A DNA stretch of 63,258 bases, filler included, from Sphaeroforma arctica JP610 (lineage: Eukaryota): the NCBI RefSeq assembly GCF_001186125.1. It is 6 parts of one record of this genome, joined end to end, with 100 filler letters (N's around TTAATTAATTAA, not from the genome) between each part and the next. Parts side by side here need not be neighbours in the genome. Positions count along the whole stretch, not along the records: positions 6,024 to 16,534 come from NW_014040546.1; positions 16,635 to 41,944 come from NW_014040546.1; 4 more parts are not named here. One strand, written 5' to 3'. Both the position numbers and the translations under genes were made by a program. A model generated the notes under the pieces. The model did not search any database and was not told the DNA's origin. It was given only the letters and a program-made list of their open reading frames with translations. Of the stretch, positions 1-63,258 are shown piece by piece; position 1 is the stretch's first letter; each line of letters starts with the position of its first letter.

Positions 1-699
1 TCTATTAGCGTGTACTAATATATATTTGTGTGTACTAATATTCATTAGTTTGTACTAATATCTGTAGGTGGGCTGGGCACCTTTATTTTGGTAAGTTCCA
101 TATTTGTACCCATATCTAGTGGCGCGTTCATGAGTATTAGTGTGTGCTATCACTTCAGACTTCCATTTAGTAAGTCACAACCAACAGTGGTATATCGTCC
201 ATCTGTTCGTGGACGTATACCTGGTAGTGTGTGCTACTGTGTATTAGTGTGTGATGATACTCGTTGCCATCAGTGTGCGTTGCTGGTGGTGTGCCCATGA
301 GTGAGTGATTGTATCTGCCAGTGTATAGTGCATTGCACTGTGTTGTGTGTTGCCCTTGTCTTACCTCTTGCCAATGTGTAGTGCTCTATTCCTCTCTGCT
401 GCACCCAGTCACTCTACTTCAGATCGCACAGTACTGATTACTCCCACCAGTGCACATATATATATATATGTGTGTGTGTGGTGTGTGTGTGTGTGTATGT
501 ATATATATATCATGGGCTATGTAAGAGTACAATCCAGGATCAGTACGTAGACCCTATGCAGGCTGGAACGGAGTGTCTAGGGATTACGGAACCCCAAGAA
601 TCATTTGTGAATTCACGCAGGCGCATGTGAGTGTCCCCATGCGACAATGACCACGTCTGTTCAAGCTCTGCGCATGATACATCCGTATATTATATGTAT

Positions 700-1035
700 G
701 TGACTAGGTAGACGATCTATGTTCATAACTAATTAGATGATCTGCGTACAATACTAATTAGATGATCTATGTACATGACTAATTAGATTATCTGTGTGCA
801 TGACTACTTTATATGATATAAGTATGTGACTAGGTAGATGATCTATGTAAATGCCTAATTAGATGATCTGTGTGCATGACTAATTTATATGATATAAGTA
901 TGTGACTAGGTAGATGATCTATGTAAATGCCTAATTAGATGATCTGTGTGCATGACTACTTTATATGATATAAGTATGTGACTAGGTAGATGATCTATGT
1001 AAATGACTAATTAGATGATCTGTGTACATGACTCA
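700..1035. repeat. Intronic minisatellite (GATGATCTATGTACATGACTAATTA-like units)
   Basis: Degenerate ~25-nt units repeated up to the 3' splice site at 1040. Confidence 0.85.
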
Positions 1036-1040
1036 TCCAG

Positions 1041-4000
1041 ATGCCGAGAGGAAAAATGTGGGCTACAACGTGTCGTCGTTTGCAGAGCACATTGCGCGTA
1101 AGCTGGGCTCTAGTTTCCCAGGGCCAACCATTGCCTTCAACTGCCGCCAGTTCAGTCGCATCTACCCCAGGTAAAAAGAAGCATCCTATGCTGGCCGCGA
1201 TGGACGTCTGTAGGGTGTATCTACGTATGTCTCTTGCTACATGCTAACGGCAACACCTATTGTGTATAGCTATTGGTGTGTAGGGTGTATCTACGCATGT
1301 GTCTTACTACATGCTCTGTATGTATGTATGTGCATGGCATCACCTATTGTGTATAGCTATTGGTGTGTAGGGTGTATTTACCCATGTCCCTTACCACATG
1401 CTATGTATGTATGTGCATGATTGGTGTGTAGGGTGTATGCTGTGTGGAGGATGAACATGTGTTTCAATGAGAGTACGGACTGTAAGTTTGTTGATGGAGC
1501 GGGTGTCGTTTTCGTCACTGTGGGCGTGTGCTTGTGTGTGGACATTCATAGGCTTGCTTCATATGCGTGTGCATATGCGCACAAGCGATGTGTAAATAGC
1601 ATTGTGTATTAGGGCTTAGGGTTTATAAACCCTGTGGTTGGGATTGTCCTCCTTGTCTCTGACAACACCTCTGCAACATACAGTGTGTTTGCTTAATACG
1701 TATACACCCACATGCTGCTTCGGCTCTCATGTATATGATTCAGCACGTACGCAGAATACCGCACACCCTAAAACCCAAATCCCATGCAAGCGCGCCGTTG
1801 TGTGCACAGTACAAGCTAAGTCCCAGCACATCCTCAAAACAGTCTCTCACTTGGCTTGAAACTCTGCGAGGTCTTATGTGCGTGTGGCTGTATAATCTTG
1901 TATCTGTCACTGCATTCATGCCATACACACTATACTGGCATGATTTCTCTAGGGATTTCACAAACACCAACCGATTGTACTCTGACAGCGTATATATATA
2001 TATATATATATTGTGATATATATATATATAAATATATATATTGTGATATATTTATATATATTTTTATATTGTGATATATACATATTTATATATTTATATA
2101 TATGTATATATTTTTATAAATATGAACCACTGCTTCTCCGTTCGTCTATAAAAAAACTTTATTGAATTGACTGTTTCTCCTTGCTGCGATGCTCAGAGGT
2201 CGGCGTGTGGACTCGTCCAATTACGATCCCATGACATTGTGGCTCTACGGCTGCCAATTGGTGGCACTCAACTACCAGACGCCCGGCAGACACATGCTCA
2301 CCAACAGAGGCCTCTTCAGGATAAATCACAACACCGGGTACGCCCCTGGATACTAAATCTATACACAAACACACCTATATATATCTAATATCTATATATA
2401 TGTATATATATGTTTATATATATATATATATGTACATATATATATCTATATATATATATCTATTTATCTATTTATTTATATATGTGTGTGTGTGCGCGTG
2501 CGTGCGTGCGTGTGTGTGTGTGCGCGCGCGCGTGCGTGCGTGTGTGTGTGTGCGCGCGCGCGTGCGTGCGTGTGTGTGCGCGCGTGCGTGTGTGCGTGCG
2601 TGTGTCTGTCTGTGTTTGTGTCTGTTTCTGTTTCTGTGTGCCTAAATGCTTATATGTTTATATGCTTATATATATGGTGAACATGTGTATCAAGTGCTGT
2701 GCTACTTGGTATTGAGTCAATGTGTATGCTCTTTCTGTCAGCTCAGTTTGTTAGTGTGTGCTAGTGCTTTAGTACGTGTGTGCATTCAGTTGTTTGTAGG
2801 CTTTGTAGCCGCAGAGCATAACTGTATCTGCTACACAGGCGACCTCAGATTCTCGATGCACTGTTGTTCGTTTATACGTTCACGTGGTAATGTACACCTG
2901 ACATGCGAATCGCTGGCACGTGACAGGAGATGGCTAGACCACCTCATTGGCCGCCTAATTGTATAGAATTCGCGGCAGCTGTATAACACCACCGACTTCA
3001 CTTCGTTTAAACCCCTAGCAACTCACGAACCCTACAAAACCCTACACCCTATAACCTTAGACTCCGAGACTTGTGACTCGTGAAATAACACCACCATCAC
3101 TGGTTTGCAGTGTGTGCGGAGTTGTGCTACGATTTTGGGTTACTGACGCCAGACAGCCAATTACCCCCTGAGCCGCACAAACATCCACAAACCCAAGAGT
3201 TAAACCCTAAAACACCCACTAACCCAACAGTTATGTTCTTCCCACAAACACCCACAAACTTCAAATTAATTTCTGGCATCATTCTGGCCCAGGCACCTTC
3301 ATGCCTTATCCCTGTGCACACCCTAACCTCTATGCTTGCTTTGGTTGGTTGGTTGGTTGCTGTACACAGATATGTGCTAAAGCCCCCGTCCATGCTGACG
3401 CCTGGCAGTCAGTTTGACCCAGACGACTACACCACATTTGGCCACGACCGCTACGGCGGCATCAAACCTGTCAAGATCACCATCGAGGTAGGTAGCACTT
3501 GTCATATCCATGTTCAGCCTGCAAGGTCGTTAAACGCTTTCGGGCGGTTAAGTTGCACACGGCTAGGGACGTGCGCACCACTGTGGGGTGTACACACAGA
3601 CAGTGGCTGCTAAGTGTATGTCCGTTTATTATGTGGAGAGTGACCATGGGAGTTTGCATCGGAGATGGGAAGTAGTTGTGTCACTGAACGAGTGAGTTCT
3701 GTGCTGTGTGAAGTGCGTCATGCAGCACGGTGAGGTGGATACGCTTTTAGTCCTTTAATAGTAATAGTTAAACCAGATGCCGAGGTAATCATCTTAGCCA
3801 CTGTACATGTTGAAGCCGCGATGTATTGGTATTCATCCACTCAAGATGCTCGTGGTCTGCTCTTCCGCACCCCAACAGATTCTGGCGGGAAAGCACCTCA
3901 ACACACTCAAGGGAACGCCCACGCCGTTTGTGGAGATCGACGTAGTAGGTACTGACATTGACTCAGAGCAGAAGTACCGAACATCTGGCAAGACATCTGC

Positions 4001-7000
4001 GGGTGTACAGAGCAATGGTCTATGCCCGCACTGGGAGATGGAGGTCTTCCAAATGACGGTGAGTACTACACAGTTATACGTTACTTGCACACATTACAGC
4101 TATACATTACACTTGCACACATTACAGCTATACATTACACTTGCACACACCACAGCTATACACCTGCACACACTACAGCTATACATTACACTTGCACCAC
4201 AGCTATACATTACACCTGCACACACTACAGCTATACATTACACCTGCACACACCACAGTCATATCATACTTTGTTTAGCGGAAGAGTGGGTGAGTGGTAG
4301 GCGGCTATTCGTGCGCGTGTTGTGGTGGACCTCTTTGGTTGCTAGGGTTGTGGTGTTCCTCTTTGGTTGCTAGGATTGTGGTGGTCCTGTTTGGTTGCTA
4401 GGGTTGTGGTGGTCCTCTTTGGATGCTAGGATTGTGGTGGTCTTGTTTGGTTGCTAGGAATGTGCTGATCCTGTTTGGTTGCTAGGGTTGTGGTGGTCCT
4501 GTTTGGTTGCTAGGGTTGTGGTGGTCCTGTTTGGTTGCTAGGGTTGTGGTGGTCCTCTTTGGATGCTAGGATTGTGGTGGTCCTGATTGGTTGCTAGGGT
4601 TGTGGTGGTCCTGTTTGGTTGCTAGGGTTGTGGTGGTCCTGTTTGGTTGCTAGGGTGCATGACTGGTCTATCCGACAACTGTTGCTATGACTGTGTGCAT
4701 TCACGCGTTGATACTCGCACGAGTGCTCGTACAAATAAAAGTTGGTTCTTGGCGTAGATGGATTGGGAGTGTCTGTGTTTGCCCCTTTGTGCACTCTGCT
4801 TAGTTTGTTGTATTCCTAAAGTCTGATTTTCTGCGCTTGAGTTTAAACCACTGCATTTTAGGACTTCTTTGGCAGAGGTTAATATTTAAGGTTCAACGTT
4901 TAACGTCCAGGTACTTGTGGTCCAGGTAGCAGAGTTCATAGTATTATGCTTTGGTCCATTGCGTGCGTGACTGGACACACAGTACTTGGATGCGAAGCTG
5001 TCTGCATGTGAATATGCAGTGACATTTGTTACTATTAGAAGGGCGACTATCATGCTTGCATACATAGTCATATCACTTGTATGTGCACATCTGTATATGT
5101 TAAGTGCTACGCGTTTTGTTGATATAGCTACATACAACCCCTTGCAGCATCTCAGCCCTGCCAAGAGGTTAGTATATAACTATCTACCCCCTAGTACATA
5201 ACTATCTACCCCCTAGTACATAGCTATCTACCCCCTAGGCGCATACCATATTCGTACGCTCACGCGCTTGTTTGTGCAAGGGCACATACTCACACTGCAC
5301 TCGTCAACCAGCCTCAAACGTACACAACACCAAACCCTAAACCCTAAACCCTCAAACATACACAACACACCCATTGTATCGCCCGTACACATACTATCCG
5401 CTGGTCTTACATTGATCCCATGCACACAGCTTCCCCTGTGCTAGTACTATGCTCTGCATCTTACAGTACTCCTACCCACATATCACAGTACTGCTATCCA
5501 CGTGCTGTTTCTGTATGCAGATATCATACCCTGTATTGTAAACCCTAAACCCCACTGATTTGCCTGTGCAGCTGCCATACGCTTCTCTCCCACTGACTCT
5601 CACGCACACACACACCCCTCTCTCGGCTTCTCCTCTCCTCTGCAGATTCTGTACCCTGACCTTGCACTGATCCGCCTGAGTGTGATGGACGAGGGTGTGT
5701 TTGGTGAGCCTCAAGCGTTTGCGCATGCGTGTGTGCCTGTGCGTTGTTTGAGAGCGGGGCTGCGTAGCATTCCTCTGGTCAATGGCCTGGGTGAGCCTCT
5801 GGAGATGTCGGCCTTACTCGTCAGATGTGAGCTCGAACCCCATCAACTGGTCCTGGAGGAGAAGGTAGGTGTATTGGTGCAGTTGTAGTTGTAGTATGTG
5901 TATTGGAGTAGTTGTGATTGTAGNNNNNNNNNNNNNNNNNNNNNNNNNNNNNNNNNNNNNNNNNNNNTTAATTAATTAANNNNNNNNNNNNNNNNNNNNN
6001 NNNNNNNNNNNNNNNNNNNNNNNACAAACTTACATATGTGCTCTGTCGGCTGTGTGCCTCAGGTGCCCTACTCAGCCATGGGCCAGGACGACATGGAGGA
6101 CATCAACCGACAGATAGAAGAGCTCACAGCCACACGCACAGTGGCCATTGCCAGAGGCGACAGCACTGACCTCGAGCAGTACGACGAGCAGATACGCGCG
6201 CTCTTCACCAAGGCCAAACGGTATGGAGAAGGATCTGCTGGGTGGTACTGTATCTGGAGTGTGTGTATTTGTGGTTTTATTGTTTTGTTTTATCAGATAG
6301 CGTCTTGTGAATCTTGCGTGTATATATGTGTTTATTTGGTTTTATATGTATCGTTTTGTAAGCCCAGATAGCTTGTGCATCTTGAGTTTATATACGTTTA
6401 TATAGTTTTGTGCATATGCATATAGCGTTTTGTATGACCAAATAGCTTGTGTAACTGGAGCGTGCATACGTTTTAATAGAGTTTTGTACATAAGGTTTTG
6501 TATCCCCGGATAGCTTGTTGATCTTGAGTGTACATACGTGTTTTTAGGGTTCTGCATATAGGGTATCTATGGCCAATGATGTGTTGTATACGAGTAAATT
6601 GGGTTTTGTCTTTATTCTGGACTGATTATGGCCTGGGCGTGTACAGTACAGTGCGTGTCCATTGGCGTCGACCTACGTTCTTAGGTTTTCGGTCGTTTTA
6701 GTGTTATTTGCGCGGTGTTTGTGCTTAGATTATCCTCGCACGTGTGTGCTCACAACTTTCAGTGCTCGTACCTATTTATAGGCTAAGGTTACGGGTTTTG
6801 TTTCTGTCGTTACGGACACAATTTGTCAGCGACGACACCCAGACATGACGGTCAATGTTTAAACACCCGTCAATATGCGCATCACTCGAAGATACTTTCT
6901 CTCTCGAGTCAGTACTGGACAATCGCTCTACTGTGACACAGTAGTCGTTACTAACAGCGCCTGTCTGTCGTATCACCTGAACGGTCTAATACGCACAGAA

Positions 7001-7223
7001 CCGCCATCAACCGCAAGACAATACTTGCCAACAACGCCAAGCAACGCGATTCGTCACGCAGCAACATATCAGCCTTATCATCCAAGAGCACCAAGCCCAC
7101 GAAGCGCAGCGATTCATCGTATGTCTGTGCTGGATGGTCATGAGGATGTAACATACGTGGTGTTAGTGCTAGGTGTCTATGTGTAATATCGTCCAAGAGT
7201 GTCAAGAACGTAATGTATGTATA

Positions 7224-7269
<46 letters not shown>

Positions 7270-8306
7270 CGTATAAGTATATATATATAGTTCTAGTGCT
7301 TTGATATCAGAGAGTTGACAGAACGTGGGTCACTCTCTTATACTCGCTCACGTTATGATACCGAACTCCTTCCATTACCATTAATGTTCATATAGAATAG
7401 AATCGTACCATTGTGTGACTCACAAGGTGTACTCCTCAACAAAGTAAAGTTGTCTATCTATCTTGTATAGAAATGTATACTTTCACGGTTGTGTAGAACG
7501 TATGATTTTGCCTTGTTTCGACATCCACCCACCGCACGCACTGTGTCCCTTGTTTTGTACACTCACATACGCCGAACTCCATGCCTGCTACACGCCGTAG
7601 TAAACTTAACAACACCCTGCCAAGCGCGAGCAAGGGACGGGCAGACTATGTGGAGGCTGTGCGTGTGGAGGAATACGCTAAAAACAAGGCCAACAAAGGG
7701 GCCAATCCCAACAAGAAGCCCATCAACGGCCATGTGTTCAAGACTGTCAGTGTGGGTGTGCCATCTACGTGTCACCACTGCAAGAAGAGTATTCTTGGGA
7801 GCATCAGGTGAGTTCTATCACATCCGCTATGAACTAGGGTTAGCAGCGTGAATGTAGGCCAATGTCTGAAGTGTTTTGCTTTACTTCGTGCGCAGAGACA
7901 TGGACAGACAGTCAACACTATACTCCTAGGATGGTGCACGAGCTCAGCAGTTGGCTTTGTTCAATAGCCACTTTTTGGTGCAGATTTGTATTTGATTTTG
8001 GGGCTCACCTGCAGTCCTAAATAGCGTGTACTGGCCTTCTGGCCGTTGGGTGTCACTGGTAGGAGAGCACGCAACATAGGAGTGCGTCAATATATTGTCA
8101 GTATATTGTACACTCGCTCAACCTGGCTTCGCCCCTCGGCTTATATGCTTAGCTATTTAAACATCAATCTTTCCGCTGACTCGCTATATTCTTTTTTGTA
8201 TCTCTGTGTCTCCCCTCGCAGGTCCACTAGCAAATGCACGAACAAGCAGTGCTCGATACTGGTGCACAAGAAATGCCGTGAACTATGCAGCCCTTGCCCG
8301 CAGTAG
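1041..8306 (+). CDS. PLC: Phosphoinositide-specific phospholipase C, 3' part (Y-box, C2, helical segment, C-terminal C1 domain); 5' exons not resolved or outside window
   Basis: Manually spliced GT-AG exons with consistent phases: 1041-1170 (YNVSSFAE...[11 protein letters not shown]), 2197-2337 ([28 protein letters not shown]), 3370-3487 (GYVLKP), 3879-4058 (C2: PFVEIDVVG...NGLCPHW), 5646-5864 ([12 protein letters not shown]...[10 protein letters not shown]), 6063-6220, 7601-7807, 8222-8306 (stop TAG). Motifs are canonical PI-PLC Y-box and C2. Confidence 0.93.
4065..4657. repeat. Two adjacent intronic minisatellites (CACACTACAGCTATACATTACACTTG-like, then GGTTGCTAGGGTTGTGGTGGTCCTGTTT-like)
   Basis: Tandem units visible directly at about 4065-4260 and 4320-4657. 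Confidence 0.9.
5924..6023. other. Assembly gap spacer (N-TTAATTAATTAA-N); same spacer at 16535-16634, 41945-42044, 44669-44768, 59231-59330
   Basis: Identical 100-nt N-padded linker with stops in all frames; PLC, kinesin and SAE1 exon chains continue across three of them. Confidence 0.95.
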
Positions 8307-8485
8307 TGTGCACTCCTTGGATTGTACACCGAATGATGTCTGTGGGCTGCCGTCCACCGGATCTTAATACCAGTGGTCCTGTGTTAGTGGTGGACCATAT
8401 CTCAGTAGAAGACGTGGCTGTGTATCGGAGGTTCAACGCCTGTTTCGGAGGATACGCTTGTATTGGATCATGGTTTAGTGCGAGG

Positions 8486-9702
8486 TGCTGTATGCAGGAA
8501 AGAACTGATTTCCTGTTGGAATAGTGGTGTTGTAATACGGTCGGCAAATGTGCGATCAAGAGGTAGGCGCGCATTCTGATATCTGGGAAAGTCCCTGTAG
8601 AATTGCGCGAAAAAGGCATGCTACGACCTTTTGGAATGACAATAAAGGGAGGTGGTTTGCACCAGTAGAAAACAGCAGTAGAAAGGGAATGATTCGACTC
8701 TCCTGCTGAGCGAGTCACTGACATCGGCCGTGTATGTATTGGTTTCTGAGAGTGACAGGTGCTATTGTATATACTCAGCGGTAAACCGGAACGAGGTTGA
8801 ACATGTTGTTCGCGTAGATGTTTGTATCTGATTTTTAAAGCTTTCAATTACAAACCTACTCGACAAAGGGATCAGGCGGATATACCCTATCGCAAGTTTA
8901 TAGGCGGACCTGAGTTGAGGATACGATACTTCCTTAGGCGTCCCTTGGAATAGACAGAGTCCTAGACTGCGCGTTCGTGTTGTAATTGGTCGAGTGTCGA
9001 AACAATCGTGTCCACTAATAAGCCAGTTCTTAATCTTCCATGTCTATGAGTCCTTTATATAGGAGTGTGCGAGTTCTTAACGATTAGAAGATCAATTGAT
9101 GAAACATTTATAGCAGTGTGCTTGTATGCAGGTGGAAACTGTCTCACTGTTGAAAAGTGACGTCTCAATACGATCAGAGATAGGAGTACATTCTAATGTG
9201 TGGGAAGCGCCCCGTGGACTGCTCGAAATTGGCATGTTATGACTTTTTGGAATGACAATAAAGAGAGGTGGTTTGCACCAGTAGAAAACTGCAGTAGAAG
9301 GGGAGTGAATCGACTCTCCTGCTGAGCAAGTCATTGACTTCGACCGTGTATATTTTGGTTTCTAGAAGTGACAAGTGTTATATTTATATAGTCAGCGGTA
9401 TAACGAAACGAGGTAGAACACGATATTCGCATAAATGTTTCTATCTGATTTTTGAAGCTTTCAATCACTAACCTATTCGACAGAGTTATCAGAAGCATGA
9501 ACCATACTACTGGTTCATAAGCCGACCTGGGTTTGGGATGAGTTGCTTCCTTAGGCTTTCCTGGGAATAGACGGAGTTTTCGACTGCTTGTTGGTGTTGT
9601 TAGTGATCGGGTGTCGAAATAATAGTGTCCATTAGTTAGACATGAATCCTAACAGGAGTGTGCGAGTAATTAAAGGTATAATTGATGAAACATTTATACA
9701 GT
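8486..9702. repeat. Diverged tandem duplication of a ~600-630 bp unit downstream of PLC
   Basis: Blocks such as GGAATGACAATAAAG.GAGGTGGTTTGCACCAGTAGAAAAC (about 8632 and 9249) and AATTGATGAAACATTTATA (about 9094 and 9680) recur in order. Confidence 0.85.
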
Positions 9703-9981
9703 CTCCACGCACAGTATTCAGAGGAGACAATTCAAGCTGAAGACTCGGTATAGCGAATCTGGCAGGTGTATGTATTTATGAATGTTCACTATAAAACTGG
9801 CCACGCGAAGATATAACACTTCTGTAGGTTATCAATACAAAACTAATGAAACCTACTTAAATTAATTTATTTATTGTCATAGTCAGTTGATAGTTAAATT
9901 AGCAATACAATAATTATACTTCAACAAACTACGTACTGATTAACCAGAAATTGTGCATATGCACCTAAATTATTTTACATT

Positions 9982-10798
9982 CTAATATTTAAGTTTAACC
10001 AGGTTCGGCAGGGTGTCTCTAATGCTTTCACAAGATGATGGCCTTGGCTGCCCTGTATACTCCACACAGGGCACCTCCTGACTCCTACACTTGATGATCG
10101 CTTTAGAATCTGAGATACGAATGCGTGAGTCAACAGCACATGACATCGGCAGAGGTACATTTACAGGGACCGTTGTCTCTCTGTGAAGTGTCATAGCACA
10201 ACAAACAATTTCGTTGTGAAACAATCGCGCTGAATCCAATCGTTTCTCAGGAAACCTGCATATAGGAATGAACCACTAGCATGTTTCTTTTCCATACGGA
10301 GGCTATCGGTCGCCTCAATATCTTAGCAAAATCGGCCGTTCTCAGATCACACTGATTCTATTCCAGACTGCTTATCGGTCGGAACGGTTTGTAACTGTGA
10401 TTCGCATTAGTTTATTCAGATATCGCAGGCAGCGTATGTACAAACCGTTGAGACGGAAGCGAGTAGTCGCACGACGGTTGTACAAACAGTTGCGATATTG
10501 GCTTAAACTGCTCGATTTGTAGAATACTCTGAGCCATGTTGTTCGACGCACTGGTGTTGTGGGATTCGTAAGGGAGAGACATTAATGTCTCCACCTCAGT
10601 TGTAGGTACAAACATGGACCAATTATGCTGGTGGTAGTCTTTTTCTGGTTCTAGATGTAGGACTGCTTCTTGAGTCAGCTGCACTTTGAAAGGCAACCAC
10701 TTTTGTCTTTTATGTGTTAATGTCATGATCTTTATATTTCTAACCTCAGAATATGTTTGGGTTCCCTTATTTATAGCATCGAGCCAACGACAGAACAA
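9982..10798 (-). pseudogene. Possible decayed or unknown protein-coding segment
   Basis: Non-repetitive ORFs 10412-10798 and 9982-10239 with protein-like composition; no family recognised and stops lie between them. Confidence 0.2.
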
Positions 10799-11514
10799 TA
10801 TCGCCTAAAACCAAATACCAGGCCAAAAGAGATGTCTAAGAGAGATGTCAAGAGTCAAGCCTCCTATCCTAATCATTTGTACATAGCCATCACGCGGAGG
10901 AAATATTTATCGATATGTTTTTTCTTTTATTTTCTTTTTTTTTTAAACAAATGTGGCGCATGGAAATTAGAAAATGGAAGTGGCAAATATAAATATTGGA
11001 GTGTGAAGAGGCATGCAAGAGTGTGAAACCATTAGAGATATTGTGATAAGACATCAAAGATAGTCAAGAAGTATTATACCCCATTAAAATTAACATTGTA
11101 CGAAATCTACGAATACGATATTCGATATCAATCTCCGACTTTCGCCCCACTAACGTAAAAAAATGAAGAAAAAAAATAAGCGTTTACGTTCAGTTTATCC
11201 TAAATATAGTCCTTCGGGTTTTCAAATAGGTTCATTTTTTGAGGCGGCCTAACTTGCACGAATCGTCTAAAAATCAGCCCGCACATTAAGATAACAATCT
11301 GTGACCACTATTGTTTATTTATAATACTTTTGTGTGTCCACGTATACACGTCAGAAATTCTGCAACTGTAGCCGTCTGGGAGCCTCCAGAGAGGACGCAG
11401 AAACGTTATCATCGAATACTTCATTACGCGAAAAATACTATACGGAAGGGTGAGCTGTATGACAAACGTGCACACAACACACGCACACACATATATATAT
11501 ATATATATGTGTGT

Positions 11515-11562
<48 letters not shown>

Positions 11563-13806
11563 NNNNNNNNNNNNNNNNNNNNGATACACATATATCTGCA
11601 CACACATATATATATATATATATGTCCGCACACACAGTGAATGCATTGTAAGACCGCCTTTTAATTGGACGTCACTCTTTTCGTAGTCATATTCCTCAAC
11701 GAAGGTCAGTTTTTCAGGTGCAAAATTTTTAAAAATTCAAGGTCGATTTGCCCCCGATATACTTTAAAACGCCTACAAAACAATGCTTTTTACGTTTACG
11801 CTCAACGTTTATCGTATACAGGCAAAACGTAATGAGGCTAGCCGCTTGGTCTACACTCTAAATAGTAAATATAGACTTATGTCTATTCAGTCTCTCTAGA
11901 TTAGAAAAGTGTCTACATAGTACCGAGTACCGACCAGGAGACTACACGCCTACATATTCAATGTTGACTTGAGGTAATTATGTCATAAATAGACATGTAT
12001 TCACTATTCAGTCATTCAGTCTCACCGACTCACCGCACACTGTACAGGCGACGCGACGGCGTACACTGAACGCTCTCGCGTACAGATTACACTGAACACT
12101 CTCGCGTACAGATTACACTGAGCACTCTACAGAGTACAGAGTACAGAGTATAGACTACTACAGAGTGATGTGTGTAGAAAAAAATAATGGACAATATAAA
12201 AATATAAAAATACAGATAAAAAACATTACTCTGAACTTTTTGACTTTTTCGGGCCGTTCATTTCTCTTGTTATCAGTCATCAGTGCTCACAAGTTACAAC
12301 TTCACATTTCACAAGCCGGTGAGGCTCTGACATCAGACATCAGTCCGTCACGCATGTCCACCAGTTTGTTTTGGACAAACGAAAACCCGAGCATCTGCCT
12401 GTTCGTTCAACACACAAATTTCATTTGGCACCTTTGTACAAAAGAGTCTGTATTTTCGTTTATTTTTTTTAAATCACATTTTGTCTGCCTGTCTGTCACT
12501 CAGTCTTATGACTGATCACTCTGACATTCGAGCGTCTTCCTGTCTGCTCTCTGGTAAATAATTAAAAAAATAAAAACTCCTCGTATGTAACTTTTTTTTA
12601 AATGTGATTTTATGGGATGAATCATATTTTTAATCAAGCAGGGGGTATAATATTTGAATTTTTGGCCCTCACCCCTCACCCCTCACCCCTCACCCCATAC
12701 CCCATACCCCTCAAGACGCTCAAGCCTGCGCCAATTTGTTAAATAACCAGTAAGTAGTAGCTACGGCAACTATTTAAATATTTATCTTTAGTGTTAAAAA
12801 AACGGCATTTAAAAACATAGCCTTCTAAATTAGAAACTAAGAAAAGCATAGCCTTCGCCCTTCGATTTTTAAAAATTTAGAACGCTATGAAAAAAGACTA
12901 TTTGTTTTGTGTTGTTTTTTAAAATATATATAAAAATAGGTCATAAACCTATTCGGGCATGGCTACGTTTCATTGTTTCTTCTAAATACTACTAGCCTCA
13001 GTTACCAGTATGTATGGCGTATTGGCGACTAGGCGTAAGCCCACGAAATAAATAGCGGCGTACTCCGTAACCTGTTAAATACTCTGTTTTTTTGTTGTCA
13101 AACTGTATTTTGTCTTTTTTTCAACTAAAAAATCCGTAGGATTTTAAGAAAACAAGTACTCAGTGAAAACAATTGTATTTGTTTTTAATAAAACAAGTAT
13201 TATTATGAGCTTTCCGGACTCCGGGAGGCTTATATTGTCCAATTGTCGATAAATATATAACAAGTATTTTTATAGAATCACACACTATTTGTCTTTTGTT
13301 TGTTTTTGTTTTTTTCTTATATGGTATTTAGACATATTTGTTTTTATTATGTTTTTAAAACAACATATACCAACATAACAGTCTAAAGTCTAAACTCTCT
13401 AAAGTCCTAAACTCTATAAAACACCAAACAATCCAAATTGACAAATTCAAAATATGTCTTCAGTTCGAAGTATTAAAAGGCGGACGAATGACTATTGAAC
13501 ATTACTGAACATTACTACATCAGCACAATATCGACATTTTAAGCGGTCGATAATTAAAATGTGGTGCTATGAAAATGAAGCATGAATTGTGGCCCTTTTG
13601 TGGAATTGTGGGGAGCTACTCCTAGAGTTTAGAGAAGTTGTGGTAAAATCAGTGTGAGGACTGAGGAGTAGCAAATGACTAAATGAGGACTAATATTGAA
13701 TAGTTAATAGTACCGCGAAGTGAACTCTTGGACTTGCTGTGGGATCAACACTGTGGTCTTGAAGTCGAAGATAGTGATACTGATAGGTGAAGTCTCCGAG
13801 AGAGTG

Positions 13807-14800
13807 TGTTAGACTGTCAATTATAAGAGCTTAGAATAAGTGCTCTCTTGTGGTGCCTGCTCAAGACATTTATACTAAGAATCATTTTTGCCATGACTAA
13901 TTCATGAACAGGGGGAAAAACCGTATTTAGGAAAAACCCATTTACATTTTATGTTGTAGTTTATGTTGTCCAATACAAGCTCCGTATGGTTTTACTACGC
14001 TTATATTGGACCTTCATTGGTGACCCGGTAATACTCCCCCCCCAATTTTTCAAAGTTGTATCTGCTTCAACTTGGTTGTACAAGTTTTTGTTCTCTTGGA
14101 AACTCATCTCGAATCTGTGATATGGAATATCTGAGATAAACTTGGAAAATTGTACAATTTTTAGGTTTTATGAAAAGAAATATACGTCATCTGACTTTAT
14201 CATTTTGAGAAATTGAGTATTTGAAATGTACTCTGAGTCAGAAAAAAGAGTATTTATGGAGTTAATTTTTAGAGTTTCAGGATTAGAGTGTAGACCTTAG
14301 AGTTAGATTCATACTCTTGTTGTTGGAAAATGGAGCTTGAATAAATTTCAAATTTGTAAGAAGTGAGACACTGTGACAGACAGACTGTCTAATATCAAGG
14401 TCAATGTTAGTGTGACGGTGAGTGTGATTCAAATTGTAAAACGTAAACACGTTTTCAAATTAAAGCTTATACGAATATCATTCCATGTTGTTTGCAAATA
14501 TCAGGGGTTGAGGCTTAAAGCCTGGGCGTTCTTCCTGTTGAAAAAATTGAGTAAAGTAGCGGACCTGATACGCTGTTAGACTGTCAATTATAAGAGCTTA
14601 GAATACGTGCTTTATTGTGGTGCCTGCTCAAGGCATTTATACTACGAATTATTTCGGTCATGACTAATTCATGAACAGGGGTAAAACCCTTATTTAGGAA
14701 AAACCCATCTACATTTTATGGTGTAGTTTATGATGTCCAATACAAGCTCCGTTTGGTTTTACTACGCTTATATTGGACCTTCATTGGTTACCCGATAATA
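13807..14800 (-). mobile_element. TRIM-like non-autonomous LTR element (two 227-bp direct repeats flanking a 540-bp non-coding interior)
   Basis: Direct repeats 13807-14033 and 14574-14800 (TGTTAGACTGTC...TAATA); purine tract GGGGGGGGAG on minus strand at 14034-14043 directly abutting the left repeat; possible GTGT target duplication at 13804-13807 and 14801-14804. Confidence 0.7.
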
Positions 14801-15442
14801 GTGTAAACAGTAATCACTGAGGATGAGTGATGAATAAAGAGTGGAGCACTGGATAAGAGTGTATTTATAAAGCCGGACTCCGAGTAGTAGTAGGGCAAAG
14901 TAATAACAAAGAAGATATTTCGTTTAAAAAAACAAGGAAGAGTGTCATTAGCCCTGCTATTCTATTAGATCATATTTAAAATACATATCCTCTATGTACT
15001 GTATTGTTTGAGTTTTGAAAAGAATGTCAAATGAGACGATGACTCGTACTCGAACTTCGGATTCTTTTGAGTTTGGGTCCTGAATACTGATATCAGTCGT
15101 TTGGCACGATAACTCACGACTCACGACTACGATCGCTAATTATCGTCGTCATTTTTCCTTCGATGACCCTGTTAACTATTTAAGTATTTGTAAATTCAAA
15201 AAACTCTCCGTCATACGTTTGTGTCTATAGTCTATGCGGCGTCGGCAGTCGGCATTCGACACCCCGCAGTCCCGCACCCCCGTGTGACTATCTGACTATC
15301 CAGTCCACACTCCACGAGTCCACACCTAAAGACCCATTACTCTTAAAAGCCTAAATACCATATGACTAAAAACTATGACTAACCAGTAACAACCTTATGA
15401 CTTAAATTATGACTAAACTCCCTTATGTCTAAAATTTATGAC

Positions 15443-15600
15443 TAAGGCCCGTTCCACCATCAAATATTCGAGACTAAATATTCCTCGAATTTCGACTTTT
15501 AAAATATATATTTGGCTCGATTCGAGGTTCCCAAAAATTGGTTCCACCATCTATTACAGAATCGATTCTCGAATCTCGACAAATCCCGCCCAAATAAAAC
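15443..15600 (+). mobile_element. Possible PIF/Harbinger-type terminal inverted repeat end
   Basis: TAA followed by GGCCCGTTCCACCATC at 15446, with GTTCCACCATC repeated at 15541; no partner TIR seen nearby. Confidence 0.3.
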
Positions 15601-15964
15601 ATAAAAATTGCGCGGGCTTATATAGATAACACAAACATGATATTTTACATAAAAGTTTGTAGTATGTGTCGGTTACACAGTTATTGTTTCTTGTATGTAG
15701 CTGCAATTTGCAGCAGCTCGGTGACGTACAAACAATCTTTAACGTTTAGCAATGGTCTCTCTAGTATATTATCTTCAGCATGGATCGATTACACTTCCTT
15801 TTGTGGTGCCGCACACAAGATGTTCACCATTGGCAACCTGCCAAGCATCAGAGATGTTTGGTCAACAGACTTTCTGTCGCGTTCGCTTCGACATTAACAG
15901 TTGTGCACAATCTTCTTGATAACATACACCAGCGTCTTCACATACCGGTACCCCCAAGCCTAGG

Positions 15965-16400
15965 TCACACCAAAAATGATGGATTTACTTTGTACACAGA
16001 TGGAGGGCCAATACATACCCCGATGGTGTGCTCCCACGGGTATTTTCCACAAGCCTGTGAACCGTGCTTCAAGAATGTATGAGCCGTAAGTGGTATAAGT
16101 AGCGGGTCTGCTTGCATCATCGATAGAAGTAAAGGGAACCATGGCGCACGTGTGCTCAACGGTAAACATATTGTTGCCGATGCCTTGTCCTTCAACACAT
16201 TATGCAACACCTTCTGTATAAGACGCCACGATGGGTTCATCCGTGCGTTGTATTCACTCCAGTCAAACTTAAACGCCCCGCCATCTTTGCCGTACGACCA
16301 GTATTGGCGAAGCTGAACGTTATGACTCGAGGCAAAAGCGTCGACGTCGTTTGGTCCAAAGTGCTTCTGGATCAAACAACTTCCACCCTGACATATAGAA
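15965..16400 (-). pseudogene. Divergent DIRS/Dam-type DNA N6-adenine methyltransferase domain (third copy)
   Basis: FGPNDVDAFASSHNVQLRQY...AFKFDWSEYNARMNPSW...ATICLPLSTRAPWFPLL...TFL...PWEHTI aligns by eye with the MTase domains at 18.7-19.1 kb and 24.2-24.6 kb; motif IV reads NPSW at 16226-16237. Confidence 0.75.
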
Positions 16401-16454
16401 CACCGCGGGGTAGTTGATATTCGCCGCACCTTTATGAACACGACTCCACCACAT

Positions 16455-16533
16455 GACCGCTTTGCATTAATGAAAGACATTGAAAGGCACACACAAACTA
16501 CCCACTTACACTTAGCAGATGACAAAACTTATA
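16455..16533 (+). mobile_element. Fragment of another element-B-family protease region in opposite orientation
   Basis: DRFALMKDIERHTQTTHLHLADDKTY, near-identical reverse complement of about 25288-25366; ends at an assembly gap. Confidence 0.8.
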
Positions 16534-17189
16534 ANNNNNNNNNNNNNNNNNNNNNNNNNNNNNNNNNNNNNNNNNNNNTTAATTAATTAANNNNNNNNNN
16601 NNNNNNNNNNNNNNNNNNNNNNNNNNNNNNNNNNTAGTAGAATCCCCCAAAGATTTGTGGGCTAGCGGCATAGCGCCAGATGCGGTCGAGAATCCGTAGC
16701 AAGCCTTCCGCTGGACCATGCAAGGTGAGATACGACCGTAGTAGGTTCTGAGGCACCCGGATTTCGGCTTGGAATAGTCGTGCGCGGGATTTGTTGCGTA
16801 AGTGATAAAGTCGATGGCGATATCGGTTATATCCATGAGAGGGAAGGTGTTGGTCCGGAGGCGGCGGCATTGTTGGCATTTGTTGGAGTCGATGGATGTG
16901 TTCCGTTGGAAGTACCTGGAGATCAAGCCCAAAGGTGTGGTCACCATAGATGCTGTAGTCCGTCAGCTTATAGGTCTGGAGAAGTTGAGCCGCCAGCATA
17001 GAGATAATCCAAGTGCCACGTGTTATGTAGGGTAGTTTCGATTGTGTTCATACGTAGTCCGTGAATTGTGGATGCGTGGCCATACTTACGGGCTTTAAAG
17101 TTAATGTCGCCCCAAACGACGTCTGGTTGGAAATTGCCAATCTCGGGAGGATTCATGTATCTCCGGACGTCTTCGTCGGTGAGTGCGTG

Positions 17190-18310
17190 GTACAGTAAGT
17201 GATATCCTCATGTTTGTACTTACCAAGAATTTTCTTAAACTCATAAGACATAAGAGGTGCAGTAGCTTTACGTGTGCGACGAAGGATGATTTCAGTCGTT
17301 GGTATTCGATGTGATCCAATATTAAGAGCACTTGGACCGTCAAATTGTTAACTTCGTAAGTTCCACTCTTCTTATCGGCCACTGAAATCTTGAATGGCTC
17401 AATGTATTTAGCCGTAAGCACAGTTGTATCGGAGTTGCGAGCCATTATGTTGACTATACCGCCTACCTCAAACTCGACTATCTTTTTCGATTCATTCCAT
17501 CGCTTTTGTCTCTTCTTGAGCGCGATGTCCTTCATCTCTTTCAAACAAGGAAAGACGACGTCTCTGGTACGACGCATCTTCTCTAACCATAGTAACACAT
17601 GATCTTCTTGAGAATCCTTGTTGAAAGGTATTTGTAATCCACTATAACGGCCCCTGAAATAGTGGGCGGGTGCTGTACCGGTGACTGAATCCGATGTCTC
17701 GTTCATTTGTGTCTATACCCAGTTAATTGAGTATGGCCACAAGTCAGCATCGTCTAGCAACGCTCCACGCATGAACTCCTTCATCTTTCTGTGTCGCACC
17801 TCATTCGCACCTTGTGTCGGAGGCTTATAAGGTACACCCATTTTGTGGAATGATCCCGCAACGAGTAACAGCGTCGTCATGACGTCTCCTGTAAACTCAC
17901 TACCGTTGTCAGTACATACTATAGTTGGCCAACCGAAATCTGCGAAACACTTATAAATGCACTCAGCCACCGTTTGTGTTGATTTGTCTTTCAGAGGATA
18001 TAGTACATTATATCTTGAAGCGACATCAAAAACGTGACAGACATACTTATCTTTCGTGTGATCGGACGTGGGTAGCTCAACCAAATCAATGATAACCCTG
18101 CGCCATGGCTCGCCTTCTGATACACTCCGCAATGGGGCATATCCATAGCGCTTGATCCGGTTAACTTCGTAGTCGTTGCGTTCGTGATACACCTGAGATA
18201 TATATTGCTTAAACTTTGGTTGTACAATCCCGTACTTCTTGCAATCTTTCTCAGTCCTACCCTTATTCATGTGTTTAAGTGTATGATTCTGCCTTAACCA
18301 CTTCAGAATG
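17190..18310 (-). pseudogene. Element A DDE integrase with GPY/F-like motif and start of a chromodomain-like segment
   Basis: HTLKH zinc-binding remnant, PWRRVIIDLVELP, DVASRY, TDNGSEF, PPTQGANEVRHR, KYIEPFKI, then YEFKKILGKYKHEDITY in a shifted frame. Confidence 0.88.
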
Positions 18311-18726
18311 TCACCCTCCGTTGACCTTGCTATCTCAAAATCTGGAGGTGAGGAGTCCACTATTACATCACCTGGACTCGAAGACTCGTCTCGTCCAAAC
18401 TCGCATGAAAGGTCGGCCGTGTGAATTCTGCTAATATTCTCTTGGTCTATTAGTTGGGTTACATGGTCGTATACATCTGGATAATCGTTCATCAACTGTT
18501 TGAGTAGCCTGGTCTCGGCCTCGTATGCAGTTTCTCTGTCAGAACGTATCTTTTTGTAAAATGCCTTCGCTAGTTATGAGTTCCTCTTTGCATCCTTAGG
18601 ATCAGATTGTACCTCGGTAGCGCACACTGCAGGTGCGTGTGTCGCCCCAGCCTTTCTATGAGACTTAGGTGTCAAGAGTGGAATCTTGGATTCGTCGACC
18701 TTACGTTTGAAGGTCTCGGATGGTGT

Positions 18727-19149
18727 CTATTTGGTTGCACCAACTGAACCTATTCGACATATTATTGTATGTCGCCAAGAAGTCTTCTGGACTACACGGA
18801 TACCCTGGTAGAGAAAAGTATCTACCTCTCTATCCACATATATGGGCTCACATTGTATCATTGATATCAACTGTGGTAGCCATTTATCTGAATGTCTTAG
18901 GGAACAACACAACATGATGGTAGCATCTTGTATATGAACATAATTTAGCAACCGTGGTATTAACAACCACGGTAGATTCGCCCATGCGTTCTCATCGGAT
19001 AAATCGATTTGAAACCCATCACCGTCTGGATGTTCCAGAGTCCGGTATCGCGGCAGTTGCGCATTATGGTGTGCTGCAAACATATCAATGGTGTGTGGTC
19101 CATGTATGTTGTCTGCAATTTCAAACCACCTAGGATTGGCCTTCCAATC
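18727..19149 (-). CDS. Element A DNA N6-adenine methyltransferase domain (DIRS/Dam-like) fused in Pol
   Basis: DWKANPRWF...GPHTIDMFAAHHNAQLPRY...DGFQIDLSDENAWANLPW...WLPQL; in frame directly after RNase H (LPDMLSR); motif IV degenerate NLPW at 18967-18978. Confidence 0.85.
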   Translation of the reverse strand, partial: DWKANPRWFEIADNIHGPHTIDMFAAHHNAQLPRYRTLEHPDGDGFQIDLSDENAWANLPWLLIPRLLNYVHIQDATIMLCCSLRHSDKWLPQLISMIQCEPIYVDREVDTFLYQGIRVVQKTSWRHTIICRIGSVGATK

Positions 19150-19189
19150 CGTAGCTAGCAATTCCCTAACCATCTTGTTAAAATTCGGT

Positions 19190-19600
19190 ACGAAGCGTGA
19201 CAGCATATCCGGCAAATTTTTACCCGGTATATATGTTATGCTAAAAGAAATCTTTGCGATCGTATCGTGCCATCGACTGACCAATTGTGAATTTGGTTTC
19301 ATGTCTTTTAAATGTTGCAACGATTTCTGATCACACAGTACATTCAAATGTGTACCGTAAAGGTAGTCCTTAAAATGAGTGAGTGCGGTCACAATAGCTA
19401 GTAGCTCTGGCTGCACAGTCGGATAATTGATTTGTGACGAGTTCATAGCTCTGCTAAAGAACTGCACGTATCTCTATTTCCCGTCAATCATTTGATACAG
19501 TACACCTCCCAACGCCATGTCGGATGCGTCTGTAGCCACCATGAAGGGTACTCCATCTTTTGGTGGCTGGACTACTGGAGCTTGTTGAACCACGGTTTTG
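19190..19600 (-). pseudogene. Element A RT connection and Ty3/gypsy RNase H
   Basis: QAPVVQPP...FMVATDASDMALGGVLYQ...FFSRAMNSSQINYPTVQPELLAIV...CDQKSL...SRWHDTI...YIPGKNLPDMLSR. Confidence 0.9.
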
Positions 19601-19929
19601 AGCTGCTTCTTGACTTGTTCTCGTACCACCTGTTCATGACGCCACGCTACGTAATTTCGCGTTGGACATTTCAACTTCGAACAGTCTACTTTAGTCAAAT
19701 CTAAGCTCACGTATCCGTTGTTGAATTTAAACTGAGCCCAGTCGGTGATCTTTATCCTGTTGTTCTCAAAGATAAGATCCTTTAGCTTCTCTGTGAATTG
19801 GGGTATCATTTCCTTCACAGTCTTAGAAGGCTTATATACAGGCTTCAGCAAATTGTCAACTGACTGATCCTTCTGTGGGTCAATGTTAGTAGGCAAACGG
19901 GTAATTGTTATACCTGACAATAACAGATC

Positions 19930-20256
19930 TTCCATCCCCACTATTAAATCGTAATCTGGCGAAGTGTTACAGACTACTGCCTTAGTCACTGTGGTCCGTT
20001 GATCTGTTAGGTTAAACCTCAAATCTACGGCCATGTCACGACACGTAATCTCCCTTTCGTCAGCCAATTTTAACATATTAGGTTCTGATTTACGAGTTAC
20101 ATCAGTTATCTTACAGAATCTCGATGATAGACATGCAATTTGCGAGCCCGGATTCAACAACGCTTTCATTTCATGCCCATTAACTCGTACATCCAGGATG
20201 ACGCGTTCATCTTGCGCTGCATCCTTTTGTTTCAGTGCCAAGATCCGGTAAGATTG
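19930..20256 (-). pseudogene. Element A aspartic protease
   Basis: VRVNGHEMKALLNPGSQIACLS...LKLADE...DLIVGMEDL; the catalytic Asp reads Asn. Confidence 0.75.
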
Positions 20257-21671
20257 TCATTTAACTTCCACTTTCGGTTGCACCTTACATACGTGTTTGT
20301 GGTAACCTCCAGTCCCTTCACAGTCTGCACACTTCGCGATAAAATGGTTACATTTTTCTGCGTGCCTGCCATTCCAGCGTCCATTCGGCTCATGCTGGGT
20401 CATGCGCCAGCTGCAATCTGTCTCAGCACAGTCCTTGGTCTCCTTATACTTAGGTTTAGGAGGATCAGCTGCCTGATTAGATCTATTGCCCAGGGCCCCG
20501 CGAGTGTTGACATTGTTCTTTTGACCATCAGTACCTTGCATTTGCTTGTTCTTATGGCCTCCTCTGTCACCACCTTTGTTCACTTTGTTATTTCCCGTAC
20601 CCTTTTGAGAGTCTCGACCGTTACCTGGTTCTCCATTCGTGTTGGGCACCGTCTTCTCAGCACAGTCCTTGGTCTCCTTATACTTAGGTTTAGGAGGATC
20701 AGCTGCCTGATTAGATCTATTGCCCAAGGCCCCGCGAGTGTTGACATTGTTCTTTTGACCATCAGTACCTTGCATTTGCTTGTTCTTATGGCCTCCTCTG
20801 TCACCACCTTTGTTCACTTTGTTATTTCCCGTACCCGTATGAGAGTCTCGACCGTTACCTGGTTCTCCATTCGTGTTGGGCACCGTCTTCTTAGTAGACG
20901 GTGTGAATTTCACCACAGAACTCGGACGTTTCGAAAACGTCTGGTCTGCTCTCGAATAAAATCCAGTCCAAGTCAAGTCGGCGAGTTTCATGATGCCGTA
21001 AGTTGGCCCTTCAATTGAAATCTTACGTACTTTATCTGGAAAAGATTGGTGCATATCTGCGTACAACACTTATTGGTCTTTCCTATGTAGAGCCGACCAG
21101 AAAATAGTTTGTACTCATAGCACACACATACTCAACTTGTCTCGCGACATTTCTTGTGTTTGAGCACGTGTTATGTGAGTGTCCAATTCTAGAAGATAAT
21201 GTGACACAGGTGTTCCTTCGTCCGGTGGTACCATTATCGATAACAATAGTTCCCGCCTGGGATCGGTTGAGAATAGATGGACTATCATCTCGCTCTGCTC
21301 CTTCCACGTCTTTAGCTTTGTTATAGCAGTTTTAACCTTCTCCAACTTATTATACCTATAAGATAACGGCTTAAAACTCTGTTGCGCAGCCTCGAACCAT
21401 AGGTTCTTACGTAAATTTGCAGTGAGCATAATTTGACCAAATTCTTTTAAAGATCGCGACAATAATGCTAAGTTACTCGTATCGATAGGGTCCTTACGGT
21501 CTTTTCGATCTGAACGATATGTAGTGGGTAACTTACCTATGTCCTTGACGAACTTCTTACTGTCCACTGACTTCTCGGCGCGTATTATGCGTAGCTCCGT
21601 ATCAATCTTGGATTGAAAGTGCCTCGCCATTGTCATTCTCAAACCGACTTCTTTCCTTGATCCACTGCTAG
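20257..21671 (-). pseudogene. Element A gag (3' part) with 234-bp in-frame tandem duplication and C-terminal Cys/His fingers
   Basis: ORFs 21115-21642 and 20257-21069; duplicated units 20421-20654 and 20655-20888; position upstream of the protease. Confidence 0.75.
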
Positions 21672-22438
21672 TGTAAGTTTCGGTCTATCAAGGCAATATT
21701 AACACCATAGAGTAAATAAACGCTTAGGTTAAGTCTAAGTATATCAAAATTTAAAAGTAAATAAACGAAATGAGTCTTTTAGTAAAGTTAGGTATGCCTC
21801 GTGAAAACAGCAATACTCTGAGGGATTGTGAGGCTGAGACATTGCCTATATATAATCCTCTCAGTACTGTTTTCACCGAAGGGATTTTATTTAGTGTTTC
21901 ATTGTTGCTTTAATAGAAACTATGGTATGTTTCGTTGTTGCTTTAATAGAAACTATGGTATGTTTCGTTGGGGCGAATCCGAGAGACTCATAAAATTCTA
22001 TCTTTAGAAAAAAAGAAGAAAAAAAGGAAGAAAAAACTCTTGGATGTCCATAGTTAGTGCATTAACCAATAACTTGCCACTTACAAGAATTACTGACTTA
22101 GCCTTCATCAGACTGGCACATCTGGTTGGCTGAACGGAGGATAAACTAAGCAACGCTAATAGTCCTTAGAAACCTATGTTCGGTTGAGCCATCTCGCTAC
22201 CGAAGTATTCAGATATAAATAGATTTGGAAGGTTAAGATAGTTCTATTAATAGAACTAGACCAAATATTATATTTGGTATTTTACTGGGGCCTTTTAATG
22301 GCCTTGTCCAAATATCTGATATGTAAAATGGAAAAGGTATTTCATTAATAAAAACCGTTAAATCCTACTTAAGAGTATACGTACTTTTAAGAGTACGTTT
22401 ATATTACAAGATTCTAATGTGGAGGCCCGGCTTTTACA
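21672..22438 (-). repeat. 3' LTR of element B
   Basis: TGTAA...TTACA termini; colinear, highly similar copy at about 27859-28624; left boundary less certain than right. Confidence 0.85.
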
Positions 22439-22450
22439 CAGCCCCCACCC
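22439..22450 (-). other. Polypurine tract of element B
   Basis: Minus-strand GGGTGGGGGCTG immediately precedes the LTR start TGTAAAAG; absent next to the other LTR. Confidence 0.75.
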
Positions 22451-22740
22451 AGTTTTGAGACCCAGGAGAAGCAAGTTGCTCACTCAAGCTGATTATGGGT
22501 AGCAATAAAAAAGGAAAACGGGTCGAAAACATTAAGTAGCATAACGTATAGTTAATGTTTCTCAGGCGGAGAAGTTAAGCGTTCTCGGTTACCCTGTGAG
22601 TTTTGCAGTAGGTCCGTGGTGGGCGACTGGACGTTTCTTACGCTTCAATGTTTTGGAAACATACGAAGGATGAGCAGTAAAGCCCGGGATAAACGCTGTT
22701 GGCGGGTAAGTGTTAACTTCCGTGCCTTCAGTCGATCTAG

Positions 22741-23720
22741 GTCTTCTATGACGCGTTTCATTCGCGCCTTGTGTTTGCGGTTTATATGGTACACCCCTTT
22801 TATGGCACATGCCTGATACGAGTACTAACGATTCCTTTATGTCATCGCAGAACTCGCTACCGTTATCAGTACACATTATACCTAACCTCCCGTGGTCAGC
22901 AAAGACTTGGCAACATAATTCTGCCACGGTCTGTGTACTCTTGTCCTTTAACGGATAGAGCAAGGTATACCGTGACGCCACATCAAAGAAGTGGCATACG
23001 TAACGGAAAACGTTGTACCTTCTCTAACAATGGTAACTCATAGTGATTAGGTTCGTCCTTGTTAAAAGGTATTTGTAACTCTCTATATCTGTCACGAAAA
23101 TAGTGAGCGGGTGTTGTACCTATAACCGGATCAGCACACTCGTTCACATGTGTTTGAAGGTGGTACGGCCAATCATCTGCATCATCCGTTAATGCAGTAC
23201 GTAAGAAGAACTTAAGTCTTCTATGACGCGTTTCATTCGCGCCTTGTGTTTGCGGTTTATATGGTATACCCCTTTTATGGCACATGCCTGATACGAGTAC
23301 TAACGATTCCTTTATGTCATCGCAGAACTCGCCACCGTTATCAGTATACATTATACCTAACCACCTATGGTCGGCAAAGACTTGGCAACATAATTCTGCC
23401 ACGGTCTGTGTACTCTTGTCCTTTAACGAATAGAGCAAGGTATTCCGTGACACCACATCAAAGAAGTGGCATACGTAACGGTCGCCTGTGTGCTCGGACG
23501 TAGGCAGGTCAACCAGATCAATTATGACCCTGCGCCATGGAACATCTTCAGTCACACTCTTAAGCGGTGCGAACCCATAGCGCTTAATCTGGTTGAGATC
23601 ACTGATATACTCTGTCAACTAAAGTTGCCAGCTTAGGGTGCGCGATCCCATTTCGTTTAGCATCTTTAAGTGCGTCTACTACGTTCTGGTGCTTCAGCTT
23701 ATGGTATTGCGTCAGCCAAG
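22741..23720 (-). pseudogene. Element B DDE integrase with 266-bp internal duplication and deleted C-terminus
   Basis: PWRRVIIDLVDLP, TDNGGEF, PQTQGANETRHR; 22741-23006 duplicates 23216-23481. Confidence 0.88.
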
Positions 23721-24149
23721 CAAGAATGTTTTCCTCATTCTGCTCTTCCAGAATATAGGTAGGGTGTTGAGAATCCACTTGCGTGGTCTCTAAGTCTGTA
23801 GTGTTTCCAACTCCTGTCCTTCTTTTACATGAGTTTCATAAGTGCGCTCGTGTGCATTTGATACACCTGACTTATTTAATAGTCGCATTATATGTGTATA
23901 TGCTTCAGGATTATCTTTCATCAATCCCTTTAAAAATAGGGGTTGAAAGACTTCGGGCTTGAACTTTATGTTAATAAGCAGAGTCCTAGCTAGAGACTGA
24001 GGCTTCTTAACTGTAGTGTCATTAGTAGATTGTATTTCTTGTGCATAGACTTCAAGTGCTGTGTTGCCTTTGAACTGCTTAACGTTCAATTTAGTAGAGA
24101 GTGGAATCTCTGATTCTTTGACCTTGTTTAGGAAGGTCTCGGAAGGGGT

Positions 24150-24572
24150 CCATTTGGTTGTTTCAATGGGACCTATACAACATATTTTAGCATGTCACCA
24201 GGGCGTCTTCTGGACGGCTCGGGTACCCTGATATAGGAAAGTGTCTACTTCCCTATCTAAATATATTGGCTCGCATTGTATCATGCTTATTAATGTATTG
24301 AGCCATGGATCTTTACTCCGTAATGGGCAACACAACGTGATGGTAGCTTTGTGCATATGAACATAATTTAGTAATTGGGCAATAAACTGCCAAGGTGGAT
24401 TGGCCCACGCATTATGTTCGGAGAGGTCTAGTTAAAAGGCATCTCCTAAAGGATGATTTAAAGTCCTGTAATTATTAAGTCGTGCATTATGATGTGCAGC
24501 AAACATGTCAATTGTATGTGGCCCAAATATCTTTTGAGCCAATTCAAACCACCTGGGGTTTCATTTTCAATC
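24150..24572 (-). pseudogene. Element B DNA N6-adenine methyltransferase domain with intact NPPW motif
   Basis: Manual translation: D*K*NPRWFELAQKIFGPHTIDMFAAHHNARLNNY...DAF*LDLSEHNAWANPPWQFIAQLL...CCPLRSKDPWL; NPPW at 24390-24401; internal stops hide it from the ORF track. Confidence 0.88.
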
Positions 24573-24619
24573 AGTGGCTAGTAACTCACGTACGGTTTTA
24601 TTAAAGTCCGGTACAAAGC

Positions 24620-25266
24620 GTGATAACATATCCGGTAAATGGTTATGTATCCCTGGTAGATGTTTGATATCTAAATAAAACCTTGATAGTGTATCATGCC
24701 ATCGGCTCAGTAATTAAGAGTCTGGCTTCATTTCCTCCATATATTGAAGGGACTTCTGATCGCACATCAGCGTAAAAGCTGTTCCGTATAAGGATTCGCG
24801 AAAGCGTGTTAGAGCTGCTACTATGGCTAGTAGCTCTTGCTTCACAGATGTATACTTCAACTGTGATGCTTTCATTGCTCGGCTAAAGAATTGTATATAC
24901 CTAGGTTTATTATCTATAACCTGGGATAGTACACCTCCGAGTGCTAGGTCTTATGCGTCCGTTGCTATTTCAAAAGGCACGCCATCGACTGGTCCTTGTA
25001 CAACAGGGGCCTGTTGGACTGCGTTCTTGAGCGCTTTAAATGCGTCATCACACTCTTTAGTCCACAAATCTCCTAGTTTGCCTTTATGACATCTTAAGTG
25101 TCCAAAGGGTTTAAGATAATCAGCCAAGTGTGGTACTCCATCTGAAAAGAAGTTTACAAACCCACACATGCTGTTCACATCCCTTCCTGTAGTCGGTGTT
25201 CGCCAATCTAACAGGTTTTCTACCTTACTGGGGTCGATTTTAATACCTTCCCCAGATATACGGTAG
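24620..25266 (-). pseudogene. Element B RT C-terminal part, connection and RNase H
   Basis: YLG...WRTPTTGRDVNSMCGFVNFF...WTKECDDAFKALKNAVQQAPV...IATDA...FFSRAM...KQELLAIV...CDQKSL...HLPDMLSR. Confidence 0.9.
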
Positions 25267-25286
25267 NNNNNNNNNNNNNNNNNNNN

Positions 25287-25501
25287 GTATAAGTTTTGTC
25301 ATCTGCTAAGAGTAAGTGGGTAGTTTGTGTGCGCCTTTCAATGTCTTTCATTAATGCAAAGCGGTCGGATATACATGAAATTTCTGAACCAGGATCAATC
25401 AATGCAAAGACTTTATTTCCATTGCAATATACAGGTATTATTACACGCTCGTCTAAAGAGTCGTTGTATTTCCTTTGAAATGATTGTACCTGGTAGTACT
25501 T
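25287..25501 (-). pseudogene. Element B aspartic protease (N-terminal half)
   Basis: VYCNGNKVFALIDPGSEISCIS...LLLADD; truncated by a gap. Confidence 0.8.
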
Positions 25502-27733
25502 TCACTCCAATTTAATGTCGGGCTTTTTGTCACAAGACTTGGCGTGATAGCTATTGGTCTTCTCACACTTGTCACACTTAGTAAGAAAGTGTGCACAGGC
25601 GGGTGCATGTCTGCCATTCCAATAACCGTAAGGGGTCAATTGGTACATGTCATACCCACACTGTGCGTCGGCGCATTTCTTAATCTCCCTAAATGAAGGT
25701 TCCTTGTCCTTTGCCTCTGCGCGGGCCCGTTCATTGGGTCGCATTGATTGAGTGGAGTCACGAGCACGTGTCTGGTTAGGACGCGTCTGATGAGGTTTAT
25801 CATCTGACGTCTGGCGTGAGAGGTATCCTTGATCAGCGTGCTCGCGCTGTTTTTTATTTACCGCCTTTCCCTTCGAGGTTTCTCGGTGTGCGGGGAAAAG
25901 AGTAGATACAGTAACATAAATGTTCCCACGCAAGTCGGGATAGATAAAACTTTGTTTCATGTCCCTTGTCTCGAGCCTCAGTAGCGTATTTACGTCGCAA
26001 CTCGGTGTACAGACTTTCACGGGCGTTGTTCCCTATGTTCTTACAGAAAACATGCATAACCAGGAACTCGTACCATCGCAGCGCCTTGTCCTTTGTTATA
26101 TCTGGACGTTTAAGGTCAGCATCAAGTTTCAGAACATAACTCTGAATAAGAGTATTCTCAATTGGTTTAGTTAAGATTGAACTCAGTCCTGGACTTCGCA
26201 TGTCCTTGCTTAATAAGGACGTAACCAACCAACACACAACTGGCCAGTCACGATAAGTTTCTAGCTCATGCTGGTGTCGTTGCAAGATCAAGTAATTTGT
26301 TCCTGTAGGGTCAAACGACTGCATTAAAGCGGAAATTCATGGCTTGAGTGCGATATCATTCGTCTCCAGCATGACCAGAAACGTATTAAGCGTACGGGTT
26401 AATGTGTCGAGGTCATGGTTGTTTATAAACTCGACCTGCTTGCTGTTGGCATCCCAGTTCGACTTAAGTCGACTGATCTGTCTTTTGTACCTCTGGTTAT
26501 CCCTGTGGTCTTGACCACGTTGGGCCTGAAGTAGCTGATCGATGCGCTTCTTCTTGATCGCGATCATATTAGCAAAATATGATACGTCATCAGCATGGTG
26601 CTCGTCGTGGGTGATTTCCATCTTAATGGTGTAATCGTCGACCGATTTATTAAGTTCGGTCACCTTGTCAGAGTGGAAATCTTCTGCGGGCTGGTGTAAT
26701 GCTGTGCGATCGAAGCGATTAAATTCGACATCGTTAACACGTCTACGGGGGTGTTTATTACCCCTTGTATAGTCCATGGTCGAGGCCTGTCGGTGCTCTA
26801 TTCCTCGGATAGTAGTTGTATTATATTCTTGGGTGATTCATGCATCTGGGTAACATACCCAGTCTTAACTGGTTTTCGACGATTGTGGTCTCAGTTGGGT
26901 AAAAGTGGTGGAGTAATTTTTACCTGCCTCTGAGTCTATAATACCCTCAAGGACGGGCGACTCATGGCCGGGTGTTAGAACAGGCGAGTAATTAGCCTGA
27001 AGTTCTGGTGGTAGTACTTCGTAAGGTATAGATACGCTGAACACATCTGGCTCATCTGTCACAGGTGCAGCGCTCAGCCCTTTACGATTTTCGGGCGTAA
27101 ATGTCTGTCGACGTTCTGTCCACCTCTGTAGGGCTTCAGTAGTGCCCGGAAAAACATGCTCGCGTAAGTGCTGTGTATGTTTTCCTGATCTATACATTCG
27201 ATCTGCATGTTCAACAGTCATGTCTTTCATAAGGGCGGCTAACTGATTCTTAAGATCTATGTTTTCAGTAATTAACATACTTATGCGCGTTGGTTCAGTG
27301 GTCTTCGGACGTAGATTCGGGTTTGCCACTTGAGCTTGCCTCTTCTTCTGGTTCCGTTATAGGTACCTTCTGAGATTCGTCTTTGTCTCCTATAATTGGT
27401 GACTTTTCTTTCCGAGTTTCGTCAGAAGAATTGGTTGGGGCGTCTTGAGACGTGTTCCTTGTTTACTTCTTGGATTCGTAAATGCAAGCTTTGAAGTTGA
27501 AGCAATAGTTGGCCCTCGGGCTCTGTCTGTAGGAGTAGTCTCCTTAATCAGAGTGGCTACATCTTTATCCGAATTATTGTCCTGTTGACTATTATTGTCG
27601 GAGACAAGTGCTTCGGCTACGGTGCGGTTGCTTCTGCGGCAGCTGTAGCTGTGGCAGCGTTAGTGGCTTCTCTCCCTATCTTCTTACGTTCAGCCTTGCG
27701 TTTCTTTGCAGGTATATTGTCTTTCTTTGTCAT
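25502..27733 (-). pseudogene. Element B gag, frameshifted
   Basis: Starts MTKKDNIPAKKRK at 27733; fragments 26865-27329, 26337-26777, 25854-26324, 25502-26020; ends in the same Cys/His array as element A gag. Confidence 0.75.
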
Positions 27734-27858
27734 AATCTTAACTTATGACTTCAGTCTTTTTCTCTTAAGGAATGACTGTGCTTAAGAAAAATTCGTGGTA
27801 GTTATATACCTTTACGTTCAAGTAGTCTGAGTAGTTAATACCTTTGTTAACTTTGCAA

Positions 27859-28624
27859 TGTTAAAGATTCGGTCAATTAAGGCGATATTAACACCTTAGA
27901 GTAATTAATCGCTTAAATTAAGTCTAAGTATATCAAAATTTAAAAGTAAATAAACGAAATGAGTCTTTTAGTACAGTTAGGTATGCCTCGTGAAAAAGCA
28001 ATACTCTGAAGGATTGTGAGGCTGAGACATTGCCTATATATAATCCTCTCAGTACTGTTTTCGCCGAAGGGATTTTATTTAGTGTTTCGTTGTTGCTTTA
28101 ATAGAAACTATGGTATGTTTCGTTGGGGCGAATCCGAGAGACTCATAAAATCCTATCTTTGGAAAAAAAGAATAGAAAAAAAAGAAGAAAAAACTCTTGG
28201 ATATCCTTAGTTAGTGCATTAACCAATAACTTGCCACTTATCAAGAATTACCGACTTAACCTTCATTAGACTGGTACATCTGGTTGGCTGAACGGAGGTT
28301 AAACTAGGTATCGCTAATAGTCCCTAGAAACCTATATTCGGTTGAGCCATCTTGCTACCGAAGTATTCAGATATAAATAGATTTGGAAAGTAAATATAGC
28401 TATATTAATAGAACTAGACCAAATCTTATGTTTGGTATTTTACTGGGGCCTTTTAATGGCCTTGTCCAAATATCTGATATGTAAAATGGAAAAGGTATTA
28501 ATTAATAAAACCGTTCAAGACCATTTATGAAACTTAAGTTCCTTGTACTATTAAGAGTACGTTTATAGTTTGCTTAAGAGTACGTTTATAACATAGAGTC
28601 TAATATGGAGGCCCGGCTATTACA
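27859..28624 (-). repeat. 5' LTR of element B
   Basis: Colinear copy of 21672-22438, ending GGAGGCCCGGCTATTACA at 28624. Confidence 0.85.
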
Positions 28625-29563
28625 CCTGGAATTCAGCCGCCAACTTAACAATTTGCGCAGGTAATCATCTGTGTCCCGGCCGTCTGAATCTTCCCCTCCA
28701 GAGTCTGACCCCTGTTCTGATTCAGCATTCGAGGCTCCTTTACCTTGTGGTATTAGGTCTCCCAGTCCCGATTCTATCTGCTTGTGCTTCGATATCTCGG
28801 CAGCTGACTCTATCGTTGGATTTTTCTTCTCCTTGGATTTCTTTGATTTCTTGGGCTTGGTCTTGCCCGTTGTAACTTCATCAAAATACTCGTCACAGCT
28901 TCATCCGCTTGTGGGTCAGGTGTCAAAGAGTGTTCCAAAGGTGTAACTGCCTTCGCTTTCCCTTTACCCTTCGTCATATTCTTCCGATAGTGTATAAACT
29001 TAAAAATATGTAAAAGTCAGACTAACAAAGTAAATTTGCTAAATATAATTTAAGTTTAGCTTCAGCCCTTGGTAATGAGCTAAAGATTAGGGTATGTAAG
29101 ACTGAGACTATTGTCTTTCTGACTCCGCTCCAATCACTCAAAACTTCGGTCTAGATTTATTTGGTGTCAGTAACTAAGATCAGATTTCATTTCATTGGAT
29201 GTATGATATTTTCTTCTGTACCATTTTGCCTCGAAATCACCTTCCAATCGCAATTACCAAAAAATATATCTAAGTCCAACTTAAGAAAAATAAAAATAAA
29301 ATCAAAAACACCATGCTGGTACAGTTAAATGTCTGTACCTATACCCCATCATATGGTACCTAGCTCCCCATTTCATTGAAGACATAGACGGGAATATCTA
29401 GTTGGCCGGCTAGGGGGGATCATTTTCATGCCCCGTTTCTTAGTAGCCTATCTCGCGCTGAGAGTACTTAGTAATACAACTTGTGTCTTCAAGTGTCAAT
29501 ATCACCTGAGGCGCACCCAGTGTTGTATCCCAATATTCCGATGGAAAACATATACATGTTACA
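28625..29563 (-). mobile_element. Probable 5' part of element A (gag N-terminus plus candidate LTR 29095-29563)
   Basis: Minus-strand MTKGKGKAKAVT... from 28977 with a basic/acidic Gag-like N-terminus cut at the element B LTR; TGTAA...TTACA-bounded segment upstream, with no partner LTR to confirm it. Confidence 0.5.
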
Positions 29564-29679
29564 TGTAGAAAAACCATCATATCAATATCAACAGAGTCTC
29601 ATTTATCTGTCGTATACAATTATCAACAGAGTCTCATTCCTCTGTCGTATACATGTAGTTCCAAATATCCAAATTAGAA

Positions 29680-30250
29680 TATTTGTTTGTTTGTTTTCTG
29701 TAAATTCAATACATCTATAATAAGATTATATGATTATTATACGGATAAAGTTATCTACAATTGTATTTCAACGTATACCAGTATATGTTTAGAATATACG
29801 TTAACATGTGCTTCTACTATAGGGATAATATTATTTATTTCAAAGGAGTTAAGTTACAATGTTTGCACATATGGCATGAATCTCATAGTCGTTGTAGTGG
29901 TTCGGGGAAGATCGATGGGAAGAAGTAGACAGTAAATTCCCTATTGAAGCCTGGATCATGTGAGTCGATAATGGAGGATATGCGCTGGGTCAATTCAGGT
30001 CGGTGAACCCGCCGATTTTACACATAGATAGATATATACATAGAAATATAGATTTTGTTTTGTTTGTTTTCTATAAAGTTCAATATATCTATAATAAGAT
30101 TATTTGATTATTATACAGATATAGTTATCTATAATTGCGTTTCAACGTATATCAATATACGTTTAGAATATACGTTAACATGTGCTTCTACTATAGGAAC
30201 TCGTCGATTTTACACATAGATAGATATATACATAGAAACATAGATAAATA
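29680..30250. repeat. Local direct duplication (~140 bp)
   Basis: About 29685-29823 recurs at about 30055-30197 (ATCTATAATAAGATTAT...CGTTAACATGTGCTTCTACTATAGG). Confidence 0.8.
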
Positions 30251-30304
30251 GATAGATACATACTTACAAAACCCTAAAACATATATCATATAGCAGAAAA
30301 AAAT

Positions 30305-30515
30305 ACAAGCAGGCAAGCAGGCAAGCAGGCAAGCAGGCAAGCAGGCAAGCAGGCAAGCAGGCAAGCAGGCAAGCAGGCAAGAAATCAGGCAGATAGGCAG
30401 TGCGTTTACGCAAATATACACGGACACACGCATGCATACTTAGATAGATTGATACATAGTTATATAAAGCAGGAAAAAGCATGCAAGCAGGCATGCAAGC
30501 AGGCAGGCAGACATT

Positions 30516-30551
<36 letters not shown>

Positions 30552-30565
30552 TAGGCAGGCAGACA
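30305..30565. repeat. (GCAAGCAG)n and (GCAG)n simple repeats
   Basis: Directly visible. Confidence 0.9.
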
Positions 30566-31537
30566 GGCATTATTATATGCAAGCATGCATGCGTTCATGC
30601 AAATATGCATGGACGCACGCATGCATACATAGATAGATAAATACATAGATACATGGGTTATTATATGCAAGCATGCATGCGTTCATGCAAATATGCATGG
30701 ACGCACGCATGCATACATAGATAGATAAATACATAGATACATGGATAAATAGACAGAAACATACTTACATACATTATACATACATTATATAGCAGGCAAA
30801 GGCATGCAAGCAGACATGAAAGCAGGCATGGATACTACATACATACATACATACATACATACACAAATAGTTTTAAAGATATAAACGCATAGATAGATAT
30901 ATACATAGACACATAGATACATAGGACCATATCGCGTACCTACCACGTTGTCGACATCTTTAAGCCCTAATCGGGCTATATTTATCATGGATTGCCAGAA
31001 ATGTATTAAGATGGGCCTACTACCTCGAAATTAAATAGACACTCACATTTTTTTTTGTTGTTGCTATGTTTCACTCGTCCGCAGTTACACACTAATATCA
31101 AGGAATACTACAATATGTTTATCTCGTCCTTAGTTCTACACCAAGGCATACTATGACCCATTTCTACGTGTCTGATATCAAAGCATACAATAGCCCACTT
31201 GTACGTGCCTGATTTCAAAGCATACAATAGCCCACTTGTACGTGTCTGATTTCAAAGCATACAATAACCCACTCGCACGTGTCCACAATACTTTCAAAAT
31301 CCACTATAACCGCAATTTATTTCTCAGAGTATAAATTCAACAAAAAAAATATCACTTGGTTTATATACATACGTATGAATACAAGAGCACGGGCGTTAAT
31401 TATTTTATAGTCACGGGTGCCGTATAGACACAATCATCTGTGTTGAGAAGACTGTACAGTCGCTGACTCACTGCGACTCACTGTCCAAATGTCGTATTTT
31501 CTTATTTAGTGTCCACCTAACTCCAAAAAAAAATTAT

Positions 31538-32261
31538 CCACTGTCCAGTCACTCGCCCCCGATAATAAATATGGCGAAAAATTGGCATATTATTTTTTTT
31601 AAATAAAAAATATGCACTGAAAACGTTAAATATGATATTTGAAATATGATATGAAATTTGGATAAAATATGTAATACACATGTTGATTTCCAAAATACGG
31701 CAAAAATAATAATATATGGTATATAAAAATTGAAATATGCCATATTTAAAAATATGCCATAAGTATGCCATATTTCTTATATATGCCATATTTCAAAAAT
31801 ATGCCATATTTTATAATAAATATACCATGTTTCTAAAATATGTCATATTTCTAAAATATGCCATATTTCTGAATAAGGCATATTTATGAAATATGCCATT
31901 TGTACAAAATATATATATATTTACGAAATATTTACAATATATAGTATTTCACGGCTGTATTATAAAAATTGCATAGGCATATAGCCTGTATTTTGCAGTT
32001 CTATCAAAGGATTTATATAGGCATATTGACTGTATTTGTTGTTATATTAAAATATTTATATAGGCAGAGTGGCTGTAGCTAGTAGCTATACGAAAGGAAT
32101 TGTACAGGTGTATAGTAGCTGGTTTATAGCTGATGTAAAATATTGCATATACATTTTATTTTATATACTATCTTATGTAATTTATTTCGTGAATATGTAT
32201 ATTGTACATATGACATATTCCTGACATATACCATATTTGGTNNNNNNNNNNNNNNNNNNNN

Positions 32262-32300
<39 letters not shown>

Positions 32301-33523
32301 ATATATATATTATTGTCTGTGTATATATATTTGTGTTTTCATGGACGTTTATTTCCACATATATAGTTGTGTAACTTCGCAAGTATGCGTGAAAGACCCT
32401 GTAATTTAAACTATACCAAATAAGACGAAATAACATCAAAAATTACAAACGCACACGTTGGACACTCTTATTGACACTATTGTAATCGGGTGATACCCGA
32501 AACCCGATTTTCATGCCAGTTCGATATTTTGTCTCCTGAGCGCATCCTGGTCACAGGAGACATAATCCACACTTGTCACATATCCTGCCAGAAGGGACAT
32601 TGTGAACTTCATAATTCACAGGCATACAAACAATTGTTCACACCTATCAATAGTATTGTCCTTGAGCTCTGTTACCAATTTCAGAGCTATCGTACCAGTA
32701 GTGTAGCGTCAGTTACAATTTAACCTGTTTCCGCTCGATGCATGTTGACCACCTTTTATAATTAAGGTGGCAAATTGTTACCAATTTGAGAATTGATTGA
32801 TTTCTGGAACAAAAAAGGGTGGCAAAAAAAATTCAATCCGGTTTTATACTTGTGGTGTTGAAATACTGACAAGCAATCACATATATTATATACACAAGTC
32901 AAACACATTGATCGTTAGTTTATTTGACTTAAATACAGTGACAATATAAGCTCACATGCCGAAATATGCCACTCCAGTGCACAGTATTCAATTGCCGCTT
33001 AATATGTACATCTTCCTGCTTCACTGTTAAATGATCTCTGTCGAGTTCTATGACTCAGAATAATAATATTATAAAAATGCGTGTTTAGATGTCGTATAAC
33101 TCATGATTTATTTATTATGTGTACTATAGACCTTTTACTTTTTTAGTGTACATAAACCAAGTGTAAGCTTCTATGTTCACACTTAGTAGATTACTATGCT
33201 ACGTTGTGCATATGTGTTGTGCATACACAAGGACTGTTTATCAATGTGTTTGTAAGTTTTAGTATTAACTATCGTCACTCATACTAAATAGCAAAATATG
33301 AAAAATGAACGAAATAAATTTTTAGGAAAGTAATAAATATGAAATAAGTATGCCTTATATTTTTCATAAATATGGCATATTTTATAAAATAGTAGTATTC
33401 CTAAATATGTACATACATTTGTATTTCCTAAAATAATAAAGAAGTGTATAAAACGTTGAAAATAATAATATGCACTTGTACGTTTATTTGTATGTGTTCC
33501 TCGGTCGGGTGCTGACTGCAGTG
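31538..33523. mobile_element. Possible non-autonomous foldback/MITE-like DNA element
   Basis: Imperfect inverted ends (CCACTGTCCAGTCACTCGCCCCCGA vs reverse complement of TCGGTCGGGTGCTGACTGCAGTGG) and AAATATGCCATATTT subterminal arrays at 31730-31900, inverted at about 33345-33390. Confidence 0.4.
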
Positions 33524-35339
33524 GTGAGACTGGTGAGTGAGCTCAAGGCCTCAAGTCGGCACTCATCACCCTTCACACAATTGTAAAAAAAATACATTCT
33601 GATACTACTCGTAAAATCAAGAATAAATAGTATCTCTTTGTAAAAAATGTATAAATTCTGTTTGTCTTCCCAATATAAAACTTTTAAATTAAAAAAGTTG
33701 GTCGTCTGCATAGTATTTAATTTTACTTTTCTACCAAATCATTAACATTCCGATGCTACTCTCGAGCAATAACATGACAAAATTTTGTTTACAATACACA
33801 AATACCACAAGGCAGTAAAGAGTAATATATAACCGTAACCAGTCCAATGGGTCCGATTATTAAAAACATTACTGTGTACAAAAAATCAACACGGTTTGCT
33901 ATGCAAACTACTTTTTTATAGCAAAAACATAGCCTTCTGAAGTTCTTAATCTTGCAAAGAATTTCTTTATACGGCACTGGTAACAATATAATTATTAACG
34001 CCCGAGCCGTGTCCAAAACCGCATCCGGGTCCGTTCGCAAAGGTAGGGTCCATATTTATGGGACCGCCCCAAATAAACCTCGGTCCAGAAAATGGACCAG
34101 GGTACATCACCGACAGGGTCGATATTTATGGGCCCACGTAAGGCGACCTTGACCCCAAGTACCGAACTATTAAGCTTGTATACTTTACGAAAACCAAAAA
34201 GTATCACCTGAAATAGAATATCAATATTCATTACAACGCCTCACCTCTCTAGAGAGTCAATGTTCTGTTAAACTTGTGAGCGTGAGTTCGTGGATCCATA
34301 CTTCTGAACATTATAACAAAAATTTCGTTTCATAGCCTTCTAATTGTACAAGAGAGAAGGCCATGAATGATCGTTTGGTTTGCACAATTGCTCTGTGTTC
34401 AACAATGTTGTTGTTTTTTTTGTCCCGTTCTGTTGTAAATTTCAGGTCCAAGGGATTTCCGATTTTATCCTGTTCTGTGATTTCATTGTGGGTCGCATGT
34501 TTTTTACAAAACAAAAATACTACATTATAAATTGCCTTCTAAAAAGGCTGTGACCAACACACAAGTAAGTTGTTCGGGGCTGTGAGCCTGTGAGTGTGTT
34601 GCAGACTTGCAGAGTTGCAGTGTTGTCACTTGTCACTGTTGGATCAGACAGGCTCAGACAACCAGTGCTGAAAAAAAAGTTCCTTATCCAATCCAGTACA
34701 ATGTTGCACTTGACTTTACGCACGGCCCAATGAGGCTAACCCATCGCTAAAAGCAAGGAGCGTTTCCGAGTTAGGCGTACTAACACTTACGCACACTTTG
34801 AATGAATCCTTGCCATTGGTACAGTTTAAAACACCAGGTCTCTACGAGCGATTTTATGGCTACAACATGTGCCTTCTTTTTAAAGCCGTGGTTGTGTATA
34901 TTGTATTCGCTCCTTCCTTGACACTGACATACCAAAATAGGACACATCTTAGCTGTTTTGCCTTTATTTTACTTCATGATGTGCAAGTGTATTGCATAAT
35001 TATAAAAATTCCTCTAGTTTTTTTTAAATAATATGTTCTGTACTTCTGTAGTCATTCTTTTCGGCTAGAAAATACCTCTGCCTCAAAAATATATTCATGA
35101 TATTCATGAAAAGCATGCACAATAAGAAATACTGAGCATTCCACCAAGAAGTAGATGTGTAGTAAATGGTCCACAGACAACAGACTGCTCACGCGAGTCA
35201 GCCTTTCACACGAGCCAGTCCTGCTTGAAGTTTCGTCTACTGTTATTCAGAAATTTAGTATAAATATAATGTCATTAAGTATATTATTTGCATTCTCTGA
35301 AGTTATTCTATCCAGCACATTTAAGTATAACCATTCAAT

Positions 35340-35834
35340 ATGAGATTTTCAATTGTAGCTGCCACTGCCACGTTGATGCTTGCCGCTAGTGTCAGCGCCA
35401 AGGCCGAGTGCGAGGATTTCACTGCGTCAATCTACCTGGGCAATGACGAGTGTGATGGCGACAAAAAAGACCCAATCATTATTACGAACCCTATCAAGCT
35501 CTCGAAAAAATGTAATAATGTTAAGATAGCCGTTGGTAGTTTGAAGGTTGACGGATCAGTGATTGTAGATATTGATGAAGATGGTGACGAGGACGCCGAA
35601 TTCGACCCTCTCACTTCGACAATTTTCCTCGGAAAGAACTGTAAAGAGGAATCAGAGATCACCACACAGAAAGATATCCAGATAGCAGATTGTGTGGACG
35701 GATTCAAAATTTTAGGCCAAGATTCCTCGGTCGAGCTCCTGTGCAAGAAAAAGACTGGTGACGATGACGATGACGATGACGATGATGATGATGATGGTGA
35801 CGACGACGACGACGACGACGATGACGACGAGTAA
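35340..35834 (+). CDS. Intronless secreted Cys-containing protein with C-terminal poly-Asp tail
   Basis: 164-aa ORF; signal-peptide-like MRFSIVAATATLMLAASVSA; six Cys; mixed GAT/GAC Asp codons; TATAA just upstream. Confidence 0.8.
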   Translation: MRFSIVAATATLMLAASVSAKAECEDFTASIYLGNDECDGDKKDPIIITNPIKLSKKCNNVKIAVGSLKVDGSVIVDIDEDGDEDAEFDPLTSTIFLGKNCKEESEITTQKDIQIADCVDGFKILGQDSSVELLCKKKTGDDDDDDDDDDDDGDDDDDDDDDDE

Positions 35835-37084
35835 ATTATCCGACCATATTTATGAGTTGGAAACAAGCAGCATACTATGTTAGTGCGAACTTATTACATA
35901 TATAAACACATACAAATAATGACCCGAAGTCTGGTTCGAGTTTTCGTTCGTTTTGAATACAAAAGTAAATGTTAGACAAATAATCGCTTCTTGTTCCAAT
36001 ACAACAGTAGACAAATCGAGTCCATTGAAGTACTCCTTATCAATACGTGTAAAGCTACCAGTGTTGTAATCACTGATGTTGGCTCGTTTATGGCTCCGCC
36101 GATAAGGCACGGTTAATGCTGGGTACTTCGAAATAGAGATTTCTCCTTGGCGTCTGCATTAGCCTGAATCACTTTCCAACATTAGATTTGATGTTGAGAT
36201 ATTTTAGGCGTCGTGTATGCTTGATTGCTTTTATAAGTGCAAAAGTCAGATATCCACGCGCAAATAGTATAGTCAAATATTCAACTAATACATCGACCAG
36301 TATCACGAGTAGGAAGTAGGTTTACCAATCAGGCTTTATTTTAGCGAGCAGGTGTACATAGCCTGCCTATGCGTCCACAAATTTAAACTCGATATGCGAA
36401 CTGTCAACTATTAATCAATACGAGAAATGTATACGTATGCATTTCACATTGACTTGGGCCTAGTCACAAACTCCTGATGCAGACACCAATCAGGAATCTC
36501 CACACCAGGATCAATGCCAGAGCATTCACACTACCCCATGATTGCACGTAGGACCCAATATGATGACAGTGACAGCGTCGATACCAGATGCAGTGGCCGC
36601 AACCAAACTTTGAAGCGATTCAACACCCATATATCGAGACTGGAAAAACGATAACGAATTGACCTCGACCAAATTTCAATCTCGAGAAAATATGGCGGAC
36701 TCAGAAACGGGATGTATGAGCTATAACCGGAACCAGTTTTCGCGAAATGGCAGACAAAGCGGTATATGTCATAGACTACATCACAATCTATCATAAATAG
36801 CTGACGAGAGCATCTGCAACCACTTGTTGCTCTGAACACATTGACCACTGAACCCTGTGTGACTCAACTGTTTACAGTCACGAAGCATCCGTTGCTGCAC
36901 GTTCACACCAGTCAGTGCACACGCTGAAACCTACAATTCAGATCTAATCCGCGCAAACCATCGTAGATCGCGCTACTTTCGAAGTGATAGACCACCCATT
37001 GCCGTATAACCCACAAGCAGAGCTCAATAGAATAATCTCGCTTGCAGATTATACCACGAAAATCCGCAGGCGTTCGAATTCGCT

Positions 37085-38737
37085 CTACTGTAGATACTCC
37101 GAAAGCAGATGAGTGGAGCCGAAATATCCGCGGGTGTTCTCAATTACAATATGACAGTTCCCATCTGATGTCTCGTCTGTAGTGAGGAAAACAAAGAGTG
37201 AGACAGGGAAAGTAAACGGTTAGACCATCCTTCGAACAGAATCAATTTATCAGCTGTCGAAACTTGGAATTAGTCACCTGATCCTGCTTAGCGCACATGA
37301 GAAAATGTAAATAAGTACCCACCTGTCTCTGATGCCAGGTTGTGATACTGGCACAGACCATGCACGAGCATTCGAAGGAAGCTATTATTCATCTTCCAGA
37401 CAACCACCATATCTGGGTCGTCCGTGAAGTTGCAAACCAGTTCCTTCTCTAACGAGTTCACCATTTCCTGTCAAGTTGTAAATTGGGCAGAACATCAGTA
37501 TTATATGCAATTCAAATAAAACTATTCCAACATAGATCTCACGCAGGTGAGAAAGATACGAGTCGAACCTGTGATATTAGAACACTTTCTCGTTCAAGGA
37601 GTCAATCTTTTATTTCAAAAATCCAAGTAGGCAATTCAAAGGCGAGTGAACGTCCATCATGAGTCAGTCTAAGGAGACTAAACGGTGAGACGCTCTACAA
37701 ATGAATTGAAAAGTGAACGGATTCTATGTCATACCAGGGGTATGTTTGTCTTGTTGTAAGCCTTCCTGATATGTCTGTCCATTCGATTAAAACAATCTTG
37801 AGGGGTCGCACTCAGTGCACCGCGGGAGCGATCCTTGACATCACCGAAGGATGGCCGGGAATAGCTATACACACATGCGTGAATACAATATACAAAGCAA
37901 TTATATCTGTGAGTCTGAGCCTGGATCTAATCAAAAACAAGAATCTGCTTCATTTGGCACACTTAAATACTTTCCAGAGAGTCTGATTCGTGGCGGTATG
38001 GAAAAATCCAACAGTAAACAGTACAAAACGATGCCTTGGTAACAGAAGGGAAACAGTCTACACCACACAACAATCAATCCAAAAACACCGATTTAAGCTG
38101 TTTCATCGCGGCACTAAAAACTATGTTCATGCCCGAAATAAAAAGATATACCAACATGATACATACGTTTCCGCAACCACTATATCCTGGTCTGCGTCAA
38201 GATCAATCCACTCATGTGCATAGCTCGGCCTTTCCAGCAGTATATCAAAACTCGTACGCCGTTTTGGCTCGACATAATTCCAATCGAACTCTTCTTCTAG
38301 CTCCATCAATTCCATCACTGATACGACGGGTGCAAACAGAAATGAAAAACTAAGATACTGCCCATCACAGTGGTTGTCACCTACCCCCACAGCAAACAGT
38401 AAATTGAAATATGATTTATATCCATAAACGTGAAGAAGAAAACCACCAATTTATGAACACTGCACACTAAAACGGGAACGACGCCATGTCTTGCGAACCC
38501 TTGGCGACTGCGACATGCGAATGTGCGAACCATAGCAATGTATGGACAGATATAAATATATGCATTTATGTGTATATATACATGTATATATGTATAGATA
38601 TATATATACATACGTATATATATATATTGAGAGCTCAAACACGCACACACGCACACAAACATTGTACATATATAAATATATAGATGTATAAATATGTAGA
38701 TGTAGATGTATATATATATGTATATGTATATGTATAC

Positions 38738-38831
<94 letters not shown>

Positions 38832-39424
38832 TACTAACTACGTAACGNNNNNNNNNNNNNNNNNNNNATATAAATATATATACATATACACGAGCCGAAC
38901 GACTGCATAACCCATGCACTGCCATCAGAAGGATAGACTATATAGAAATAGCCTGCCAATGAGAGAGGTACATAAAGTGAATGCATAGATGTTACAGAAA
39001 GTAACCTGTTTGCTTTGGAATTTGTGTGCAAGAACGACTATAGGCAGTCTGACACTAAGCCCTGAGCGTAATTGTCGACCATCATCCTTGCACTGAAACC
39101 AAGCAAGACAATGGCCCGATAAAATATGTCCCGTGAATGTCTTCTAAAGACATCTCGACCCCATATATACAATCACAATAACATGTTCTAGCACTAAGAC
39201 AATGATCCTGCGATAGATATTCTAGAAATAAATACAATAAATGGTCGACCCACATATGCATTCATACAGTCAAGGTATCGCTGATGTCTGCGCCCTCCCC
39301 GGCGCGACTGCTTCTCACTGTATTTGCGCTGAGATAATGGCGTCTTTCTGAATCGCGGCTTAGGCCCAGGCAGAGGAATAGTATCCCGCATGGGCTCCGA
39401 CGGCGATAGTGCGATCACCGACAT
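37085..39424 (-). CDS. R3HDM4: R3H domain-containing protein 4 homologue
   Basis: Phase-consistent exons 39424-39268 ([10 protein letters not shown]), 38317-38167, 37864-37735 ([24 protein letters not shown]), 37467-37323 ([22 protein letters not shown], RxxxH motif), 37176-37085 (LLSEYLQ stop). Confidence 0.85.
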
Positions 39425-40499
39425 GACTGATAGGACTTGTATATTTGAATTGATTCGTGGTGTGACGAGAAAAAGTCTATTGATAGGAAGAAAATGAGGC
39501 TGAAGTATGTACTTTGACTAAAATTACTAAGTGTGTACACAGATGTGTATTAATACAACAAAATTGGATGGAGTTTGTATACAGTTGCTGTTTGCAGTGT
39601 CGAGAATTCACACATCTGTTGGATCTACTGCGTACGAATGGTGTACCAAATTCGACGTGTGGGCTGTTTGGGTATCCAGGTTTTTATTTCGTTCGACTTC
39701 CTGAACGCTTCCTATATGTATTTATACAATCGTCGATCACATCATTCACTATATGAGTCACGGCAAAATCAACTTCTACGCACCAATCACAGAGGGCCAA
39801 ACACCATATGAAAGTTTCGATACTTTGTATTGGATGTAATGAAGAGTTTAAATTCACAGGATTGGATACAAAATATATATTCATTCAAAGTGCGAGACCT
39901 ATATTAATACCGAATTAACATACATACATGGACTTCAATGATACTCGATACGTACTTCGCCCGCTCTCTCTCTCTTCTCTCTCTCTTCTCTCTCTCTTCT
40001 CTCTCTCTAGAGAGACCTACGTAGTTGCCTTCTCACTTGGTTTCGAAGTAGTGTAATCGTGACCGGGGTTGCGGTGTGGGGGATTGATATGCGCTTTGCA
40101 ACACCACTTCGGAATACACTTGGTGTAGGCATTCAATAATTGTCCCCTCTCAGGCATAAATGATAAAGTCTGAGGCGGGACAGGTTAAGTGTGATGTTAA
40201 GCTCGTATTTGTTTGTTGCGAAACGTACACCACTTCCAAGTCATTCCTATCATGTAGAAGACACATATATGCTGTGGAAATGGAACGCGTATATATGAAA
40301 TGTACGAGTGCTTAGTTTCTTTCCGTCTATCGATCGCAAAGTGGCTACTGAATAGTCTCTGACCGTAGCAATAAATCTACAGGGTTTGTTCGGGTGAACT
40401 AGTCTGCACCTTCTATCAGGTCAGTGTAGTTCATAACCATTTGTTATGATCAGGACATCGGTGGAATATCAAAGACTTTCCGCAATGCCATGAATAGAG

Positions 40500-41120
40500 G
40501 GACAGCATTTCACCAAAATATTTCAAGAAATATGTAGTCCTACTGATTATTTGTATTCGTCTGCCTGCTGCTCTGAGATTGTTACCATAACCAAGACCCT
40601 ATAATCCGCAAGATGTGTCCTTATATGTTTGAGACTCATAGGAACTAGCACTGGAAACTGCTAACTCGCCCAGTGGATCCACTGACCACAGCACAAAACG
40701 CTCAGTTGAAGTTCGCACACTGATAGTTAACTATATAGCATTTCTTTTTTGGGAAGACTCATGCTCGCCTGCACCTTTTATTAGGTCGATCGTAGGTCAT
40801 ATTCATTTCTTGTCACCAGAGCATTAGTGAAATTTAATGACGTTCCGCACCACCATCGATAGTGGGTTTCGCCAAGAAAATCAAGAAAACATAGTACTAC
40901 CAACTAATTGTATTCGTCTGCCTGTTGCTTTGGCATTCTTACGGTAACTAGGCTCCTATAATCCGTAAAATGCGTCGTTACATGACTAGGACTCATAAAA
41001 CCTAACACTGGCTGCTGCTATCTCGCCCAGTGCGTCCACTGAATACTGAATCACACAAAATACAGGAGGATGTTCAGATAAGACATCACAGGCTCACTGA
41101 TAGTCAACAATACAGCAAAT
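40500..41120. repeat. Diverged direct repeat, period ~360 bp
   Basis: TTGTATTCGTCTGCCTG...CTATAATCCG...CTCGCCCAGTG..TCCACTGA at about 40550-40686 and 40907-41043. Confidence 0.75.
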
Positions 41121-41649
41121 GAAAATGAAGACACAATTGTGTTCGTATAAATCACGAATTCGTAAAAACTGAAAATAAAAACGCAAATATGTGATAAAGC
41201 GTTCAAAGTCAACACCAGCTCGCTAGTACATCTTGTTATCCGATTGCCGATGGTATCTGAGGGTAGACTGTGCAGTGGATACGCTTAGATAGGGATTGAT
41301 GGATAGATAAGCTCGTGTAGTTGATCTGGCGGTTTGTATTGTTTCAATCCCTTTGCTGATGCGTGGTCCACCCCTCGAGTTGCTGCGACTATAGTACACG
41401 GTGCTCCAGGGGAGGTGCGTAAACACTCTCAGCGCGTAGAATAATACACTATAAGCACACTATCGTACATGCGCGATATCTTTAGATCGCCTGCTGTAAG
41501 CAATAAACGAGCACATATAAGGCGTGCTTATGTGCGCCGAGACCAGGAATATCTATCAATACACAGGTTAACACAGTATTGATTAGATTAAAAAACCGGT
41601 ATCGATATAAACAGTATTTCTTAGATTGATACTAAAGGTCAGCATTCAG

Positions 41650-41818
41650 ATGTCGGATTCAGATACACCCGAACATGCCTCCAAAGGTAGCTTGAAACCT
41701 GTTATGCCTGATGTACTTGACATGCTGAACCGGTCAAAGGCCTCGCCGTCGCCGTCGTCATTGTCTTTGCCACATGTCATCACCACAGACGCTGCAGAAG
41801 ACAACGTTTCAGTCCCAG
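41650..41818 (+). CDS. Probable exon of an unidentified gene running into the gap
   Basis: MSDSDTPEHASKGSLKP...NVSVP ending at CAG/GTATGC donor; no homology recognised. Confidence 0.4.
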
Positions 41819-42346
41819 GTATGCACTGGCATATACCGGCATAGCATCAACAATATCTGCGAGATAACATATCCGGCTTGGGGCACTTCATAAAACAGTT
41901 CACTTTACACGCTGATCACACCCATGCGATTGATACAATCATATNNNNNNNNNNNNNNNNNNNNNNNNNNNNNNNNNNNNNNNNNNNNTTAATTAATTAA
42001 NNNNNNNNNNNNNNNNNNNNNNNNNNNNNNNNNNNNNNNNNNNNTATCCATTTTAACAAACGGCATAGGTTGGTACAGTCTAGTGAGCATATCCATCTTA
42101 ACAAACGGCATAGGTAGATACAGTCCAGTGAGCACTTGGTCACTATGCAAGACAACTAGTATACATACATCTTAACAAACGGCATAGGTAGGTACAGTCA
42201 CCGTATCCTCTCGGCCAGACGGACGATAAAATATAGCGTCGCAATGCACGCACACGTTAATACCCATTCACAGCATAAGTGTGATATACATCGAACAACC
42301 TATTGCACCCACAAGCAACCGCTGCACTACCAAGTAACCACCGCAC

Positions 42347-45300
42347 CTTTTCGGCTGAGCGGATGATGATGCCCCTCTCGTCGCCTGTGAGGTCTCCTTG
42401 CATGGTGTGTGTCTTGCCTGAGCCTGTTTGGCCATAAGCAAACAGGCAGACGTTGTAGCCGTCGATTGCACTCTGCACAAACTGAGACACCTCGTCGAAG
42501 ACTTCTTCCTGTGGCGGTAGGAGGGTTGTATGTTGTGCTGGGTTGGGTTATCTGTGTTGATGTGTCGTGTTGTGTTGTGTTGTGTTGTGTTGGTGTGTTG
42601 TGTTGGTGTGTTGTGTTGGGTTGTAGCTATTTGTGTTGGGGGAGGGAGAGATATGTATTTGAGTATGTTGTACAGTGCGATGGTATGTTGGGACACATGC
42701 TTGTATTTTGTAGGTAAAGAATCTTAGATGTTTACGACAGCAACTTCTGCAAACACGGCTCTCGTGCGATGCGATGAGCGAGTGGTGTATGGCACTTGGT
42801 TGTTCTGAAGTGCTTTTGCCCTTATAATTTTAGGGTTTAGGGTTTAGGCTAAAAACCCTTATCAATTGCCCCTTTGTATAGCTGGACAGACCCACATCTG
42901 TGCGTTTGAAATGCCGCGTGCTTTGTATCATATTGATATCCACAATATATTCTGGGGATCTAATATTTCGGAGAGCCATGATTGGGTACACCGCCGCTAT
43001 GTACACACCTGTGTAGAGTTTGGTTGGAAGACACGGTCAAAGGAGAAGGGCTGCCTGTTGCCCCGTGCGAGTAGGCTGAGACCATATCCGTCGCCCTTGT
43101 AGTTGATGGGTGGCTGGTCATCTTCACAGCCATTCTTCAGCGGCCGTACACGCACGCACACACGTATTTTGCCCTTGAGATCCTGCACCTGGTTGTGTAA
43201 TTTGCGACGGGCCATTTCTGTCGCAAATACCTGTGGTGGGTTGGGGATGTAGGGTATGATAGAGGATTAGTAGCCCGTGTGCTGGTTGGTTTGTCGCCCA
43301 TTGCAGCTATTTGCGACGAGGTCACACATGACCGTTTCTTAAAGTCGCATACAAGTAATTCAATAGTGCACCAGATAGAATACGTCGCTATGGGATGTCA
43401 GTATCGCACACTTCTTTGTGACGAATAGACAATGTCTGAAATCCTTAACTACACGCATTTGTGCTGTCGTATTGGCCATTCGACTGGACATTGCATTTGC
43501 TTGTAGATCGGACTTATACATACATACACACATAATATATATATATATATATTATACGAAAACACACACACACTCGCACACGCACACGCACACATACTCA
43601 AACACATACATATACATATTGTATATATATATAGTCACACGTACCTGGTCAGTTAATTCTGCTATCCTGGCCCTTGCTTGTAGCAGATTTTTTTGCGATC
43701 CTTCGAGTGATGCCATTTTCGCTTTCAGATTCTGTATGTAAATGTTAATTACAGCCGAAATATGATAACCCAAATGAACGTAGCAGATAAAATTCTCATA
43801 TATGCACACTTATGTTATTGTTTTCAATCCTGTAGTTGATGTCTGGAAACCACATGTTCGAATTGTCCTGTCGATAAAATTTGGGTCGGATACTTAGGTA
43901 CATAGAAACAATTAAAACTTTCCGTACTGCACCTACAAGATATTTATGAAAATATTGGTAGAAATGTACGTATACATATATTTATATATATATTTAGACT
44001 ACACACTCATCCTACCTCGTTCTCCGTAGTCACTTTGCACAGGCGCTCAATCTGCGCTGCATTTGTAGCTGTGCCACTCTCCGTTAACGTGTCCTTCAGA
44101 GTGGACAGTTGCGCTGTGAGAGCATTGCTCTGTGTATTGGCTGCTTCGAAGGCTTTTGCGACGGTGTGGTTGCTTTCCTTCAAGGTGGCCTTCTCTTCTT
44201 GCCACGACAGTTCTTTGGTCTGCAATACGAAACGTAACGGTTAGAGTTGTGTTTAGGGTTATGTTTATGTAGAAGGTTGCTACACTTCTTAGAATAGTCT
44301 CCATAGAAGGTTCCAACATCTCTTGGGTTGAGTGACTGGTTGCACGAGGGGAGATTGTATGCGAAGGTTAAGGTTGACAGCCGAGGACTACTAAACACCA
44401 GACTATGAAAGCTAGTGCTAAACCCTAAAACACCAGACTATGAAAGCTAGTGCTGAAACACTAAAACACCAGACTATGTCAACTCCTGCATCTTCGTTTG
44501 GTACTCTCATCATTGCAATGGCACGTCGAAGCCCACGGACCAATCGACGCAGAACACCCACACGACATACACGACACTCCCAAACAAGTCACGTTGTATA
44601 TATATATAGTTGTATATATATATAGTTATATATATATATATATATATATATGTATTTATATATATAGTNNNNNNNNNNNNNNNNNNNNNNNNNNNNNNNN
44701 NNNNNNNNNNNNTTAATTAATTAANNNNNNNNNNNNNNNNNNNNNNNNNNNNNNNNNNNNNNNNNNNNGTATATATATATATTGTATATATATATAGTTA
44801 TATATATATATATATATATATATGTATTTATATATATAGGTTACAATCCAGACCCTAAAACCCTAGACTATACCACAAAATGTACAAGCCACGTTGTATA
44901 TATATCGTTGTATATATATATAGTTATATATATATATATATTTATATAGGTTAAAATCCAGACCCTAAATCCCTAGACTATACCACAAAATGTATACAAA
45001 ATTAACGCCAAACAGGCCGCAGCGTACTTCACCTGTAGTTGATGGGCAAGGCGTTCTAGTTCGTTCTTGAGTCGAGAGTTTTGTGAGCGCAGATCTTCAA
45101 GCTCAGTATTACTCTCATCTATTTTTAGCTCAGTTAGCTTACTCTTGATCACTAATTCTTCCACACTTGCCTCGAGTTTCTTGTTCTGCCTGCAAAGTGA
45201 ACGCGTTTGTATCGAAATAGACGAGAACACCTGGGTGACTTGGGAGTGTCCGTCAGCGTATACGTATACTTATACATTATGTATCGATACTACTTGTAAA

Positions 45301-48300
45301 TGTATCAATACTTATTGTAAAAGTTTATCAATACTACTTGTTAGTGTAAACACCGCTTGTATACCTTCATACTACTAATTTCCGACTGCTGTTTTTCTTT
45401 ACCCTCTGGGAAATGACAAAGCTCTTGTACATAAAATGATCACAATACCTTGCCACCACCAAGAAAGTCCGCCATTCAATCAATGGACAGAAGTATTAGG
45501 AATTTAGAACATTTAGCGCACACCAAATACAGAAAATTAGGGCAAACCACGTTTTTGGGGGGGGTATAGTTTGGGTTCCTAAATAGCAAGCACTGAGATG
45601 GCCTACAATTTGGCTTCGGCGAGTTCGACATCCTTTGCTTGCTGCCCCTCTGCCAGTTGTTTGATCTGTGCGTTCAGGTCGTCGGAATTCGATCGAGCCT
45701 ATCCATTGCGCAGTGCGAGAAATAGATGTGTATAGTATTAGTGCATGCATAGATGTGCATAGTATAAGTGCAGGCATGAGATGGTGAAGGGTACGTACAC
45801 GTCCCATTGTGCTATACATGGTATAAAAGGGTATCATGAAACCGCACAGTCAAAAACCCCCCCGGGGTTTTAAACTCTAGCTTGACTCCTCAGCCACTCC
45901 ATCGACATTAACCTGGTTCATGACTCGTGTTGGGGCTAGCCCTGTCCTACCTCGTTGGTCGTATCGTGTAGTTGCTGCTTAGCCTCGCTCAGCTGCTGTT
46001 TGAGATCGTCTATCAGTTTCTCGTCCTTGCTTTGGTTAGCAGTGAATGCGTTGACCTGCGATAGATATGATGTCTGCGCCATGCTGAAGGTCTCGAGCGT
46101 CTTGCTCATCTCCACTTCTTTCTCTTGCAGCCGTTCTTTGAGTGCCTGGTGTGTGTGCGAGTGATAGTCTATGTATGTGAAAAGTCTGAATGGTCATGTG
46201 TGTGTGTGCGAGTGATAGTCTATGTATGTGAAAAGTTTGAATGATCATATGTGTGTGTGCGAGTGATAGTCTATGTATGTGAAAAGTCTGAAAGGTCATG
46301 TGTGTGTGTGAGTGGCAGAGACAATGTATGCGAAAAGTCTGAATGGTCATGTGTGTTTGTGTGCTTGGCAGAGGCAATGTATGTGAAAAGTCTGAATGGT
46401 CATGTGTGTGTAAGAGAGTGGCAGAGGCAGTGAACAGTTTGGGTGACATTGATTGTGTGAGTCTACACAAGGTAAATTCTGAACGTTCAAGTGCGTGTGT
46501 CATGTAAGACACACTTAAGAGTCTGCTATTTGTGCACGTGAGATTGTATCTATGTGTACATGTGTGTGCGTACAATCCACATGTGATTATTCTGTAGGCA
46601 GTTTGGTTGCCTGCATCTGTGTAGTTACATATGAATGTACTATGATCAGTGCATTCCTGGGTGTACAGTCATGTTCATGCGTGATCTTCAACTGTGTAGT
46701 TACATATGAATGTACCTCTGATCAGTGCATGCCTGGGTGCACAGTCATGTTCATGTGTGATCTTTGACTGTGTAGTTACATATGAATGTACCTATGATCA
46801 GTGCATGCCTGGGTGTACATTCATGTTCATATGTGATCTTTGACTGTGTAGTTACATATGAATGTTCCTATGATCAGTGCATGCCTGGGTGTACAGTCAT
46901 GTTCATGTGTGATCTTTGACTGTGTAGTTACATATGAATGTACCTATGATCCGTGCATGCCCGGGTGCTGGGCCATGTTCATGTGTGATCTTTGATTGTG
47001 TATTTACATATGAATGTACCTATGATCCGTGCATGCCCGGGTGTTGAGCCATGTTCATGTGTGATCTTTGACTGTGTAGTTACATATGAATGTACCTATG
47101 ATCCGTGCATGCGCGGGTGTTGAGCCATGTTCATGCGTGATCTTCGAGTGACATGGGCGTACCCGTTGTGTGTAAAGATGTGCCTGAGGAGCCGTATGCT
47201 AGCTCGTGTGCACAAAATTGTATTCTTGTACGCATGCAATGGTGTGTTTACATCACACACCACTTTCAAGAGGTCAATCCAAACGCTCGTCTCCAAGCCA
47301 TTCAGTAAACATACCGCATATACACACTTACACACACACACCAGTTACACACACATACAGGAGGCACGCATAATACCTACACATATACACGTATCCGCAC
47401 ACCTCACTCTCAGCCGTTGTCTTGCGTATGCTAGCTTCCATATCCGCTATGCGCGTGTCTCTGAATTTGATCTCCCGTTCCTCTGTTCCTGCTGTGTTGG
47501 CCATGTTACTCAGATCCGCTTGCAGACTGCGTACTTCCTCGGCTTTTTTGTCTATTGTGTCTCGCAGTTCCTCGATCTGATTGTATGTTGACGCGTGTGT
47601 ACATATACTTTGGTCATGGATGTGTACATATACTTTGGTCATGTCTGTGTATATGTTGATGCATGTGTACATATACTTTGGTCATGTCTGTGTATATATT
47701 GATGCATGTGTTCATATACTTTGGTCATGGATGTGTATATGTTGATGCATGTGTACATATACTTTTGGTCATGTCTGTGTATATATTGATGTATGTGTTC
47801 ATATACTTTGGTCATGGATGTGTATATGGCCACTTTGAGTTCTCATTTGCAGAATGGAGGTTAAAGACAAGTTCCTGTGCATTTTTGTTAGCCTTGTCAA
47901 AACCCAAAGACTTAAAACCCGGCAGGTACAAAGAGTACGCCGCACAAACACATACATGTGGTGTTTGGGTTCTAGGGTTTAAGATTTTAGAAAACATCAT
48001 GGACCCCCACACATCGTACCACAGATGAACAGACGCGTGCAAGGACAAAGCCACCACGCGATGCGACTAGGCACAACCACAAGCGTAACACACGCCCGCC
48101 TCCCTTGTGCTGCATGAGGCGTAGTTCTATGCATATGCACACAGCTACACCTTTCGACTACTCCTGTGTAAACACCCCCTTATTCGTGCTTGCTTGGGGT
48201 ATGTATACCGTATACCCGTGTACCGTACACACACCTTGTCCCTATAGGCGTCTATTTGCAGTTGGCTCTGTTGCTGCGCTTGCTTGTGCGTGTGTAGTGT

Positions 48301-51300
48301 GTGGCTGTGCGTTCGCCTCAGCTGGTCCAGTTCTGTCTGCAAACTGGCAACGGCTTCTCGATAACCCGTTGATCTGTACAGCGTGCGAGCGCAAGCGAAA
48401 GTCCGTCATTAGCAACCACGCCCGGGGGTGTAGCAAAGCCATGCCAATACAAGTGAACCTATACTATATTAGGTTCCACATGCGTACACTGTGCATTAAA
48501 ATATAGGGACTTCATCGTCCAGACCCGTTAACGTTCTGCGCGACATTTCGGAGTATGTCAACAGGTGGAATTAACGTTTTGTTTAGGCTACTGCTAATAT
48601 CTCCTGCCTGTACAGCACACTCAAAAACATATATACAATTGTTATCAGACTTCCAAATGAATAGATGCACCTACATATGCATATATACACATACAATATA
48701 ATATATATATATATATATAATATAGCAAAAGTCACATATATACCTGTGTAGCTACATACAATTAATACATAGATAACTAGACTAAAACACAGTTCACTCG
48801 CATAGACTTGTTGCCACTTATCTAGCCGCACTTTCAGGGTTGAGCTATGGTAGCTGGGTAATTACTTCCGACGTCTGGCTGATATTTGTATACGATTATA
48901 TTGTCACAGATTGCAATCCGCTAGAGCAGTAGATTCAGACCCATTACCCGTGTCTTACAGATCTGCTCTTTGACGTCAACGGCTGAAAAGCCGAAGCCAT
49001 TTCGTAGAGCGCCCAATAACTACTTATACAAAGATTAGGATACACGTACATCCACAAATGAGCATACACTAGTACATCAGATACACCCCCCATTTGGTCA
49101 CACATACATCCACAATTGAATAGTACATCACATACGCCTCTCGTAACTTTTCCAGCGGCCACCAAGGACAAGCCATGGCTGTGCAGTCTCATCCACAGTG
49201 CTCCCGTGTATTGTTTGTACACACTATCAAAAACACAAACAACAGTACAAACAACCCCGTGGCACTGTATCGGAACATATACAAGCACGCCTACATACGC
49301 TTCTCGCATCTTCTCGACCTCTTCCTTGGTCGATGAGTCATGGTTGTCCAGGCGGTTCCTCAGGTCTTCGGTGTATTGTTTGGCTTCGTCGAGCAGTTGC
49401 TGTGTGGCGTGTAGAGCCTTCTCCGCCTTTTCAGCCCGGACACGCACTGGTTTTAGCCTGCAACACCACATGCATAGAAACATTGAGTGTTTAGAGAGGC
49501 GCGGTTGAAGCAGCCGTTCATACACACAGGAACAGCAATAGGTGACAAACATAGCAACGGGCCATAGGTCTTGAGACTAGAACGTGCTACACCATGGCAT
49601 ATGCAGTAGAGCCCTGAGTTGAGTAGGAGGAATTGATATGTCGAATTCGTTGAACAAACAACCACACAAGTGTCAACTCCACCCACCCTTGTAAGAAGAT
49701 GTATTAAATGAAGCTCCTCATACAACCTCGGCCACCAGACACCTAGATGTTGGACATTTGGTCAGAAAACCCCTAAAACCCTTGTAAGAAGCTCCCCATA
49801 CAACCTCGGCCACTAGACACCAGGATGCTGGACATTTGGTCAGAGGTGCACCCACATACAATTCTGACACCTACAAATATCTGCTGTCGCTTATCTAAGC
49901 CCTACTCGCGCGAGATTGCAGAAGTTGACTCTGCAAACCTTATTGTTCACACAAAAGGTGGCTTAAGTGTCTAGTCTATCGACCTACACACCAGAGGCAT
50001 GTCCACATGTTTCATCAACCACATGCACATACAAAGCAACACGCGTACCAGTACATCTCCACCCGGATCACTCGCAACCCCCCCAATACATTGTAAGTCA
50101 CATATCAACATAACAGGTGTAGCACGTACCTGGCCTTCTCGCCCTGCCTGTCGAGTATTAGACGCTGCTCGACGGTCACACAGTGGTCTCTAAACTCCTC
50201 AGCGTGTTGTGTCAGCTGTCTAAGATAGCCTTTCAGTTCCTTGATGAATATACCGAACTTCACATTCGATTCCTGCACACAGAACAGAGTGTGATAAGAC
50301 GATACTCAGTACACGGTATGATAGGACGATACTAGATATAAGCGATGTCCACTGGGATTGTTGTGATTCTAAACCCTAAACCCTAAGCAATAAACCATGA
50401 GACGATACTAGATATAAGTGATGTCTACTCGGATTGTTGTGATTAATTACATATGGGGAATAGTACATGGAGATGAACAGAACTGTGAGCGGCGCAGATA
50501 TATCGACCGACAGCCATACAGACAACAGAACACTCCTGGAAAAGGCATCACCTTCCACCTTAACACGCACATCACGCAATACACTTACATGCACACCCAT
50601 ACACTCCATGCAAACACCTACCTTCCATCTTAACACGCACATCACACACTACACTTACAAGCACACCCACTCCACTCCATGCAAATACCCACCTTCCACA
50701 ATAACACGCACATCACACACTACACTTACAAGCACACCCATCCCACTGGTTTGCCCACAACCACCTTCCATCTTAACGCGCACATCATACACTACAGTTA
50801 GAAGCACACGCACCTTCCACCTGAGCGGGTTCTTCTCGTTCTTTTTGGGAGGCACCACAGTGCGCTCCACAGCCTTCTCGCACTTCAGTATAAGCGACGC
50901 CAGGTTGCTCTCATACCCCGCAAGCACAGCTGTGCCTGGGCCTGAGGTGGAGGTGACTATGACCTTGGTAGGCGTCTGCTGCACTATGGTGTTGGGGGGG
51001 CGGATGCCTGGGCAGTGGGGGGGGGCGTTGTGGGTTAGTTGTTGGCCACAGAGAGGGAGTACAGTCAATGACTAAGTAACTGATCTAAGCAGTGCTAGGC
51101 GTGGGGTAGGGTGGCTGGTTGAGTACAGGTGAGTTGCCCATTGGGTTGTAGGTGAGAGGGCTCGAGTGTAGGAAATACCAACAGATGCGACGCCGTTTAG
51201 CTGGATGTGGCCACCACTGTGGCAGTGGGCTTGTGCACCATGCTGTCAGTTGAGTTAATTAACAGTGGCTACGGTGTGTGAATAGATGTTGTATCATGCA

Positions 51301-52580
51301 TATCAGAAGAGTAGACTACTAATAACTCGAACACGTGAATTTGACGGACGCGTGCACGCCTATTAGCAATGCTATGTTCTGGTATTACTAGTATCAGTAT
51401 GACTTAACTAGTAGCACTAGTATCAGTATGACTTAATTAGTAGTACTAAAATCAGTATGACTGAGCTAGTAGTACTAGTATCAGTATGACTTAACTAGTA
51501 GTACTAGTATCAGTATGTCTTAACTAGTAGTACTAGTATCAGTATGACTTAACTAGTAGTACTAGTATCAGTATGACTGAACTAGTAGTACTAGTATCGG
51601 GCATTATTATACTTGACTATTACAGTATTGAAAGAAGTTATCCTGTGCTCAATGTACAGGTATGTTGGTGATTAAGGATGCGGCTCATAGACTTGCTACG
51701 AAACTGATATACAAACGAATAGTAGGTGATGCATATGTATACACAAATATATGTTCCACCTATAGGTACAATCTAGATGTTTAAGTGTCACTTTTGCACG
51801 CACATGCAGTAGTTGTAGCAGTTATGTTCACACCACATCGTCGGTCGAGGCGAGGTCTAAACTTAGATACACACATATATATACACTTGTTGTGTCTGAG
51901 ATGCATACATACACACACCTGTTGTAACTTCGATACATGCACACACACACACCTGCTGTGTCTTAGATACATGCACATACACACATCTACTATGCCTTAC
52001 AACCACTAACTCTCGTCCTACCTGATCTCGCCTGTTTGCCGGGTGTCAGCTGCTGCTGCGGTGTTGCCAGTGGTTTGATCTTGGGTGGCGGTAGGCCACT
52101 CCACGGCATATCCTCTGACCTACTGACCACACTCGTACGTGACTTCACTACAACTGTGCTTTCCCTCAGCTGTGTTTGTCTCAGCACTGGGTTTGGTTTA
52201 GTAGTAACCACTGGGTTTGGTTTAGTAGTAACCACTGGGTTCGGTTCAGCTACATCTTGGTTGTTGTCTGATGCAGTTGCACGGGCGCCGTTTGGGCCAC
52301 TCCCAGCTGCTATACTCCTGGTTGTATCTATCTGCATATGCTGAGTTTCTACCAGTGGCATACTTGAACATATCGTTGCAGCTGAAGCTTCTACGATGTC
52401 TATCGTGTGTCGTTGGATTCCCGACAACTTGGGTTTCTTCAATTGTGCTGTGTTTAGATCTGAGATGGCGTTTTCTTTCGGACCTACATTTTCGTCGTTC
52501 ACTAACGTGTCCTGGCCCTCTTGCGTCTCAATGTCTTCGTTGAGAGAGACGTCCAGCATAGTCATCTGTTCCGCATCCAT
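42347..52580 (-). CDS. KIFC1: Kinesin-14 (KIFC1/Ncd/Kar3-type C-terminal motor); 3' exons lost in gap
   Basis: Phase-consistent exons 52580-52022, 51007-50814, 50272-50130, 49457-49299, 48373-48235, 47576-47403, 46145-45951, 45698-45607, 45189-45033, 44219-44016, 43731-43645 (coiled coil), 43230-43009 (neck [30 protein letters not shown]), 42508-42347 ([25 protein letters not shown]-loop). Start could be slightly further upstream (52616). Confidence 0.92.
46150..47830. repeat. Intronic minisatellites in kinesin (~54-bp units 46150-46430, ~62-bp units 46610-47140, shorter units 47595-47830)
   Basis: Tandem units directly visible. Confidence 0.88.
51385..51600. repeat. Intronic ~30-bp minisatellite (ACTAGTATCAGTATGACTTAACTAGTAGT)
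   Basis: About seven tandem units. Confidence 0.9.
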
Positions 52581-54544
52581 ATTTGCGGTTGTTGTGTGAC
52601 CGACTTTGGTTCCCATGCAAATGCAAGTATGGCTGAAAGGTTCTAGAGAATACCAAGTAGTACAACCCACATACGGGGTCCGAATATGTCAAAAAACAAG
52701 TATTAAATTTGTATATATATATTATATATATATATCCGATTTAAATCCCCTACGAGGTGCTACGGCGACTGCACCTGCGTGCGCCACACAGTGTGTCGTG
52801 TGAGGTTAACAAGTGTATAGCAGCAGCACAGTGTGGTCTGTACGGTCTAACTTACACTTAGCCGTCTATGGGCCTGTGCGTTGAATTATGAATATAAATA
52901 AATCTCTGAACTTCTGAAGTTGAGCTTTCCCGCCTTTATTGACCGGCTGATGTATGTAGTCGCACACTTGACCAATGGAATTCCCGTAAAATTTTATACA
53001 AAAAAAGCATTCGAATAAAACCCTAAAACCCAACAACTTTTTTTTTAGTATATAAGAAGGCAAGACGAAACTACTCTACAATCTTAACAACATGGATGTA
53101 AATAAATACATACCTATGTAGCTAAATAAAAAGTAGTGGTGTTGGCGCGGGAGACTATGTAGACGCGTGAAACTCTACGGTTGTACATACTGATGTACAT
53201 TTGAATAATTCTTAGGGGGTCTTGTTGGAGGCCTTTTTGACCCATAACCATCTGAAGTATCGGGGCAGAAAAATGGGCCAAACATATCGTCCCGACAAAG
53301 CAAATTTTGATACTACCATGTATTAAATCTAAAAAGCATTAAGAGCATGTTCATCTCTCTTGTGTAAATCAGGTGTACATAGATAAATACTATTATAACA
53401 TAGACAAATACTATTATACGTATGTATTGCACTTATACGCGTGTTTATATATATATAGGTTATTCGGGGCGTTATGGTCACCCATACATAGCGGTGATCT
53501 ACTCGCGAGTGCACCATAGAAAAGAACAGTTTATTCCTGTTCAGACTATAATGTTCAAGATGACCGCGGGGCGTGTTACCAGCTTACGCTCTCAGTGATA
53601 TATAAATATATTTTTAGGTATTTATTAATTTTAATAGTGGCAGCCGTTGATGAAGAAATATCCTTTTATAGTACCGGAAAATCACGACACATATCCTAAG
53701 CACGTGCTGCAACTATTGGTCCACACTAGAATAGTAATCCTCCACCAGTACCCTTTGTATGACGGAATATAGTTGCACTCTCCCCAGATGACCTTCATAT
53801 TCTGCTTCCTGTCGAGGAACATGCATCAATCCATACATATACACACACACATATATATATATATAAAATATATATATATATACATACATATGTGTATGTA
53901 TGTATGTATGTATGTATGTATGTATGTATATATGTATGCATGTATATATATACATATACAATATACAATATAATAATATTATAGTTTATATATAATATAA
54001 GTATATGTATATATATATGTATATACACCCACATATATATATATATATATTCATAAATATATATATATATATATTCATAAATATATATATATATATATTC
54101 ATAATATATATATATATANNNNNNNNNNNNNNNNNNNNTGAGTGTGATTTGGATTTGGTATTGATTTAGACGAAAAATGTACGGTTTAAATATTCGAACT
54201 ATGTAGCAGAAAACACGCACGCATGCATTTCTACTAGTATAACCACAGATAGCGACTTTTTCTCATGTTTCAATATACATATTGTTTAAACGTTAGATAA
54301 TCATACCGGTGCATATACCTACAGTTTTTGTACTCACCCTCACTGTCCGAGCGCAGTGTTTCCGTATTCGGGTATTTCTTTCAAAAGAATATAGAAGCAT
54401 CGAGACTATCTTGGGATCATGAAATGCTACATTTACTACTCACTATGCTTTGAGATCATGGCGTTCTACGCTCATATTGCTATCCTCTCCATCAAAATAT
54501 ACGAAATTGTTGTAAGGAATTTCCTTCCGGGATGCCACCTACAA

Positions 54545-54722
54545 AAAGCGAAGTGGTTACGAAATGAACACATTGTATATCCAACCTATGAAAAGCGAAG
54601 TAGTTACAAAATGAACACATTGTATATCCAACCTATGGAAAGCGAAGTAAATACGAAATGAACACATTGTATATCCAACCTATAGAAAGCGAAGTGAATA
54701 CGAAATGAACACATTGTATACC
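54545..54722. repeat. ~47-bp tandem repeat (AAGCGAAGT...AAATGAACACATTGTATATCCAACCTAT)
   Basis: Four adjacent copies with no unique spacers. Confidence 0.88.
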
Positions 54723-55051
54723 CAGAAGCCATTTCAGGCACACGACCGCTCGAATGGCCATCCCAGAGTACAAAACGACAATTTGTGCTACAGACACCAT
54801 ATGCTGACCTAAAAACATTACTAGCGGGAGAACACGAGTTGAAATAGCAATATATCAGCAAAGAAATCGTTCAATACTCTTGTCTATCATGTATCAGTGC
54901 TTACCATCTGCCAAACCTCTTGTGACACAGCTGCTTCGACAAACACAGAAACACGATCGCCGTTCCGTGGCGCAATAGAAACACATTAACATAAAGAGAT
55001 TGTGCGAATGTGCACGAGCGGGGGTTCACACAGTGCGACTAACTAATTTGC

Positions 55052-56542
55052 CTTGAGAATCTCTTGACCAAGCACTCCTCCCACTATCGCAGCCGCTGGC
55101 CCGTATGAGATATTGCCGCACTGGCTTAGGTGGCTGTGTAGATAAGAAGGTGGGTACAAGATATTTAATGTATGTTGAGGACTATATGTAAATTTAAGAC
55201 TTTGAACTGCTCGAATAGTGATCGAGTGACGGATAGTGACACACACCGTAACAGTATCACCCGAGCATAGCACAATGATTGCTGCGCTAAGTGAACTGTT
55301 TAGAGTAGAACGTACAGCTTCTTGGCTATGAATTTGGCTATGAATGTTCGGTTTTATGTACTGCATATAATAACGAATATGTCTTATTACAGGTTCTCGT
55401 CAGAACATAACATAGTCAGGCATCTCATCAGCCGAAACGCGAACGAGCGCTCTCGCATGACCCCTCCTCTAATGTACACAGCATCAACCGAAACACGCTA
55501 TCCATATCAAAGAATATGGTGAGAATATGACCAACGTGTCATGTGTATATAACTGAAATGGCCACGTCCTTATCAAACAGTACGAGTGGATATCACAACG
55601 GCAACTCTGCTATACGAAACACACTACAAGCACCGACACAGATCATCTCGCACAATGTATCCGAAAAAGTACACACAAGCGGCAACAATACAGCAGCCTA
55701 GTACGAAGTCATGCGGGTATGCAACTTCGTGTACCTTATCTGCGCATCGGTTATAGTTGCAATGTCCAGCTTGTTCTCTTCCACATACGCGTTCCTCAAT
55801 TTAATCATCTTCTGAACATCCCCTTCTTGCTCATATGTCGGCCACCGTCCATTGGCGCTGTGAAACCGATGTAGTACAAACACTCCGTGGCGTATCCATG
55901 ACAACACATGTCTTCTAGACTGCTTGTGCGCAATTGAGTCTGTGTGTACTGCTTCCTCCAGTGACGGGTACTTTGTGGTGGCTGTGAGCGTCTTTGTTTC
56001 TTGGTCCTGTAGAGATGTGTTGAGCAACACATACAGTTTCAATCAACGAGAGCGGCGCCAGAGAAGTATCGTAGCCACAAAGAATATGAAATTCGTGATA
56101 TTTGTACGTATAAGAAAGAATGTGGATGGCTTTTGCATTATCTGTAAGCTTTACGCATAGAGTATACATACGTACACGTTCCTATACTGATGTGACAAAC
56201 TAGTTTTCTAAATACACAATATTTGACACCCTAACAATATAACGTTCCCGTCCTTGATATTATATATATATATATGCTGGACAACTATGAATATTTTATT
56301 TGGATTGAGTCGGTGCTCATAGAAACTGATGGGATGATTTCAACTTTAGATAGACTTGCATAGAAACGTTTTTCGATATACAAACGGATGTAACGATGGT
56401 CAATCCAAAGATCTATATTTCGACTTGCAAATGGCTTTAAAACTATATATTTGCACGTATATAGTAGACCATACTTATATATATATATATATATATATAA
56501 TATACATATATATATATATATAATATACATATATATATATAT

Positions 56543-56640
<98 letters not shown>

Positions 56641-59037
56641 TTGTTTCAATATGTATGCGCATGCACATGTACACAGAGTCTACACACGCTGTTCTACACA
56701 TTACTATACAGACGGAATTCACATTCCGGCACAATTGGTTATAAAGTATGTGGTAATTTTGAATACAATGCGCGGTATTGAATAGCATTGATGCAATGCC
56801 GTTGTAACACAAAACGTCTTGTTTTCTTCTCAAATGTCCTGTATGTGGATGCTCTACAATAAAATCTACCGCTAAGCTCCTCAGGCTATTTTAGTAACCA
56901 ACCGAATAATCAACGTACAATTCAGCAACGGAACAATCTTTAAAACTTACCTTCGTTTGGTCATATATGTATTCAAAATTATCGCCAAGATCTTCAAAGA
57001 AGAATCCATAGTAACCGTGCAACCCAGCCCAGAAGAACAACACTCCGGCTTCTCTGGCAATCCGATTGACTCGCATAGCTGTACATTTAACAATATTCAC
57101 ATTAGGAGGTCCGCATCGCATCAAACGATAATCTTGTGGTACATGCCAATGCAATTGTGGGGTTGCTGTATGATGCATATGTTATAGTAGCCTTATTAAA
57201 AAAAGCATATAGTATATGTCTAAGGATGCTATGTGATGGATATTTATAGTAGCCTTATTAAAAAAATCATAAGAGTATATGTTTAAAGCTATGTGATGCA
57301 TATTTTTAGTAGCCTTATTATAAAAACCAGATAGTATATGTTTAAGGTTGCTGCGTGTTGTATATTTATAGTAGTCTTATTGAAAGAATCATATAGTATA
57401 TGTTTAACCAAGGGTAACATTCGTATAGCAAAGCAATAACAAATGCTGCAAAGTTACTGCACGTATATTTTAAAAGCCAAATTACACCTAATCACAACAC
57501 GAGCCTGAAGGAACTCGAACTGAATACTCGGCAAGTGTCAAGTGGCGTGTATTGTGTAGGTGAGAAAGATACAGAATATGTAACAATTCCTCCGAGACAA
57601 AATAATATACAATGCTGCATGAATACCACGCATGAGGTTTTCAAAAGAAGATATGCGACCAGTGGCAGGCGAAAAGCACATGCGATAGATTTTGACCTGA
57701 CCAGAGATACACACAGGTCCTTCTGAATGTACTCCACATTAAAATTGGTGGTAGATAGCTTACGTTGAGCATATACACCACAAGACAGGACAGGACGCGG
57801 GTGCCTGTGCGCAAAACATTCCACACTTTGACAATTTATACACCTGATATCTTACTCCACACAATACCTGTGGCTAATTCAGTGTCTGTGAGGCATATAA
57901 TATTGAACTGTTTGAAATAGTCGTCTGATTTGCTGTCAATGATATCTGTATCGACGTGCAGCTTCACGCGCGGGTTGAGATCCTGTTAAACGGAACCAAC
58001 ATCCGAAGGATGAGACCCACATTTCCCAATCGAACGAACCCACACGACACTTTCCCAGTCAAAAGAATTGTTATAGAAAGATATAAATAACCGGAGACAC
58101 ACCTCGCTATTTAGGGGCCTATACATGGTTACATTTCGTCATTTAGGGGTCTATACATGTTTACATATCGCCATCTTTTTTTTGTTATCAAATGGCGGTC
58201 TGAGGACGCATGCAGAGGAACTCACAAGCTCAAATACACATAGAGTCCACGATAACAGCCAAGCAATCATTAACAGGGCATGCGGACGAGCTGTTGCAGG
58301 GTGGCAATTAGGTGAACGAATCCCGTGATAATACTTGCAAGAATGGCATACATGATTACAGTAGCTGCACTAGAATACGTACGTTTCGTGAACAAATGAA
58401 TGAAAATCTCCATACAAAGACTAGAACAAATCAATTCGCATAAAGGTGTTGGAACCATTCCTGTTCAAAGCCAGCATTGAATGCAATCGAAAGCGATGAT
58501 GGGTAGGGCAAGCGCAAGAAGTGTATATTAACTACTCACCATGACTGATGTAAGTCTGTGAAAACGTTGCTGATGGCAATACCAGTCTCCGCTTGACCAC
58601 AACCCTTGGGGTGGCAAAAACACGTTAACTACATGTATATTTGAATATACATTGCTTGTGTTGTGCAATTTATCTGACAATCATCAATCAGACGTTTCAA
58701 ATACATTCATATATTATTGCTTACCTGGAGGCGACCAAGCGCGGCCTGTACCCGGTTTAACCCTACAGCGGTCGCTTTATCACTGAGGAACGTGCCGGTG
58801 AGGTCGGCGGGTTCTACTGTGTGGTGGTCTAAGATTGTAACACTACCAACTCCTGCAAGAACTATCGTTTTCAGTACTTCGTTGGCCAGAGCCTTCACAC
58901 CATCTACTAGGATGTGGGCAGATGACATCCTAGTAACAATAGTGGTATAGGGTTTTTAGGTTACAGAATACAGTCATTTTGTGATAAACAAATTAAAAGC
59001 TAAGGAAATTCAAAGCAAACTCAAGTGTGTGTTAGTA

Positions 59038-59072
<35 letters not shown>

Positions 59073-59076
59073 AATA

Positions 59077-59128
<52 letters not shown>

Positions 59129-59761
59129 ATTTATTATATACATATTTAATTATATAGATATATATAGATATATATAAATATATGTATATATATATATACA
59201 TAAGTATGCGTGTAGGTTTGTGAATATATANNNNNNNNNNNNNNNNNNNNNNNNNNNNNNNNNNNNNNNNNNNNTTAATTAATTAANNNNNNNNNNNNNN
59301 NNNNNNNNNNNNNNNNNNNNNNNNNNNNNNTGTGTGTGTGTGTTTGCGTGTACGTGATTATGTGTGTGTGTATTTGTGAGCTTGTGCGTATATATATATA
59401 TATATATATATATGTATGCATGTATGTATATACGAGAATTTCGAACGTTTGTGAAGTGATGCTGTGTAAGAAGAATATGTTCATATATCATTAAAAAAAA
59501 TAACAAAAAAAGACCAGAGCGAGCTGGATCGTGTTCTGTAGCCGAATTCATAAAAATTGGCAACTACTCATATTTCACGATATAACGGCGGTTCGTGGCC
59601 ATGCATGTGGTCGTGTGATTTGTGTATGTCGACAAATACTTTCAAATACACAACAGTTTCAACCTGTGACAAAATGCCTTGGTGCGGACATACCTCTGCT
59701 GCGCCTCAGCTCCCCATAGGCGGATCTGACGATCGTAGAGGGTAGTTTCGTCTTCATTCAT
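55052..59761 (-). CDS. SAE1: SUMO-activating enzyme subunit 1 (Aos1); final exon not identified
   Basis: Exons 59761-59694 ([16 protein letters not shown]), 58929-58725 ([20 protein letters not shown]), 57982-57868 (LNPRV...[10 protein letters not shown]), 57078-56951 ([11 protein letters not shown]), 56006-55735, 55133-55052 ([16 protein letters not shown]). Confidence 0.9.
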
Positions 59762-60587
59762 GATGGCTTATAGGCTTAACTGTGTGTATCCAAGCTTCTC
59801 TATATATGCAATCACTTGTGAGATAGGATAACCACTGAATACCACAGTAAATGCGGTGTCTTTATTTTTTTATTTTTTTATTTATGTGCCGGTGTAGTTG
59901 CCGGTGTTGTTTTCTGTTGTACTGTAAAATAACTTTGTAGCTTATGTATCTATTCTACTTCCTGTACCCACAGACCCACACTCATACTCTCATAGTCATA
60001 GACCACAGTCTCTCAAACTCCAGACTCCAAAGTCCAGCCCCATGGCCCGTGGTCCGTGGAACCGAGGCAAAACATAGGCCAATAGCAATCAGCCTATTCG
60101 GGCTTTTAGATGCCGCTAACCTTTTGGCGACAAATCTGCATTGATATGTACTCCATAACATGTCATGTTGTGAAGTTGTCAATATTGTGTCAATAGTGAG
60201 TCATGCATGACTCATGACAAATAAATATCTTGTGCATTTCCTGTCGTTTTTGGTCACTACATGGAATATGACTGTTTATTGTACGTTACCGAAAGGGGAT
60301 GTGTGTCTGTGCGAGAGAAAGTTGATTTGCTCTACATATACATTACATTCGATAGTTCTTCCAGCCCTTGCTTTATATACAATGTCATCATTTTCCGTTA
60401 ACTGTGAGAGATATTTATTCAAGATATACAGTAATTTGTGTGAAAATCAATGCATTTTTTTTTACGTGTGACTTGACACACATATAGAGGTGTGACCAAA
60501 CGGGCCTAATAAACCAGAACTTGATATGTAATTAACCACAACTGCCTTCGGGTCTAAACCCACATGTATGTCAGTATTGTTCTTATT

Positions 60588-60726
60588 TTAATTCATCATG
60601 CTTCTGAGTGCCAGTAATTGATTCCTTCTCCAGCTTAATGGGAGTGTGTTACCTGTTTTGAAAGCTATACTAGCACGCTTACAAGCTTCAGCAGCACAGA
60701 TTGGCGCCGGTTGACGAATTTGTAGT
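60588..60726 (-). pseudogene. Fragment resembling the N-terminus of a class 3 aldehyde dehydrogenase
   Basis: AAEACKRASIAFKTGNTLPLSWRRNQLLALRSMMN then TAA; resembles the ALDH3 pattern of the type RAAFxSGRTRPLxFRxxQLxAL; no downstream exons found. Confidence 0.45.
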
Positions 60727-62826
60727 CTAGTACACCACTACTTATATAGGAATGTATTGAATGACGAAATTGCTCAATATTGGCATAATAATAATCCCTA
60801 CTTTGTAGTCCGCCTTCGCGCCATTTGCTTTTTGTATAAGCATGCGACTATAATTATGTATCCCTTGTGTAGTTCCAAGACAGCTCGCAATTCTAACTCA
60901 GCGGATATTTAGTTCTGTGAAATAAATAAACATATTTCACAGGCACAGTAATCATCGTATCGGTATGAAGAGAGAGCCCTATTCCAGAACGCCTTGTATA
61001 AATCTGAAGTGGTAGTTGGCGAAGCTCACACTCTGTCAACCTATCGAGCTGTGTACACCGAATAGCTTGTTTTGTTCACATGGGCTGCAGGCTAGTGGAC
61101 TGTGGGTGATGCAAGTTACGATTAATGAGGTGCACACTAAAAATAAACGTCGTGCGAACATCCATAGTGGACCTATCCGGTAGAAAACAAAAACGTTGAA
61201 GATACCATCTATGAAGATATGTAAAAATACAAATGGCAGGCGCGACGACACTTCGATACGAGCACAAATCGACACTCGATGCTAATCAACATCGAGATCC
61301 CAATACCTTCGAATCGATATATAATAGTGACATGCAATAAACGTGTTATTTGATAAAACTCATAGGTGTGATGAGAACACATTGGTATATAGATGCAAAC
61401 AGCACACCTCCCTAACAAGCACTCGGCATCGCTGACCCTGGTAAGAGCTCAGCATAGTCAACGCACTCCAAACCTTCCGCACATCACTGTTGAAAAGGTA
61501 TAGGCAGGAGGATAGATAGTAAGTATTTGTCAAGTGACGAGTCGATATATACATTCTAACCGTAGAAACAACCCGGATTCTGAACTTGGCGTTTACTGGT
61601 ATAAATATCGCAAACTACACTGTATCCCATGTAAATACATGCAATCAGTACACATACCGAAACTACTCTGTTTCAGCAAAGAACAGTCAGTTAGATCGTA
61701 CAGACATCAAGTGTACGGTGTCAAAATTACACGTAAACAAGCCCAGACACAATTTTAAAGTCGCAAAGGGGAAAAATTGGCAAGCAAGTGATGTATATCT
61801 GATAAACACAGTATGGTCTGTCCGATAAGATTGGTATTCATGCTCTTATGTGCATATATTTTGTGTACTTACACGGTGACATTCTCTATATCATCGTTTA
61901 CTACAGACATACCTTTTATGTACCTCTATGGTAACATTTTCTATACTAACATCCATCTCGGTGACCTGGACAGTAATGGATGCCCCTACACTGCCATGTA
62001 ATTGCTGCAGAGCAAATTGAATGATGTCAGTCACATTTTCCGCTTCTGTTAGACGGTTGGCACTTTCAAAGTCTCTGTAAAATGAGGACGATATATATTA
62101 AAAGGGAAGGTCAACATTCGATAAGCTCGCCGCACACGACTGATATTATGTTGACTCATGACTCCTACTTGGGCATATACGAGAAAGCCAGCATAGGGTC
62201 ACATCGGACCAAAAGCTGAAAGATGGTCAGATATTAACTAATAGTTGTTGTTTCGCTGATGCTACATACATTCTCAATTTCAATGCATGGCTGTCCTCCA
62301 TAATATCTGAGAACTTCTGGTGCGATAGGTCCGTTGCTGGGCATACAATTTATGGTGTATTCATATTATTGATAAATACATAACTTGAATCATACATAAA
62401 ATAGAGACGCTTTATAAATCATACGACCATAAACAGAGCCTTCTGAATCATACACCATAGCCGGGTTTTTTTGAGAACGCGATGATACGACGGACATTCT
62501 CAAAATTGGCTGCCTCGGAGGCTCGGCCTCGGGTGAGTCTCGAACCTGTGCCAACTGCCTAGAGCATGTGAAATTTAAAAAAATAGACCGTTCCAAAATA
62601 ATCGGCAAACGAGTTTTAACTTTTACCCCCCAGAGAGAGTTGCTGTGTAAATAGTGTTGCACCACAGAGAGCTTATAACATATGAGCCGGCAAATTGAAC
62701 TGTGCTGGCAAAAAATGATAATAAATTTAAAGTGATGTATGTACTGATGTAATAAATACTCATTGCAGATACATAGCAGTCAAACACCCATCTGCAACAG
62801 CACAGCACAATATACATCAACATAAC

Positions 62827-62940
62827 ATGAGTGCAGTGGAACCCACCATCGAAGAACCAGTTGATCTGGTAAAGCTCAGTTTAGATGAACGCATTCTGGT
62901 CAAGTTAAGAGGCGACCGCGAGCTCAAAGGCAAATTGCAT
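62827..62940 (+). CDS. LSM3: U6 snRNA-associated Sm-like protein LSm3, exon 1
   Basis: [38 protein letters not shown] followed by GTATGT donor; canonical LSm3 N-terminus. Confidence 0.93.
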
Positions 62941-63133
62941 GTATGTCAACCCTTATTGAAGAAATACGTTCCCAAGCCTATCGACTTTTGTTTTGAAATA
63001 ACGAAGTATGCAAGACAAAATGAGTGTCCCTATATGCAGATCTGTGTATGTTACCTCCAACATATAGGGATGCGAATGTATCCAGTGTAAACGCACTAAC
63101 CTGCTCGTGATTTATTTGCATATAGTCATATAG

Positions 63134-63173
<40 letters not shown>

Positions 63174-63258
63174 ATGTATGCATGAATAATAAATCTATAT
63201 ATATATATATATATACTTGTCGTAGAATATATATATATATATATATACTAGTAGAGTA

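What the first reader, a model, noticed from the sequence alone, without database searches (positions are those of the whole stretch)
17101..28624. Ty3/gypsy LTR retrotransposon lineage carrying its own DNA N6-adenine methyltransferase between RNase H and a DDE integrase
Seen: two clearly diverged elements share the Pol order PR-RT-RNaseH-MTase-linker-integrase. The MTase follows LPDMLSR in frame, with an IDMFAAHHN AdoMet-type motif and WANPPW (B, 24390-24401) or WANLPW (A, 18967-18978). B has true direct LTRs and a PPT. Established: a Dam-like MT domain after RT-RH is characteristic of DIRS tyrosine-recombinase retroelements, while Ty3/gypsy elements normally have RH joined directly to integrase. 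Inference: this family packages an amino-methyltransferase with its Pol products and may mark its cDNA or insertion sites with 6mA (or 4mC), for example to protect or license new copies. Protein conservation alongside visible nucleotide divergence between A and B argues for selection rather than a one-off capture. I cannot confirm from here that it is undescribed.
Basis: partly seen in the sequence, partly recalled or inferred. Interest (0 to 1): 0.92.

Follow-up and report, generated by a model that had tools for sequence, protein, structure and literature searches.

The report
Gypsy retrotransposons carrying adenine methyltransferase
Two broken, back-to-back copies of a gypsy-type jumping gene in a single-celled relative of animals carry a well-conserved domain predicted to methylate adenine, a real design that a May 2026 preprint already described in this group of organisms.

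Summary
The architecture is real but already known. Two dead Ty3/gypsy copies (A, B; minus strand) lie in tandem around a shared LTR. Each has an amino-methyltransferase domain in frame between RNase H and a DDE integrase. The domain is conserved as strongly as RNase H (dN/dS about 0.1) and folds as a SAM-dependent N6-adenine methyltransferase. Intact one-ORF relatives keep it, so it is no inserted DIRS fragment.

Corrections: neither copy shows an RT core (deleted in A, inside an assembly gap in B), and A has NLPW instead of NPPW.

A host exon matches Sphaeroforma arctica at 98%, and the domain groups with Abeoforma DAM-LTRs (97/98). This is the 'Ichthyosporean DAM-LTR' lineage of bioRxiv 10.64898/2026.05.21.726589, which reported 6mA enrichment in S. 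arctica. This scan also noted such elements on other DNA.

Small additions: the nearest solved fold is the RNA cap methyltransferase PCIF1, ahead of T4/E. coli Dam, which points to hybrid or single-stranded substrates. Several relatives carry a degenerate chromodomain-like tail. Activity is untested.

The parts
27897..28624 (-). 5' LTR of element B (starts TG; 3' end inferred from the following PBS-like motif, no terminal CA)
25500..27720 (-). B gag-like region, broken, ending in Cys/His knuckles; 23.5% identical to A gag over 217 aa (E 5e-15)
25287..25490 (-). B protease N-terminal part (by eye from translation), cut by the assembly gap
25267..25286 (.). 20-N assembly gap where the rest of the protease and the RT core of B would lie
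24618..25265 (-). B RT thumb/connection and RNase H (P0001 residues 355 onward), 2 stops
24168..24575 (-). B amino-methyltransferase domain (IDMFAAHHN, NPPW at 24401-24390), 4 stops
23007..23754 (-). B integrase (zinc-binding region and DDE core), C-terminus missing
22738..23006 (-). duplicated piece of B integrase (96% identical to 23213-23481)
22441..22456 (-). polypurine-tract-like stretch of B
21708..22438 (-). shared LTR: 3' LTR of B and 5' LTR of A
21692..21707 (-). PBS-like motif of A (starts TGG); primer not identified
20257..21684 (-). A gag-like region, same frame as pol, with a 240-bp tandem duplication
19930..20193 (-). A aspartic protease domain (Pfam gag-asp_proteas E 3.5e-4; catalytic Asp replaced)
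19600..19900 (-). A start of RT, ending at an in-frame deletion of the RT core (P0001 residues 174-426 absent)
19195..19548 (-). A RNase H, Ty3 type (PF17917 E 1.6e-17)
18745..19152 (-). A amino-methyltransferase domain, open frame, NLPW at 18978-18967
17341..18330 (-). A integrase with D, D and E present (PF00665 E 2e-13)
17186..17341 (-). A integrase C-terminal tail in a shifted frame; position of the chromodomain-like tail of relatives, not detectable here (E 0.44)
15930..16378 (-). third, separate MTase fragment (NPSW) of another repeated family of the same DAM-LTR clade, on the neighbouring contig

Best explanation
These are two dead copies of an ichthyosporean Ty3/gypsy 'DAM-LTR' family whose Pol protein carries a conserved domain predicted to be a SAM-dependent N6-adenine methyltransferase, which likely marks the new DNA copy during reverse transcription. 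Shown: the domain lies in frame between RNase H and integrase, is under purifying selection, has the amino-MTase fold, and sits in one ORF with RT, RNase H and integrase in intact relatives. Inferred: (1) it is made as part of Pol and so is packaged in the particle beside RT; (2) being small (about 140 aa, no separate target-recognition domain) and closest in fold to PCIF1, it would act on RNA:DNA hybrid or single-stranded cDNA offered by RT/RNase H rather than on naked double-stranded DNA; (3) the copy would integrate pre-marked with 6mA, which the host ApT methyltransferase AMT1 would maintain, keeping the insertion in transcription-permissive chromatin. Step 3 is the preprint's model. Identity of the element: about 0.95. 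Mechanism: about 0.5.
For: In-frame position and motifs. dN/dS 0.106 for the MTase (132 codons; pN/pS 95% CI 0.17-0.36) vs 0.094 for RNase H. AlphaFold model pLDDT 90.4; best matches are PCIF1/CAPAM (Foldseek E 2.4e-4; VIA Z 11.0, rmsd 4.2, 148 aligned), then DIMT1/KsgA and T4 Dam (Z 8.2). 12 of 151 homologues hold RT, RH, Dam and IN in one chain, and 14 of 14 LTR-type members of the closest clade keep NPPW/NPPF. P0001 is 65% identical, and its best PDB match is Ty3 Gag-Pol (E 3e-71). The RT tree separates 14 LTR-type from 36 DIRS-like rows (SH-aLRT 100). MTase and integrase trees both place A and B with P0001 (100) inside a clade with Abeoforma proteins (97/98 and 99/98; names). Host exon is 98% identical to S. 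arctica SARC_00404. The preprint reports more 6mA and more expression on DAM-LTR than on other LTR insertions in S. arctica and A. whisleri, and AMT1 in 9 of 13 DAM-LTR species. [quoted passage not shown]
Against: No activity has been shown: DAM-LTR, DIRS and adintovirus domains did not raise 6mA in dam-minus E. coli. The reported enrichment was scored at ApT sites, the AMT1 motif, so it may follow from transcription rather than cause it. Iyer et al. judged DIRS1 MTase domains likely inactive (PMC4738411 passage). DIRS elements keep the domain in hosts without 6mA, so the domain does not need AMT1 to be selected. The element shows no ApT or GATC bias that points to a target (ApT observed/expected 0.85-1.0). 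dS is near saturation (1.9), so the ratio is rough. Both window copies are dead and say nothing on present activity.
Confidence: 0.5

Rival explanations
1. The domain is an RNA methyltransferase, like PCIF1. It would put m6A or cap-adjacent m6Am on the element's own RNA, affecting stability, packaging or priming. The 6mA seen on genomic copies would be a by-product of higher transcription.
For: PCIF1/CAPAM is the best fold match by 2 Z units over all others, and rRNA adenine MTases fill most following rows. 14 of 50 aligned homologues weakly match Pfam PCIF1_WW (best E 0.0012). Iyer et al. place DIRS1 MTases in the PCIF1 clade. The dsDNA assay in E. coli was negative. The domain persists in DIRS of hosts without 6mA.
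Against: 46 of 50 homologues match the phage Dam family PF05869 (best E 9e-17), far better than PCIF1, and two relatives match a phage DNA-MTase PHROG (E 5e-12). A sequence profile found no amino-MTase in PDB at all, so the fold ranking may only reflect that no close phage relative has been solved. A shared fold shows no substrate.
Confidence: 0.22
2. The domain is catalytically dispensable. It is kept as a SAM- or nucleic-acid-binding or structural module of Pol.
For: Iyer et al.'s view for DIRS1 domains; the negative assay; 27 of 151 homologues had no recognisable [NDSF]PP-aromatic motif; A has NLPW and the third fragment NPSW.
Against: 115 of 151 homologues and 14 of 14 LTR-type members of the closest clade keep NPP-aromatic. 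Motif-I residues D, F, A are at least 90% conserved in alignment A1. The odd motifs in the window are in dead copies.
Confidence: 0.17
3. The enzyme makes N4-methylcytosine rather than N6-methyladenine on the cDNA.
For: Amino-MTases of both kinds share the fold and a [DNS]PP-aromatic motif (established knowledge, recalled); not testable from sequence.
Against: All close structural matches are adenine enzymes. NPP-aromatic, not SPP-aromatic, dominates. The preprint links these elements to 6mA.
Confidence: 0.06
4. The arrangement is an accident: a DIRS fragment inserted in a gypsy element, or an assembly chimera.
For: Draft assembly with gaps; collapsed repeats are likely; the RT core is not seen in either copy.
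Against: The same in-frame junctions occur in two copies whose silent sites are nearly saturated. RH-MTase-IN lie within gap-free contig stretches. 12 one-ORF relatives exist. The ten best homologues are all Ty3-type. MTase and integrase trees agree.
Confidence: 0.02

Closest known systems
Ichthyosporean DAM-LTR lineage (Fernandez-Moreno et al., bioRxiv 10.64898/2026.05.21.726589, May 2026; Pirum gemmata, Abeoforma whisleri, Sphaeroforma arctica)
   Same: Ty3/gypsy organisation with a PF05869-like domain, NPP-aromatic motif, small five-strand fold; same host group; the window's domains group with Abeoforma proteins at 97/98 support.
   Different: Nothing of kind. The window's copies are dead. 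The preprint says the lineage lacks chromodomains, whereas several clade members, including an Abeoforma protein, show a degenerate chromodomain-like tail. Its supplementary tables were not seen, so whether these exact families are listed is unchecked.
DIRS tyrosine-recombinase retrotransposons (RT-RH-MT)
   Same: Homologous Dam-like domain directly after RNase H (PMC3783388 passages); many DIRS-like proteins among the 150 listed hits.
   Different: This element has a protease, a DDE integrase, direct LTRs and a Ty3-type RT/RH. No tyrosine recombinase was found among the 14 ORFs scanned.
PCIF1/CAPAM cap-specific adenosine N6-methyltransferase
   Same: Best structural match (Foldseek E 2.4e-4; VIA Z 11.0); same clade according to Iyer et al..
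   Different: 11-16% identity; the element's domain lacks PCIF1's WW and helical domains. Substrate not shown to be the same.
Phage/bacterial Dam (PF05869; T4 Dam, E. coli Dam)
   Same: Weak Pfam match in the window, above cut-off in relatives; same fold class (T4 Dam Z 8.2, E. coli Dam Z 7.9).
   Different: Much shorter; window copies are below the Pfam cut-off; no GATC signal in the element.

Membership tests
Ty3/gypsy LTR retrotransposon | Direct LTRs flanking the coding region | tested here: met
   B is flanked by about 730-bp direct repeats, 92% identical in aligned bases. A's 3' LTR is absent from the contig.
Ty3/gypsy LTR retrotransposon | Polypurine tract before the 3' LTR | tested here: met
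   Purine-rich tract at 22441-22456 directly before the TG start
Ty3/gypsy LTR retrotransposon | Primer-binding site matching a tRNA 3' end | tested here: inconclusive
   A conserved motif follows both LTRs (TGG start in A). No tRNA in the window, no genome held, no self-priming match above 7 nt.
Ty3/gypsy LTR retrotransposon | Pol order PR-RT-RH-IN with DDE integrase last | tested here: met
   PR, RH, IN in order in A. RT core absent from both window copies but present in the 65%-identical P0001.
Ty3/gypsy LTR retrotransposon | RT of Ty3/gypsy type | tested here: met
   Tested on P0001 as stand-in: best PDB match Ty3 Gag-Pol, E 3e-71; RT tree splits LTR-type from DIRS-like at 100 (no named reference RTs in the tree)
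Ty3/gypsy LTR retrotransposon | Target-site duplication | not testable with these tools
   The far end of the tandem is missing at the gap at 16634
DIRS retrotransposon | Tyrosine recombinase; no protease or DDE integrase | tested here: not met
   Protease and rve found, no phage-integrase hit in 14 ORFs scanned
DIRS retrotransposon | Inverted terminal repeats | tested here: not met
   Terminal repeats are direct
DIRS retrotransposon | Dam-like MT domain after RNase H | tested here: met
Ichthyosporean DAM-LTR lineage | Ichthyosporean host | tested here: met
   Exon 3876-4055 is 98% identical to S. arctica SARC_00404, the 1 hit among 6 candidates. One exon only.
Ichthyosporean DAM-LTR lineage | DAM domain in one clade with Abeoforma/Sphaeroforma DAM-LTRs | tested here: met
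   17-row clade, 97/98, with Abeoforma P0005-P0007. S. arctica SARC_08637 is 67% identical over 43 aa.
Ichthyosporean DAM-LTR lineage | No chromodomain | tested here: inconclusive
   None detectable in A or P0001, but chromodomain-like tails in 7 of 11 relatives (E < 0.001 in a 13-sequence search; 6 are in the clade, P0031 is outside), profile-profile probability 96.6%. Pfam Chromo stays below cut-off.
Ichthyosporean DAM-LTR lineage | Raised 6mA and expression of insertions | not testable with these tools
   Reported in the preprint; no modification data here
N6-adenine amino-methyltransferases | SAM-dependent class I fold | tested here: met
   Model pLDDT 90.4; best matches PCIF1, DIMT1/KsgA, T4 Dam
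N6-adenine amino-methyltransferases | Catalytic [DNS]PP-aromatic motif | tested here: met
   NPPW in B and P0001; altered to NLPW in A
N6-adenine amino-methyltransferases | Methyl transfer to adenine N6 | not testable with these tools
   The preprint's E. coli assay was negative
Pfam Dam PF05869 | Score at or above gathering cut-off 28.1 | tested here: not met
   A 16.5-17.9 bits, P0001 26.2; relatives 39-54 pass

The most novel reading that the evidence does not exclude
The 'Dam' of DAM-LTR and DIRS elements is a PCIF1-like enzyme that methylates the element's own RNA or the RNA:DNA hybrid inside the particle: a retroelement-encoded epitranscriptomic writer. This would explain the failed double-stranded-DNA assay and the domain's survival in hosts without 6mA. 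The preprint's main text never mentions PCIF1.
Probability: 0.22. Interest if true: 0.7.

Novelty: already known. Interest (0 to 1): 0.17.

Why it matters
If the enzyme is active, these elements would write their own activating mark and exploit the host 6mA system, the reverse of silencing by cytosine methylation. That idea is already in print as a preprint, with methylome data from S. arctica, so this locus adds one decayed example. What remains open is the substrate. The PCIF1-like fold suggests testing RNA, hybrid and single-stranded substrates on a naturally intact member such as P0001.

Tried and rejected
No whole genome is held, so copy number and family-wide dN/dS were not computed.

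Sequencing runs: no RNA holder listed. Run X9, guessed as RNA, covers the unique flank 14800-16124 at flat depth with no differences, so it behaves as DNA and says nothing on expression. Summed contig depth over the MTase bins is hundreds to thousands of times that of the flank; this fits a high-copy family but is not a copy number. No listed contig bridged the B-LTR-A junction, so the tandem rests on the assembly.

A sequence-profile search of PDB with alignment A1 found no methyltransferase (2 chance hits, E 2). PHROGs gave only weak unnamed hits for the window domains. ApT, CpG and GATC counts gave no target hint. Self-priming and tRNA search for the primer gave nothing. I considered a LINE endonuclease fragment at 16640-17190; three frames gave no Pfam hit, so it is unassigned. 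Integrase dS was saturated, so no ratio.

Literature searches: (0 papers). No earlier description of DAM-LTRs than the preprint turned up; subscription journals are not covered. No look-alike windows among earlier findings.

Rows dropped before trees: RT tree used 50 of 151 proteins (those with a scorable RT); MTase trees 70, then 35 rows (14 DIRS-like rows hand-picked). 'DIRS-like' is my label from RT score and lack of integrase.
Full report
Observation. The region holds two LTR retrotransposon copies on the minus strand in the layout LTR - B - LTR - A. The LTRs (about 27897-28624 and 21708-22438) share 646 of 700 aligned bases. A purine-rich tract precedes the middle LTR and a PBS-like motif follows it, so it serves as B's 3' LTR and A's 5' LTR. 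In both copies RNase H (PF17917, E 1.6e-17 in A) is followed in frame by a 136-codon domain with IDMFAAHHN and NPPW (B) or NLPW (A), then a linker and a DDE integrase (PF00665, E 2e-13 in A).

The RT claim is not. No YxDD occurs in either copy. Against the intact relative P0001, A lacks residues 174-426 in frame, and B's Pol resumes at residue 355 at the edge of a 20-N gap. Contigs in two of four laid runs join position 19606 to 25036, which fits other copies keeping the stretch that A has lost. B has six stops in RH plus MTase and a truncated integrase. Both copies are dead.

Is the domain a real, selected part of Pol? Between A and B the MTase is 73% identical in residues, with 65 of 113 base differences at third positions. 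dN/dS is about 0.106, against 0.094 for RNase H (Nei-Gojobori, dS near saturation, so rough). The search for longer proteins gave 3 hits among 115 candidates, all RT-RH-Dam polyproteins, the best 65% identical. The exhaustive search gave 655 hits at E <= 0.001, 150 listed. Of 151 proteins examined, 12 hold RT, RNase H, Dam and integrase in one chain, and 115 keep NPP plus an aromatic residue; 27 showed no such motif (Pfam, which covered 33 proteins). An AlphaFold model from a 50-row alignment has pLDDT 90.4. Its best solved matches are PCIF1/CAPAM (Foldseek E 2.4e-4; VIA Z 11.0, rmsd 4.2, 148 aligned), then DIMT1, KsgA, T4 Dam (8.2) and E. coli Dam (7.9). Pfam Dam is matched by 46 of 50 rows, PCIF1_WW weakly by 14 of 50. 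The window's own Dam score is below the curated cut-off.

Placement. P0001's best PDB match is Ty3 Gag-Pol (E 3e-71). An RT tree separates 14 LTR-type from 36 DIRS-like rows with SH-aLRT 100. In the MTase tree, A, B and P0001 form a clade (100/99) inside a 17-row clade (97/98) of LTR-type sequences that includes three Abeoforma whisleri proteins. The integrase tree agrees, so MTase and integrase have descended together. LTR-type MTases as a whole were not one group: two chromoviral rows joined a DIRS-like row (95/90), in line with repeated capture. A host C2-domain exon at 3876-4055 is 98% identical to Sphaeroforma arctica SARC_00404, so the host is Sphaeroforma or a very close relative (one exon tested).

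What is known. I read the whole main text, without the supplements, of bioRxiv 10.64898/2026.05.21.726589. It reports DAM domains in LTR retrotransposons, at least four captures from DIRS, and an Ichthyosporean DAM-LTR lineage in Pirum, Abeoforma and S. arctica. It found more 6mA and higher expression on these insertions than on other LTRs, AMT1 in 9 of 13 such species, and no activity in dam-minus E. coli. It proposes marking of RNA-DNA intermediates followed by AMT1 maintenance. The DIRS MT domain is described in PMC3783388 (passages). PMC4738411 (passages) puts DIRS1 MTases in the PCIF1 clade and thinks them inactive. [quoted passage not shown] This scan has 23 earlier findings with the same words in at least 3 genomes; the 8 shown reach the same preprint. 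I had found it.

Mechanism. The most likely reading (about 0.5) is that the domain travels in Pol, methylates adenine on the hybrid or single-stranded cDNA during reverse transcription, and delivers a pre-marked copy that AMT1 maintains. Position, conservation and fold are shown. Packaging, substrate and AMT1 hand-over are inferred. The PCIF1-like fold and that enzyme's poor activity on dsDNA would explain the negative E. coli test. They equally allow an RNA substrate (0.22). A non-catalytic role (0.17) and 4mC (0.06) are less likely. An insertion artefact (0.02) is excluded by the intact relatives.

Small additions. (1) The preprint does not mention PCIF1. (2) It says the lineage lacks chromodomains, yet 7 of 11 relatives tested show chromodomain-like tails at E < 0.001 in a 13-sequence search, among them Abeoforma P0007 (E 1.2e-8); one of the seven, P0031, lies outside the clade. 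A profile of seven hand-anchored tails aligns to chromoviral chromodomains at 96.6% probability. P0001 and A were not detected, and Pfam Chromo stays below cut-off. (3) A and B share a 92%-identical LTR while their Pol silent sites are nearly saturated and their gags are 23.5% identical, which suggests recombination at the LTR (inference). (4) A third MTase fragment of the same clade lies at 15930-16378.

Verdict. Real, correctly read in outline, already known. Interest 0.17.

Noticed in passing
window 21708-22438: One LTR is shared between two subfamilies whose Pol silent sites are nearly saturated and whose gags are 23.5% identical; likely recombination between conserved LTRs, or an assembly join.
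   Followed up: partly
window 15930-16378 (-): Third MTase fragment (NPSW), from another repeated family of the same DAM-LTR clade, 37% identical to P0001.
   Followed up: partly
window 16455-16533 (+) and 25288-25366 (-): A 79-bp piece of B-type protease DNA (97% identical) sits inverted at the end of the neighbouring contig, and both copies stop at the same point next to assembly gaps; possibly a repeat-collapse artefact.
   Followed up: partly
P0002, P0003, P0007, P0010, P0012, P0055 C-termini: Degenerate chromodomain-like tail in members of a lineage described as lacking chromodomains.
   Followed up: partly
P0030: A 2144-aa protein with an endonuclease/exonuclease/phosphatase domain and Dam placed before RT-RH-integrase zinc finger: a different Dam position.
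   Followed up: no
window 16635-17190: Repeated DNA (high contig depth) after A's integrase, with open frames but no Pfam hit; unassigned.
   Followed up: partly
window 3876-4055 (+): Host exon of a C2-domain protein, 98% identical to S. arctica SARC_00404.
   Followed up: yes
window 35331-35834 (+): Single open frame with a signal-peptide-like start and an Asp-rich tail; likely a secreted host protein.
   Followed up: no
window 5924-6023, 16535-16634, 41945-42044, 44669-44768, 59231-59330: 100-base gaps with a central 12-base A/T palindrome: scaffolding linkers, not biology.
   Followed up: no
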